Below, piece by piece: positions 1 through 64,000 of a stretch of 64,000 nt of DNA. The position numbers and the translations under genes are program-made. Source of the stretch: Takakia lepidozioides (lineage: Eukaryota > Plantae > Bryophyta). The notes beneath the pieces are model-generated. The model ran no database searches. It worked only from the letters and a program-made list of their open reading frames with translations, and was not told where the DNA came from. The stretch covers positions 33,356,001 to 33,420,000 of the forward strand of contig CM060732.1 in NCBI GenBank assembly GCA_030704615.1, written 5' to 3'. The stretch's first letter is position 1; each line of letters opens with the position of its first letter.

Positions 1-152
1 TGAAACTGTGACGGGCTGTGACTGGCTGTGCGACTGTGTTTGGCTGTGTCGGGTTGTGACTGGCTGTGACGACTGTGACGGGCTGTGTTGGCTGTGATAG
101 GCTGTGTTGGCTGTGATGGTTGTGTTGGCTGTGACGACTGTGACGGGCTGTG
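1..152. repeat. Degenerate ~10-bp GGCTGTGACN-type tandem repeat inside the LTR
   Basis: Repeated CTGTG units; the same tract occurs at 17320-17490 and, reverse-complemented, at ~57505-57650. Confidence 0.85.
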
Positions 153-275
153 TAACCCCCCTCTACAGTGCGCTGTTATCAACCCTAAGGCTCCTGTTGG
201 TCTCAGTCTGTGCAAAAATTAAGGGTACTCCTCAGATCCCGTAAAAATGTCTAAGTCCCAGACAGTCCTCTAACA
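1..275 (-). mobile_element. End of an LTR from a related gypsy element, inserted into the gag of the neighbouring gypsy copy
   Basis: Ends ...GTCCTCTAACA (minus strand starts TGTTAGAGG) and is similar to the LTR ends at 17610 and 57387, including the CTGTG-rich tract and CTAAGGCTCC..TTGGTCTCAGTCTG..CAAAAATTAAGGGTAC. It abuts gag sequence (CCCCCTTGCTGGTGC) that is continuous in the copy at ~59670. Confidence 0.75.
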
Positions 276-865
276 CCCCCTTGCTGGTGCTGGTCCTTGA
301 GGACCTGTTGTAGTTGTGGTGGAACTTCCACCAAGTGGTGGCCCCTGAGCACTCCCTGCTACTGGCCCCACTATATTCACAGTATTCCCAGCTCCAGTTG
401 CACTACTTCCCAAACTCCATGTCCCCCCAGAGCCAGATCCAGATCCAGGCTACCCGCCTGATCCCCCTGAGCCGACACCTTCGTTGGCCTGTGATCCAAG
501 TGCTCCACTTGATCCAGGTCCAACGGGTTGGGATCTCCTGGTTGTAGTCTCAACCTCAGCTGTTGGGTCTATTTCTTCATACTCTTCCTCTTCCAATTTC
601 TTCTCTCTGTTTTCATCCTCCAAGTTCTGCCCTTGGGTTTCTTCTTCACTCATGTAACTCAACTGCAATGGTGTTGGAGAGTCTGAACTCTCCGTTGGCT
701 CTGCCACATCCTCTCCTCCTTCATCATCTTCCGTTTCAGAAACTGGAGTTCCTGCTTTTGGTGTTCCATGCCAACTCTTATCAAAGTTTAGTGTCAAATC
801 TTTTATCCAGGGATGTACCTCAGATCTTTCACCTCGTGGTTGATCTTCTTCTAGTACCAATTCCC

Positions 866-918
866 GGGGGCTGCTATTTCATGAGCCATGAGCCATGAGC
901 GGCATGAGCCATGAGCAG
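866..918 (+). repeat. Left TIR plus (CATGAGC)n subterminal heptamer repeats
   Basis: catgagc catgagc catgagc ggcatgagc catgagc; inverted counterparts (gctcatg)n at 15780-15830, and the same pattern in copies 2 and 3. Confidence 0.9.
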
Positions 919-1328
919 AGTCGTAAGTGTGGAAAAAAACATGAGCAGCACTATTTTCCGGAAATGAGTGTCCGCGGGAATAGGGTTTAGGGTGCCACGG
1001 TCATAGGGGGAGAAGGACCTCCCGATGAAGGAGGTTCGGCAATGTTATTTAGAATTATATATTGAAAGGCAATGTTTCGCGAATGGAAGGGTGGTACTGC
1101 TCTGTACAATGGGGGCCCATTTCAGCCTACCAGCCACTTGCAAAATCCACCCACACTCCCAATCCCAAACGAAATGAGCAATGACGCATTCTCGGAACGA
1201 TGGACACAGAATAGAATAAAAAGAGGGCACAATGAGGTTTTTATTGATCCACATGAATTGCATTTGAAGCACGTCTACTGTGCTGATTGTGCAATCAAAT
1301 CTTTAGCCCTGTGCCTACTGAATACAAG

Positions 1329-1892
1329 TCACGTTGTCAATGGGACTTCGACTGCTCTCAGAACTAGCTCATGAGTCATGGGGCTCGTCCAGGTAAAGTC
1401 AATTGCAGCCGTTGTACCGCCCCTAGTGATGTTCACCACAATGTCCTGCCCTTCAATCATACCACCATCGAATATGGAAATCTTCACGTTTTCGTCGTCC
1501 ACACCAATGCGAATGTCCCCATACAATGGAGAAGAGGAGCGCACTCCTTCAGGAGAATAGGTCTCTCCGATGGAGTCCACCCACGTCCAGTGGCAGCAGT
1601 TCCACCGCAACAGCATAGCAGTGCGCCTTCTTCTGCATGGGTGACCGTCGTAGCTGGGAAAATCGGAATCGAGGATGCGCAGGAGCCACGGACTCCTCAG
1701 ACCAAGATCGTCACCCCGCTCGAAGGCGTAGTGGCCTAGGATATACTCAAAAGCCACCAATGTTTCCACAATCGAACCAGTATCTTCTCTGTAATCTGTG
1801 TACCAGATAACAATGTCTCCCGATGTGGCCGAATACATTGCATAATCGATGCCTCCAAATGGGCAGTCGTCCCAGTTCCGGAAGCACGGCAT
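1329..1892 (-). CDS. Unknown ~187-aa MULE cargo protein X1 (MPCFRNWDDCPFGG...WNCCHW...ELVLRAVEVPLTT)
   Basis: Open frame here and in copy 3, and clearly paralogous to X2. Start chosen by alignment with the X2 MPC start. Confidence 0.65.
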   Translation of the reverse strand: MPCFRNWDDCPFGGIDYAMYSATSGDIVIWYTDYREDTGSIVETLVAFEYILGHYAFERGDDLGLRSPWLLRILDSDFPSYDGHPCRRRRTAMLLRWNCCHWTWVDSIGETYSPEGVRSSSPLYGDIRIGVDDENVKISIFDGGMIEGQDIVVNITRGGTTAAIDFTWTSPMTHELVLRAVEVPLTT

Positions 1893-2448
1893 CCTTGCAA
1901 AGGAGGACCTGAGGACGACTTGGATGCCGATGACAATGACCTTGCGGACAGCTACGAAGCCCTTAGATTTTGGAAATGATGCGAAGCGGAAGAGCAGTCC
2001 GGCCTCCAATAATGGAGCATCTGGGTCCCACGTACCCACCGACGGAGGTGGAACGTGTTCATCATGCCAGCGGTGGATGAACCCATACATCTTTCTCATC
2101 AACAAGTTATAGTTTGAGATCTGCCACCGAAGTCCATCCCCCCGGATGGAAATTCGGCGCCGCATTTACATCGAAGAGGGGATGGACTTCGTCGTGTCCA
2201 GTGGCTATCGGCCCACCTGGCAGTGACTGCCCATAGTTTGCATGGCATGGTAGGAAACTGAAACGGCTACATTCATGCAGCAGCCAATCTTCATCGGTCC
2301 AGGATCCTGTAGGGGGGAAATTTAAATGTGCCCTGGAGTGTTTGTGAGGAATTGCAGCGTTAGCTTGAACTTTTTCCAGCCACCGCGCTGCTCCTCCTCC
2401 ATCCAGGAGCTGCTGTCATTGAGCGTACTCCGCTACTTTTTTTCAAGG

Positions 2449-3027
2449 ATGCCGTGCCGCCGAAATCCAGCCGACTGCCCTTATCATGGCCACGATTATG
2501 CTATGTTCAAACCAGAATCAGGAGACATCATTGTCTGGCTCTCTGTTTTCACAGACGCTGTTGGAATCAAGCAAGAGTCTTTGCGCGCAATGGAGTATCT
2601 GGAGGGCTATTACCGCTTTGAGCGAGGTGAGGGCGAGGGTCAATGCGGTCCGTGGGTCCTGAAAATTGTTGACCTCGATATACCAAGCTGGAAAGGGATG
2701 CCGGACAGATCACGCACGGCCTCGCTTTGGCGCTGGAACTGCTGCCAGTGGACCAGGGAGGACGGCACCGGGGAAAACTATATACGTGCAGATCACTCCG
2801 CTCTTCCAGTGTATGGAGACATTCGGCTGAGTTGCGAAGACGAATCGCACGGGCACATGAGGCCCACAGTGACCTTGTCAATGTATGATGGTGGTATCAT
2901 TGATGGACATGACATTGTCGTCGGCTCCAGCAAGGGCAGCAGAACGACCGAATTGCAGTTTACCTCGAGGTGCCGCAGCAGTAATGAGCTTGTTTTGAGG
3001 GGTATCGAAGTTTCGTCGACTTGGTGA
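2449..3027 (+). CDS. Unknown ~192-aa MULE cargo protein X2, a paralog of X1, present only in copy 1
   Basis: Shares MPCxRNxxDCP, DYAM, SGDI, YxFERG, RWNCCxW, PxYGDIR, DGGxIxGxDIVV and ELVLR with X1. Confidence 0.65.
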   Translation: MPCRRNPADCPYHGHDYAMFKPESGDIIVWLSVFTDAVGIKQESLRAMEYLEGYYRFERGEGEGQCGPWVLKIVDLDIPSWKGMPDRSRTASLWRWNCCQWTREDGTGENYIRADHSALPVYGDIRLSCEDESHGHMRPTVTLSMYDGGIIDGHDIVVGSSKGSRTTELQFTSRCRSSNELVLRGIEVSSTW

Positions 3028-3279
3028 AGCCCATGTAGAAGGAGGAAGGGCTTAGTTTTGTCTGCAGTTGGTAAATGTGAGACATCGTGTCCGATCAATA
3101 AACCCATCGTACCTCACTTCTGTATGATTGTGTTTCATTCTGTTGAATAACTGTCGGAATTGGCCCACTGTTTACAATTTGATGTCTCATTTCTACAATG
3201 TGTCTGTCCGGATGAATATACCAGAGTAACCGGTATGAGAGTCATGTGTCAAGAATATACCAGAGTAACGCCATGTCGG

Positions 3280-4010
3280 ACATTGAAATGCGGTGCCGCA
3301 TTTCAATGCCGACATGGAAATGTATGAACCGCATTTCAGTGTCGGACAATGGAATGCGGTGCATCATTTCCGTCCAGGTACACGAAATACCAACACGGGT
3401 CTATAAATTGGACAGACAACGAGGTTGGCATTGCAAATGCGGCGACGCATTTCCAGCTTGGCAATGGAAACTTCTTTTTGGACAAGGGAATGCGGTGCCG
3501 CATTTCCGTCCAACACTTCGAAAAGTGTGACATTTCCGACCAGCGCGATGGAATGCGTTACCGCATTTCCGTGAGAGGGTCTGCAAATGGACAAATTGCG
3601 ATGTCCGTTCTGGAAATGCGGCGCCGCATTTCCATGTCCGTCATCGACTTTTTTTTGACAATGGAATGCGGTGCCAATTTTTGCTGATGGGCCTGCAGTT
3701 CGAACAACGACCATCCCCAATATGGAAATGCGGCACCGCATTTCCAATTCCACCATCTCGACCTCCTTGTTCGACCTCTGTAAGCGTGGTGGCATCCATG
3801 CAATGAGCGGGAGAGGCCAAAACTGGCGTGTGGACAAAGAAAATTTTGGAAATGCGGCACCGCATTTCCAATCGGCCGATTACTTTTTACTATGCCAACA
3901 TTGAAATGGAAAATTTAGTCCCTCCCCTGTTTTGGAAATGCGGTGCCGCATTTCCAAAAGAGGTTTTTAGAGTTGCCAAAATTTTGGAAATGCGGTGCCC
4001 CATTTCTGAT
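3280..4010. repeat. Dispersed family A palindromes (GGAAATGCGGYRCCGCATTTCC) downstream of the ParB-MTase gene
   Basis: About a dozen copies with irregular spacing, e.g. at 3612, 3724, 3848 and 3933. Confidence 0.85.
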
Positions 4011-4143
4011 TTTGGGAGCGTCGTGGTTTGGGCGATTGTGTGGCTGGAATGCACACTGGAGAGGGGTCACGAATGTCGGGGAGAATTTCCTTTATATACT
4101 CTGGAAGAGAATTTACATTTACAGAGACTTCATTAAAATTCTA

Positions 4144-7100
4144 TTAATCTTGAAAATCATCCGAATCCTCATCCTGTTCTAGACTGTCCTGCTCCGCCTC
4201 CACCCCCTCATTGCCTTTCTCATCTCCAGCGGACTGCTCGTTGGCCAGGCTTTCAAAATCCCATCTTCCCCTTGCGGAACTGTCCATCTCACCTCCGTTG
4301 GGTCGTCTTCCTCCCTGTCTGCGTCGCTCTCATCCGCTGAATCACATATGTACTTTCGTACCCGTCTACCTGTCTGAGCTGCTGCCAACTCTTTCCTTAT
4401 CCTTCTGTCCTCCCTAGCCCTCTCCAAAATCTGCTCTACTTTACTGGGATTCTCACTTCTTCTAATCGCTGTATTTGCGAGTTTAGCTGCATAACTAGGA
4501 AGGGAGTAGTCCCTCACCGGGCTCGTCATGAAGTCGGCCCTCGCAAAGAACGGGACATTCTTCCTGGCAGGAAGTGTAGGCCCTACATGTTTCGACCCGG
4601 ACCCTGCAATCCTGCACATGACAATCATCAACGAGACTAATGAGAACCACAGTCCGGAAATTCGTTTGACAAAAATGACCCAGAAGGCTTTGCAAACTTA
4701 CAATGTTTGCACTCACTCGTATTTCGGGTTCTCCTCCGCATCAATGTCCACTGTGTCTTCCTCGGACTCCGACGAATCCGAGGAGACTTCCGCTCTGTTG
4801 GGAGCCTTAACATTCCGTTGCAGCCCTTCCAGATGGGATCCCCACACGGATGAATCCTCCTCGTAGGCAAAGAGGTGCCGGTCGGAAAACCGCCCAGCCC
4901 ACATTGAGGCACCTGTTACAATGCCATCCACACATTACAACATGGCGCTTCAGATGTTGCGAACTACATCCTAACGAGAATTTGCAGAACAGCATAGATC
5001 AAGATTCTGCATACCTGTCCCACAGATGAGGTCGAGCACTGTGCCCTCCACGTCTGTGCATGTCTCCATAATTGTCTGAATGAAGGCAGGGCTCCGAGTC
5101 CGTGAGTACCGCAGGGGTTCCGTTGAAGTGAGGCTATGAGGGAGAAGTTCCTTGGGAACGTTGTTGAATAGAACGTCGTAATCGAGGGGGTCGCAGTTCG
5201 GGTCAACCTTTCCTCCCTCCTTCCGGAAAGCAAAGGTGGAGTTCTCCTTCACAAAGCAGTATGCATCGAACTGCTTCGTCTGCATACACAGGGGGGAACG
5301 ATTAGAAACCGAATGCGGCACCGCATTTGAAAACACCCAAGCAAATGAATGGACGAGTGCCAGTGTCGTAATCACCTTCTTCCCTTCCGACCAAAGGCCC
5401 AGTGTGTTGATGCACGTCCACTTCTTTTTCAGAATCGGGACGGCGCTCTTGCGGGTCCACTTCGCAATTCCTGTCTGAGTGTTTTTTCCTCTGCTCGCCA
5501 GGACAACCACACAGCCTCTGTCGTCCAACACCATGCGGGCAAGCCCGAATCCTTTCTTCCAAAAGTCCTCCGAGTACCTGTTCCAAGATGGCAAAGCTTG
5601 CAGTCCTTCCACAGGCTCTCCGTCCGGAATATCCAAGATGATCATATCGCAAGACCACTCGGTGGCATTTCCGCCCCTCCTACAATCCTTGTCTGCACAC
5701 ACCCTCTCAAAGAACGAGACCATATTCTGAAATCCTGGGGTGTCGGAAGGCTCTTCGGCAGTCGCCTTCTTCAGTGCTCTGCCCTTCAGACCCTCCATGG
5801 TCTTCATGTATGCCAACTTGGCTGCCCGTCCATCCAAAGCCGCCAAGAAACTCTCATTTACACACTGGACTACTGTTTCGGGAGCCACTTTCGGCCTCTT
5901 CATTTCCACCGGCTCGAAAGGGTGCCCCCCTGGGGGGTTGAAGAGTGCCTTCTTTGCCGAGCCAGTTCTCGTGCCTCTCATGACAACGGTGGGCACAGGG
6001 GAGGCAGCCTGCGTTTGGGGGGGTGGGCTGGTTGCAAAGTCTCCATCGGAGTCCTCTTCCTCACCCTCTTCCTGAACAGGCTGTTTCTGCTTCTTCTTTT
6101 GGCGGGTGTCACAACAGCTGCTCCTTGCTGGCGAGTCCTCTTCTTCGACCCCTTCTGTTGGGCCTGCACAGCTGCATCCACCGTCTTTTGTGCCATCTCA
6201 GCTGCCTTTCTGGATTCTTCCAGAGCAGCAGATTCCTTTGCCGACTTTGGCCCAGCAGGGACACGTCTTTCCTTTCTCTTCTCTTCTGCCAAGGCGTGCA
6301 GATCTTTCTCAGACTCGTCAACAATACCGCCAGACATATCCAGGTACCAGGGGCATCCAACGAGATGCGCGGGATGCCATTGTTTCTGCATCTCGGGTGT
6401 GTAGACACAGCTTGGGCCCGCCACGGTCCAAGCCATGAAGAACGGGGGCTCTTGAGCCAGGGCCCCTGTCTGAAGGAGCACGTATTTCATATACCTGCAA
6501 GGCAGTCAGCATGCGTGAGCATAAGATTGGACGAACCTACTCGCAGAGTGCCACCGAAAACATAAAATGCGAATGCGGTGCCGCATTTCCGAGACAAACC
6601 TCGTAACCAGGCTTCGCATACAAGGGCAGCTGTGCTTCACCTGTAAACAATGCGCATTGCAGCTTTCCCCGCTCCCTCCTGATGTGTAAACTCCACGCTC
6701 CTTCTTGCTGTCTGTAGCTCTCTGGCGAAAAGGTTGTCCTTGTACGCACATCTGAAACGTGTCACGTAGTCTTCCAATGTCTGTGTTCCATCCCATTTGA
6801 CGTACAAGCCGAACGAATTTGTGTGCATTACGACTTGCTCCTTCGCATTCGACATTACCTGCGATTCCCAAATGCATTGTCACGTAGCAGTTCAGGGAAT
6901 TCATTTCAGAAAAGCAAATCTGGGAAGTACCTTGAATTACCTGGAACCACCAAGTCATGCGGTTGAGCCACACATCCACTGCAGGGTCGGAAACTTCGAG
7001 TGGAAAAGACCACATTGTCCTTATTCTCTCGGATGCATTCCAGATCGACAGCCACCGTGTCTGCCATTTCCGATCCAATGTCAGGAGCTGGAAGAGAGTG

Positions 7101-8740
7101 GCTATTGCTAGGAAGGAACTTCAGTGCATTGAAACCTCACCTTCTCTTTCGCCTCAACACATGCCGTTGAGAGGTGATGCAGTTTCTCCAATTGCATGGT
7201 CGGCTGCATGGCCCGAGAATAGTGTTTTGCAATCTCGGGGATGAAGTCCTTTCCAAGTGTCGGATCTGCAATTGCCACCAGCTTCACAAGCTTTGACTTG
7301 TATTTGGTTCTGGACTTGACACCGGCTTCCTTCAAGTGCTCAGTCAATGACTGCAACGTTTTGACCTGCCCCTCACTTTCCATGAAGAAGCGTTTGGCAT
7401 GGGCCAAATCCAGCTTGATGTTTGACTGCCAACAAAAACATGCAGAAGCGTTACATTCGATTCATGTGGAAAGATTACTGGAATTGGGAAGGATGAGCAG
7501 AGGGAAATTGGAGGACGACTTACTTCGTATATCACCTCCACCATTCCATCCATAGTGAGACGATACCATGTCCGGTCTGTTTTTGCAACGGCTTTCTGAA
7601 TGAGCTCGGGCTCCAGCATTTCCGCAAACATCTGCGGATCAGTGAAACCAGTTTTCCTCACCCTGTACAGCATATGTGCCATGTGGGTATGCACATACGC
7701 ATTCTCAGTGACCCTGCAAGGCACACTCTCCAGTTCAGTACACGGAAGCACGGAAACAAACCAGAATGGAAACCGAAATGCGGCACCGCATTTTGAACGT
7801 GCTAGGGAGGGTATGAGTATCTTACGAGTTGAGGTCCGCCATGACATTCTTGAGCAGGGAGGAGTCTGCCGCCTTCACCTTGAGGATGACACACTCCACC
7901 ATGTAATGCCAGCCAATGTGCTTGGCATGGTTCTGCTTGATGTACTCCCACCAGGCAAGAAGTCGGTGATTCCCGTCCCACACAAAGAACATTTTACCCG
8001 ACATATGGCCGAAGTCTGGATCACCCTTCAGCGTCGCCTCGAATTCGTTGTTGCGAGTGTGCCAGTGGGTATCCCACGTTGACAATTCATCGGCAGTGGG
8101 TCCACGAGTTTCGCCGTCCTCATTCTCAATGGAAACGTAAAACGCTGCCGATCCCAGACGGTACCCTTCTCGAAATGCGAACTTGAGCTTATCCACATCT
8201 CCGGGAAGGGCCTGCCTGACGATGGGAAGGGAGACCATGCGACAAAGTGGGATTCGAAGAGTCCGCTGGAATACCCTGCTGCCCAGAACTCTGCCAATGC
8301 TACTGTGTGTCTCCTTCAACATTTTATCCGCTGCACTTTTGAAATCCTCCGGAGACATGTCTGGGGCTTTGAACTTGTCCTTCGAAGCCGCGTCTTTGAA
8401 ATGCACAGGGCTAGGCCCGGCAGGAATACCCGCGCTCGGGGATTGGGTGGGTGTACGTGCTGCAGCTAGCTCCTCGGACTCTTCCTACGGCTCTTCGGAT
8501 TCCTGCGATCCCTCCAGCACGTCCACCTTTCCTGTTAGGCATGCAAACATGTTCTGCATTCAAGTCTCCTAGCATTCACTCTAAGAATTACAGAAGCAAA
8601 ATGGGGGGTTCGGTGCTCGATCAGCTGCGCGCAGCCCGATCGCATGGAGCTCTCACTGGTGGCTGGGTTGCCTGAATGGCCTGCTGCTCGGAGATGGCAA
8701 TCTCCTCCTGTAGACGCATCTGCTTCCTCCCCTTTGGCAT
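4144..8740 (-). pseudogene. Multi-exon ParB/Srx-like plus N4/N6 amino-methyltransferase-like gene (copy 1; in-frame TAG near 8486 and frameshifts)
   Basis: Predicted start MPKGRK (8740); FFVWDGNHRLLA (~7955-7990); CDMIILDIPDG (~5625-5655); RSPAFIQTIMETCTDVEGTVLDLICGTG|intron|ASMWAGRFSDRHLFAYEED. GT-AG introns join the ORF pieces in frame. Confidence 0.7.
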
Positions 8741-9169
8741 TGGCCTACGTCCGAAGTATAATTTTTGGAGCTTGCGACGAGGTCTCCTGTCTGGTGCACG
8801 AACTCCCCCCCTCTCAGGTTCGAGCATAAGAAGAACAGAGACAGGGAAAAGGGGCAAAGAGTGCAGATGGAAAGGGCGCGAGAGGGGTGACTGAGGAGAC
8901 ACGACAAAAGTAGATGCGGTGCTGCACCACTTGGGTTCGAAAGGGTTGGACGAAAGTGTCTCCTCGTGGACTTTGCGTCATTACGAAATTCGAATCGTTC
9001 AGGATACGCCTGCCGTCCGAAAAACAAACATCATTATCCAACGGTCAGGCCGCGCCGCCTCATGCCACTTCAGTCAGATAGAGTGCAGACATGTGCCGCA
9101 ATTCCGTTGCTCCACGTGTTCACATTTCAAGGCATTCCCGTCCCAGCGTCTGATGAGTTGGATTGAAAA

Positions 9170-10980
9170 TGCGAATGCGGCGCCGCATTTCCGTTAAGTA
9201 CCATCACGAAGCTACACATCCGTACTTGTTGGAAGAAAATGCGGCACCGCATTTCCGTTCCACCTTCACATACCTTAGTTGTTGAACGGAAATACGGTGC
9301 CGCATTTCCGTCCCACAGCTCCATGTATGAGATACAACAGGGAAATGCGGCGCCGCATTTCCGTTCTGGAATGTCAAAAGGTGCGATTCGGACGGAAATG
9401 CGGCACAACATTTCAATTCCCGTGGTTCATGATTTTCAATGTGAATGGAAATGCGGTACCGCATTTCCGTTCCCCTTCACATACCTTAGTTGTTGAACGG
9501 AAATAGGGTGCCGCATTTCCATCCACAGCTCCATATGTGAGATACAAAAGGGAAATGCGGCGCCGCATTTCCGTTCTGGAATGTCGAAAGGTGCGATTCG
9601 GACGGAAATGCGGCACAACATTTCAGTTCCCGTGGTTCATGATTTTCAATCTGAACGGAAATACGGTACCGCATTTCCGTTCCCCCTTCACATACCTTAG
9701 TTGATGAACGGAAATGCCGTGCCACATTTCTGTTCGGGAAAGTATAGAGGTCTCACCTGAACAGAAATGCGGTGCCGCATTTCCGGTCTGGAAAGTTTGA
9801 AGGTCTCACATGGATGGAAATGCGGCCACCACATTTCCGTCCCACAGCTCCAGGCCTCATATACAAAACGGAAATGCGGCGCCCGCATTTCCGTTCTAGA
9901 ATGTCGGAAGGTGCGACTCGGACGGAAATGCGGTGCCGCATTTCTGTTCCGGTTGTTCACGATTTTCAGTCAGAACGGAAATGCGGTAGCGCATTTCCGT
10001 TCTGTAGAGTATTAAGGTCTGACCCTGGCGGAAATGCGGTGCCGCATTTTCGTTCCACAGCTCCATGCCTCACATACAAAACGGAAATGCGGCGCCGCAT
10101 TTCCGTTTTGGAATGTAGGAAGGTGCGACTCCGACGGAAATGCGGTACCGCATTTCAGTTCCGATGTTCACGATTTTTCATCAGAACGGAAATGCGGTGC
10201 CGCATTTGCGTTCTGGAATGTTGGGAGGTGCGACTCGGATGGAAATGCCCTGACGCATTTCAGTTCCGATGGTTCACGATTTTCAGTCAGAACGGAAATG
10301 CGGTACCGCATTTCCGTTCTGGATAGTATGAATGTCTCAAGCGGTCGGAATTGCGCTGTCTCAAGCAGTCGGAATTGCACTCGGCTCCATGCATCAGATA
10401 CAAAATGGAAATGCGGCGCCGCATTTCCGTTCTGGAATGTCGGAAAGTGCGACTCGGACGGAAATGCGGTGCCGCATTTCTGTTCCCGTTGTTCATAATT
10501 CTCAATCAGAACGGAAATGCGGTACCGCATTTCCATTCACCTTCACATACCGTGCTTGTTGGATGGAAATGCGTTACCGCATTTCCGTTCTGGAGAGTAT
10601 GAATGTCTTGTGAGGACGGAAATGTGGTGCAGCATTTCTATCCCTCAGCTCCATGCGTCAGATATACAACGGAAATGTTGCGCCGTATTTCTGTTCTGGT
10701 ATGTCGGAAGGTGCGACTGTGACGGAAATGCGGTGCCGCATTTCTGTTCCCGTTGTTCATAATTCTCAATCAGAACAAAAATGCGGTACTGAACGGAAAT
10801 GGGGTACCGCATTTCCGTACCACCTTCACATACCGTGCTTGCTGGATGGAAATGTGTTACTGCATTTCCGTTCTGGAGAGTATAAAGGTTTCCCCCGGAC
10901 GGAAACTCGGTGCCGCATTTCCGTCGCTCTGGTGCACGACCAAGATGCAATACGGAAATGCGGCGCCATATTTCCGTCCA
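9170..10980. repeat. Array of ~30 palindromes GGAAATGCGGYRCCGCATTTCC with 53-bp period and ~210-bp higher-order units, between the divergent genes
   Basis: GGAAAT starts at 9288, 9341, 9394, 9447, 9499, 9551, 9604, 9657, 9710 ... 10030, 10083, 10136. Spacer sequences recur (9238/9447/9657). Confidence 0.95.
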
Positions 10981-11391
10981 CCAGCAATCGAAAGAATCAC
11001 TCGGGACGGGAAATCTGGAACCTGAATGGGTTGCATTGTTCCGAAACAACACATTGCGGCCAGTCTTGATGAGCACAACTTGGTTGTCTGACCGTTTTAA
11101 CTAACAGTACTGGCACTTGTCAGTGCGAACGTTCCTGTCTGCACCGAGAATACTGCTGGATCCACCCTCAGGAGAAACTGTCAGGAGATGTTATTTCGTT
11201 GCCGAATCGGCCATCATTGTCATACTTACTGGCTATGGAATCACACCTCCCACCTTCATGCATGTAGCTTGAAACAATACTTTCCACTTCAATGTGCGAC
11301 TTCCAATCGTCGATGGACTCCGCATGGTGCCTGTGAGCCTTGGTCTGTCGCTATACTGAACCTCGCACTTGCCAACTTCGTGCGGTGTTCG

Positions 11392-14300
11392 ATGGCTCCG
11401 AATTCCTACGCTATAGTTTGCTGTCCTCCGCAACTTGGGAGAGCCTGGATCCCAAACGAGGGAGGACTTTGCAGAGTGACTGAAACTTACCTTTGTTCCA
11501 AATTCAAGCTCAAACCGGGCACAGTTTATTTGGAAGAAGAAAGGAAGGATGTTCCTGGACAGGTTGACGAGACCATTGTCGTGCTAGGTAACGACGGAGG
11601 TTGCGGAATCGAATGGCACGTACCCCCATCAGACACCATCCTGTACCAAGCTGTGGGAATGCCCATTCCCTTTCCGAATCAGTCGCTGCCCACACCATCC
11701 ACAAAGGAGTCCGGAAACCGACAGGCGGCCACTGCCAACAGAGAGGTATGCAACGATAATCATTCCCGACCTGGACCGTCAAGACCCTCCATAGCTTCTC
11801 GTGTGGACGTATTCGACATTTCCGACGAGGAAGATGATTGCATTGAGGTACCCATGTCCTCCACACGGTCGTTCAAATCCGGCATGGACGTCTCTGTAGG
11901 TGCTACGCATGTGCCCTCGAGCATAACTCCAACCCGGTCCATTGTGCAGCTCTTACGACAACATCACCTCGATGGTTCTCGCTCCGAGCTGGCTGCTCTC
12001 GACTATGCCAAATTCCCAGTCAGAAAGGTAACGTTTCTGCCTCCCAAAGTCGATGGCAATGTCATCTTCGAGTTTCCACCTGTTTCTTCGTCAAACAAAG
12101 CCTCCGGGATGTTAACAGACATGGATCGAAAGCATGACGGACACCCCCTGGTGTGTGACGAAGACCAGTAGCACGAAAATTGCTGATGGTGTTCGTGTAC
12201 GATATGTCCTCTGTGCGGGGAAGCTGAGGTGCCTCAATCCCACTTGCTTCCACTTTCTCTCCAAAGGAGGGCGGAGAATGAGACGGATTGGACTGGCACA
12301 ACGCATCATCCATTCATTGTCTCCAGCCAAGCTCCTGCGGGTTCTTTCAAGTGTGCACATTGCAAAGAACCACCGACGTGCATGTCCATGTGCAGAGCCA
12401 AGCAATATTACGTAATCCATTTGCTCGCGGACTTGACTAGAGCTTGCATACACGTTGGGGTCCACTACCACCCCTTGGCGAGAGGCAACATGCGTGAGGC
12501 TGTGCAGGAAGCACACGACATCATAAAAGAGGAGGTGAAATTGAGCCCCGGAGCCAGACCAAAGCAGATTCAGCTGAAGGCAGCCCACAAGATTGCTCTT
12601 GGCAAAATCATGTCTGAAGATGGTTCCGACCGAGAGCCCTTGACCGAAGACGAGATGCGTGACCTCTTGGAGTCCGTCTCGCACGTTTGTAGTCCGAATG
12701 TGCGGAATCACATCGTATCTTGCAAGCAGGAGTTCGGCAGGGGGTCGGACATGTACTCAATCCTGGAGGTGAAACGAATGACTGGATATGACTACATCCA
12801 AGGTAGCAGGTTTCCAGGGCAAGGCAGCGAATCTGATCGTTGTTACATTTTCAAAATGTCGACGTGTGGGCCTGGGAGTGGAGTCGACTTGGTCACTCGC
12901 ATGACAACTGGAAACTTGTCGAATGCTTGGGTGATGTTTGATCACATCAAGAGAATTACAAACCATCAGTGGGTGACTATGGGTACGCATGTTTATGACT
13001 ATCACTCCAAGAGGCTCATGACGATTGCAATCTGCGAGATGAAAGGGGAGGACACACAGTCCGAGATGCATCTGTGGGAGGGCATAAACGAGCAGATGGC
13101 AAGGGCGGGATTGCCAGAGCCCAATTTCAGGGGATTCATGGCAGACAACGCTCAGGCCAAGGGGCAGCGGTGCGGCGTGTGTACGGTGAGGACCCAAATG
13201 TTCCAATGGAGGGGAAAGAGAGATCATGTGGATTCCATTGGATGCAGAGTCTATCCCACTACACTACCAAATTTGTTGCTAGCTCATTCCAGGCTGAACA
13301 CCGTGTCCTTTGTACGGCGTGGAAGGATGCACCCACATTTGATGACGCGGAGGTTAAGTTTGCTATCATCGAGGCTTGGTGGAACACGTCAGGTGCAGTG
13401 GAGATACCAATCTGGGAGCATTGCACAGCTGGTTGGGGTGGTGGCATTTTCGGTATCGACAGTTCGGACAGTACATGCGGGAGGTAGGCTGCTGTCATTT
13501 TCGTTCATTTGTCTTTCTGTTACGGACATTTCGATTGGTTCCTCGCCATTGTTTGTGTCCTTCTAGGAGCGGTGCTTGGATTCCGACACGGACATGCCAA
13601 ACACGAATATGGCAGAATCGGTCACTCCTCCTGGCGAGCGTCTTTCTGCCGCACATCTGGTGGACGTAGTGACGGCCACAACGGAGGACATCGACAGAGC
13701 AATCATGCAGCAAGCCCGTACTACAAGTTCCTGAGCGGCAAACAATGGGGCTTTGGGCCGGACAGGGAGGAATTGTTGGTACGAACAGCTTCGAGGTCCA
13801 AGAATCCACTGAAATGGGCGACAGCATTGCGAGAGAAGATCAAAGGGACGCCTCTGCACCGCAGAGGCGAACACCTAGAGGGGGACGTCCGGACTCGCCC
13901 TGTGAGGCGGAGGATTGAAGAGGAACCCGGGTGCAAAGAGGATTCCTGGAGATCCGACAGGAACATTCGGACAGCACCTCGAGGTCCCGTCATGTTGCCG
14001 CACAATGTGTCTTCCAGCAGTGGAAGCCCAAGAAATTCCAGATCGCCGTCGCCTTCAACTGGGGATTTCGTGCGAAAATTCCCACCGCTCCCTTGCCCCA
14101 GATTCCGCCCACTGTTATGCAGTATGGCCAAGCCATTGTGGAGACGACTGTGTCTGCATCACAGTGGAGAATTGCTCGCACAAAGCCGTCGTTTCGAGGA
14201 AGGTGTTCCGCAATTCGTGTGGATACACGGCAACGTTGTTTAGAGATGATAAGGAGGAATCCAGATGGGGGCTGTCCCTACTCCTACTTTTACAGGAAGA

Positions 14301-15046
14301 TTTGTCCATGCAAAGTTTGCGGAGGCGACAACCACCCAGTTCTGGTTCTGCAGGCACGACATTATGACTTGCGTGTATGGAAAGCCCAAGTACGATATAA
14401 AACAATGCCAGAGGCTCCCCCGGTGTGGCCGGTGGAACCAGGCTGCGATCTGAGTCAGGTTGAGGCCGACACCCTTACCGCCGCAGGATTTCGGATGGTG
14501 CAGCGCACTGACGTCCCCAGACAACCATTTCCGCTTCCACAACCTCCACCACCGACCCCTGTGAGAGCAAGAACAATGGGACACGACAGCTCTAAGCATC
14601 CTACACACACCGTTGGGGGAAACCGAAGAGGCGGCGACCTCCCTCAAAAGTGAACGAGACAAGGATGGGGAATGCACTCTTCGGATGAACTGTACAATCC
14701 AGAGCTCAACAGAAGTGCCCCACCAGGATTCGGGCGTGTGTATCAGATGGCCACGGCAGGCTCAGCTATTCGCAATGAGGTGTACACCATCACCATTTCA
14801 GAATTACCCACCTGCAATTGCACCGACTTCCAGATCATGGCGAACAAGGGGCATTATACTGCCATTGCAAGCATTTGTACTACGTGTACCTAAAGAGACT
14901 CCGTTGTAATTCCACAACTCATCACTTCATACATGCACCAGGGTTGAGCCCCCAGGAGGTTCACACTCTTCTAAATATGGATCCAGGGGACCAGTGAGCT
15001 TGGCTTGCGGTCCCAATACAATGGTACGCCCATCCTTTTCGGATAG
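11392..15046 (+). CDS. MULE transposase (GCM-like N-terminal Zn domain, DDE core, C-terminal SWIM), frameshifted in this assembly
   Basis: KHDGHPW...CAGKLRCLNPTC (GCM-like); VMFDHIK (D1); FMADNAQ (D2); CGFH (MULE CxxH); NTNMAESVH (E) after an intron at ~13484-13566; CNCTDF...CKHLYYVYL (SWIM). The 3' end is approximate. Confidence 0.85.
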
Positions 15047-17610
15047 TAGAACTGTACTGCTTGTAGTCCAGACTCTGGCCACAGAAAGGTCCGACATATG
15101 TCTTGCCTACCAGTAACCTGTTTTGCTCGAACTAAGATATTACTATATCGTTCACTTGTTTCCACGTGCATGTATTTTTGTATGTTGGAGGGTTCATGTT
15201 TTTCTGCTTTCCGAAAACTTGCTTTCCTCATTCGACCTCCGACAAGGAAATGCGGCGCCGCATTTCCAAGTATCGTCGTAGGTACTGGTAGAGGCGGCCT
15301 TCGCCAACACCAAACCGCTCCGAAATTTCGCACGTGCGAACCCTAATGCAGCACCTTATTTCCCAGTTCAGTTGCAAACCTTTCCCGCCGAATACCCGAA
15401 GAAGACAGATTGTGAAGTACTGCAGACTCTATTGGGTGCAGACTCCATTGGTTCAATCGCGGCAAAAGGGTCAGCTTCATTCCAATATTAAGGCATGTAA
15501 AACCGCGGAATACTCTATACAGGCCAGTATGCGACGTCCTTTTGCAGTGGTATACTGGATTTCCCGTTGCACGGTCACTTATTTCCATGAGCGGATCTAA
15601 AAAACCATGAGCGGACTTGTTACTGACGACATATCTTCGCCGCATTACATGATCTGGAACGTCCAAAAACGGCAAGGTCAAATAAAAAACTATTATTTTA
15701 ATACTTGTTTAATCTGCCGCATTTCCAAATTTGGAGGAGTCCGCTCATGAAATCCGCGTATCTTAGACTTCGGCTCACCGCTCATGCGGCTCATGCGGCT
15801 CATGGCTCATGGCTCATGGTTTGCTCATGAATATAACCTCCCAATTCCCTTAACTTCTTGCAAAGAAAAAGAAGGAGTGGCATCCACTCTAGTTCTTCCG
15901 GTATGGGTGATGTACTCTCTGATCTTAATGGTGTGAGAGGTCCAGATGATTCCCCTATGTCTATTCTCTCTCCAAAGATATGGATAATTAGCTTTCAGAT
16001 AACTTTCTTTTTTTGCTGAATATCTCCGGAGTCTAGCTTCTCTTTCATCACTCATGTCCCATGTCTTTCATTTCTTTAATGCGGCAATAACCAAACTCTC
16101 TTCTGTAGTATCTCTCGTATATGCCTGGGTTTCTTTCATTTCAGCTTCAATGCACCCTTGGCTATACTAGAAGTGTCCGTTACCATATAACCATATGGCA
16201 AACAAGTCTGGAAAGCTGTTCTTGGTGTGAGTTTGATCCACAGAATATCCTTTGGAATCCAATTCTTTACCAAACAAGCTCTTCATGTATATGAGTATAA
16301 ACATTCACCTTCCTTTCCTCCTAGCCTTCAAACTCTACTTGCTTAATGGATAGCAATGCTATCACATAAACCAGTGTTGGTAACCAACGTGCTCTTCCTC
16401 TACAGGCCACCTGATAAATCTTTATCACCCCTTTCTCCAGACCCCACTCAAGGTCAACATCATGCACTCTCTTAAGAATGTTTTCTTTTACAACCGTCTG
16501 GCAATTCCAAGAACCTCTGAAAGAATTGTTTGGACAATCTTTCCTTCTCAGTTTCACAAGGAATTTGAGTCACATCAAATTCTTTAATTCTCCAACCACC
16601 ATGATCCCACCAGATGCCTGTCACATCTGGCTGTTCATGACCCAGTTCCCCAGTATGGTCGCCAAATGTCAAACGGCTTTTACTCACCCATCCCTTCGCT
16701 ATCCGAGGTGGAAACTCCAGGATAGAAGAGTTGGATATCTCTAAACACTTAGCCCGCTCAGTACAATCAGTCATGACCTGCAGCTAGTGAATCATGGTTG
16801 TGCTTCCCATTTGTATTCATTCTTGCCTTCATGTTATCAATTTACTTATCTGATACTGAAGCATCAGATTGCTTCAGTATCTACTTAGTTCGAGTTAATC
16901 ATGCATTCATTTCACAGCTTCACTCATGTCTCTCTACACAGTGCGCTTGTATCGAATAAATATCAGATTATGATTTATCAGGTACCAGGCCATGTCAAGG
17001 TGACTCTAATCCTCCCTACAGTATCACTACAGCTACAGCTCTGCATGTAATAAGCTCTACTGTTCATCTTTTCTCCTTTTTTGTGCTCTCGTTCTTGCTC
17101 TCCGCCTGATCTCCTCTTCCCATGACCCAGAAGCACTCCCCGTGAAGTGTCCCCTTCTTTCCGTTGCCGCTCTCCTTATCTGCCTGCAAGCTGTTCTAAC
17201 CACCTAACTAATTAACTGTCATCCCTGAAGTAACACGTTCCTTCTGCAGATGTCATTCCCTCACAGTCGTTCCTGTCAATGATAACTGTTCCCCATGTAC
17301 TGTGACAGGAATGCGTGTCAAGCTGTGCCGAGCTGTGACTGGCTGTGTAAGGCTGTTCGGCTGTGTCGGGCTGTGCAAAGCTGTGGCGGGCTGTGACTGG
17401 CTGTGTCGGGTTGTGTTGGCTTGACTGTGACTGCTGTGACGGGCTGTGTCGGGCTGTGCGAAGCTGTGGCGAGCTGTGACTGGCTGTGTAACCCCCCCTA
17501 AAGCCTGCTGCTGCCCACCCCTAAGGCTCCAGTTGGTCTCAGTCTGCGCAAAAATTAAGGGTACCCACAGAACCCGTAAAAGCGTCTAAGTCCCAAGCAG
17601 CCCTCTAACA

Positions 17611-19081
17611 GAATCTTTCTCTTCACATGGGACATTCGAAATTATCAATGCCAATGTAGATGTTGAGACGTAATAATACTCGTGTACCCCATTGTGTACC
17701 CGTGCACGAAATCTGTTTCCAAACTTGGTAATGTCATGCGATAGTGGAGGACGAACAACAGGCATGGAGATCATGCGGCTAGAGGGATTTCAAGGCGTCC
17801 TCCAGATATGATCATGTCCCTAATCACCCCTCCTGGGAATTTACCTTTTGATATGACATAAGCTCTTTCACACCTTGTCAGGTAGTGCAATTCAGGATCG
17901 TCTGTGTCTTCGTTGTTCTCAGAACTCTTCGTGAGTCATCCCCTTCTCCAGAACCCTTCTCTTCTGTTCTCTCCCTGGCTTAGACTTTGCATTTTTCTGC
18001 ATACACAAAACACAAACTAACAACATTCAACTGGTGTTCTGGAACAGACATTTTGAAACAATGATGATCGGATTACTGACCATCACTTTGTCTTCTAACA
18101 CATGAGGACAGTTTACTGTGTCTCCCAATGCACTTTCACTTAGATCTCACCAGTATGCGATATCGTTGCGGCCATCGCAATCCACATTTTGCACACAAGA
18201 AGTTTTTCCGAACTCATATTAAAATGACAGTAATGATAGTATGCTCGGTACCGATCATCACTTTCTGCATGTTCGGAAGAAGACTTCAGACACCCTATTG
18301 TCTTCTTTAATTCAACTGATAGTGATGATCAGTGGCGATCATCAGTATCGGCCACCGAAAATGACAAACCATAAACTATTAAACCACATTTGGAATGACA
18401 AGGATGATGCACGCGATGTTCTGTACCGATCATCACAACAAGACAAACCTGGGATAACACACATCCATGATGTCTGAATGTGGATGGTCGGCACTGATCA
18501 TCACTTGAGAGAAACTGCCTGCCATTCAGTGCATGAGACATTGACCATAGATTTGACTTGGAAGCGATGATCGCCACCGATCATCACTTTCCTGTCACTA
18601 CAATTTAACAAGTGAATAAGTGGGTTGGACCTTGTACATCATAAAGCAAGTATTGCATCGCTACTACTCCTCCATTTGGGGGTAATATCCAGTCACCACA
18701 AGAAACTGATGATCGTTGCCGATCATCATAATAAGACTGCTCTGGGATACACAGCCGCATGAGGTTTAATGTGATGGTCGGCACGACCACACTTTTTTTT
18801 CCAGAATGCCTGCATTTCAGTGTATTAGACATTGAGCAAAGAAATGGACTTGGAAGCGATGATCGCCACCGATTATCGCTTTTCTGTCACTACAATTCAG
18901 ATGTGAATAAGTTGGATTGACCTTGTAACATCGTAAAGCAAAGGATTGCATTGCTACTCCCATTTGGGGTTATGTCTAGTCCCCACAGAAACTGATGATG
19001 GGTTCCGATCATCACATTCAGACTGCCTGGGATACACAAACCATGAGGACTGAATGTGATGGTCGGCACCGACCATCACTT
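17611..19081 (-). mobile_element. MULE family B fragment (ParB-like exon plus palindrome-rich intron), duplicate of ~55915-57386
   Basis: Reverse complement of the 55.9-57.4 kb segment; encodes MISMPVVRPPLSHDITK...; interrupted by the same gypsy LTR junction; runs into the N gap. Confidence 0.8.
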
Positions 19082-19581
19082 NNNNNNNNNNNNNNNNNNN
19101 NNNNNNNNNNNNNNNNNNNNNNNNNNNNNNNNNNNNNNNNNNNNNNNNNNNNNNNNNNNNNNNNNNNNNNNNNNNNNNNNNNNNNNNNNNNNNNNNNNNN
19201 NNNNNNNNNNNNNNNNNNNNNNNNNNNNNNNNNNNNNNNNNNNNNNNNNNNNNNNNNNNNNNNNNNNNNNNNNNNNNNNNNNNNNNNNNNNNNNNNNNNN
19301 NNNNNNNNNNNNNNNNNNNNNNNNNNNNNNNNNNNNNNNNNNNNNNNNNNNNNNNNNNNNNNNNNNNNNNNNNNNNNNNNNNNNNNNNNNNNNNNNNNNN
19401 NNNNNNNNNNNNNNNNNNNNNNNNNNNNNNNNNNNNNNNNNNNNNNNNNNNNNNNNNNNNNNNNNNNNNNNNNNNNNNNNNNNNNNNNNNNNNNNNNNNN
19501 NNNNNNNNNNNNNNNNNNNNNNNNNNNNNNNNNNNNNNNNNNNNNNNNNNNNNNNNNNNNNNNNNNNNNNNNNNNNNNNNN
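19082..19581. other. Assembly gap (500 N)
   Basis: Run of N. Confidence 1.
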
Positions 19582-21683
19582 TACTAATAGACTGATCAAC
19601 ACACACATATATACCCCCCTCGCCCACACTTTTCCCCACACCCCTCATATATGACCAGTACACGCTCGCAAGCCCTCAAATCACCAGCATTATCCCGGAC
19701 ACACACACCGCACCCCCTGCTCTACATGGCAACAATAACCCCTTTATTATTCCCCACTCCACATGTCATCCCCATAGACACGCTCCTACCCAGGCAGGCC
19801 CGTGGCCATATCCTCCATCCCTGCACTAATACCTACACCCACGCTCACAGCCGCCAATACCCACCCATGGCTACTATTCTAGCTACCCCAATCCACAGTT
19901 ATTCATATGCGGTTGCCATCCCAACTAACCCAATCTACGTATCTTCACCCACAGCTGCCATCCCCTCTACCCCCACCTACGTCTAAAAAAACGGTCTCTA
20001 TATCAAACCCCCCTACCGGTATATGCCCAATATCTCTCCCCTAAACACTCAATTTCTACAAGCTGCACTGCCCCTCATCTTACCCACCACTTCTCTACCC
20101 GTAGCACCCCAACTACCCCTTATTTGCCTTGTAAACCCTATGATACACGCCTATAGGTACCACCAACCCCTCACCCACAGCCCACATGGCCAATACCACC
20201 TACACCCACATAAATCCAAACACTACTATCACCCCCACCCCCACCCCCCCGCACCAGCTAATGCATACAATGAGACATGCCTAAATTTAATATTGCTACG
20301 ATGTGGCGATATACATCCTAACTCAGGGCCTCTCACCATTAGCAATATTATCAGGGAACTCTCCACGGACTCCCAAGATAGATACTCCCTATACTTCCAG
20401 TCAAATACCTTATCACTCACACACAACTACTGCCATCTCAAGGACCACTTCACACCCTTTTTCCCACGTGACCAGCCCACGGATCATCTACCCACACACC
20501 ACCTTACAACATTTGGACTTCCTTCTAGCTGCTACCCAGCTCTTTCTAAAACCCTCCAAAAATTCAAAAAAAATCCCACTTCACACCTTCTCTTCTCCCT
20601 TATCATCCTTATATCCCCCTTCCAGAGACATGTAATGAGTACCTCCACTCCCACTCCACCTCCCAAGTTCGCTCCCTCCTCCGCAAATTACAGAAACTGC
20701 CCCCCGCTCCCTCACAACTACTTGGCCCCGCCCCACTACTTATCAGAGATCCACAACTCCCTCAATCTCCTAGATTCCAAAACCGGGGTTGTACACAAAG
20801 TCCTCGGTGACCATCTAGCTACTTTAACTACACCGGATCTAGACCATTACCTCATTACCAATAAATTCCCCTTCCTCTCTACTGACATCCTCTCTGCCAC
20901 TCTCAACGCAGTCAACGATACCCGGGTACGACCCCCTCTCATAGCACCCCAAATGGAATTACCCGCACCTACCCCCCCCTCCCACACACGCCACCACTCC
21001 CGACATTTGTAGCGGCACACTCACCATCACCTCTTGGAATGTAGGGTCCTTGGCTACTAGTATTCAAAGCCCACTACATCTTCTCACCAACTCTTCACAA
21101 CCACATATATTCCTTCTCTAGGAAACCAAATTACACACCAGTAAGACTAGCAGTTCATATATAAATAAACTACTAACCAATTATTATCTCTTATACGGCA
21201 ACCCCCTGACTGCCCAACAATGGGGGCTGCTATTTCATGAGCCATGAGCCATGAGCGGCATGAGCCATGAGCAGAGTCGTAAGTGTGGAAAAAACATGAG
21301 CAGCACTATTTTCCGGAAATGAGTGTCCGCGGGAATAGGGTTTAGGGTGCCACGGTCATAGGGGGAGAAGGACCTCCCGATGAAGGAGGTTCGGCAATGT
21401 TATTTAGAATTATATATTGAAAGGCAATGTTTCGCGAATGGTAGGGTGGTACTGCTCTGTACAATGGGGGCCCATTTCAGCCTACCAGCCATTTGCAAAA
21501 TTCACCCACACTCCCAATCCCAAACGAAATGAGCAATGACGCATTCTCGGAACAATGGACACAGAATAGAATAAAAAGAGGGCACAATGAGGTTTTTATT
21601 GATCCACATGAATTGCATTTGAAGCACGTCTACTGTGCTGATTGTGCCCTCAAATCTTGAGCCCTGTGCCTACTGAATACAAG

Positions 21684-22250
21684 TCACGTTGTCAATGGGA
21701 CTTCGACTGCTCTCAGAACTAGCTCATGAGTCCTGGGGCTCCTCCATGTAAAGTCGATTGCAGCCGTTGTACCGCCCCTAGTGATGTTCACCACAATGTC
21801 CTGCCCTTCAATCATACCACCATCGAATATGGAAATCTTCACGTTTTCGTCGTCCACACCAATGCGAATGTCCCCATACAATGGAGAAGAGGAGCGCACT
21901 CCTCGAGGAGAATAGGTCTCTCCGATGGAGTCCACCCACGTCCAGTGGCAGCAGTTCCACCGCAACAGCATAGCAGTGCGCCTTCTTCTGCATGGGTGAC
22001 CGTCGTAGCTGGGAAAATCGGAATCGAGGATGCGCAGGAGCCACGGACTCCTCAAACCAAGATCGTCACCCCCCGCTCGAAGGCGTAGTGGCCTACGATA
22101 TACTCAAAAGCCACCAATGTTTCCACAATCGAACCAGTATCTTCTGTGTAATCTGTGTACCAGATAACAATGTCTCCCGATGTGGCCGAATACATTGCAT
22201 AATCGATGCCTCCAAAGGGGCAGTCGTCCCGGTTCCGGAAAGCACGGCAT
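21684..22250 (-). CDS. Cargo protein X1, copy 2 (homopolymer frameshifts)
   Basis: Near-identical to 1329-1892. Confidence 0.6.
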
Positions 22251-23763
22251 CCTTGCAAAGGAGGACCTGAGGACGACTTGGATGCCGATGACCTTGCGGA
22301 CAGCTACGAAGCCCTTAGATTTTGGAAATGATACGAAGCGGAAGAGCAGTCCGGCCTCCAAAAATGGAGCATCTGGGTCACACGTACCCACCGACGGAGG
22401 TGGAACGTGTTCATCACGCCAGCGGTGGATGAACCATACATCTTTCTCATCAACAAGTTATAGTTTGAGATCTGCCACCGAAGTCCATCCCCCCGGATGG
22501 AAATTCGGCGCGCCGCATTTACATCGAAGAGGGGATGGACTTCGTCGTGTCCAGTGGCTATCGGCCCACCTGGCAGTGACTGCCCATAGTTTGCATGGCA
22601 GGGTAGGAAACTGAAACGGCTACATTCATGCAGCAGCCAATCTTCATCGGTCCAGGATCCTGTACGGGGGAAATTTAAATGTGCCCTGGAGTGTGAATGT
22701 ACCTCACTTCTGTATGACTGGTTTCATTGTGTTGAATAACTCTCGGATTTGGCCCACTGTTTACAATTTGATGTCTCATTTCTACAATTTGTCTGTCTGG
22801 TTGAATAAAGCAGAGTAACCGGTATGTGAGTCATGTGTCAAGAATATACCAGAGTAATGTCGGACATTGAAATGCGGCAATTTCCATGTCACGCCGCATT
22901 TCCATGTCATCGAAATGTTGTCGGGGCAATGTCGGACAAAATGACCGCATTTCCATGTGGGACAAGAAATGCGGTGCATCATTTCCGTCCAGGTACACGA
23001 AATACCAACACGGGTCTATAAATTGATCAGAAAACGAGGTTGGCATTGCAAATGCGGCGACGCATTTCCAGCTTGGCAATGGAAACTTCTTTTTGGACAA
23101 GGGAATGCGGTGCCGCATTTCCGTCCAACACTTCGAAAAGTGCACCTATTTCCGACCAGCGCGATGGAATGCGTTACCGCATTTCCGAGAGAGGGTCTGC
23201 AAATGACAAATTGCGATGTCCGTTCTGGAAATGCGGCGCCGCATTTCCATGTCCGTCATCGACTTTTTTTTACAATGGAATGCGGTGCCAATTTTTGCTG
23301 ATGGGCCTGCAGTTCGAACAACCACCATCCCCAATATGGAAATGCGGCACCGCATTTCCAATCCCCCATGTCGGCCTCCTTGTTCGACCTCCTTGTTCGA
23401 CCTCTGTAAGCGTGGTGGCATCCATGCAATGAGCGGGAGAGGCCAAAACTGGCGTGTGGACAAAGGAAATTTTGGAAATGCGGCACGCATTCCAATTCAG
23501 ATTACTTTTTACTATGCCAACATTGAAATGGAAAATTAGTCCCTCCCCTGTTTTGGAAATGCGGTGCCGCATTTCCAAAAGAGGTTCTTAGAGTTGCCAA
23601 AATTTTGGAAATGCCCTGACCCATTTCTGATTTTGGGAGCGTCCTGGTTTGGGCGATTGTGTGGCTGGAATGCACACTGGAGAGGGGTCACGAATGTCGG
23701 GCAGAATTTCTTTATATACTCTGGAAGAGAATTTACATTTACAGAGACTTCATTAAAATTCTA

Positions 23764-26700
23764 TTAATCTTGAAAATCATCGGAATCCTCATCCTGTTCT
23801 AGACTGTCCTGCTCCTCCTCCACCCCCTCAGTGCCTCTCTCATCTCGCGACTGCTCGTTGGCCAGGCTTTCGAAAATCCCATCTTCCCCTTGCGGAACTG
23901 TCCATCTCACCTCCGTTGGGTCGTCTTCCTCCCTGTCTGCGTCGCTCTCATCCGCTGAATCACATATGTACTTTCGTACCCGTCTACCTGTCTGAGCTGC
24001 TGCCAACTCTTTCCTTATCCTTCTGTCCTCCCTAGCCCTCTCCAAAATCTGCTCTACTTTACTGGGATTCTCACTTCTTCTAATCGCTGTATTTGCGAGT
24101 TTAGCTGCATAACTAGGAAGGGAGTAGTCCCTCACCGGGCTCGTCATGAAGTCGGCCCTCGCAAAGAACGGGACATTCTTCCTGGCAGGAAGTGTAGGCC
24201 CTACATGTTTCGACCCGGACCCTGCAATCCTGCACATGACAATCATCAACGAGACTAATGAGAACCACAGTCGGGAAATTCCTTTGACATAAATGACCCA
24301 GAAGGCTTTGCAAACTTACAATGTTTGCACTCACTCGTATTCCGGGTTCTCCTCTGCATCAATGTCCACTGTGTCTTCCTCGGACTCCGACGAATCCGAG
24401 GAGACTTCCGCTCTGTCGGGAGCCTTCACATTCCGTTGCAGCCCCTCCAGATGGGATCCCCACACGGATGAATCCTCCTCGTAGGCAAAGAGGTGCCGGT
24501 CGGAAAACCGCCCAGCCCACATTGAGGCACCTGTTACAATGCCATCCACACATTACCACATGGCGCTTCAGATGTTGCGAACTACATCCTAACGAGAATT
24601 TGCAGAACAGCAGAGATCAAGATTCTGCATACCTGTCCCACAGATGAGGTCCCACTGTGCCCTCCACGTCTGTGCATGTCTCCATAATTGTCTGAATGAA
24701 GGCAGGGCTCCGAGTCCGTGAGTACCGCAGGGGTTCCGTTGAAGTGAGGCTATGAGGGAGAAGTTCCTTGGGAACGTTGTTGAACAGAACGTCGTAATCG
24801 AGTGGGTCGCAGTTCGGGTCAACCTTTCCTCCCTCCTTCCGGAAAGCAAAGGTGGAGTTTCCTTCACAAAGCAGTATGCATCGAACTGCTTCGTCTGCAT
24901 ACACAGGGGGAAAACGATTAGAAACCGAATGCGGCACCGCATTTGAAAGCACCCAAGCAAATGAATGGACGAGTGCCAGTGTCGTAATCACCTTCTTCCC
25001 TTCCGACCGAAGGCCCAGTGTGTTGATGCACGTCCACTTCTTTTTCAGAATCGGGACGGCGCTCTTGCGGGTCCACTTCGCAATTCCTGTCTGAGTGTTT
25101 TTTCCTCTGCTCGCCAGGACAACCACAGCCTCTGTCGTCCAACACCATGCGGGCAAGCCCGAATCCTTTCTTCCAAAAGTCCTCCGAGTACCTGTTCCAA
25201 GATGGCAAAGCTTGCAGTCCTTCCACAGGCTCTCCGTCCGGAATATCCAAGATGATCATATCGCAAGACCACTCGGTGGCATTTCCGCCCCTCCTACAAT
25301 CCTTGTCTGCACACACCCTCTCAAAGAACGAGACCATATTCTGAAATCCTGGGGTGTCGGAAGGCTCTTCGGCAGTCGCCTTCTTCAGTGCTCTGCCCTT
25401 CAGACCCTCCATGGTCTTCATGTATGCCAACTTGGCTGCCCGTCCATCCAAAGCCGCCAAGAAACTCTCATTTACACACTGGACTACAGTTTCGGGAGCC
25501 ACTTTCGGCCTCTTCATTTCCACCGGCTCGAAAGGGTGCCCCCCTGGGGGGTTGAAGAGTGCCTTCTTTGCCGAGCCAGTTCTCGTGCCTCTCGTGACAA
25601 CGGTGGGCACAGGGGAGGCAGCCTGCGTTTGGGGGGGTGGGCTGGTTGCAAAGTCTCCATCGGAGTCCCTCTTCCTCACCCTCTTCCTGAACAGGCTGTT
25701 TCTGCTTTCTTCGTTTTGGCGGGTGTCACAACAGCTGCTCCTTGCTGGCGAGTCCTCTTCTTCGACCCCTTCTGTTGGGCCTGCACAGCTGCATCCACCG
25801 TCTTTTGTGCCATCTCAGCTGCCTTTCTGGATTCTTCCAGAGCAGCAGATTCCTTTGCCGACTTTGGCCCAGCAGGGACACGTCTTTCCTTTCTCTTCTC
25901 TTCTGCCAAGGCGTGCAGATCTTTCTCAGACTCGTCAACAATACCGCCAGACATGTCCAGGTACCACGGGCATCCAACGAGATGCGCGGGATGCCATTGT
26001 TTCTGCATCTCGGGTGTGTAGACACAGCTTGGGCCCGCCACGGTCCAAGCCATGAAGAACGGGGGCTCTTGAGCCAGGGCCCCTGTCTGAAGGAGCACGT
26101 ATTTCATATACCTGCAAGGCAGTCAGCATGCGTGAGCAAAATTGAGACCAACCTACTGCAGAGTGCCACCGAAAACATAAAATGCGAATGCGGTGCCGCA
26201 TTTCCGAGACAAACCTCGTAACCAGGCTTCGCATACAAGGGCAGCTGTGCTTCACCTGTAAACAATTCGCATTGCAGCTTTCCCCGCTCCCTCCTGATGT
26301 GTAAACTCCACGCTCCTTCTTGCTGTCTGTAGCTCTCTGGCGAAAAGGTTGTCCTTGTACGCACATCTGAAACGTGTCACGTAGTCTTCCAATGTCTGTG
26401 TTCCCATCCCATTTGACGTACAAGCCGAACGAATTTGTGTGCATTACGACTTGCTCCTTCGCATTCGACATTACCTGCCATTCCCAAATGCATTGTCACG
26501 TAGCAGTTCAGGGAATTCATGTCAGAAAAGCAAATCTGGGGAAGTACCTTGAATTACCTGGAACCACCAAGTCATACGGTTGAGCCACACATCCACTGCA
26601 GGGTCGGAAACTTCCAGTGGAAAAGACCACATTGTCCTTATGCTCTCGGATGCATTCCAGATCGACAGCCACCGTGTCTGCCATTTCCGATCCAATGTCA

Positions 26701-28866
26701 GGGCTGGAAGAGAGTGGCTATTGCTAGGAAGGAAATTCAGTGCATTGAAACCTCACCTTCTCTTTCGCCTCCACACATGCCGTTGAGAGGTGATGCAGTT
26801 TCTCCAATTGCATGGTCGGCTGCATGGCCCGAGAATAGTGTTTTGCAATCTCGGGGATGAAGTCCTTTCCAAGTGCCGGATCTGCAATTGCCACCAGCTT
26901 CACAAGCTTTGACTTGTATTTGGTTCTGGACTTGACACCGGCTTCCTTCAAGTGCTCAGTCAATGACTGCAACGTTTTGACCTGCCCCTCACTTTCCATG
27001 AAGAAGCGTTTGGCATGGGCCAAATCCAGCTTGATGTTTGACTGCCAACAAAACATGCAGAAGCGTTACATTCGATTCATGTGGAAACATTACTGGAAAT
27101 TGGGGAAGGATGAGCAGAGGGAAATTGGAGCACGACTTACTTCGTATATCACCTCCACCATTCCATCCATAGTGAGACGATACCATGTCCGGTTGTTTTT
27201 GCAACGGCTTTCTGAATGAGCTCCGGCTCCAGCATTTCCGCAAACATCTGCGGATCAGAGACCAGTTTTCCTCACCCTGTACAGCATATGTGCCATGTGG
27301 GTATGCACGTACGCATTCTCAGTGACCCTGCAAGGCACACTCTCCAGTTCAGTACACGGAAGCACGGAATCAAACCAGAATGGAAACCGAAATGCGGCAC
27401 CGCATTTCGAGTGCTAGGGAGGGTATGAGTATCTTACGAGTTGAGGTCCGCCATGGCATTCTTGAGCAGGGGAGTCTGCCGCCTTCACCTTGAGGATGAC
27501 ACACTCCACCATGTAATGCCAGCCAATGTGCTTGGCATGGTTCTGCTTGATGTACTCCCACCAGGCGAGAAGTCGGTGATTCCCGTCCCACACAAAGAAC
27601 ATTTTTCCCGACATATGGCCGAAGTCGGATCACCCTTCAGCGTCGCCTCGAATTCGTGGTTGCGAGTGTGCCAGTGGGTATCCCACGTTGACAATTCATC
27701 GGCAGTGGGTCCACGGGTTTCGCCGTCCTCATTCTCTATGGAAACGTAAAACGCTGCCGATCCCAGACGGTACCCTTCTCGAAATGCGAACTTGAGCTTA
27801 TCCACATCTCCGGGAAGGGCCTGCCTGACGATGGGAAGGGAGACCATGCGACAGAGTGGGATTCGAAGAGTCCGCTGGAATACCCTGCTGCCCAGAACTC
27901 TGCCAATGCTACTGTGTGTCTCCTCCAACATTTTATCCGCTGCACTTTTGAAATCCTCCGGAGACATGTCTGTAGGTGCCGGTAGTGGCTGAGCAGCTGG
28001 AGCATCCTCAACTGGAGCTGCACTCTGGGGCCTGTGTGCGGGCAATTCTGCCATTGCAGAGGCCTCCTCCGGGCCTGCTAGCTCATCGGTGGTGAGGTCT
28101 GCCTGCGAACGTTCAGCGGCAGCACCCTCCTCCGGTACCAAATCGAGATCGGTCGATCCCATTGCCTTCGCTGCAGCAGAGTCGGCCCCAACATCTGCAG
28201 GCGGGAAATCCTCCAGGAACTGAGCTTCAGCTCGTGGAAGCGGTTTTGCGGGAGATTGTTCGGCCGTCGCCCTGATTGCCTTCTGCTTCCTCATCCTTGC
28301 AGGTGAAGGTGTCTGCAATAGAATCTGTCTTCTACCCTGCTGCTTCATTCGCGTTGGGGGGGTGAATCGGCCTGAGCCGGTTCAGAAGCCAGTAGAGGGA
28401 CGGGCTGCTTCTTCTTCGACTTTGCTGGAGAAGGGCCCGACCCCTGCTGGCGATTCTCCATGATCGAAGAACGCGAGTCGATCTCTGAGACTTTGAACTT
28501 GCCCTTCGAAGACGCGTCTTTGAATCGCAGAGGGCTAGGCCCGGCAGGAATACCCGCGCTCGGGGATCGGGTGGGTGTACGTGCTGCAGCTAGCTCCTCG
28601 GACTCTTCCTGCGGCTCTTCGGATTCCTGCGATCCCTCCAGCACGTCCACCTTTCCTGTTAGGCATGCAAACATGTTCTGCATTCAAGTCTCCTAGCATT
28701 CAGTCTCTAAGAATTACAGAAGCAAAATGGGGGGTTCGGTGCTCGATCAGCTGCGCGCAGCCCGATCGCATGGAGCTCTCACTGGTGGCTGGGTTGCCTG
28801 AGTGGCCTGCTGCTCGGAGATGGCAATCTCCTCCTGTAGACGCATCTGCTTCCTCCCCTTCGGCAT
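23764..28866 (-). CDS. ParB-like/amino-MTase-like gene, copy 2 (frameshifted in this assembly)
   Basis: Same exons as copy 1 (DGNHRLLA ~27575, DIPDG ~25240, DLICGTG ~24640). Lacks the copy 1 stop and has an extra ~520-bp segment (~27972-28491). Confidence 0.7.
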
Positions 28867-29289
28867 TGGCCTACGTCCGAAGTATAATTTCCGGAGCTTG
28901 CGACGAGGTCTCCTGTCTGGTGCACGAACTCCCCCCCTCTCAGGTTCGAGCATAAGAAGAACAGAGAGGGAAAAGGGGCAAAGAGTGCAGATGGAAAGGG
29001 CGCGAGAGGGGTGACTGAGGAGACACGACAAAAGTAGATGAAACGGCGGTGATGCACCACTTGGGTTCGAAGGGTTGGACGAAAGTGTCTCCTCGTGGAG
29101 TTTGCGTCATTACGAAATTCGAATCGTTGAGGGTACGCCTGCCGTCCGAAAATCAAACATCATTATCCAACGGTCAGGCCGCGCCGCCTCATGCCCCTTC
29201 AGTCAGATAGAGTGCCGACATGTGCAGCAATTCCGTTGCTCCACGTGTTCACATTTCAAGGCATTTCCGTCCCAGCGTCTGATGAGTTG

Positions 29290-30810
29290 GAGCGAAATGC
29301 GAATGCGGCGCCGCATTTCCGTTAAGTACCATCACGAAGCTACACATCCGTACTTGTTGGAAGAAAATGCGGCACCGCATTTCCGTTCCACCTTCACATA
29401 CCTTAGTTGTTGAACGGAAATACGGTGCCGCATTTCCGTCCCACAGCTCCATGTATGAGATTCAGAAGGGAAATGCGGCGCCGCATTTCCGTTCCCACTT
29501 CACATACGTTAGTTGATGAATGGAAATGCCGTGCCACATTTCCGTTCGGGAAAGTATAGAGGTCTCACCTGGACAGAAATGCGGTGTCGCATTTCCGGTC
29601 TGGAAAGGTTGAAGGTCTCACATGGATGGAAATGCGGCAACACATTTCCGTAGCACAGCTCCAGGCCGAATATACAAAACGGAAATGCGGCGCCGCATTT
29701 CCGTTCGAGAATGTCGGAAGGTGCGACTCGAACGGAAATGCGGTGCCGCATTTCTGTACCCGTTGCGCACGATTTTCAGTCAGAATGGAAATGCGTACCG
29801 CATTTCCGTTCTGTAGAGTATTAACGTCTGACGCTGGCGGAAATGCCTTCCCGCATTTTCGTTCCACAGCTCCATGCCTCACATACAAAACGGAAATGCG
29901 GTGCCGCATTTCCGTTTTGGAAGTCGGATGGTGGGACTCCGACGGAAATGCGGTACCGCATTTCAATTCCGATGTTTCAGGATATTTCATCAGAACGGAA
30001 ATGCGGTGCCGCATTTCCCTTTTAATCTAATACATGTTCTGGAATGTTGGGAGGTGCGACTCGGATGGAAATGCGCTGCCGCATTTCAGTTCCGATGGTT
30101 CACGATTTTCAGTCAGAACGGAAATGCGGCCGCATTTCCGTTCTGGAATGATGGTAGGTGCGACTCGGATGGAAATACGGTGCCGCATTTCAGTTCAGAT
30201 GTTCACGATTTTCAGTCAGAACGGAAATGCGGTGCCGCATTTCCGTTCTGGATAGTGTGAATGTCTCAACCGGTCGGAATTGCGCTGTATGCTGTCGGAA
30301 TCTTACTCGCTCCAGGCATCAGATACAAAATGGAAATGCGGCGCCGCATTTCCTTGGAATGTCGAAAAGTGCGACTTTGACGGAAATGCACCGCATTTCT
30401 GTTCCCCTTCATAGAATGAAATGCGGTACCGCATTTCCGTTCTGAGAGTATGAATGTCTTTTAAGGACGGAAATGTGCTGCAGCATTTCTATCCCTCAGC
30501 TCCATGCATCAGATACAAAATGGAAATGCGGCGCCGCATTCCCGTTCTGGAATGTCGAAAAGTGCGACTCGGACGGAAATGCGGTGCCGCATTTCTGTTC
30601 CCGTTGTTCAAAATCTCAATCAGAACGGAAATGCGGTACCGCATTTCCGTTCCACCTTCACATACCGTGCTTGCTGGATGGAAATGCGTTACCGCATTTC
30701 CGTTCTGGAGAGTATAAAGGTTTCCCCCGGACGGAAACTCGGCCGCATTTCCGTCGCTCTGTTGCATGACCAAGATGCAATACGGAAATGCGGCGCCGTA
30801 TTTCCGTCCA
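29290..30810. repeat. Family A palindrome array, copy 2 (different unit number and arrangement from copy 1)
   Basis: Repeated GGAAATGCGGYRCCGCATTTCC at mostly ~53-bp spacing. Confidence 0.9.
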
Positions 30811-31228
30811 CCAGCAATCGACAGAATCACTCGGACGGGAAATCTGGAACCTCAATGGGTTGCATTGTTCCGAAACAACACAATTGCGGCCAGTCTTGAT
30901 GAGCACAACTTGGTTGTCTGACCGTTTTAACCAGCAGTCCTGGCACTTGTCAGTGCGAACGTTCCTGTCTGCACCGAGAATACTGCTGGATCCACCCAGA
31001 AACTGTCAGGAGATGTTATTTCGTCGCCGAATCGGCCATCATTGTCCTACTCACTGGCTATGGAATCAAACCTCCCACCTTCATGCATGTAGCTTGAAAC
31101 AATACTTTCCACTTCAATGTGCGACTTCCAATCGTCGATGGACTCCGCAGATCCACTTAGATGGTGCCTGTGAGCCTTGGTCTGTCGCTATACTGAACCT
31201 CGCACTTGCCAACTCCGTGCGGTGTTCG

Positions 31229-34200
31229 ATGGCTCCGAATTCCTACGCTATAGTTTGCTGTCCTCCGCAACTTGGGAGAGCCTGGATCCCAAACGAGGGA
31301 GGACTTTGCAGAGTGACTGAAACTTACCTTTGTTCCAAATTCAAGCTCAAACCGGGCACAGTTTATTTGGAAGAAGAAAGGAAGGATGTTCCTGGACAGG
31401 TTGACGAGACCATTGTCGTGCTAGGTAACGACGGAGGTTGCGGAATCGAATGGCACGTTCCCCCGTCAGACACCATCCTGTACCGAGCTGTGGGAATGCC
31501 CATTCCCTTTCCGAATCAGTCGCTGCCCACACCATCCACAAAGGAGTCCGGAACCGAGAGGCGGCCCACTGCCAACAGAGAGGTATGCAACGATAATCAT
31601 TCCCGACCTGGACCGTCAAGACCCTCCATAGCTTCTCGTGTGGACGTATTCGACATTTCCGACGAGGAAGATGATTGCATTGAGGTACCCATGTCCTCCA
31701 CACGGTCGTTCAAATCCGGCATGGACGTCTCTGTAGGTGCTACGCATGTGCCCTCGAGCATAACTCCAACCCGGTCCATTGTGCAGCTCCTACGACAACA
31801 TCACCTCGATGGTTCTCGCTCCGAGCTGGCTGCTCTCGACTATGCCAAATTCCCAGTCAGAAAGGTAACTTTTCTGCCTCCCGAAGTCGATGGCAATGTC
31901 ATCTTCGAGTTTCCACCTGTTTCTTCGTCAAAGAAAGCCTCCGGGATGTTAACAGACATGGATCGAAAGCATGACGGACACCCCTGGTGTGTGACGAAGA
32001 CCAGTAGCACGAAAATTGCTGATGGTGTTCGTGTACGATATGTCCTCTGTGCGGGGAAGCTGAGGTGCCTCAATCCCACCTGCTTCCACTTTCTCTCCAA
32101 AGGAGGGCGGAGAAACGAGACGGATTGGACTGGCACAACGCATCATCCATTCATTGTCTCCAGCCAAGCTCCTGCGGGTTCTTTCAAGTGTGCACATTGC
32201 AAAGAACCACCGACGTGCATGTCCATGTGCAGAGCCAAGCAATATTACGTAATCCATTTGCTCCCGACTTGACTAGAGCTTGCATACACGTTGGGGTCCA
32301 CTGCCACCCCTTGGCGAGAGGCAACATGCGTGAGGCTGTGCAGGAAGCACACGACATCATAAAAGAGGAGGTGAAATTGAGCCCCGGAGCCAGACCAAAG
32401 CAGATTCAGCTGAAGGCAGCCCACAAGATTGCTCTTGGCAAAATCATGTCTGAAGATGGTTCCGACCGAGAGCCCTTGACCGAAGACGAGATGCGTGACC
32501 TCTTGGAGTCCGTCTCGCACGTTTGTAGTCCGAATGTGCGGAATCACATCGTATCTTGCAAGCAGGAGTTCGGCAGGGGTCGGACATGTACTCAATCCTG
32601 GAGGTGAAACGAATGACTGGATGATACTACATCCAAGGTAGCAGGTTTCCAGGGCAAGGCAGCGAATCCGATCGTTGTTACATTTTCAAAATGTCGACGT
32701 GTGGGCCTGGGAGTGGAGTCGACTTGGTCACTCGCATGACAACTGGAAACTTGTCGAATGCTTGGGTGATGTTTGATCACATCAAGCGAATTACAAACCA
32801 TCAGTGGGTGACTATGGGTGCGCATGTTTATGACTATCACTCCAAGAGGCTCATGACGATTGCAATCTGCGAGATGAAAGGGGAGGACACACAGTCCGAG
32901 ATGCATCTGTGGGAGGGCATAAACGAGCAGATGGCAAGGGCGGGATTGCCAGAGCCCAATTTCAGGGGATTCATGGCAGACAACGCTCAGGCCAACTGGG
33001 CAGCGGTGCGGCGTGTGTACGGTGAGGACCCCAATGTTCCAATGGAGGGGAAAGAGAGATCCTGTGGATTCCATTGGATGCAGAGTCTATCCCACTACAC
33101 TACCAAATTTTTTGCTAGCTCATTCCAGGCTGAACACCGTGTCCTTTGTACGGCGTGGAAGGATGCACCCACATTTGATGACGCGGAGGTTAAGTTTGCT
33201 ATCATCGAGGCTTGGTGGAACACGTCAGGTGCAGTGGAGACAACCAATCTGGGAGCATTGCACAGCTGGTTGGGGTGGTGGCATTTTCGGTATCGACAGT
33301 TCGGACAGTACATGCGGGAGGTAGGCTGCTGTCAATTTCGTTCATTTGTCTTTCTGTTACGGACATTTCGATTGGTCCCTCACCGTTGTTTGTGTCCTTC
33401 TAGGAGCGGTGCTTGGATTCCGACACGGACATGCCGAACACGAATATGGCAGAATCGGTCCACTCCTCCTGGCGAGCGTCTTCTGCCGCACATCTGGTGG
33501 ACGTAGTGACGGCCACAACGGAGGACATCGACAGAGCAATCATGCAGCAAGCCACGTACTACAAGTTCCTGAGCGGCAAACAATGGGGCTTTGGGCCGGA
33601 CAGGGAGGAATTGTTGGTACGAACAGCTTCGAGGTCCAAGAATCCAGTGAAATGGGCGACAGCATTGCGAGAGAAGATCAAAGGGACGCCTCTGCACCGC
33701 AGAGGTGAACACCTAGAGGGGGACGTCCGGACTCGCCCTGTCAGGCGGAGGATTGAAGAGGAACCCGGGTGCGAAGAGGATTCCTGGAGATCCGACAGGA
33801 ACATTCGGACAGCACCTCGAGGTCCCGTCATGTTGCCGCACAATGTGTCTTCCAGCAGTGGAAGCCCAAGAAATTCCAGATCGCCGTCGCCTTCAACCGG
33901 GGATTTCGTGCAACAAATTCCCACCGCTCCCTTGCCCCACATTCCGCCCGCTGTTATGCAGTATGGCCAAGCCATTGTGGAGACGACTGTGTCTGCCTCA
34001 CAGTGGAGAATTGCTCGCACAAAGCCGTCGTTTCGAGGAAGGTGTTCCGCAATTCGTGTGGATACACGGCAACGTTGTTTAGAGATGATAAGGAGGAATC
34101 CAGATGGGGCTGTCCCTGCTCCTACTTTTACAGGAAGATTTGTCCATGCAAAGTTTGCGGAGGCGACAACCACCCAGTTCTGGTTCTGCAGGCACGACAT

Positions 34201-34873
34201 TATGACTTGCGTGTATGGAAAGCCCAAGTACGGCATACAGACAATGCCAGAGGCTCCCCGGTGTGGCCGGTGGAACCAGGCTGCGATCTGAGTCAGGTTG
34301 AGGCCGACGCCCTTACCGCCGCAGGATTTCGGATGGTGCAGCGCACTGACGTCCCAGACAACCATTTCCGCTTCCACAGCCTCCACCACCGACCCCTGTG
34401 AGAGCAAGAACAATGGGACACACAGCTCTAAGCATCCTACACACCGTTGGGGAAACCGAAGAGGCGGCGACCCCTCAAAAGTGAACGAGACAAGGATGGG
34501 AATGCACTTCGGATGAACTGTACAATCCAGAGCTCGACAGAAGTGCCCCCACCAGGATTCGGGCGTGTATCAGATGGCCACGGCGGGCTCAGCTGTTCGC
34601 AATGAGGTGTACACCATCACCATTTCAGAATTACCCCCACCTGCAATTGCACCGACTTCCAGATCATGGCGAACAAGGGGGCATCATACTGCCCTTGCAA
34701 GCATTTGTACTACGTGTACCTAAAGAGACTCCGTTGTAATTCCACAACTCATCACTTCATACATGCACCAGGGTTGAGCCCCCAGGTTCACACTCTTCTG
34801 AATATGGATCCAGGGGACCAGTGAGCTTGGCTTGCGGTCCACATACAATGGTACGCCCATCCTTTTCGGATAG
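31229..34873 (+). CDS. MULE transposase, copy 2
   Basis: MAPNSY...; DGHPW; VMFDH; FMADNAQANWAAV; CGFHW; NMAESVH; SWIM CNC...CPCKH. Confidence 0.85.
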
Positions 34874-36488
34874 TAGAACTGTACTGCTGCCAGTACCTCA
34901 GACTCTGGCCACAGAAAGGTCCGACATATGTCTTGCCTACCAGTAACCTGTTTTGATCGAACTAAGATATTACTATATCGTTCACTTGTTTCCACGTGCA
35001 TGTATTTTTATGTTGGAGGGTTCATGTTTTTCTGCTTTCCGAAAACTTGCTCTCCTCATTCGACCTCCGACAAGGAAATGCGGCGCGAATTTCCAAGTAT
35101 CGTCGTAGGTACCCCCAGAGCGGCCTTCGCCAACACCAAACCGCTCCGAAATTTCGCACGTGCGAACCCTAATGCGGCACCCTATTTCCCAGTTCAGTTG
35201 CAAACTTTCCCGCCGAATACCCGAAAGACAGAATTGTGAAGTACTGCAGACTGTATTGGTGCAGACTCCATTGGTTCAATCGCGGCAAAGGGTCAGCTTC
35301 ATTCCAATGTTAAGGCATGTAAAACCGCGGAATACTCTATACAGGCCAGTATGCGACGTCCTTTTGCAGTGGTATACTGGATTTCCCGTTGCACGGTCAC
35401 TTATTTCCATGAGCGGATCTATAAAACCATGAGCGGACTTGTTACTGACGACATATCTTCGCCGCATTACATGATCTGGAACGTCCAAAAACGGCAAAGG
35501 TCAATAAAAAACTATTATTTTTAATACTTGTTTAATCTGCCGCATTTCCAAATTTGGAGGAGTCCGCTCATGAAATCCGTATCTTAGACTTCGGCTCACC
35601 GCTCATGCGGCTCATGCGGCTCATGGCTCATGGCTCATGGTTTCTGCTCATGAAATAGTAAACCTCCCAACAATGTCTCTTACGCCGCTCGGCACCATAC
35701 ACACCCACTAGGGGAGGGGTGGCACTAGGTATTCTTCGTACACATCACTCTCCCAGTACCACCACAAAAATAACTGTACCCATCCCTCTCCGATCTCACC
35801 TCCAAATTATCCAACTACATCCCCCAACAGTGTGCCCTATCACCCTCATACATCTATATATGTCATCACATATAGATGACCTACCCCTAATACCAGACAT
35901 ACTAAACACTATCTCTCTAACTACCACCCACCCAGATAACCGACATCATCATATTATACCGGCAGGGGACTTTAACAGAGACATTTCTTTGCTCGGCCAC
36001 TCACATAATGGTACCCACAAACCCCCCATCCTCAATGGACCATGAATGGGCCCAATTCACCCAGCACTTGCAATTCTAATACATCCCTGCGGACTTACCA
36101 CTCCAGTCAAGGTGGCCTTAACTACTCCTCCTTAAGCCTCCTGGATGGATTCTACCTCAACCTGCAACGAAACCCCGACATACCTTCTTAGTCACGTTCA
36201 CATCGATAGTCTATGCAACTCGGACCACTACCCGGTCTCAGTCTCCCTCCCATCCTCCCTTATTCCCTTCCGTCCCATCCCCGATGTACATCCCCCCCCC
36301 CCAGCCGAGAATTCTCTCACCCATACCTCACTCTAACATTCAAGCATTCCTAAAACATTTCCACCACCCAGTCTCCGCACACTCCATACATAAAACTATC
36401 CCACATACTCTCCGATACCAACCTCCATGTCTCCCCCAATGCTGCATGGATTGAAGCCGAGGTCACACTCACATCTACTATACAAGAA

Positions 36489-38325
36489 ATGACTAAAAGT
36501 GTATTAGCCACGTGCTCTGCCCTTCATGACCTCCCCCAAACCGCATGCTCAAAACTAAACGGGGGGTACCACACTAGGACCCAGAAACGTCAATGGACCT
36601 CGTATCTCAATATCTACCATACCGTCCGCCGGGCTCTTACTGTCATACCCCTCTCCCCGTCCCCACTATATAATAACTGGAGATCTGACCCCCGCATCAC
36701 ATGCCTAAACACGTTACCTATATGTCACCCCCTTATGCCTCCACATTTAGACTCATCCGTTCTCCCACAATGGACCGCCTCCCTTTCCAAACTCGGCCTA
36801 GAAGCAAAGATAGCTGCCTATCTTATCACAAAACAAAAAGCCACCGCTAAGCACAAAAAAATTATCGCCTCTTTTGGCCAACTCCTACACGAACACCCTA
36901 GACGAGCCCATAAAGCCATCTTCAACCCGGCAATCAATCCCCCCATCGACTGCCTTAAACACAAGTTTGGCCACATGGTAACCAAACCTGCTGACATCCA
37001 AAAAGAAATCTGGCTCCAGGCCTCATCCTCCTATACACCCACTGTAGTCAACTGCTTACATCCTATTCAACACACACCCGACTGCCTCTGTAAAGTCAAA
37101 CACTACCCATGGCACGATCTAGACGGCTTCTCACTGGACAGACGTGGTTCCCCCACTGACCGTATTCTTGATTTCTTCACTATGGACATATTCGCCTCCT
37201 GTCTAAAAGCACTCTCCGAAGCAAAGGCCCCGGGCCCGGACCTCATCCCCAATGCCATCCTACAAGCACTTGATCCCCAATTCCACGCTCTCATATTTAA
37301 ATTCTTTCGACTTTTCTATCAACTACACCGTATTCCACACTCATGGAAGCATAGCCGGACCATTCTGCTCTTAAAAAAAGGCGACCCCACGGACCTTGGT
37401 AACTATCGGCCCATAGCCCTCGCAAACACTATCTACAAACTTTTCACCAGTACTCTACCCACAATGTTAGCTTCCTATGGCGAACAACATCATATACTTA
37501 GTGACCCCCAAGAGGGCTTCCGTGCAACTCGGAGCACTACCAGACAAATCCAATACGTTATATCTGCCCTAGAAGACGCAAAACTTACTAAACAAGATAT
37601 CGTTCTCCTCTATATTGATTTCAAAAATGCTTTCGGATCCCTAGACCACCCCCGCCTGTTGGCCATAATGGCAGACCTCGGATACCCTATAGATGCTATT
37701 CAACTTATTGGCAACATTTACACAAACAGTACCACCGAATACTCCGGATCATACTATGGCTCCACCCCCCCTATCCCTATATATACGCGCGTACCATTCA
37801 AGGGGACACACTGAGCCCATACCTCTTTATCATCTTCCTTGAACCCTTGTTACGCTGGCTTGCCCGGGGTAACCTCGGATACCAATACAAAACATCTTCT
37901 AGCGAAATTTCCGCAGCAGCTTACGCTGACGACCTTGCCATTCTTGCACACAAACCCCAACATCTCAACCAACATGTGGTCAAACTATCTCGCTTCAACC
38001 AATGGGCAGGTATGGAGCTAAGCCTCCACAAATGCGCGGTCACTGCTGCCACACACCAAAGTAAATTCACAAAATCCACGATCGCATCACACTGTAATCT
38101 CCACATACATTACCAACAAAAACCCTTTCCCCTCCTAGGCCTGGATGAGCCCTATACTTATCTAGGCATAAAACTGGTTCCTTCTCTCACTTGGCATATA
38201 CAAAAAAGCACCACACTTTCCAAATTAGCCAGCAAAAGCACAGCCCTACTCAAATCCCTGGTCTCCATCCGCCCCAAACTAGCTATCATCCAAACAGTCC
38301 TAACTCCACAAATCCAATACTCTTG
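36489..38325 (+). pseudogene. LINE reverse transcriptase (frameshifted, truncated)
   Basis: KAPGPD, LLKKGDPTDLGNYRPIALANTIYK, QEGFR, YIDFKNAFGSLDH, QGDTLSP, YADDL, YTYLGI. Confidence 0.9.
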
Positions 38326-40535
38326 GGCCGGGGTTGGAGTAGGAAGGAGGTGGAGCACTGGCTGTTGAATGGAGGAGTCCCCTGGCTGCGAGGCTGGAGG
38401 CTCTTGGAGAGGGGAGAATGGAGAAGACTGCAGTTGAGAAGAACTAGCTGATGAGAGCCGCCCGTTGTTGTACTGAACAAAATTGGTGTTGTTTGTCCCC
38501 TGTTGCGTGTCGATGTTCTCAATGTGCTCCTCTAATTCTGCTTCGAAGATGGCGTGAAGAATAGCAAAACCATTGTGGGAAATGTCTCTCATTCTAACCA
38601 CTGTAGAATTATCTGTAGCCGGCAACTCAAAGGGGGCCGGATGGATCCACTCACCTCTAGAAGAATGCCCTGGAAGCATCAGTTCTTTTTCTTCCATGCT
38701 AGCTAGAATCTGTGTTGAAGGTGAAAGATTGGATCCAAGTCCGGGGCAGTCTTCAATAAAAGCTCCCCACGTGATTCTAGCCTGAGGATTAAGAGCCAGA
38801 TGTGGTTGCCTGTTCCGCAGGAAATTGTTGATCTTGGAGCAAAAGGTGGAAATCGAGCTGCTGTCGATGGGGTTTTTTGCCATAAAGATATCTATGTCGT
38901 GGGCTGTTATCCATAGAGACTCCAAATTGATGCCGTCATTTGCAGTGATTAGAAAAGAAGGGGTGGGAAGTCTCCTGAAAATCATGGGGGTGATGCAGGT
39001 TGACTTGGGATCAGCTAGGGCCGGGTTGTGGGGGCAACCTTTGAGCACCAAAGCTGGAAAGGATTGCTATAGAGGCTCTTAGAGCCAGGGGCAGAGGGGA
39101 GGCTTGGGGCTTGAGGGTCTTACGTCTTTTTGCAGAAACGTTGGGAAGCCGTGGGTTGAGGGGGGACATAAGGGAGTTGTCGTTGCAGGGGAGATGACGA
39201 TTATTGACTCGATATTCTCCAGCCTCTATCACCATGGGGTCGATTTGCTCTTTTCCTTTCCGAGGAGGGATTATCGCAGAAGTGATACACGCCGCTGAAT
39301 CCCAATCCATTGTTGGGCTTGGTCGAGGAGGAGGAGGGGGCGGAGGAGGCACCAAGCGAGATGTATCCCGTCTTAGTGCAGAGGAGGGTGGGATGACCTC
39401 CATAGGAATAGAATCATAAGAATTTTGATAGTGCCGTGTAGGAGAACTCTCCTGAGCTTGGGCAAAGGGGGACTTTTTGCATTTGAGTTTGGGACACTTT
39501 GCTTTGAGATGGCCTGCCTGCCCATAGAAGTAGCAGGCTGATGAAGATGTGTCTTCTGAGAGTTTGACAGAAAAATAGTTACCTTTAGAGTCAATTGGCA
39601 ACCTTAAAAATTGTGGAAGAATGGCATCGTCTGGCACCATCACCACGATTTTTGGAAAGCCGGTGTCATTGACCCTTGAAGCAATAGAAACCCCCTTCCC
39701 CTTCCATCCATGGACCTCCCTAAGCTTTTTGGAGCCTAGCTCGGGGTCAAACACACCCATACATCCTAAGTAGTCTCCCAGGAAATTGCCAATCTCGCGC
39801 AGACTAAATAGATATTGATCCGGGATATATGGTAATGCAATGATTCTCGGGCTCCAGGTTTTGCCATTTTTGTTCCCCATTGCGTTGGACCATGGGAAAA
39901 TGTTCACATTGAAACCAGTGAGGTGAGGGTTGAAGGATAAAGCCTTCTCAGCTGCTTCCTTGGACTCTAGCAGAATTGAGAAGAAGCCCCTTCCTCTTGT
40001 GTGGCAGAAGTGCTGATTAAGGTCGTCCGACCCTCCCAAGTGTTTAATTGCCCAATCTCTAGCAACTATTCTCTTTTTGCCCAGGGAAGTGCAGAAGGAC
40101 CCCTTTTTCCTGGATCACCGCCATCGATCTCTCAATAATTGACATATCCAAGTCGACCAGGGGATCAAATTTGGACATAGCAGCCTGCAGATCCGCCACA
40201 TTCTCAAGTTGCTCCATGACGATGTTTTGAAGATCCTGATGATCCATTTCCCTTGGGGGACTAGAATGATGAAGATCATGATCGAAATCATGATCGTGCT
40301 TAGCGAGATGGTTGTCTGGATGAGGGGAAGGCATAGTCCAGCGCTGAGGGATCTGCGCGCTAGAGCCAGGGCTCAAAGGTGCCCAGGGCCTGGCGCCTCT
40401 AGCTAGCGCTTGGTGTGCTTGGAAAAACCCCGTACCAGATGATGGCTGCACCCAGCGACGCTGGGGGAATCCGGCCTGGCTCGCATTGGCAGCGTGCCAA
40501 GGGGCGCCTTGCAAGGAGCGGGGAATTGGGGCCAT
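38326..40535 (-). pseudogene. L1-type LINE ORF1-like fragment (DUF4283-like region plus degenerate CCHC knuckle)
   Basis: GRGFFSILLESKEAAEKALSFNPH...NIFPW, IPDQYLFSLREIGNFLG, and CYFYGQAGHLKAKCP followed by a proline-rich region; frameshifted. Confidence 0.65.
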
Positions 40536-41643
40536 AGAGCCTAATTGAAAGGGAGAGATGGAGGAGAGGAGGCAAGAGACCCGGAGGATAAGAACCAGAC
40601 AAACTATTACAAAACTAGTGAAAAAACAATTCGAAAGGAAAATAAACAAAAATGGGTGAAGAGAGAGGGATAGAAGATTCGAAAAAGGAAGGGAGCTGCG
40701 AGCTGAAAGGAGAAGGAAGGGGGTCTGCCTCAGAAAAGACGGAAGGGTAACATCATACTAAACAAAGTGCAGGGAAGGAGAAAAGCCTGAGAAACAGAGT
40801 GACAGAATAAGCACAAGAGACCAAACAGAATACAATGCAAGAACTAACAAAAGGATCAACTAGCTTCCAAGCTTAGAAGCCAAGCAGAAAGGAATGGACG
40901 CGCAACAAACAAGAAAGATCAGCAGCCGCAATTGGCATGAAAGGAACAGGGAGACTGAAAGGTAAGGTCTCGCGCAGCTGGGATTGGTGAAGGGTGGTCA
41001 AGCATGAGAAATAATGGGGGGGTCATACTACGATGCTCAACCATCACTGTCCGACAGGAAGCAGGGGGCTTGGAGGTTGACAGATAACTGCGAATGGTAG
41101 CGGGTGACAAGTGGGGGGTTCGGAGTTGAAGACAAGACGGCTTGACGGCTGAGAATTAAGAGGCTTGCTTGGAAATCATTCACGAATTATGATCGCGGCG
41201 AATGAAGGTGAGGATGAAAGGAACTATCGTCCTAGATTGATGTCGCCTCAAACTCAAACCTGACTAGCGGCCAGGGAGAGGAAGGAGTGCTTCGAACCGG
41301 GGTAGAGGGGTGTCTACTGATCGCGCTTCAAGGAAAATAGAGAAACCAAGGAATGAGGGTGTCAACCATTAATGCACCCCATTAACAGTTGCATACTTAA
41401 TTTAGGGTTCGTGTTAGACGAGCTAGTTAGATCCCGAAGGCGCCGCTTAGCCCTGCGGTGCTGCTCTTGTTGAGTTTCCGCCATTTTTTTTCGTCTTAAT
41501 ATTTTTTATAAGTCTTGCGTTTGTAAATTTCTATCCAACGGTTAGTACTAGCTCATTGACGTGTTTACAAAAAAAAAAATAGTCTAGAAATAAGTACTGC
41601 GAATGTATAATTACTCTTGGGATAAGAATTATTAGTTTAGAGG

Positions 41644-41668
41644 TATATATATATATATATATATATAT
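41644..41668. repeat. (TA)n microsatellite
   Basis: tatatatatatatatatatatatat. Confidence 0.95.
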
Positions 41669-42075
41669 TCTAGTGTAAAAATTGCTTAAAGGAAAATCAC
41701 AAAATGGTTTATTATATCCCACCTAATTTTACTATTTAGTCTCTTTTGTGAATATTTGTATTTATTTATTTATATAATTAAGTCTAAAAGATAGAGATGT
41801 ATTTATTTGTTAATAATTTCAAATTGATTATGTTAGTAAAGAACGACCGACTATATCCCAATGACGTTCTTTAATATATAAAAAATAAAAAATAAACAAA
41901 GTACTAGTGCTGCAGCGGAGGGATTTGTACTCCCGATATCGGGCAATCTAGTAACCTTCCTTAACCACCAAATCCGTGTTCAGTCATTGAATCAAACTCA
42001 GTCATCTACATATTTATAATGGGTGTAGCGGGGTCTTAAGAATTAAATACAAGAAAACGAGCTACAGAGGATAAG

Positions 42076-42140
42076 GTGGCCAAAGGGAATTGAACCCTCG
42101 GCCTGCATTTTGGTACTAACTTCCCTAACCACTAAGCCCA
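42076..42140 (-). other. tRNA-like/SINE-like relic with possible Pol III A and B boxes
   Basis: Minus strand reads GGCTTAGTGGTTAGG ... GAGGGTTCAATTCCC...GGCCACC. A weaker similar unit lies at ~41912-41970. No convincing anticodon arm. Confidence 0.3.
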
Positions 42141-42960
42141 AATTCATGTGCTACAATTATAATGTTGCATTATTTACTTTAACACGATACGTTTGAAGGG
42201 AGAACGTTTTATGGTGTCTCTTCAACCACGAAGGGTCACTGCATTCCGCCAATTTCGAACGACATTTTATGGATCCGTGGATTGTTGCGGGCGGTTAGAA
42301 CCTTGCCATGGCATCGGCAAAAATCAGAGGTTATCTTTAGGACAGGAGATGGCTACATGGCTGGGATCTTATGGGCAATAGATAGGGGAAATCATCTGAA
42401 GCTCGGGTCACAAACGAACACTTTCATAAACATCAGGGACAGTGAATCATCGGATAAGCGGTTAGAAACTTTCAGATTCGGCAGTACTTCTCATTGACAT
42501 AGGTAGGTAGCTTTATAAGCTCCTACATGTGAATGTGATTTGACATGTTGCAATAAGCTCGAGAGAACATCATTTCACTCCCGGTTCTGGCTGTATATCA
42601 GGCCATATGATTCATACTTCTGGTTGTTCAAGACTTCTCCTCTTTGACAAAGGTATTTAAATTCCAAGGCAAGATTCCACTAGCCTTTTAAATATCCACC
42701 TTATGCTTCGTTGACTAATTTCAAGAGAAACATTAGGCATTGGTTAGAGAAAAATTCAAGGCTAACTTCCAAGCGGCTTCCAAGCGCTCTTAACTACTCG
42801 TCCCTAGCTGTGCCAAAACACCACCGTCAGTTTCAGAGATAAGTACCCCTGCTGATCAGAATAAAGAACTAAGTATTGAAGATCAGAAGTCTTTTGAGTT
42901 ACAAAAAAAAACTGCTTGTAGACAATCAAATTCATACCCGTTCTGATAGACTGCGCGCAC

Positions 42961-43131
42961 GAACAAGTATCTCTAGAATTGTTAATGACAATGTAAAGCG
43001 TCCAAGGGACATGTCTGAACAGTTGTGTCTTTTCATGTACGAATCGAACAAGTATCTCTAGAATTGTTAATGACAAATGTAAAGCGTCCAAGGGACATGT
43101 TCTGAACAGTTGTGTCTTTTCATGTACGAAT
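42961..43131. repeat. Two-copy ~85-bp tandem duplication
   Basis: GAACAAGTATCTCTAGAATTGTTAATGACA...CATGTACGAATC occurs twice (42961, 43046). Confidence 0.9.
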
Positions 43132-44137
43132 CCATGGTCGCTTGATATTGCGGCACGCACTGCCACCCTCGCACGCCATTCTACGTTATGCAGAAGCTGC
43201 TGATCAGGACCCCTCTCTCGGCCGATTGCTCTCCTCTCGAACACTCTTCACACTGCGTTCTCCAAGATTGAGTAAGCTGATCGTTGAACCGCCGTTCTGC
43301 CTATTATTTTCAACTCCTCGATGGATGCCACACTTTGGAAAACAAAAAATCCTCTGATTCTACTAAACTAACTAATCTTGACAAGGGAGACTAGTAGGAG
43401 AGAGAGAGAAAGAAGGAAAGAGAGAGCGCGAGAGAGGAAGAGAGAGTGAAGGAAGAACAAGAGAGGAACTAGATTGTCCCCGTTCTCTCTTTCGCCGGCT
43501 GATTTATTTCAGTCCGTCGTCCTACATCCCGTCACTTGTTTTGACTACTTTCATCCATCTCTTTCTCCAAAAATAATAAATTACTACTGGTACATTTAAG
43601 CACTGACACCTAGTTAGAGTTATTAATTAATTTTCCCTAGAGTGTACATTAATATAAGTTTTTTTTTTGTTTTAATCCTTCAGATCTGCACCCTCCACCT
43701 AAACGGTCCAGATCGAACCACGTGTTCTTCCTCCATTCATTGTCATCCGTCCAGAGATCCAGCCCGTAATCCATCCATCCATGGTTCCATCCGCTGATTT
43801 CATCCATTTTCATTCTTCCTCATAATTTCCATCCATCCAGGGACATACCAACTTAAATTGATACATGAACCGTTTTAAATCCTCATGAATGTTGCTCCTC
43901 ATCCATGTCACTCATCCATTTGGGAAGTGGGATCGCTACCCTTGATCAACCAATATCCAGCGGTTCACATTTATCCTTGTTTTCCCATTAGATCCCTTTC
44001 CCGTGCTATGTTGAGATCGGGGAGAGGTTCCCATGCTTGAAGTAGCGAGTTGTAGCGTTGTTCTGAGAGTCGTCTACTGGTGAGATCCTCCAGCAAGATA
44101 AGCATATTTGCTAACTTACAAAGACATCGATCCTGAA

Positions 44138-44581
44138 TCATTCTTGGCGTTGAAGACTATTCGATGAGACTAAATCATACCTCCATACCATGTAGCCTCT
44201 AGGGTACTGTCCGCAAACCAAAAGCTGAGTTCCTGTAACTGTCGACTCCTTGTTGGAAACTTCAAAGGTATAATCCACAGGGCAGCCTGGCAGACAACGC
44301 CAACGCGTACTACCGGAATCAAACGCCCACCACTTCCGTGCACTAATGACAGGCTGTACATTGTGTGCAGGACCAGCCAACATGTAAACCCATTCCTCCG
44401 TGATCTCTACCCGTTTGCGAGTCTCAAGGACGTTGTTGCGGCCTTCGTCATCAATCACCGCTAGCGCATTCTGCCATTTCTTACAACCACCTGTCAACGG
44501 TAAATAATAAGAGCGAGGCACCCGTGCAACGCATTCTAGTGTCACATAGTCTGTCAATCCCGGAGTCAAGGAGTTGTCCTT
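44138..44581 (-). pseudogene. F-box/kelch-repeat protein gene fragment (SKIP11-like), truncated
   Basis: F-box-like SLTPGLTDYVTLECVARVPR, then EEWVY..WWAFDS...W..LP..P..F..SNKES..GTQLLV.G...VWRYDL as in plant F-box/kelch proteins. Stops before the kelch repeats; the 5' end is in the gap. Confidence 0.7.
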
Positions 44582-45081
44582 NNNNNNNNNNNNNNNNNNN
44601 NNNNNNNNNNNNNNNNNNNNNNNNNNNNNNNNNNNNNNNNNNNNNNNNNNNNNNNNNNNNNNNNNNNNNNNNNNNNNNNNNNNNNNNNNNNNNNNNNNNN
44701 NNNNNNNNNNNNNNNNNNNNNNNNNNNNNNNNNNNNNNNNNNNNNNNNNNNNNNNNNNNNNNNNNNNNNNNNNNNNNNNNNNNNNNNNNNNNNNNNNNNN
44801 NNNNNNNNNNNNNNNNNNNNNNNNNNNNNNNNNNNNNNNNNNNNNNNNNNNNNNNNNNNNNNNNNNNNNNNNNNNNNNNNNNNNNNNNNNNNNNNNNNNN
44901 NNNNNNNNNNNNNNNNNNNNNNNNNNNNNNNNNNNNNNNNNNNNNNNNNNNNNNNNNNNNNNNNNNNNNNNNNNNNNNNNNNNNNNNNNNNNNNNNNNNN
45001 NNNNNNNNNNNNNNNNNNNNNNNNNNNNNNNNNNNNNNNNNNNNNNNNNNNNNNNNNNNNNNNNNNNNNNNNNNNNNNNNN
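44582..45081. other. Assembly gap (500 N)
   Basis: Run of N. Confidence 1.
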
Positions 45082-48000
45082 CGTACACCCACCCGATCCC
45101 CGAGCGCGGGTACTCCTGCCGGGCCTAGCCCTCTGCGATTCAAAGACGCGTCTTCGAAGGGCAAGTTCAAAGTCTCAGAGATCGACTCGCGTTCTTCGAT
45201 CATGGAGAATCGCCAGCAGGGGTCGGGCCCTTCTCCAGCAAAGTCGAAGAAGAAGCAGCCCGTCCCTCTACTGGCTTCTGAACCGGCTCAGGCCGATTCA
45301 CCCCCCCAACGCGAATGAAGCAGCAGGGTAGAAGACAGATTCTATTGCAGCAGACACCTTCACCTGCAAGGATGAGGAAGCAGAAGGCAATCAGGGCGAC
45401 GGCCGAACAATCTCCCGCAAAACCGCTTCCACGAGCTGAAGCTCAGTTCCTGGAGGATTTCCCGCCTGCAGATGTTGGGGCCGACTCTGCTGCAGCGAAG
45501 GCAATGGGATTGACCGTTGATCTCGATTTGGTACCGGAGGAGGGTGCTGCCGCTGAACGTTCGCAGGCAGACCTCACCACCGATGAGCTAGCAGGCCCGG
45601 AGGAGGCCTCTGCAGTGGCAGAATTGCCCGCACACAGGCCCCAGAGTGCAGCTCCAGTTAAGGATGCTCCACCTGCTCAGCCACTACCGACACCTACAGA
45701 CATGTCTCCGGAGGATTTCAAAAGTGCAGCGGATAAAATGTTGGAGGAGACACACAGTAGCATTGGCAGAGTTCTGGGCAGCAGGGTATTCCAGCGGACT
45801 CTTCGAATCCCACTCTGTCGCATGGTCTCCCTTCCCATCGTCAGGCAGGCCCTTCCGGAGATGTGGATAAGCTCAAGTTCGCATTTCGAGAAGGGTACCG
45901 TCTGGGATCGGCAGCGTTTTACGTTTCCATAGAGAATGAGGACGGCGAAACCCGTGGACCCACTGCCGATGAATTGTCAACGTGGGATACCCACTGGCAC
46001 ACTCGCAACCACGAATTCGAGGCGACGCTGAAGGGTGATCCCGACTTCGGCCATATGTCGGGAAAAATGTTCTTTGTGTGGGACGGGAATCACCGACTTC
46101 TCGCCTGCTGGGAGTACATCAAGCAGAACCATGCCAAGCACATTGGCTGGCATTACATGGTGGAGTGTGTCATCCTCAAGGTGAAGGCGGCAGACTCCTC
46201 CCTCCTCAAGAATGCCATGGCGGACCTCAACTCGTAAGATACTCATACCCTCCCTAGCACATTCGAAATGCGGTGCCGCATTTCGGTTTCCATTCTGGTT
46301 TGATTCCGTGCTTCCGTGTACTGAACTGGAGAGTGTGCCTTGCAGGGTCACTGAGAATGCGTACGTGCATACCCACATGGCACATATGCTGTACAGGGTG
46401 AGGAAAACTGGTCTTACTGATCCGCAGATGTTTGCGGAAATGCTGGAGCCGGAGCTCATTCAGAAAGCCGTTGCAAAAACAGACCGGACATGGTATCGTC
46501 TCACTATGGATGGAATGGTGGAGGTGATATACGAAGTAAGTCGTGCTCCAATTTCCCTCTGCTCATCCTTCCCCAATTTCCAGTAATGTTTCCACATGAA
46601 TCGAATGTAACGCTTCTGCATGTTTTTGTTGGCAGTCAAACATCAAGCTGGATTTGGCCCATGCCAAACGCTTCTTCATGGAAAGTGAGGGGCAGGTGAA
46701 AACGTTGCAGTCATTGACTGAGCACTTGAAGGAAGCCGGTGTCAAGTCCAGAACCAAATACAAGTCAAAGCTTGTGAAGCTGGTGGCAATTGCAGATCCG
46801 GCACTTGGAAAGGACTTCATCCCCGAGATTGCAAAACACTATTCTCGGGCCATGCAGCCGACCATGCAATTGGAGAAACTGCATCACCTCTCAACGGCAT
46901 GTGTGGAGGCAAAAGAGAAGGTGAGGTTTCAATGCACTGAATTTCCTTCCTAGCAATAGCCACTCTCTTCCAGCCACTGACATTGGATCGGAAATGGCAG
47001 ACACGGTGGCTGTCGATCTGGAATGCATCCGAGAGCATAAGGACAATGTGGTCTTTTCCACTGGAAGTTTCCGACCCTGCAGTGGATGTGTGGCTCAACC
47101 GTATGACTTGGTGGTTCCAGGTAATTCAAGGTACTTCCCCAGATTTGCTTTTCTGACATGAATTCCCTGAACTGCTACGTGACAATGCATTTGGGAATGG
47201 CAGGTAATGTCGAATGCAAAGGAGCAAGTCGTAATGCACACAAATTCGTTCGGCTTGTACGTCAAATGGGATGGAACACAGACATTGGAAGACTACGTGA
47301 CACGTTTCAGATGTGCGTACAAGGACAACCTTTTCGCCAGAGAGCTACAGAGAGCAAGAAGGAGCGTGGAGTTTACACATCAGGAGGGAGCGGGGAAAGC
47401 TGCAATGCGAATTGTTTACAGGTGAAGCACAGCTGCCCTTGTATGCGAAGCCTGGTTACGAGGTTTGTCTCGGAAATGCGGCACCGCATTCGCATTTTAT
47501 GTTTTCGGTGGCACTCTGCCAGTAGGTTGGTCTCAAGTTTTGCTCACGCATGCTGACTGCCTTGCAGGTATATGAAATACGTGCTCCTTCAGACAGGGGC
47601 CCTGGCTCAAGAGCCCCGTTCTTCATGGCTTGGACCGTGGCGGGCCCAAGCTGTGTCTACACACCCGAGATGCAGAAACAATGGCATCCCGCGCATCTCG
47701 TTGGATGCCCGTGGTACCTGGACATGTCTGGCGGTATTGTTGACGAGTCTGAGAAAGATCTGCACGCCTTGGCAGAAGAGAAGAGAAAGGAAAGACGTGT
47801 CCCTGCTGGGCCAAAGTCGGCAAAGGAATCTGCTGCTCTGGAAGAATCCAGAAAGGCAGCTGAGATGGCACAAAAGACGGTGGATGCAGCTGTGCAGGCC
47901 CAACAGAAGGGGTCGAAGAAGAGGACTCGCCAGCAAGGAGCAGCTGTTGTGACACCCGCCAAAACGAAGAAGCAGAAACAGCCTGTTCAGGAAGAGGGTG

Positions 48001-49916
48001 AGGAAGAGGACTCCGATGGAGACTTTGCAACCAGCCCACCCCCCAAACGCAGGCTGCCTCCCCTGTGCCCACCGTTGTCACCAGAGGCACGAGAACTGGC
48101 TCGGCAAAGAAGGCACTCTTCAACCCCCCAGGGGGGCACCCTTTCGAGCCGGTGGAAATGAAGAGGCCGAAAGTGGCTCCCGAAACTGTAGTCCAGTGTG
48201 TAAATGAGAGTTTCTTGGCGGCTTTGGATGGACGGGCAGCCAAGTTGGCATACATGAAGACCATGGAGGGTCTGAAGGGCAGAGCACTGAAGAAGGCGAC
48301 TGCCGAAGAGCCTTCCGACACCCCAGGATTTCAGAATATGGTCTCGTTCTTTGAGAGGGTGTGTGCAGACAAGGATTGTAGGAGGGGCGGAAATGCCACC
48401 GAGTGGTCTTGCGATATGATCATCTTGGATATTCCGGACGGAGAGCCTGTGGAAGGACTGCAAGCTTTGCCATCTTGGAACAGGTACTCGGAGGACTTTT
48501 GGAAGAAAGGATTCGGGCTTGCCCGCATGGTGTTGGACGACAGAGGCTGTGTGGTTGTCCTGGCGAGCAGAGAAAAAACACTCAGACAGGAATTGCGAAG
48601 TGGACCCGCAAGAGCGCCGTCCCGATTCTGAAAAAGAAGTGGACGTGCATCAACACACTGGGCCTTCGGTCGGAAGGGAAGAAGGTGATTACGACACTGG
48701 CACTCGTCCATTTATTTGCTTGGGTGCTTTCAAATGCGGTGCCGCATTCGGTTTCTAATCGTTTTCCCCTGTGTATGCGACGAAGCAGTTCGATGCATAC
48801 TGCTTTGTGAAGGAAAACTCCACCTTTGCTTTCCGGAAAGAGGGAGGAAAGGTTGACCCGAACTGCGACCCACTCGATTACGACGTTATGTTCAACAACG
48901 TTCCCAAGGAACTTCTCCCTCATAGCCTCACTTCAACGGAACCCCTGCGGTACTCACGGACTCGGAGCCCTGCCTTCATTCAGACAATTATGGAGACATG
49001 CACAGACGTGGAGGGCACAGTGCTGGACCTCATCTGTGGGACAGGTATGCAGAATCTTGATCTCTGCTGTTCTGCAAATTCTCGTTAGGATGTAGTTCGC
49101 AACATCTGAAGCGCCATGTGGTAATGTGTGGATGGCATTGTAACAGGTGCCTCAATGTGGGCTGGGCGGTTTTCCGACCGGCACCTCTTTGCCTACGAGG
49201 AGGATTCATCCGTGTGGGGATCCCATCTGGAGGGGCTGCAACGGAATGTGAAGGCTCCCGACAGAGCGGAAGTCTCCTCGGATTCGTCGGAGTCCGAGGA
49301 AGACACAGTGGACATTGATGCAGAGGAGAACCCGGAATACGAGTGAGTGCAAACATTGTAAGTTTGCAAAGCCTTCTGGGTCATTTATGTCAAAGGAATT
49401 TCCCGACTGTGGTTCTCATTAGTCTCGTTGATGATTGTCATGTGCAGGATTGCAGGGTCCGGGTCGAAACATGTAGGGCCTACACTTCCTGCCAGGAAGA
49501 ATGTCCCGTTCTTTGCGAGGGCCGACTTCATGACGAGCCCGGTGAGGGACTACTCCCTTCCTAGTTATGCAGCTAAACTCGCAAATACAGCGATTAGAAG
49601 AAGTGAGAATCCCAGTAAAGTAGAGCAGATTTTGGAGAGGGCTAGGGAGGACAGAAGGATAAGGAAAGAGTTGGCAGCAGCTCAGACAGGTAGACGAGTA
49701 CGAAAGTACATATGTGATTCAGCGGATGAGAGCGACGCAGACAGGGAGGAGGACGACCCAACGGAGGTGAGATGGACAGTTCCGCAAGGGGAAGATGGGA
49801 TTTTCGAAAGCCTGGCCAACGAGCAGTCCGCTGGAGATGAGAGAGGCACTGAGGGGGTGGAGGAGGAGCAGGACAGTCTAGAACAGGATGAGGATTCCGA
49901 TGATTTTCAAGATTAA
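45082..49916 (+). CDS. ParB-like/amino-MTase-like gene, copy 3 (5' end in the gap)
   Basis: DGNHRLLA 46082-46105; DIPD 48428-48439; DLICGT 49026-49043. GT-AG introns e.g. 46234-46345, 49045-49146, ~49343-49447. Stop at 49916. Confidence 0.75.
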
Positions 49917-51446
49917 TAGAATTTTAATGAAGTCTCTGTAAATGTAAATTCTCTTCCAGAGTATATAAAGAAAATTCTGCCCGACATTCGTGACCCCTCT
50001 CCAGTGTGCATTCCAGCCACACAATCGCCCAAACCAGGACGCTCCCAAAATCAGAAATGGGTCAGGGCATTTCCAAAATTTTGGCAACTCTAAGAACCTC
50101 TTTTGGAAATGCGGCACCGCATTTCCAAAACAGGGGAGGGACTAATTTATCCATTTCAATGTTGGCATAGTAAAAAGTAATCTGAATTGGGAATGCGGTG
50201 CCGCATTTCCAAAATTTCCTTTGTCCACACGCCAGTTTTGGCCTCTCCCGCTCATTGCATGGATGCCACCACGCTTACAGAGGTCGAACAAGGAGGTCGA
50301 ACAAGGAGGCCGACATGGCGGGATTGGAAATGCGGTGCCGCATTTCCATATTGGGGATGGTGGTTGTTCGAACTGCAGACCCATCAGCAAAAACTGGCAC
50401 CGCATTCCATTGTAAAAAAAAAGTCGATGACGGACATGGAAATGCGGCGCCGCATTTCCAGAACGGACATCGCAATTTGTCAATTTGCAGACCCTCTCTC
50501 GGAAATGCGGTAACGCATTCCATCGCGCTGGTCGGAAATAGGTGCACTTTTCGAAGTGTTGGACGGAAATGCGGCACCGCATTCCCTTGTCCAAAAAGAA
50601 GTTTCCATTGCCAATCTGGAAATGCGTCGCCGCATTTGCAATGCCAACCTCGTTTTCTGATCAATTTATAGACCCGTGTTGGTATTTCGTGTACCTGGAC
50701 GGAAATGATGCACCGCATTTTCTTGTCCCACATGGAAATGCGGTGCCCCATTTCGATGCGGACATGGAAATGTGGCGCCGCATTTCGATGCCGACATGGA
50801 AATGCGGTGCCGCATTTCAATGTCCGACATGGCGTTACTCTGGTATATTCTTGACACATGACTCACATACCGGTTACTCTGCTTTATTCAACCAGACAGA
50901 CAAATTGTAGAAATGAGACATCAAATTGTAAACAGTGGGCCAAATCCGAGAGTTATTCAACACAATGAAACACAGTCATACAGAAGTGAGGTACATTCCA
51001 GGGCACACTCCAGGGCACATTTAAATTTCCCCCGTACAGGATCCTGGACCGATGAAGATTGGCTGCTGCATGAATGTAGCCGTTTCAGTTTCCTACCCTG
51101 CCATGCAAACTATGGGCAGTCACTGCCAGGTGGGCCGATAGCCACTGGACACGACGAAGTCCATCCCCTCTTCGATGTAAATGCGGCGCCGAATTTCCAT
51201 CCGGGGGGATGGACTTCGGTGGCAGATCTCAAACTATAACTTGTTGATGAGAAAGATGTATGGCTTCATCCACCGCTGGCGTGATGAACACGTTCCACCT
51301 CCGTCGGTGGGTACGTGTGACCCAGATGCTCCATTTTGGAGGCCGGACTGCTCTTCCGCTTCGTATCATTTCCAAAATCTAAGGGCTTCGTAGCTGTCCG
51401 CAAGGTCATCGGCATCCAAGTCGTCCTCAGGTCCTCCTTTGCAAGG

Positions 51447-52010
51447 ATGCCGTGCTTCCGGAACCGGGACGACTGCCCCTTTGGAGGCATCGATTATGCA
51501 ATGTATTCGGCCACATCGGGAGACATTGTTATCTGGTACACAGATTACACAGAAGATACTGGTTCGATTGTGGAAACATTGGTGGCTTTTGAGTATATCG
51601 TAGGCCACTACGCCTTCGAGCGGGGTGACGATCTTGGTTTGAGGAGTCCGTGGCTCCTGCGCATCCTCGATTCCGATTTTCCCAGCTACGACGGTCACCC
51701 ATGCAGAAGAAGGCGCACTGCTATGCTGTTGCGGTGGAACTGCTGCCACTGGACGTGGGTGGACTCCATCGGAGAGACCTATTCTCCTCGAGGAGTGCGC
51801 TCCTCTTCTCCATTGTATGGGGACATTCGCATTGGTGTGGACGACGAAAACGTGAAGATTTCCATATTCGATGGTGGTATGATTGAAGGGCAGGACATTG
51901 TGGTGAACATCACTAGGGGCGGTACAACGGCTGCAATCGACTTTACATGGAGGAGCCCCAGGACTCATGAGCTAGTTCTGAGAGCAGTCGAAGTCCCATT
52001 GACAACGTGA
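51447..52010 (+). CDS. Cargo protein X1, copy 3 (intact frame)
   Basis: MPCFRNRDDCPFGG...EVPLTT, uninterrupted. Confidence 0.65.
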   Translation: MPCFRNRDDCPFGGIDYAMYSATSGDIVIWYTDYTEDTGSIVETLVAFEYIVGHYAFERGDDLGLRSPWLLRILDSDFPSYDGHPCRRRRTAMLLRWNCCHWTWVDSIGETYSPRGVRSSSPLYGDIRIGVDDENVKISIFDGGMIEGQDIVVNITRGGTTAAIDFTWRSPRTHELVLRAVEVPLTT

Positions 52011-52473
52011 CTTGTATTCAGTAGGCACAGGGCTCAAGATTTGAGGGCACAATCAGCACAGTAGACGTGCTTCAAATGCAATTCATGTGGATCAATAAAA
52101 ACCTCATTGTGCCCTCTTTTTATTCTATTCTGTGTCCATTGTTCCGAGAATGCGTCATTGCTCATTTCGTTTGGGATTGGGAGTGTGGGTGAATTTTGCA
52201 AATGGCTGGTAGGCTGAAATGGGCCCCCATTGTACAGAGCAGTACCACCCTACCATTCGCGAAACATTGCCTTTCAATATATAATTCTAAATAACATTGC
52301 CGAACCTCCTTCATCGGGAGGTCCTTCTCCCCCTATGACCGTGGCACCCTAAACCCTATTCCCGCGGACACTCATTTCCGGAAAATAGTGCTGCTCATGT
52401 TTTTTTCCACACTTACGACTCTGCTCATGGCTCATGCCGCTCATGGCTCATGGCTCATGAAATAGCAGCCCCC

Positions 52474-53341
52474 GTGGAGGAGCAGTCCCAAGCTTAAATG
52501 GATTTTCCGTGAGACCCTCCCACTCGCTTTGATTATGAACCCCAGACTGAAGAAAGTGTCTGCAATTCAAATTATCACACCTAAGGTGTCCATTGCAAAC
52601 TGTTCTCCTGAAAACAAGCTTGTCCTCATTTTGAATATTGGATGTTTTTGTTCTGCACCATGGGTGCCCGTCGTGTTTCTTGTCTATTCCGTGCATCATG
52701 CTTGTTATACCTCCAACTCGCGGAGGAGGAGGCAGCTCGAATAGGATATCCCCATCAAAAGTCTCTGGCAGGAACTTCGCAGGCACCTGCTTCAAAGATT
52801 CCCAATCAATTCCCCGCAACTCACTTTTGAAAACTGTCATTCCTCCCATCGCCCGTAGTTTTGGAATGACACTACAAATCTCTTCTTCATCCGCTTCTCC
52901 AACTACAGTAGGAAGGATTGGATTTGGAATTTCACTTATGTTATCATCGGACGAATCCGAAAGCTCAACGATTGGAGTGGAGGACGTCTATTCTTTTTTC
53001 ACCACCACCTTCCTCTTGTCTTCAACGACTGAAGCAGCAGTCCCTGGCGTCACATATGATCCAAGGGACTTTCGGCGAGGCTCTCCAAGTACTCTATAAC
53101 GACCAGGCCACACTCTCCACTGGCTGACATGAGCCGTCTCATCACGGTTTTGGAAAGAGTATTTCAACAACTTCCCTTCCAAATCGTACACCTCTTTCTC
53201 CAAGAAGATGGAGCCATTCTGAAGCTCAAACCGTGTAGCCAAGACATAGTCCAGAACAATTGCGAATCCATTGTCAAGGGCTTCTTTGGAGAAAGGCACT
53301 GGTTTGTCGTCAGAGAAGAACTCTGCTTCGGAGGAAGCCAT
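52474..53341 (-). pseudogene. Family B MULE transposase N-terminus (GCM-like), truncated by MULE-A copy 3
   Basis: KFLPETFDGDILFELPP...IDKKHDGHPWCRTKTS...CNGHLRCDNLNC aligns with family A TFLPPEVDGNVIFEFPP...MDRKHDGHPWCVTKTS...CAGKLRCLNPTC. Confidence 0.8.
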
Positions 53342-55133
53342 TTTACGTGAGCCGGTTCTATTTCCTCAGCTGCTCCTTTGCGAAATGAAATGATTCAGCT
53401 TTGCACCACAATGGGGGCACATGAAATGAGGCGGAAACACACGTTCCATGAAGATTGTGAATATTCTGATATTCCATATAATCACCTGTGAAGTTACGGG
53501 GGATGGTTCCTGACAATCCGCCGACAAATTAATGTATGCAACATGCAGTCTGCATTTTCTTCTGCGCATTGCCGACAGATGATACACCAAGTTCTGGGGG
53601 TCGCCCAAAACAATAAAGACCCGCCGACTTCTTTGAAGACCCCAACAGGATCCCATGCAGGGATGATGGCAAGATAATTGAAGTACTTAGATGATTTGTT
53701 CATCCATGGCTAGATTCACTATTTATGATAATGTTGATGCTTTCAACAATATGCATGAAATGGCCCAGAACTCTCCACGTACGAATTACACGTGAAATGC
53801 TAACGTGCGAATCTCATCCCTGACAATGTATACTGATATTAATGAAGCCGTCACAAAAAAGACACTTGTCTATTTTATGTCTGCACACGCCAACAACCCC
53901 AAACAGCCACGTAAATGAACAGCTGTCCCAATATCGGATGACGATGACCGGCCATTGTCGTTTCATCTGGCCCGACGACGTCCGCATGTGAACCGTGCTC
54001 CCTCGACCTTCGCTGGTCCATCTCATGCCCCTTCCTCTCATGTCGGCCCCTCTGATGTACGTGCGAGTAGCCTTCCTCATACGAGACCTGCTCCAAGGCC
54101 ACCACGAAATCCGGGACAAGCCCAGAAACGGCAGAGAATTGTGCAACCTTTTATTGGTGACCGACCTGTGAACATGCCTGATACCCTAGATGGTATTCAT
54201 GATAGGAGTGGAAATCGACCAGAGAGACAACTGAACATACTCCGAGGACGACTACAGGTCCAACGGCCAGTTGCCTCTGGAAACGAAAGAACAGATGGAG
54301 ATCATGATTCTAGCATTGATCATGGGAACGGGGGTGAAGTGAGTGGGTACAAAGATTTTGTACTAGGCGTGAGATCATACCATTGTTGTCGTGCCAGACG
54401 GAATTAGGTACAGCTATAACTTCTGTCACATGATGTGTAGTATGTTTCCATGGATATCCATGTTTCAGTTTGGGTACATGCATACGTGTACGGAAATAAA
54501 AATGGTGGAATATGTGTACCCAAGAAAGGGTTTGGTGGTTGTGCGTGTGTTTGTATTTTGTCATTACCTTTACATTGTTGATTTCCTATTATGGTTTCGA
54601 AAGCCACAAAGGCCAGGTGCAGCTCTTCCCCTTTACAAATCCATGGGGAGTCAATACATGTGCTTTTCATCTGCCTCTCCAAACATACATACAGGTGCAA
54701 GGGGACCAACCTCCTGGTGGTCGCACCTATTTTTAAAAAAACAATTGTGCGACCACCAGTAGCAGTCGTCGCAACTGTTAAAATAAAAGAAAAATGTTGC
54801 GACCACCCCCCTGTTCGACTTGCAGAAGTCCCGCAACAAAAGAACCATCTCCCAGGATCGGAGTAGCAATGGAAGGAATTACATGAGGGGGAGAGAGACA
54901 TTTTCACTGAAAACCTACATTCACGCATCGGACACGCAAGAGGGAATCCGACGGTTCCAGGGACACTCCCAAAACGACGGAACCGCGCAAGAAAGCGAGT
55001 CTGTTCATCTTTCTTACTTTTCCCTTACAGGAAGAGAGGCAGCCAAGCTGGAGAGGGTTCCTTGTCCGGTTCGGAAGAGAAGGAAGTCATTATATTTCAC
55101 ATTGCTTAGAGAGAGGCTGAGATCAAGAGAAAA

Positions 55134-57386
55134 ATGACGAGGCGTCGGATGCAAGAAGGTTATGTGAACTTGGAGACAGGTGAAGCACAAGAGCATGTGG
55201 GAAGTGAGAGTGAGGTCGCCGTAGTCGTTGCGAGGGCTGGAGCAATGAGCGTAGGTAACCAGACAGTGCTAGCCGAGTTCATTCCCGAAGAGAAGAGAAC
55301 AGGGGGAGGAGAAGAGGACGCCATACAGGGAGGAAGTTTGCGAACCCTACATCAGATAGAAATGGTGAGCACTACATATCCACATACTTCTATTTTCATT
55401 AGTCTGGATGTTTTCCCTTCCATCTGGGATTCAAGAACATGGTGTATCTTGTGTGCAGTCCGATGTAAAAGGGAAGATGAAAGCAGAAGAGGGCGATCCG
55501 AGCGATGCAGCCAAGAAGGCAAAGAAGGCGAAGGGATCCGTAAGTTGTCTCACAAGCACTTCCTCCTCTTTACTGATAGTACCCAGAGGTGAGAAAAGCG
55601 ATGATCGGTGGCGATCATCGCTTTACAGAGTAGTGTAGTTCGAAGGCAGGCAGGCAAGCAGGCAGTAGATTCAGAAAGCCAGGCAGGCAGGCTAGTATAC
55701 GTTTCACGAGGAATGTGAGGATCAGTGCAGACCATCACCTTCGCAATTGCTTTATGTAAGCCAATGAAGCCAATTTCATGGTGATGAAAGAGTGCCAGGG
55801 AACCTAAGCAGCATCTTGAAATGATGTAAAAGCAATAGTCGGTGGCGATCTTTGCTCTCAGCTCCATTCCCTTCTTGTTCAGAGGAAGGGGGGAATGGCG
55901 TTGTCGTTCAGGAAAGTGATGGTCGGTGCCGACCATCACATTCAGTCCTCATGGGTTGTGTATCCCAGGGCAGTCTGAATGTGATGATCGGAACCCATCA
56001 TCAGTTTCTGTGGTGACTAGACATAACCCCCAAATGGAGAGTAGCGATGCAATCCTTTGCTTTATGATGTACAAGGTCAATCCAACTTATTCACATCTGG
56101 AATTGTAGTGACAGAAAAGCGATAATCGGTGGCGATCATCGCTTCCAAGTCCATTTCTTTGCTCAATGTCTCATACACTGAAATGCAGGCATTCTGGAAA
56201 AAAAGTGATGGTCGGTGCCGACCATCACATTCAGACCTCATGGGCTGTGTATCCCAGAGCAGTCTTATTATGATGATCGGCACCGATCATCAGTTTCTGT
56301 GGTGACTAGATATTACCCCCAAATGGAGAGTAGCGATGCAATACTTTGCTTTACGATGTACAAGGTCCAACCCACTTATTCACTTGTTGAATTGTAGTGA
56401 CAGGAAAGTGATGATCGGTGGCGATCATCGCTTCCAAGTCAAATTCTATGGTCAATGTCTCATGCACTGAATGGCAGGCATGTTGTCTCTCAAGTGATGA
56501 TCAGTGCCGACCATCACATTCAGACATCATGGATGTGTGTATCCCAGGTTTGTCTTGTTGTGATGATCGGTACAGAACATTGCTTGCATCATCCTTGTCA
56601 TTCCAAATGTGGTTTAATAGTTTATGGTGTGTCATTTTCGATGGCAGATACTGATGATCGCCACTGATCATCACTATCAGTTGAATTTTAAGAAAGACAA
56701 TAGGGTGTCTGAAGTCTTCTTCCGAACATGCAGAAAGTGATGATCGGTACCGATCATTACTATTCATTGACTGTCATTTTTAATATGAGTTCGGAAAACT
56801 TCTTGTGTGCAAAATGTGGATTGCGATGGCCGCCACCGATCATCGCATACTGGTGAGATCTAAGTGAAAGTGCATTGGGAGACACAGTAAACTGTCCATT
56901 CATTTGTTAGAAGACAAAGTGATGGTCAGTACCGATCATCATTGTTTCAAAATGTCTGTTTCCAGAACACCAGTTGAATGTTGTTATTTTGTGTTTTGTG
57001 TATGCAGAAAAATGCAAATTCTAAGCAGGGAGAGACAGAAGAGAAGGGTTCTGGAGAAGGGGACGACTCCACGAAGAGTTCTGAGAACAGCAAAGACACA
57101 GACGATCATGAATTGCACTACCTTGACAAGGTGAAAGAGCTTATGTCATATCAAAAGGTAAATTCCCAGGAAGTTATTAGGGACATGATCATATCTGGAG
57201 GACGCCTTGAAATCCCTCTATGCCGCATGATCTCCATGCCTGTTGTTCGTCCTCCACTATCGCATGACATTACCAAGTTGGAAACAGATTTCGTGCACGG
57301 GTACACAATGGGTACACGAGTATTCTACGTCTCAACATCTACATTGGCATTGATAATTTCGAACGTCCATGTGAAGAGAAAGATTT
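55134..57386 (+). pseudogene. Family B ParB-like cargo gene, 5' exons, disrupted by a gypsy LTR
   Basis: RLEIPLCRMISMPVVRPPLSHDITKLETDFVHGYTMGTRVFYVS aligns with family A TLRIPLCRMVSLPIVRQALPGDVDKLKFAFREGYRLGSAAFYVS. Predicted GT-AG introns at ~55365-55458 and ~55540-57007. Confidence 0.7.
55595..56945. repeat. Family B palindrome array (GTGATGRTCGGTRCCGAYCATCAC) in ~290-bp tandem units, intronic
   Basis: GTGATGGTCGGTGCCGACCATCAC at 55916 and 56205; variants at ~56408, 56494, 56737 and 56919. Confidence 0.85.
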
Positions 57387-58174
57387 TGTTAGAGGGCTGC
57401 TTGGGACTTAGACGCTTTTACGGGTTCTGTGGGGTACCCTTAATTTTTGCGCAGACTGAGACCAACTGGAGCCTTAGGGGTGGCAGCAGCAGGCTTTAGG
57501 GGGGTTACATAGCCCGACACAGCTTTACATAGCCCGCCACAGCTTCACACAGCCAGTCACAGCCCGCCACAGCTTCGCACAGCCCGACACAGCCGACACA
57601 GCCTTACACAGCCAGTCACAGCTCGGCACAGCTTGACACAGCCTGTCACAGTACATGGGGAACAGTTATCATTGACAGGGAACGACTGTGAGGGAATGAC
57701 ATCTGCAGAAGGAACGTGTTACTTCAGGGATGACAGTTAATTAGTTAGGTGGTTAGAACAGCTTGCAAGCAGATAAGGAGAGCGGCAACGGAAAGAAGGG
57801 GACACTTCACGGGGAGCGCTACTGGGTCATGGGAAGAGGAGATCAGGCGGAGAGCAAGAACGAGAGCACAAAAAAGGAGAAAAGATGAACAGTAGATGCT
57901 TATTACATGCAGAGCTGTAGTGATACTGTAGGGCGGATTAGAGTCACCTTGACATTGGCCTGGTACTTGAAAAATCATAATCTGATATTTATTTGATACA
58001 AGCGCACTGTGTAGAGAGACATGAGTGAAGCTGTGAAATGAATGCATGATTACTTGGAACTAAGTAGATACTGAAGCAATCTGATGCTTCAGTATCAGAT
58101 AAGGTAAATTGATAACATGAAGGCAAGAATGAATACAAATGGGAAGCACAACCATGATTCACTAGCTGCAGGTC

Positions 58175-58869
58175 ATGACTGATTGTACTGAGCGGGCTAA
58201 GTGCTTAGAGATATCCAACTCTTCTATCCTGGAGTTTCCACCTCGGATAGCGGAAGGATGGGTGAGTAAAAGCCGTTTGACATTTGGCGACCATACTAGG
58301 GAACTCGGTCATGAACAGCCAGATGTGACAGGCATCTGGTGGGATCATGGTGGTTGGAGAATTAAAGAATTTGATGTGAATCAAATTCCATGTGAAACTG
58401 AGAAGGAAAGATTGTCCAAACAATTCTTTCAGAGGTTCTTGGAATTGCCAGACGGTTGTAAAAGAAAACATTATTAAGAGAGTGCATGATGTTGACCCTG
58501 AGTGGGGTCTGGAGAAAGGGTGATAAGATTTATCAGGTGGCCTGTAGAGGAAGAGCACGTTGGTTACCAACACTGGTTTATGTGATAGCATTGCTATCCA
58601 TTAAGCAAGTAGAGTTTGAAGGCTGGGAGGAAAGGAAGGTGAATGTTTATACTCATATACATGAAGAGCTTGTACTGGTAAAGAATTGGATTCCAAAGGA
58701 TATTCTGTGGATCAAACTCATACCAAGAACAGCTTTCCAGACTTGTTTGCCATATGGTTATATGGTAACGGAGCCTTCTAGTATAGCCAAGGGTGCATTG
58801 AAGCTTGAAAGAAACCCAGGCATATACGAGAGATACTACAGAAGAGAGTTTTGGTTATTGCCACATTAA
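58175..58869 (+). CDS. Extra ORF of unknown function upstream of gag (frameshifted)
   Basis: Consecutive ORFs 58175-58477 and 58486-58869; the same protein text is seen in the other copy (16774-16080). Confidence 0.45.
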
Positions 58870-58889
58870 AGAAATGAAAGACATGGGAC

Positions 58890-61749
58890 ATGAGTGATGA
58901 AAGAGAAGCTAGACTCCAGAGATATTCAGCAAAAAAAGAAAGTTATCTGAAAGCTAATTATCCATATCTTTGGGAGAGAGGAATAGACATAGGGGAATCA
59001 TCTGGACCTCTCACACCATTAAGATTAGAGAGTACATCACCCATACCGGAAGAACTAGAGTTGGATGCCACTCCTTCTTTTTCTTTGCAAGAAAGATTAA
59101 GGGAATTGGTACTAGAAGAAGATCAACCACGAGGTGAAAGATCTGAGGTACATCCCTGGATAAAAGATTTGACACTAAACTTTGATAAGAGTTGGCATGG
59201 AACACCAAAAGCAGGAACTCCAGTTTCTGAAACGGAAGATGAAGAAGGAGGAGAGGATGTGGCAGAGCCAACGGAGAGTTCAGACTCTCCAACACCATTG
59301 CAGTTGAGTTACATGAGTGAAGAAGAAACCCAAGGGCAGAACTTGGAGGATGAAAATAGAGAGAAGAAATTGGAAGAGGAAGAGTATGAAGAAATAGACC
59401 CAACAGCTGAGGTTGAGACTACAACCAGGACATCCCAACCCGTTGGACCTGGATCAAGTGGAGCACTTGGATCACAGGCCAACGAAGGTGTCGGCTCAGG
59501 GGGATCAGGCGGGCAGCCTGGATCTGGCTCTGGGGGGACAGGGAGTGTGGGAAGTAGTGCAACTGGAGCTGGGAATACTGTGAATATAGTGGGGCCAGTA
59601 GCAGGGAGTGCTCACGGGCCACCACTTGGTGGAAGTTCCACCACAACTACAACAGGTCCTCAAGGACCAGCACCAGCAAGGGGGCCAGCATCTGTCAGTG
59701 GGCAGAAGGTAGGGCCACAGATGGCGTTACAACCAACACGGGCAAAACCACCTTTTCCAATATATTCAGGAAAAGGGGATCATGATGTACACATTAGCCA
59801 ATTTGAGCACATGTGTATTGTGAACAATGAGAATGGCGATGATGCCAAGATGAGACTGTTTCCTTGTTCACTTATCAAGAAAGCAAGTGAATGGTATGCA
59901 AGATTCCCTGATAATCATTTCCTAACCTGGAATGGCTTGAATACAGCATTCCGAAATAGGTTCAGGACAAGTAAAACTGAGGATGAAGTGTATGGAAGCT
60001 TACAATAGTTAAAGCAAAAGAAGCATGAAACTGTTGAGGAGTATATGGAAAAGATGGAATTGATGATGAAAAAGCTGGCTGTGTACCAGCACCAGGTTTA
60101 CAGAAGACTTGGTTTGTGAGTGGACTAAGACCAGAGTTGCAAAAGAAAGTGGATATGTTACCCCATAATACAGTGGAGGAGGCATTTGAAACAGCGAACA
60201 GAATTAAGCAATTGGGAATGCTCAGGAGGGAGAAAAGGGATGATGAGGACTCTGAGGATGAGTCAGATGAGGAAGAAGAGCAAGAGCTAAAAAGGAAGAG
60301 TAAGAGGAAGGAGAAGTTTAAGAGGGATAACTATGAGAAAAGATTAGAAGAAATCTTGAAGAAGTATGCCACAGAGGCTGCAACACATTGGAGGAAGGGT
60401 GTTTGGTGTGCAAAGTGCCAGAATGAAGGCCATACCACCACTGAATGCCACATGAAGGAGAAACATTGTACTATCTGTAAAATGGATAACCATTTTACTA
60501 AGAATTGTTACTACAACATAAGGACATCAGCTAGAGAACCTAGGCAAGTAAGGGTGCATCAAGTGTAGCCCCAGCCAAGAAGAAACAGTGATCAAGACCA
60601 CTATGGTAGGCCTGGTGGTTATAACAATGGCATGGAAGGGAGAGGTAATCCAAGAGGGAATTACCAAGGAAATTCCAGAGGCAACTATCAGGGTAATCCA
60701 AGGGGGAATTACCAGCCAGGGAATCAGGATTACAGAAACAATTCCAGAATAGACCAAGGGCGAGGACCTAATGGGGAAGAACTGTGTTACTATTGTAATC
60801 AGGCAGGCCATCGCAAGGCAGCCTGTCCATTCTGGATCAGACACCAGAATGAGATGAGAGCTCCTGTGAATGAGGGGCCAGTGGTGGCAGCTCACATGGT
60901 TAGGCCATGTGTTGTACCAGAAGTAAGTACAATGATAGTAACGAGAAGCAAAGCCAAACTAATACCTCCAGTAGATGAGGAAGATGATGATAATGAAGAT
61001 GGCAATGATGTGCCTAAAGATGATGAGGCTTGGAGAGATGAGAAGGAACTGCACAAGGAAGTGGCAGATACCATAAGGAAATGCAGAAGAGTACTGATAT
61101 TCCTATGGCGGATTCCTCTGATTCTGATAGAGAAGAGGAAGTGAGTGAGGATGAAGGGAAGAAGAAGCTGCAGACATGCAGAGTAATGAAGGGACTTTGG
61201 CTGAAGTAATATGCCAGTCCCAAGCGGAGATTACCATTGGACAACTATTGGCTGTGGCACCTTATTGTAGACACAGGCTGTATCAAGCAATCAATCGAAT
61301 TGCCCATGTGACAGGGAACACAGACCTGAACAGCAAGGTGACCAGTTATAATGTGAAGCCGGAAGGGCGAGAAACAGTCATGGACTTTGATGATTCTATG
61401 CCAGTAATCCAATTGAGAATTGGAAGCACAGAACTAACTGATGTACTGATAGATGGAGGCTCTGGAGTGAATATCATGACAGACCAATTAAGGCAGAAGC
61501 TTGGTCTAAGTAACATGAAACCAGCCCCATTTACAGTAACAATGGCAGATCAAAGAAGTGTACAGCCATTGGGATTGATAAGAGGAGTTAAGATACAGAT
61601 TCAAAAGATGATCTTTATGATCATAGTAACTGTGTTGAAAATGGATGAAGTCATGGAAGCTTACTCTTTATTGTTGGGACGTCCGTGGCTGAAATAGGCT
61701 AGGGTATTCCATGACTGGAATTCCCAGTTACTAACTGTGCATGATGGGA
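58890..61749 (+). pseudogene. Gypsy gag-protease (stops and frameshifts)
   Basis: Retrotrans_gag-like FPIYSG...RLFPCSLIKKASEWY...TWNGLNTAF; three CCHC knuckles (CAKCQNEGHTTTEC, CTICKMDNHFTKNC, CYYCNQAGHRKAAC); protease VLIDGGSGVNIM...LLGRPWL. Confidence 0.9.
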
Positions 61750-63523
61750 CACTCACTTGTAAACCGGGGGCTCCTCGGCCTCGATCCCAACTTCCTCCCC
61801 CTGCTCCTTCTCGGATTTTTCCTCATCCTCCGAGGATGCCTCTTCCTCTTTCGGCAGACGTTCAGCCGCTGCAAGTTCCGAGTTGTGGAGGGCAGTATCT
61901 AGCTCGAAGGCGAACACATGCCTGTCGGACAACGTCCCTGCCCACATTGAAGCACCTGAGGAACAAAGCGGGCGGTTAATAGCTTGCGGCATGCAATTGC
62001 AATCGGGCCAGGGGACAAACTGAGCACGTGAAGGCTTACCCGTGCCGCATGTGAGGTCCAGAATCCACCCTTGGACATCCGAGCACGTCTCCATGAGGGT
62101 TTGGATGAAAGCAGGGCTCCGGGTCCGGCTGTACCGCCACGGTTTGCCTGTCTTTGTGTCCTTCGGCATACTAGAGTGGGGCATATAGTTGTAGAGGACA
62201 TCGTAGGTTACAGGGTCCACAGCGGCATCAACAAGACGACCGTCGTTGCGGAATTTGAACGTAGACCCTCTCTTCACAAAGCAATATGCCTCAAACACCA
62301 ATGTCTGCACATCCAACAAAGAAGGGATCAACTCCAGGGTCTACTTAACATACACCACAATATGAAGTGAATGCAATAGATTGATAACTTACACTTTGGC
62401 CCTCTGTTCGCAACCCCTGCGTACTGATGCAGAACCATTTTCTGAGGAGGACCGGGGTGACACTTTTCGGTGTCCACCTTGCCACCGCATTCTCTGTGGT
62501 CTTCCCTCTTGTGGCAAGGACAACCACACATCCACCGTCATCCAGAAGCCATCCCATCGCCAGCCCCAAACCCGGCTTTCCAGTAGTCCTTAGTAAACCT
62601 GTTCCAGGTGGGCACACCATCCGGGCCCTCCAGCAGCTCCCCATCTGGAATGTCGAGGAGAATCATGTCGCAAGCTCTCTCCACCTCAACCCCCCCCCCC
62701 GAGTGCTCTTGCAATTCGTGCTCACAGCCGTGAAGAATTCCATCATGGCTTCAAAACCAGGGGTGTCTTTAGGCTCTGTACCGCCAGCCCTCTTCTTGGC
62801 TTTCCCCTTCTGCTCCACCAGAGACTTGTTGTGTGCCACCTTCTTCGCCCTGGCAGCGAGAGCGTCAAGGAAGCTCTCATTGACGCATTGGATGATGGTT
62901 GGAGGTTCTAGCTTTGGCCTGTGCGTAAACGTCACCGCCGAATACCGCCGTGTAGGCTCGCCCTCAAATGCCAACTTCTTGGCAGAGCCAGTCCCACTCC
63001 GAACTGACTTGGGAACCCGGACGACTGGTGACTGGGTAGGAGCAACAGCAGTCGCAGGACCTTGAACAAAGTCGTCATCCCATTCAGTCTCTTGGGTCCC
63101 CTCCTGCGCCTCCTCCGATGCCCCGATGGTTTTCTTCTTTTTGGGTGTACTGCACTCACCTGTTTCCTTGTCCTTTTCCTTTGGCCTTTACTCTTCTCAT
63201 GCAATTTCTCCTGAATTCCTGCTTGAGCAAGCTCTGCCGCTTTCCTGGAGTTTGCAAGCGCTTTTGCCTCTTTTGCACCCAACAGAGGCACGGAGCCCGG
63301 TTTCGTCGGAATTCAGCATCCAGCTTCAATTGAAACCCGGATGGGTCGAGCGAGCCGGGCGGAAGGTCCACATACCAAGGGCAATCACGCAAATGTTCCA
63401 GATGTCACTACTTCACAATATCGTCAGTGTACATGGAGTCAGCCCCAGGGTTCCTCCATGCCAGGAAGAATGGTGGCTCGAAAGACAGATGACCTTTCTC
63501 CAAAAGGGAGAACTTACAGTACC
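61750..63523 (-). pseudogene. Family C homolog of the amino-MTase-like gene (3' exons)
   Basis: CDMILLDIPDG (~62640-62672), WRYSRTRSPAFIQTLMETCSDVQGWILDLTCGTG|intron|ASMWAGTLSDRHVFAFELD, EPPFFLAW, CPWY. Intron positions match family A. Confidence 0.8.
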
Positions 63524-63599
63524 TGCATTCATGAAAAACACAATGAGGTCCCTGAAATGCATATTCCGCACCATTTTCCCAGGTTGGGGCGGATGTGAG

Positions 63600-64000
63600 T
63601 GGGCCTAGAAATGGGAAAATGGCGCCGAATTTCGGTTTTTGGTGACTGCCACCCTAGGGACTTAGCCATCTTGGGAGCCCTGAACTGGAAATTCGGCGCC
63701 ATTTTTCCCGGTTTGGCCCGAAGATGGCTAAGTCCCAGAACCGCAATAGGGCCTAGAACTGGAAAAATGGCGCCGAATTTCCAGTTCAGGTCCAGCCACC
63801 CTAGGGACTTAGCCCGCAAATGGCTAAGTCCCTGAACGGCAATAGGGCCTAGAACTGGAAAATGGCGCCGAATTTCCAGTTCAGGGCCAGCCACCCTAGG
63901 GACTTAGCCCGAAAATGGCCAAGTCCCTGAACGGCAATAGGGCCTGGAAGTGGGAAATGGCGCCGAATTTCCAGTTCAGGGCCAGCCAGTCTAGGGACTT
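63600..64000. repeat. Family C ~95-bp tandem repeat with imperfect palindrome GAACTGGAAAATGGCGCCGAATTTCCAGTTC and a second inverted repeat AGGGACTTAGCC/GGCTAAGTCCCT
   Basis: Units start GGGCCT at ~63601, 63750, 63845 and 63940, and run off the window end. Confidence 0.85.

Follow-up and report, generated by a model that had tools for sequence, protein, structure and literature searches.

What does a DNA amino-methyltransferase fold do in a transposon when the aromatic residue of its motif IV is missing? The question arises from a 64,000-nucleotide stretch of the genome of Takakia lepidozioides (contig CM060732.1, positions 33,356,001 to 33,420,000; hereafter the window), in which a methyltransferase-like domain carries D-I-P-D at the position of motif IV. 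The answer to which we give an even chance is that this domain, which the accessory gene of what we call a Mutator-like transposon encodes together with a predicted ParB-like part, is likely a pseudo-methyltransferase that likely binds the palindromes of its own element against silencing. The part of this answer that stands on results comprises the fold of a fern homolog, the loss of the aromatic across the family, purifying selection, the anatomy of the element and the presence of family-specific repeats in non-coding DNA.

The window contains three copies of an element of about 15 kb, family A, and the empty site of copy 1 at 59101-59109 (Table 1). We called the element Mutator-like because of its 9-bp target duplication and the CxxH and SWIM-like motifs of its transposase, which we take to be marks of MULE transposases; the SWIM match reached an E value of 0.1 only, and the Pfam scan of the transposase gave no PF10551/Pfam MULE match. 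Copy 1 is inserted in a retroelement-like repeat (276-865 and 15841-19081), of which an uninterrupted copy at 55914-59684 supplies the empty site, while copy 3 sits within a different transposase gene (52474-53365, minus strand), which resembles the element's own in type but has diverged. The terminal inverted repeats (866-920 and 15790-15840) hold short internal tandem CATGAGC units. An open reading frame of 229 amino acids at 51321-52010 (plus strand) has a paralog with 48% identity at 2326-3027 (plus strand), located in a 770-bp stretch that is unique to copy 1; both lack a Pfam match. The copy of the second family, C (61700-64000), seems to break off near 61750. Contigs that match this family number 20,123 in DNA run X1 and 12,046 in X3, both from one sample, which is consistent with a very abundant family and does not measure copy number.

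Table 1. Positions in the window of the elements, genes, motifs and repeats.
Feature	Position	Strand	Basis and remarks
Family A element, copy 1	866..15840	+	Complete, terminal inverted repeats, exact 9-bp target duplication
Family A element, copy 2	21222..35666	+	Complete; 9-bp duplication lacks a single base, within a run of C
Family A element, copy 3	45082..52473	-	Truncated at 45081 by a gap in the assembly; start of terminal inverted repeat at 52473
Transposase gene, copy 1	11188..14997	+	CxxH and SWIM-like motifs; frameshifted in this assembly; head-to-head with accessory gene
Exon with predicted ParB/Srx-like domain	45700..46233	+	WDGNHR at 46079, GxxR P motif
Exons 2-5, middle region, no assigned fold	46346..47421	+	Introns 3 and 4 spliced in contig X9/27 (guessed RNA)
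Exon 6, linker and N-terminal half of MTase-like domain (motif III region, IV, PxWN, DxG turn)	47568..48684	+	Copy splicing
Exon 7, motifs X and I	48780..49044	+	Homologous exon of family C spliced in contig X9/24
Exon 8, end of motif I, motif II (AYEED), acidic linker	49147..49342	+	Copy splicing
Predicted exon 9, C-terminal tail	49448..49916	+	In frame after GTGAGT donor; no spliced contig seen
Family C accessory gene, 3' part	61750..63521	-	Scan, splicing
Motif IV D-I-P-D, family A copy 3	48428..48439	+	Scan; aligned to CcrM DPPY in family profile
DIPD, copy 1	5622..5633	-	Scan
DIPD, copy 2	25236-25247	-	Scan
DIPD, family C	62643-62654	-	Scan
Palindrome array between the two genes, copy 1	9172..10974		Repeat scan; 26/30 spacings 52-53 bp
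Palindrome array, copy 2	29300-30804		Repeat scan
20-bp palindrome in intron splitting MTase-like domain	48731..48750		Other intronic sites at 46265 and 47473
Cluster of family A palindrome 3' of accessory gene, copy 3	50106..50818		Repeat scan
Family C near-palindromic repeat, different from that of A, upstream of exon 6	63617..63971		Repeat scan; likely intronic

Copy-by-copy splicing of the accessory gene yielded a single open frame (45700 to 49347, about 975 codons) that was interrupted only by single-site gaps, which differed between the copies; a low-complexity N-terminus lies upstream of this conserved frame. The predicted exon 9 would add about 156 residues, including an SLPSYAA stretch that is common to the fern homolog P0045. 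The family C contig X9/24 is spliced over both introns of the methyltransferase-like domain and the family A contig X9/27 over introns 3 and 4, both from a run, X9, that is only guessed to be RNA; the same guess applies to run X10, no run with this stretch being annotated as RNA.

Since all four copies are frameshifted in this assembly, DIPD could be the degenerate form of a DPPY in defunct copies, or a fortuitous match within mis-assembled sequence. We consider this extremely improbable. At the copy-3 exon gaps (45854, 47613, 48038 and 48571) and at the exon-7 acceptor, the base is present in independent contigs, and the family C stretch at 62550-62564 is shorter in such contigs; because the independent contigs read otherwise, the frame breaks in copy 3 and family C probably reflect errors of the assembly or lesions private to single copies. 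Comparison of copies 1 and 3 gave 28 synonymous differences at 643 sites and 14 non-synonymous differences at 2270 sites, corresponding to a dN/dS ratio of 0.14 (Fisher p 6e-10), and by this codon-level measure the accessory gene appears to be under strong purifying selection. Decay is further opposed by the contigs spliced in the guessed-RNA run and by the aromatic-less state of the motif, which families A and C have in common with homologs from ferns and other sources. Between the families, over 196 core codons, A and C have 61% amino acid identity and a dN of 0.31, with synonymous sites saturated. Many of the differences between copies 1 and 3 are at synonymous third positions. C-to-G and G-to-C transversions were unusually frequent among family A variants at 45100-49950, with 20/54 places in run X4.

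The DIPD motif that a previous sequence-only reading had claimed for both families was recovered in a six-frame scan of the 64-kb window. Family A reads CDMIILDIPDG in three copies, at 48410 (plus strand), 5651 (minus) and 25265 (minus), and family C reads CDMILLDIPDG in one copy at 62672 (minus). The D-I-P-D codons of A and C differ by three synonymous changes and no non-synonymous change. A run of four identical residues is expected by chance with a probability of about 0.14 at 61% domain identity, so that this arithmetic is weak evidence on its own.

To this comparison we added a homolog set of 22 matches from a search of 1.84 billion representatives, in which the homologs with names are from Adiantum ferns. 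Motif IV is spanned by 19 of the 22 (all but P0005, P0006 and P0016). Position 1 is Asp in 18/19 and position 3 is Pro in 18/19, while position 2 is Pro in none and position 4 is Thr in seven, Glu in four, Asp in four, Phe in two and Ser and Asn in one each, with no Tyr or Trp. The aromatic is thus missing from 17/19 homologs and present, as DLPF, in 2/19. The earlier reading of DIPD as conserved therefore stands for D-x-P, which is held in the family, and falls for position 4, which varies; as judged from the aligned homologs, the constrained unit appears to be D-hydrophobic-P rather than DIPD. That reading would have been undermined by a prevalence of DPPY or DIPY among homologs, and neither occurs in any of the 19, whereas all seven prokaryotic controls have DPP[YF]. 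The PF01555 pattern [DNS]PP[YFW] is accordingly matched neither by the DIPD of families A and C nor by the homologs, with PP in 0/19 and the aromatic in 2/19. In metagenome loci of a distant lineage, the motif reads DC[PL][DN]G or has decayed forms.

We also inferred a tree from 29 rows, after exclusion of near-duplicates (P0012, P0017 and P0020), fragments (P0003-P0006 and P0016) and the frameshifted L022. Families A and C were placed in a set of 13 rows without any aromatic (support 96/94), and the two DLPF rows were nested within the family beside a DFPT row, which requires a minimum of two changes. As far as the tree can tell, this topology allows either one early loss and one regain of the aromatic or several losses.

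Searches with the window's own methyltransferase stretch gave no relevant match in Pfam, PHROG, NCBIfam or PDB sequences. The fold was modelled on a fern homolog, P0013, from an alignment of 21 rows (pLDDT 69, mostly >80 in the core; pTM 0.65). This model aligned to M.MboIIa with a VIA-align Z of 17.6 (rmsd 2.8, 200 aligned), to CcrM with 16.8, to M.BceJIV with 16.4 and to the rotifer N4CMT with 15.2, and Foldseek matched it to M1.HpyAVI (E 2e-11). The family profile matched the DpnA-type M1.HpyAVI (E 4.5e-7) and CcrM (E 1.2e-6), the homolog P0067 scored above the PF01555 cut-off, and the Atlas's own model was nearest to PF01555 proteins, the top two rows being ParB-fused clusters. Taken together, the model of the fern homolog and the profile matches indicate that the DIPD domain has a beta-class amino-methyltransferase fold.

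The beta class had been proposed from the motif order IV...X-I-II, and this assignment was borne out by the structure and profile searches, the order being preserved once two GT-AG introns are removed. In each of the four copies, RSPAF, LDLxCGTG and A[YF]ExD come after motif IV; in copy 3 they are at 48963, 49023 (LDLICGTG) and 49191 (AYEED), and family C has LDLTCGTG and AFELD as equivalents. Nor was motif IV placed away from the active site, which would have spoken against the earlier reading of an altered motif IV: in the model of P0013, the strand of motif IV (166-172) ends with DLPT, and in the family profile alignment D-l-P-t falls on the DPPY of CcrM with no gap. The motif X/I and II regions had likewise been described as intact. 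The motif II acid and GxG are indeed held, but other residues stand in place of the HPxxKP His and the DPFxGSG Pro-Phe. At the motif X position, Gly is found in 11/13 and Tyr in 2/13 of the family rows, with Tyr in families A and C, and the His is intact in 5/6 prokaryotic controls. The DPF of motif I was present in only 1/14 homologs, the motif having drifted toward the generic D/E-x-G-x-G-x-G form, and the motif III Asp column, which is uncertain in the alignment, is Ser in A and C. Retained are the Asp and Pro of motif IV, the Trp of PxW, GxG and mostly the motif II acid.

The reading that we favour is that the domain may be an altered or inactive methyltransferase fold kept for DNA binding. 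Counting against it are the two DLPF homologs nested within the family, and the retained motif-IV Asp and Pro, PxW, GxG and motif II acid, which are also compatible with a working enzyme. An active 6mA or 4mC DNA methyltransferase whose motif IV departs from the canonical form, and with which the element would mark its own DNA, is a serious possibility, though on balance an unlikely one. Such an enzyme might activate the amino group through the Asp and the Pro backbone, and obtain stacking from the PxW Trp, from the Tyr at the motif X His position in A and C or from a partner subunit. It would be in keeping with the near-invariance of Asp and Pro (18/19 each), with the retention of the whole fold and of the residues on the SAM side, with purifying selection, and with one prokaryotic control that also carries Tyr at the motif X His position; the algal ParB-methylase transposon proteins have, moreover, been proposed to modify their own elements (PMC12477816; bioRxiv 2025.02.11.637652, in the portions accessible). 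Arguing against activity, position 4 varies freely among D, T, E, S and N, and the family has also lost the Phe of motif I and the His of motif X, together with, in A and C, the motif III Asp in its uncertain column. Loss of the Tyr also inactivates or impairs the enzymes assayed: according to the accessible text of PMC3036652, the change of the DPPY Tyr to Gly in HP0593 (Y107G) gives an inactive protein, while Y108A/G of TaqI is described as reduced, not dead. In N4CMT, as described in the available part of PMC10406627, the target base is modelled as stacking on the motif-IV Tyr, and His253 and Phe280 hold the cofactor. The suggestion that the fold serves as a reader of modified bases fits poorly, since stacking on the flipped base is the task of the very residue that is missing.

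The pocket could instead have been retuned, either to alkylate proteins or non-base amines with SAM or to recognise host 5mC or another modified base, which we regard as doubtful. Asp or Glu at position 4 in 8/19 homologs and in both window families would suit such a change, as would the drift of motif I to the generic form, whereas the best structural matches were all DNA amino-methyltransferases and a base reader would be expected to retain the aromatic. Aminopropyl transferases have DxxD at the same strand end. Position 4 is Thr in 7/19 and Ser, Asn or Phe in 4/19, which leaves no invariant DxxD, and the aminopropyl-transferase reading was set aside for this reason.

The other conserved part of the accessory protein is predicted to be a ParB-like domain on the basis of a single GxxR motif and of Atlas features, which place the first conserved exon at 0.94 to a ParB/Srx cluster. 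The earlier reading overlooked this setting, which accounts for the gene: a fusion to a predicted ParB-like part, borne by a Mutator-like transposon that has palindrome arrays of its own. The motif, WDGNHR, corresponds to the GxxR P motif (Box II) by which the ParB fold is defined in the accessible part of PMC12704722, and is present in all three A copies and in L013, a metagenome locus of the distant lineage. The exon had no match in Pfam, HH-align (probability 0.25), PDB profile or fold searches, the last of which was blank for a single-sequence model with a pLDDT of 44.

With up to 2 mismatches allowed, 85 sites of a 20-bp palindrome were counted, as compared with none in any of 100 shuffles, and the palindrome is found in 3/7 introns and no exon of the accessory gene. 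The repeats are family-specific and located in non-coding DNA. A query with a distant subfamily identified 17 metagenome loci, six of them with a ParB-like exon upstream of the methyltransferase exon. Only L013 of these 17 also has a transposase gene head-to-head, with a 116-bp array between the genes; the remaining loci are short, rearranged or show neither arrangement, and the repeat core of this lineage is not clearly palindromic. We count the recurrence of transposase, repeat array and ParB-methyltransferase gene in a distant plant lineage in favour of our reading. No metagenome locus was recovered with the motif X-I alignment as query, word-index searches gave no long homologs, which is weak evidence, and the homolog P0010 had no match in phages.

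Some features of the arrays were noted along the way. The intergenic 116-bp repeat of the distant lineage is also present inside the ParB-methyltransferase gene (L007:4213-4686, L002:4063), and unrelated tandem arrays of 71-72 bp and 15 bp are found near homologous genes (L013:17989-19225; L001:12454-13282). The repeat periods are close to whole helical turns of about 10.55 bp: 53 bp in family A is 5 turns (9172-10974), 95 and 148 bp in family C are 9 and 14 turns (63633-63971), and 116 bp in the distant lineage is 11 turns (L013:7156-7735). By this post hoc arithmetic, the near-helical periods suggest phased binding sites.

To examine traces of cytosine methylation, we counted C-to-T differences between copies by sequence context. 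The element had 32/1155 at CG, 22/1191 at CHG and 52/3479 at CHH, and the neighbouring retroelement 10/123, 14/288 and 14/894, respectively. The element was below the retroelement at CG (Fisher p 0.005) and CHG (p 0.009) and equal to it at CHH (p 0.88), a contrast that rests on one retroelement family, non-independent copy pairs and an error-prone assembly. The non-coding DNA of the element had no CG excess (6/279 versus 27/768 at CHH). The low frequencies of CG and CHG transitions are a weak hint of a family that escapes 5mC. Copies of the distant lineage are strongly CpG-depleted (observed/expected 0.12-0.25 in L013), which counts against the favoured reading; because of this depletion, the distant-lineage family appears to have ended up methylated.

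If the fold is indeed a pseudo-methyltransferase kept for binding, the ParB-like part would load on the palindromes and possibly spread as a nucleotide-gated clamp, and the methyltransferase fold would be a dimerising DNA-binding module that still holds SAM via the Asp, the PxW and the motif II acid that it has kept. Occupancy of the element would then lower silencing by host 5mC, as VANC does on VANDAL elements, and the accessory protein may descend from active ParB-methylase transposon genes such as those of algae.

The closest known arrangement is that of Sola1-1_Ec32 from Ectocarpus, of which the available part of PMC12477816 describes an accessory gene with a ParB-like and an N4C/N6A methyltransferase domain. 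As in the window copies and L013, a single protein joins the two domains on the strand opposite to the transposase of a giant DNA transposon, and the proposal is that it binds the element which encodes it, and modifies that element; we liken the proteins by layout, not by descent. Sola1-1_Ec32, however, belongs to the Sola1 superfamily of a brown alga and is predicted there to encode an active enzyme, whereas the element described here is Mutator-like, resides in a land plant and belongs to a family in which 17/19 homologs lack the motif-IV aromatic. Red-algal Plavaka and Mutator elements carry the accessory genes PAG2 and PAG3, and their PF01555 and ParB genes lie next to arrays of inverted repeats (bioRxiv 10.1101/2025.02.11.637652). 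These resemble our family in the transposon-borne PF01555 methylase and ParB-like protein, the tandem inverted repeats by the ParB gene and the proposed self-targeting, but the functions are divided between two genes (methylase and SET; ParB and 2OG oxygenase) rather than fused, and the accessible portion of that preprint reports no degenerate motif.

VANDAL elements of Arabidopsis likewise combine an accessory protein, VANC, with family-specific short motifs in non-coding tandem repeats, including introns, but as far as the accessible text of PMC5735166 describes, VANC has DUF1985/DUF287 domains and non-palindromic targets of 8-9 bp. Pfam searches with five exon or ORF pieces of our accessory gene (exons 2, 4 and 5 being outside the scan) gave no DUF1985/DUF287 match. 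Binding and demethylation have been shown for VANC (PMC5735166), whereas for the window protein we infer them by analogy. M.MboIIa, CcrM, M1.HpyAVI, the rotifer N4CMT, Marchantia DN4MT1 and phage ParB-methylase fusions are alike in fold, motif order and, for the phage proteins, ParB fusion. Compared with canonical beta-class enzymes, our family has D-hydrophobic-P-polar in place of [DNS]PP[YF], altered HPxxKP and DPFxGSG motifs, and introns; motif IV of Marchantia DN4MT1 is given as TSPPY in the available part of bioRxiv 10.1101/2021.02.12.428880. Inactive amino-methyltransferase folds, including a transposon-borne N6A precedent, are known from METTL14 and the methyltransferase domain of DIRS1 retrotransposons (available part of PMC4738411). 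There too, the catalytic motif is disrupted and the domain kept, with a likely role in nucleic-acid binding or as a scaffold, but these proteins belong to RNA-directed or PCIF1-derived clades and are described there with neither a ParB fusion nor a DNA repeat array. ParB-methylase transposon genes are thus already known from brown and red algae, while the motif-degenerate form of land plants is apparently undescribed, no description having been found in the open-access literature.

For the algal proteins, writing of 6mA or 4mC has been proposed free of any assay, and VANC is the only transposon protein named, in the accessible part of bioRxiv 10.1101/2025.02.11.637652, as a case in which binding and modification of the protein's own element are known. 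In the land-plant family, the architecture is under selection, yet the aromatic that is thought to be essential has been lost from most members and kept by a fern subclade. DIPD and DLPF therefore form a matched pair for asking whether the element needs a mark or only binding. If the DIPD enzyme is active, a textbook rule for amino-methyltransferases would be overturned; if it is inactive, the family would represent a eukaryotic parS-like self-recognition system. More tentatively, and with the whole rather more probably wrong than right, seed-free land plants may have a widespread transposon anti-silencing system derived from a bacterial chromosome-segregation clamp, in which a nucleotide switch of the ParB type would load onto arrays of palindromes in helical phase and pull a methyltransferase fold, put to a new use, along the element, the fold either shielding the DNA from host 5mC or doing chemistry without the motif-IV aromatic, and in which protein and palindrome co-evolve within each family. 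Such a system would be a second, independent counterpart to VANC and would offer a programmable tool for locus-specific desilencing.
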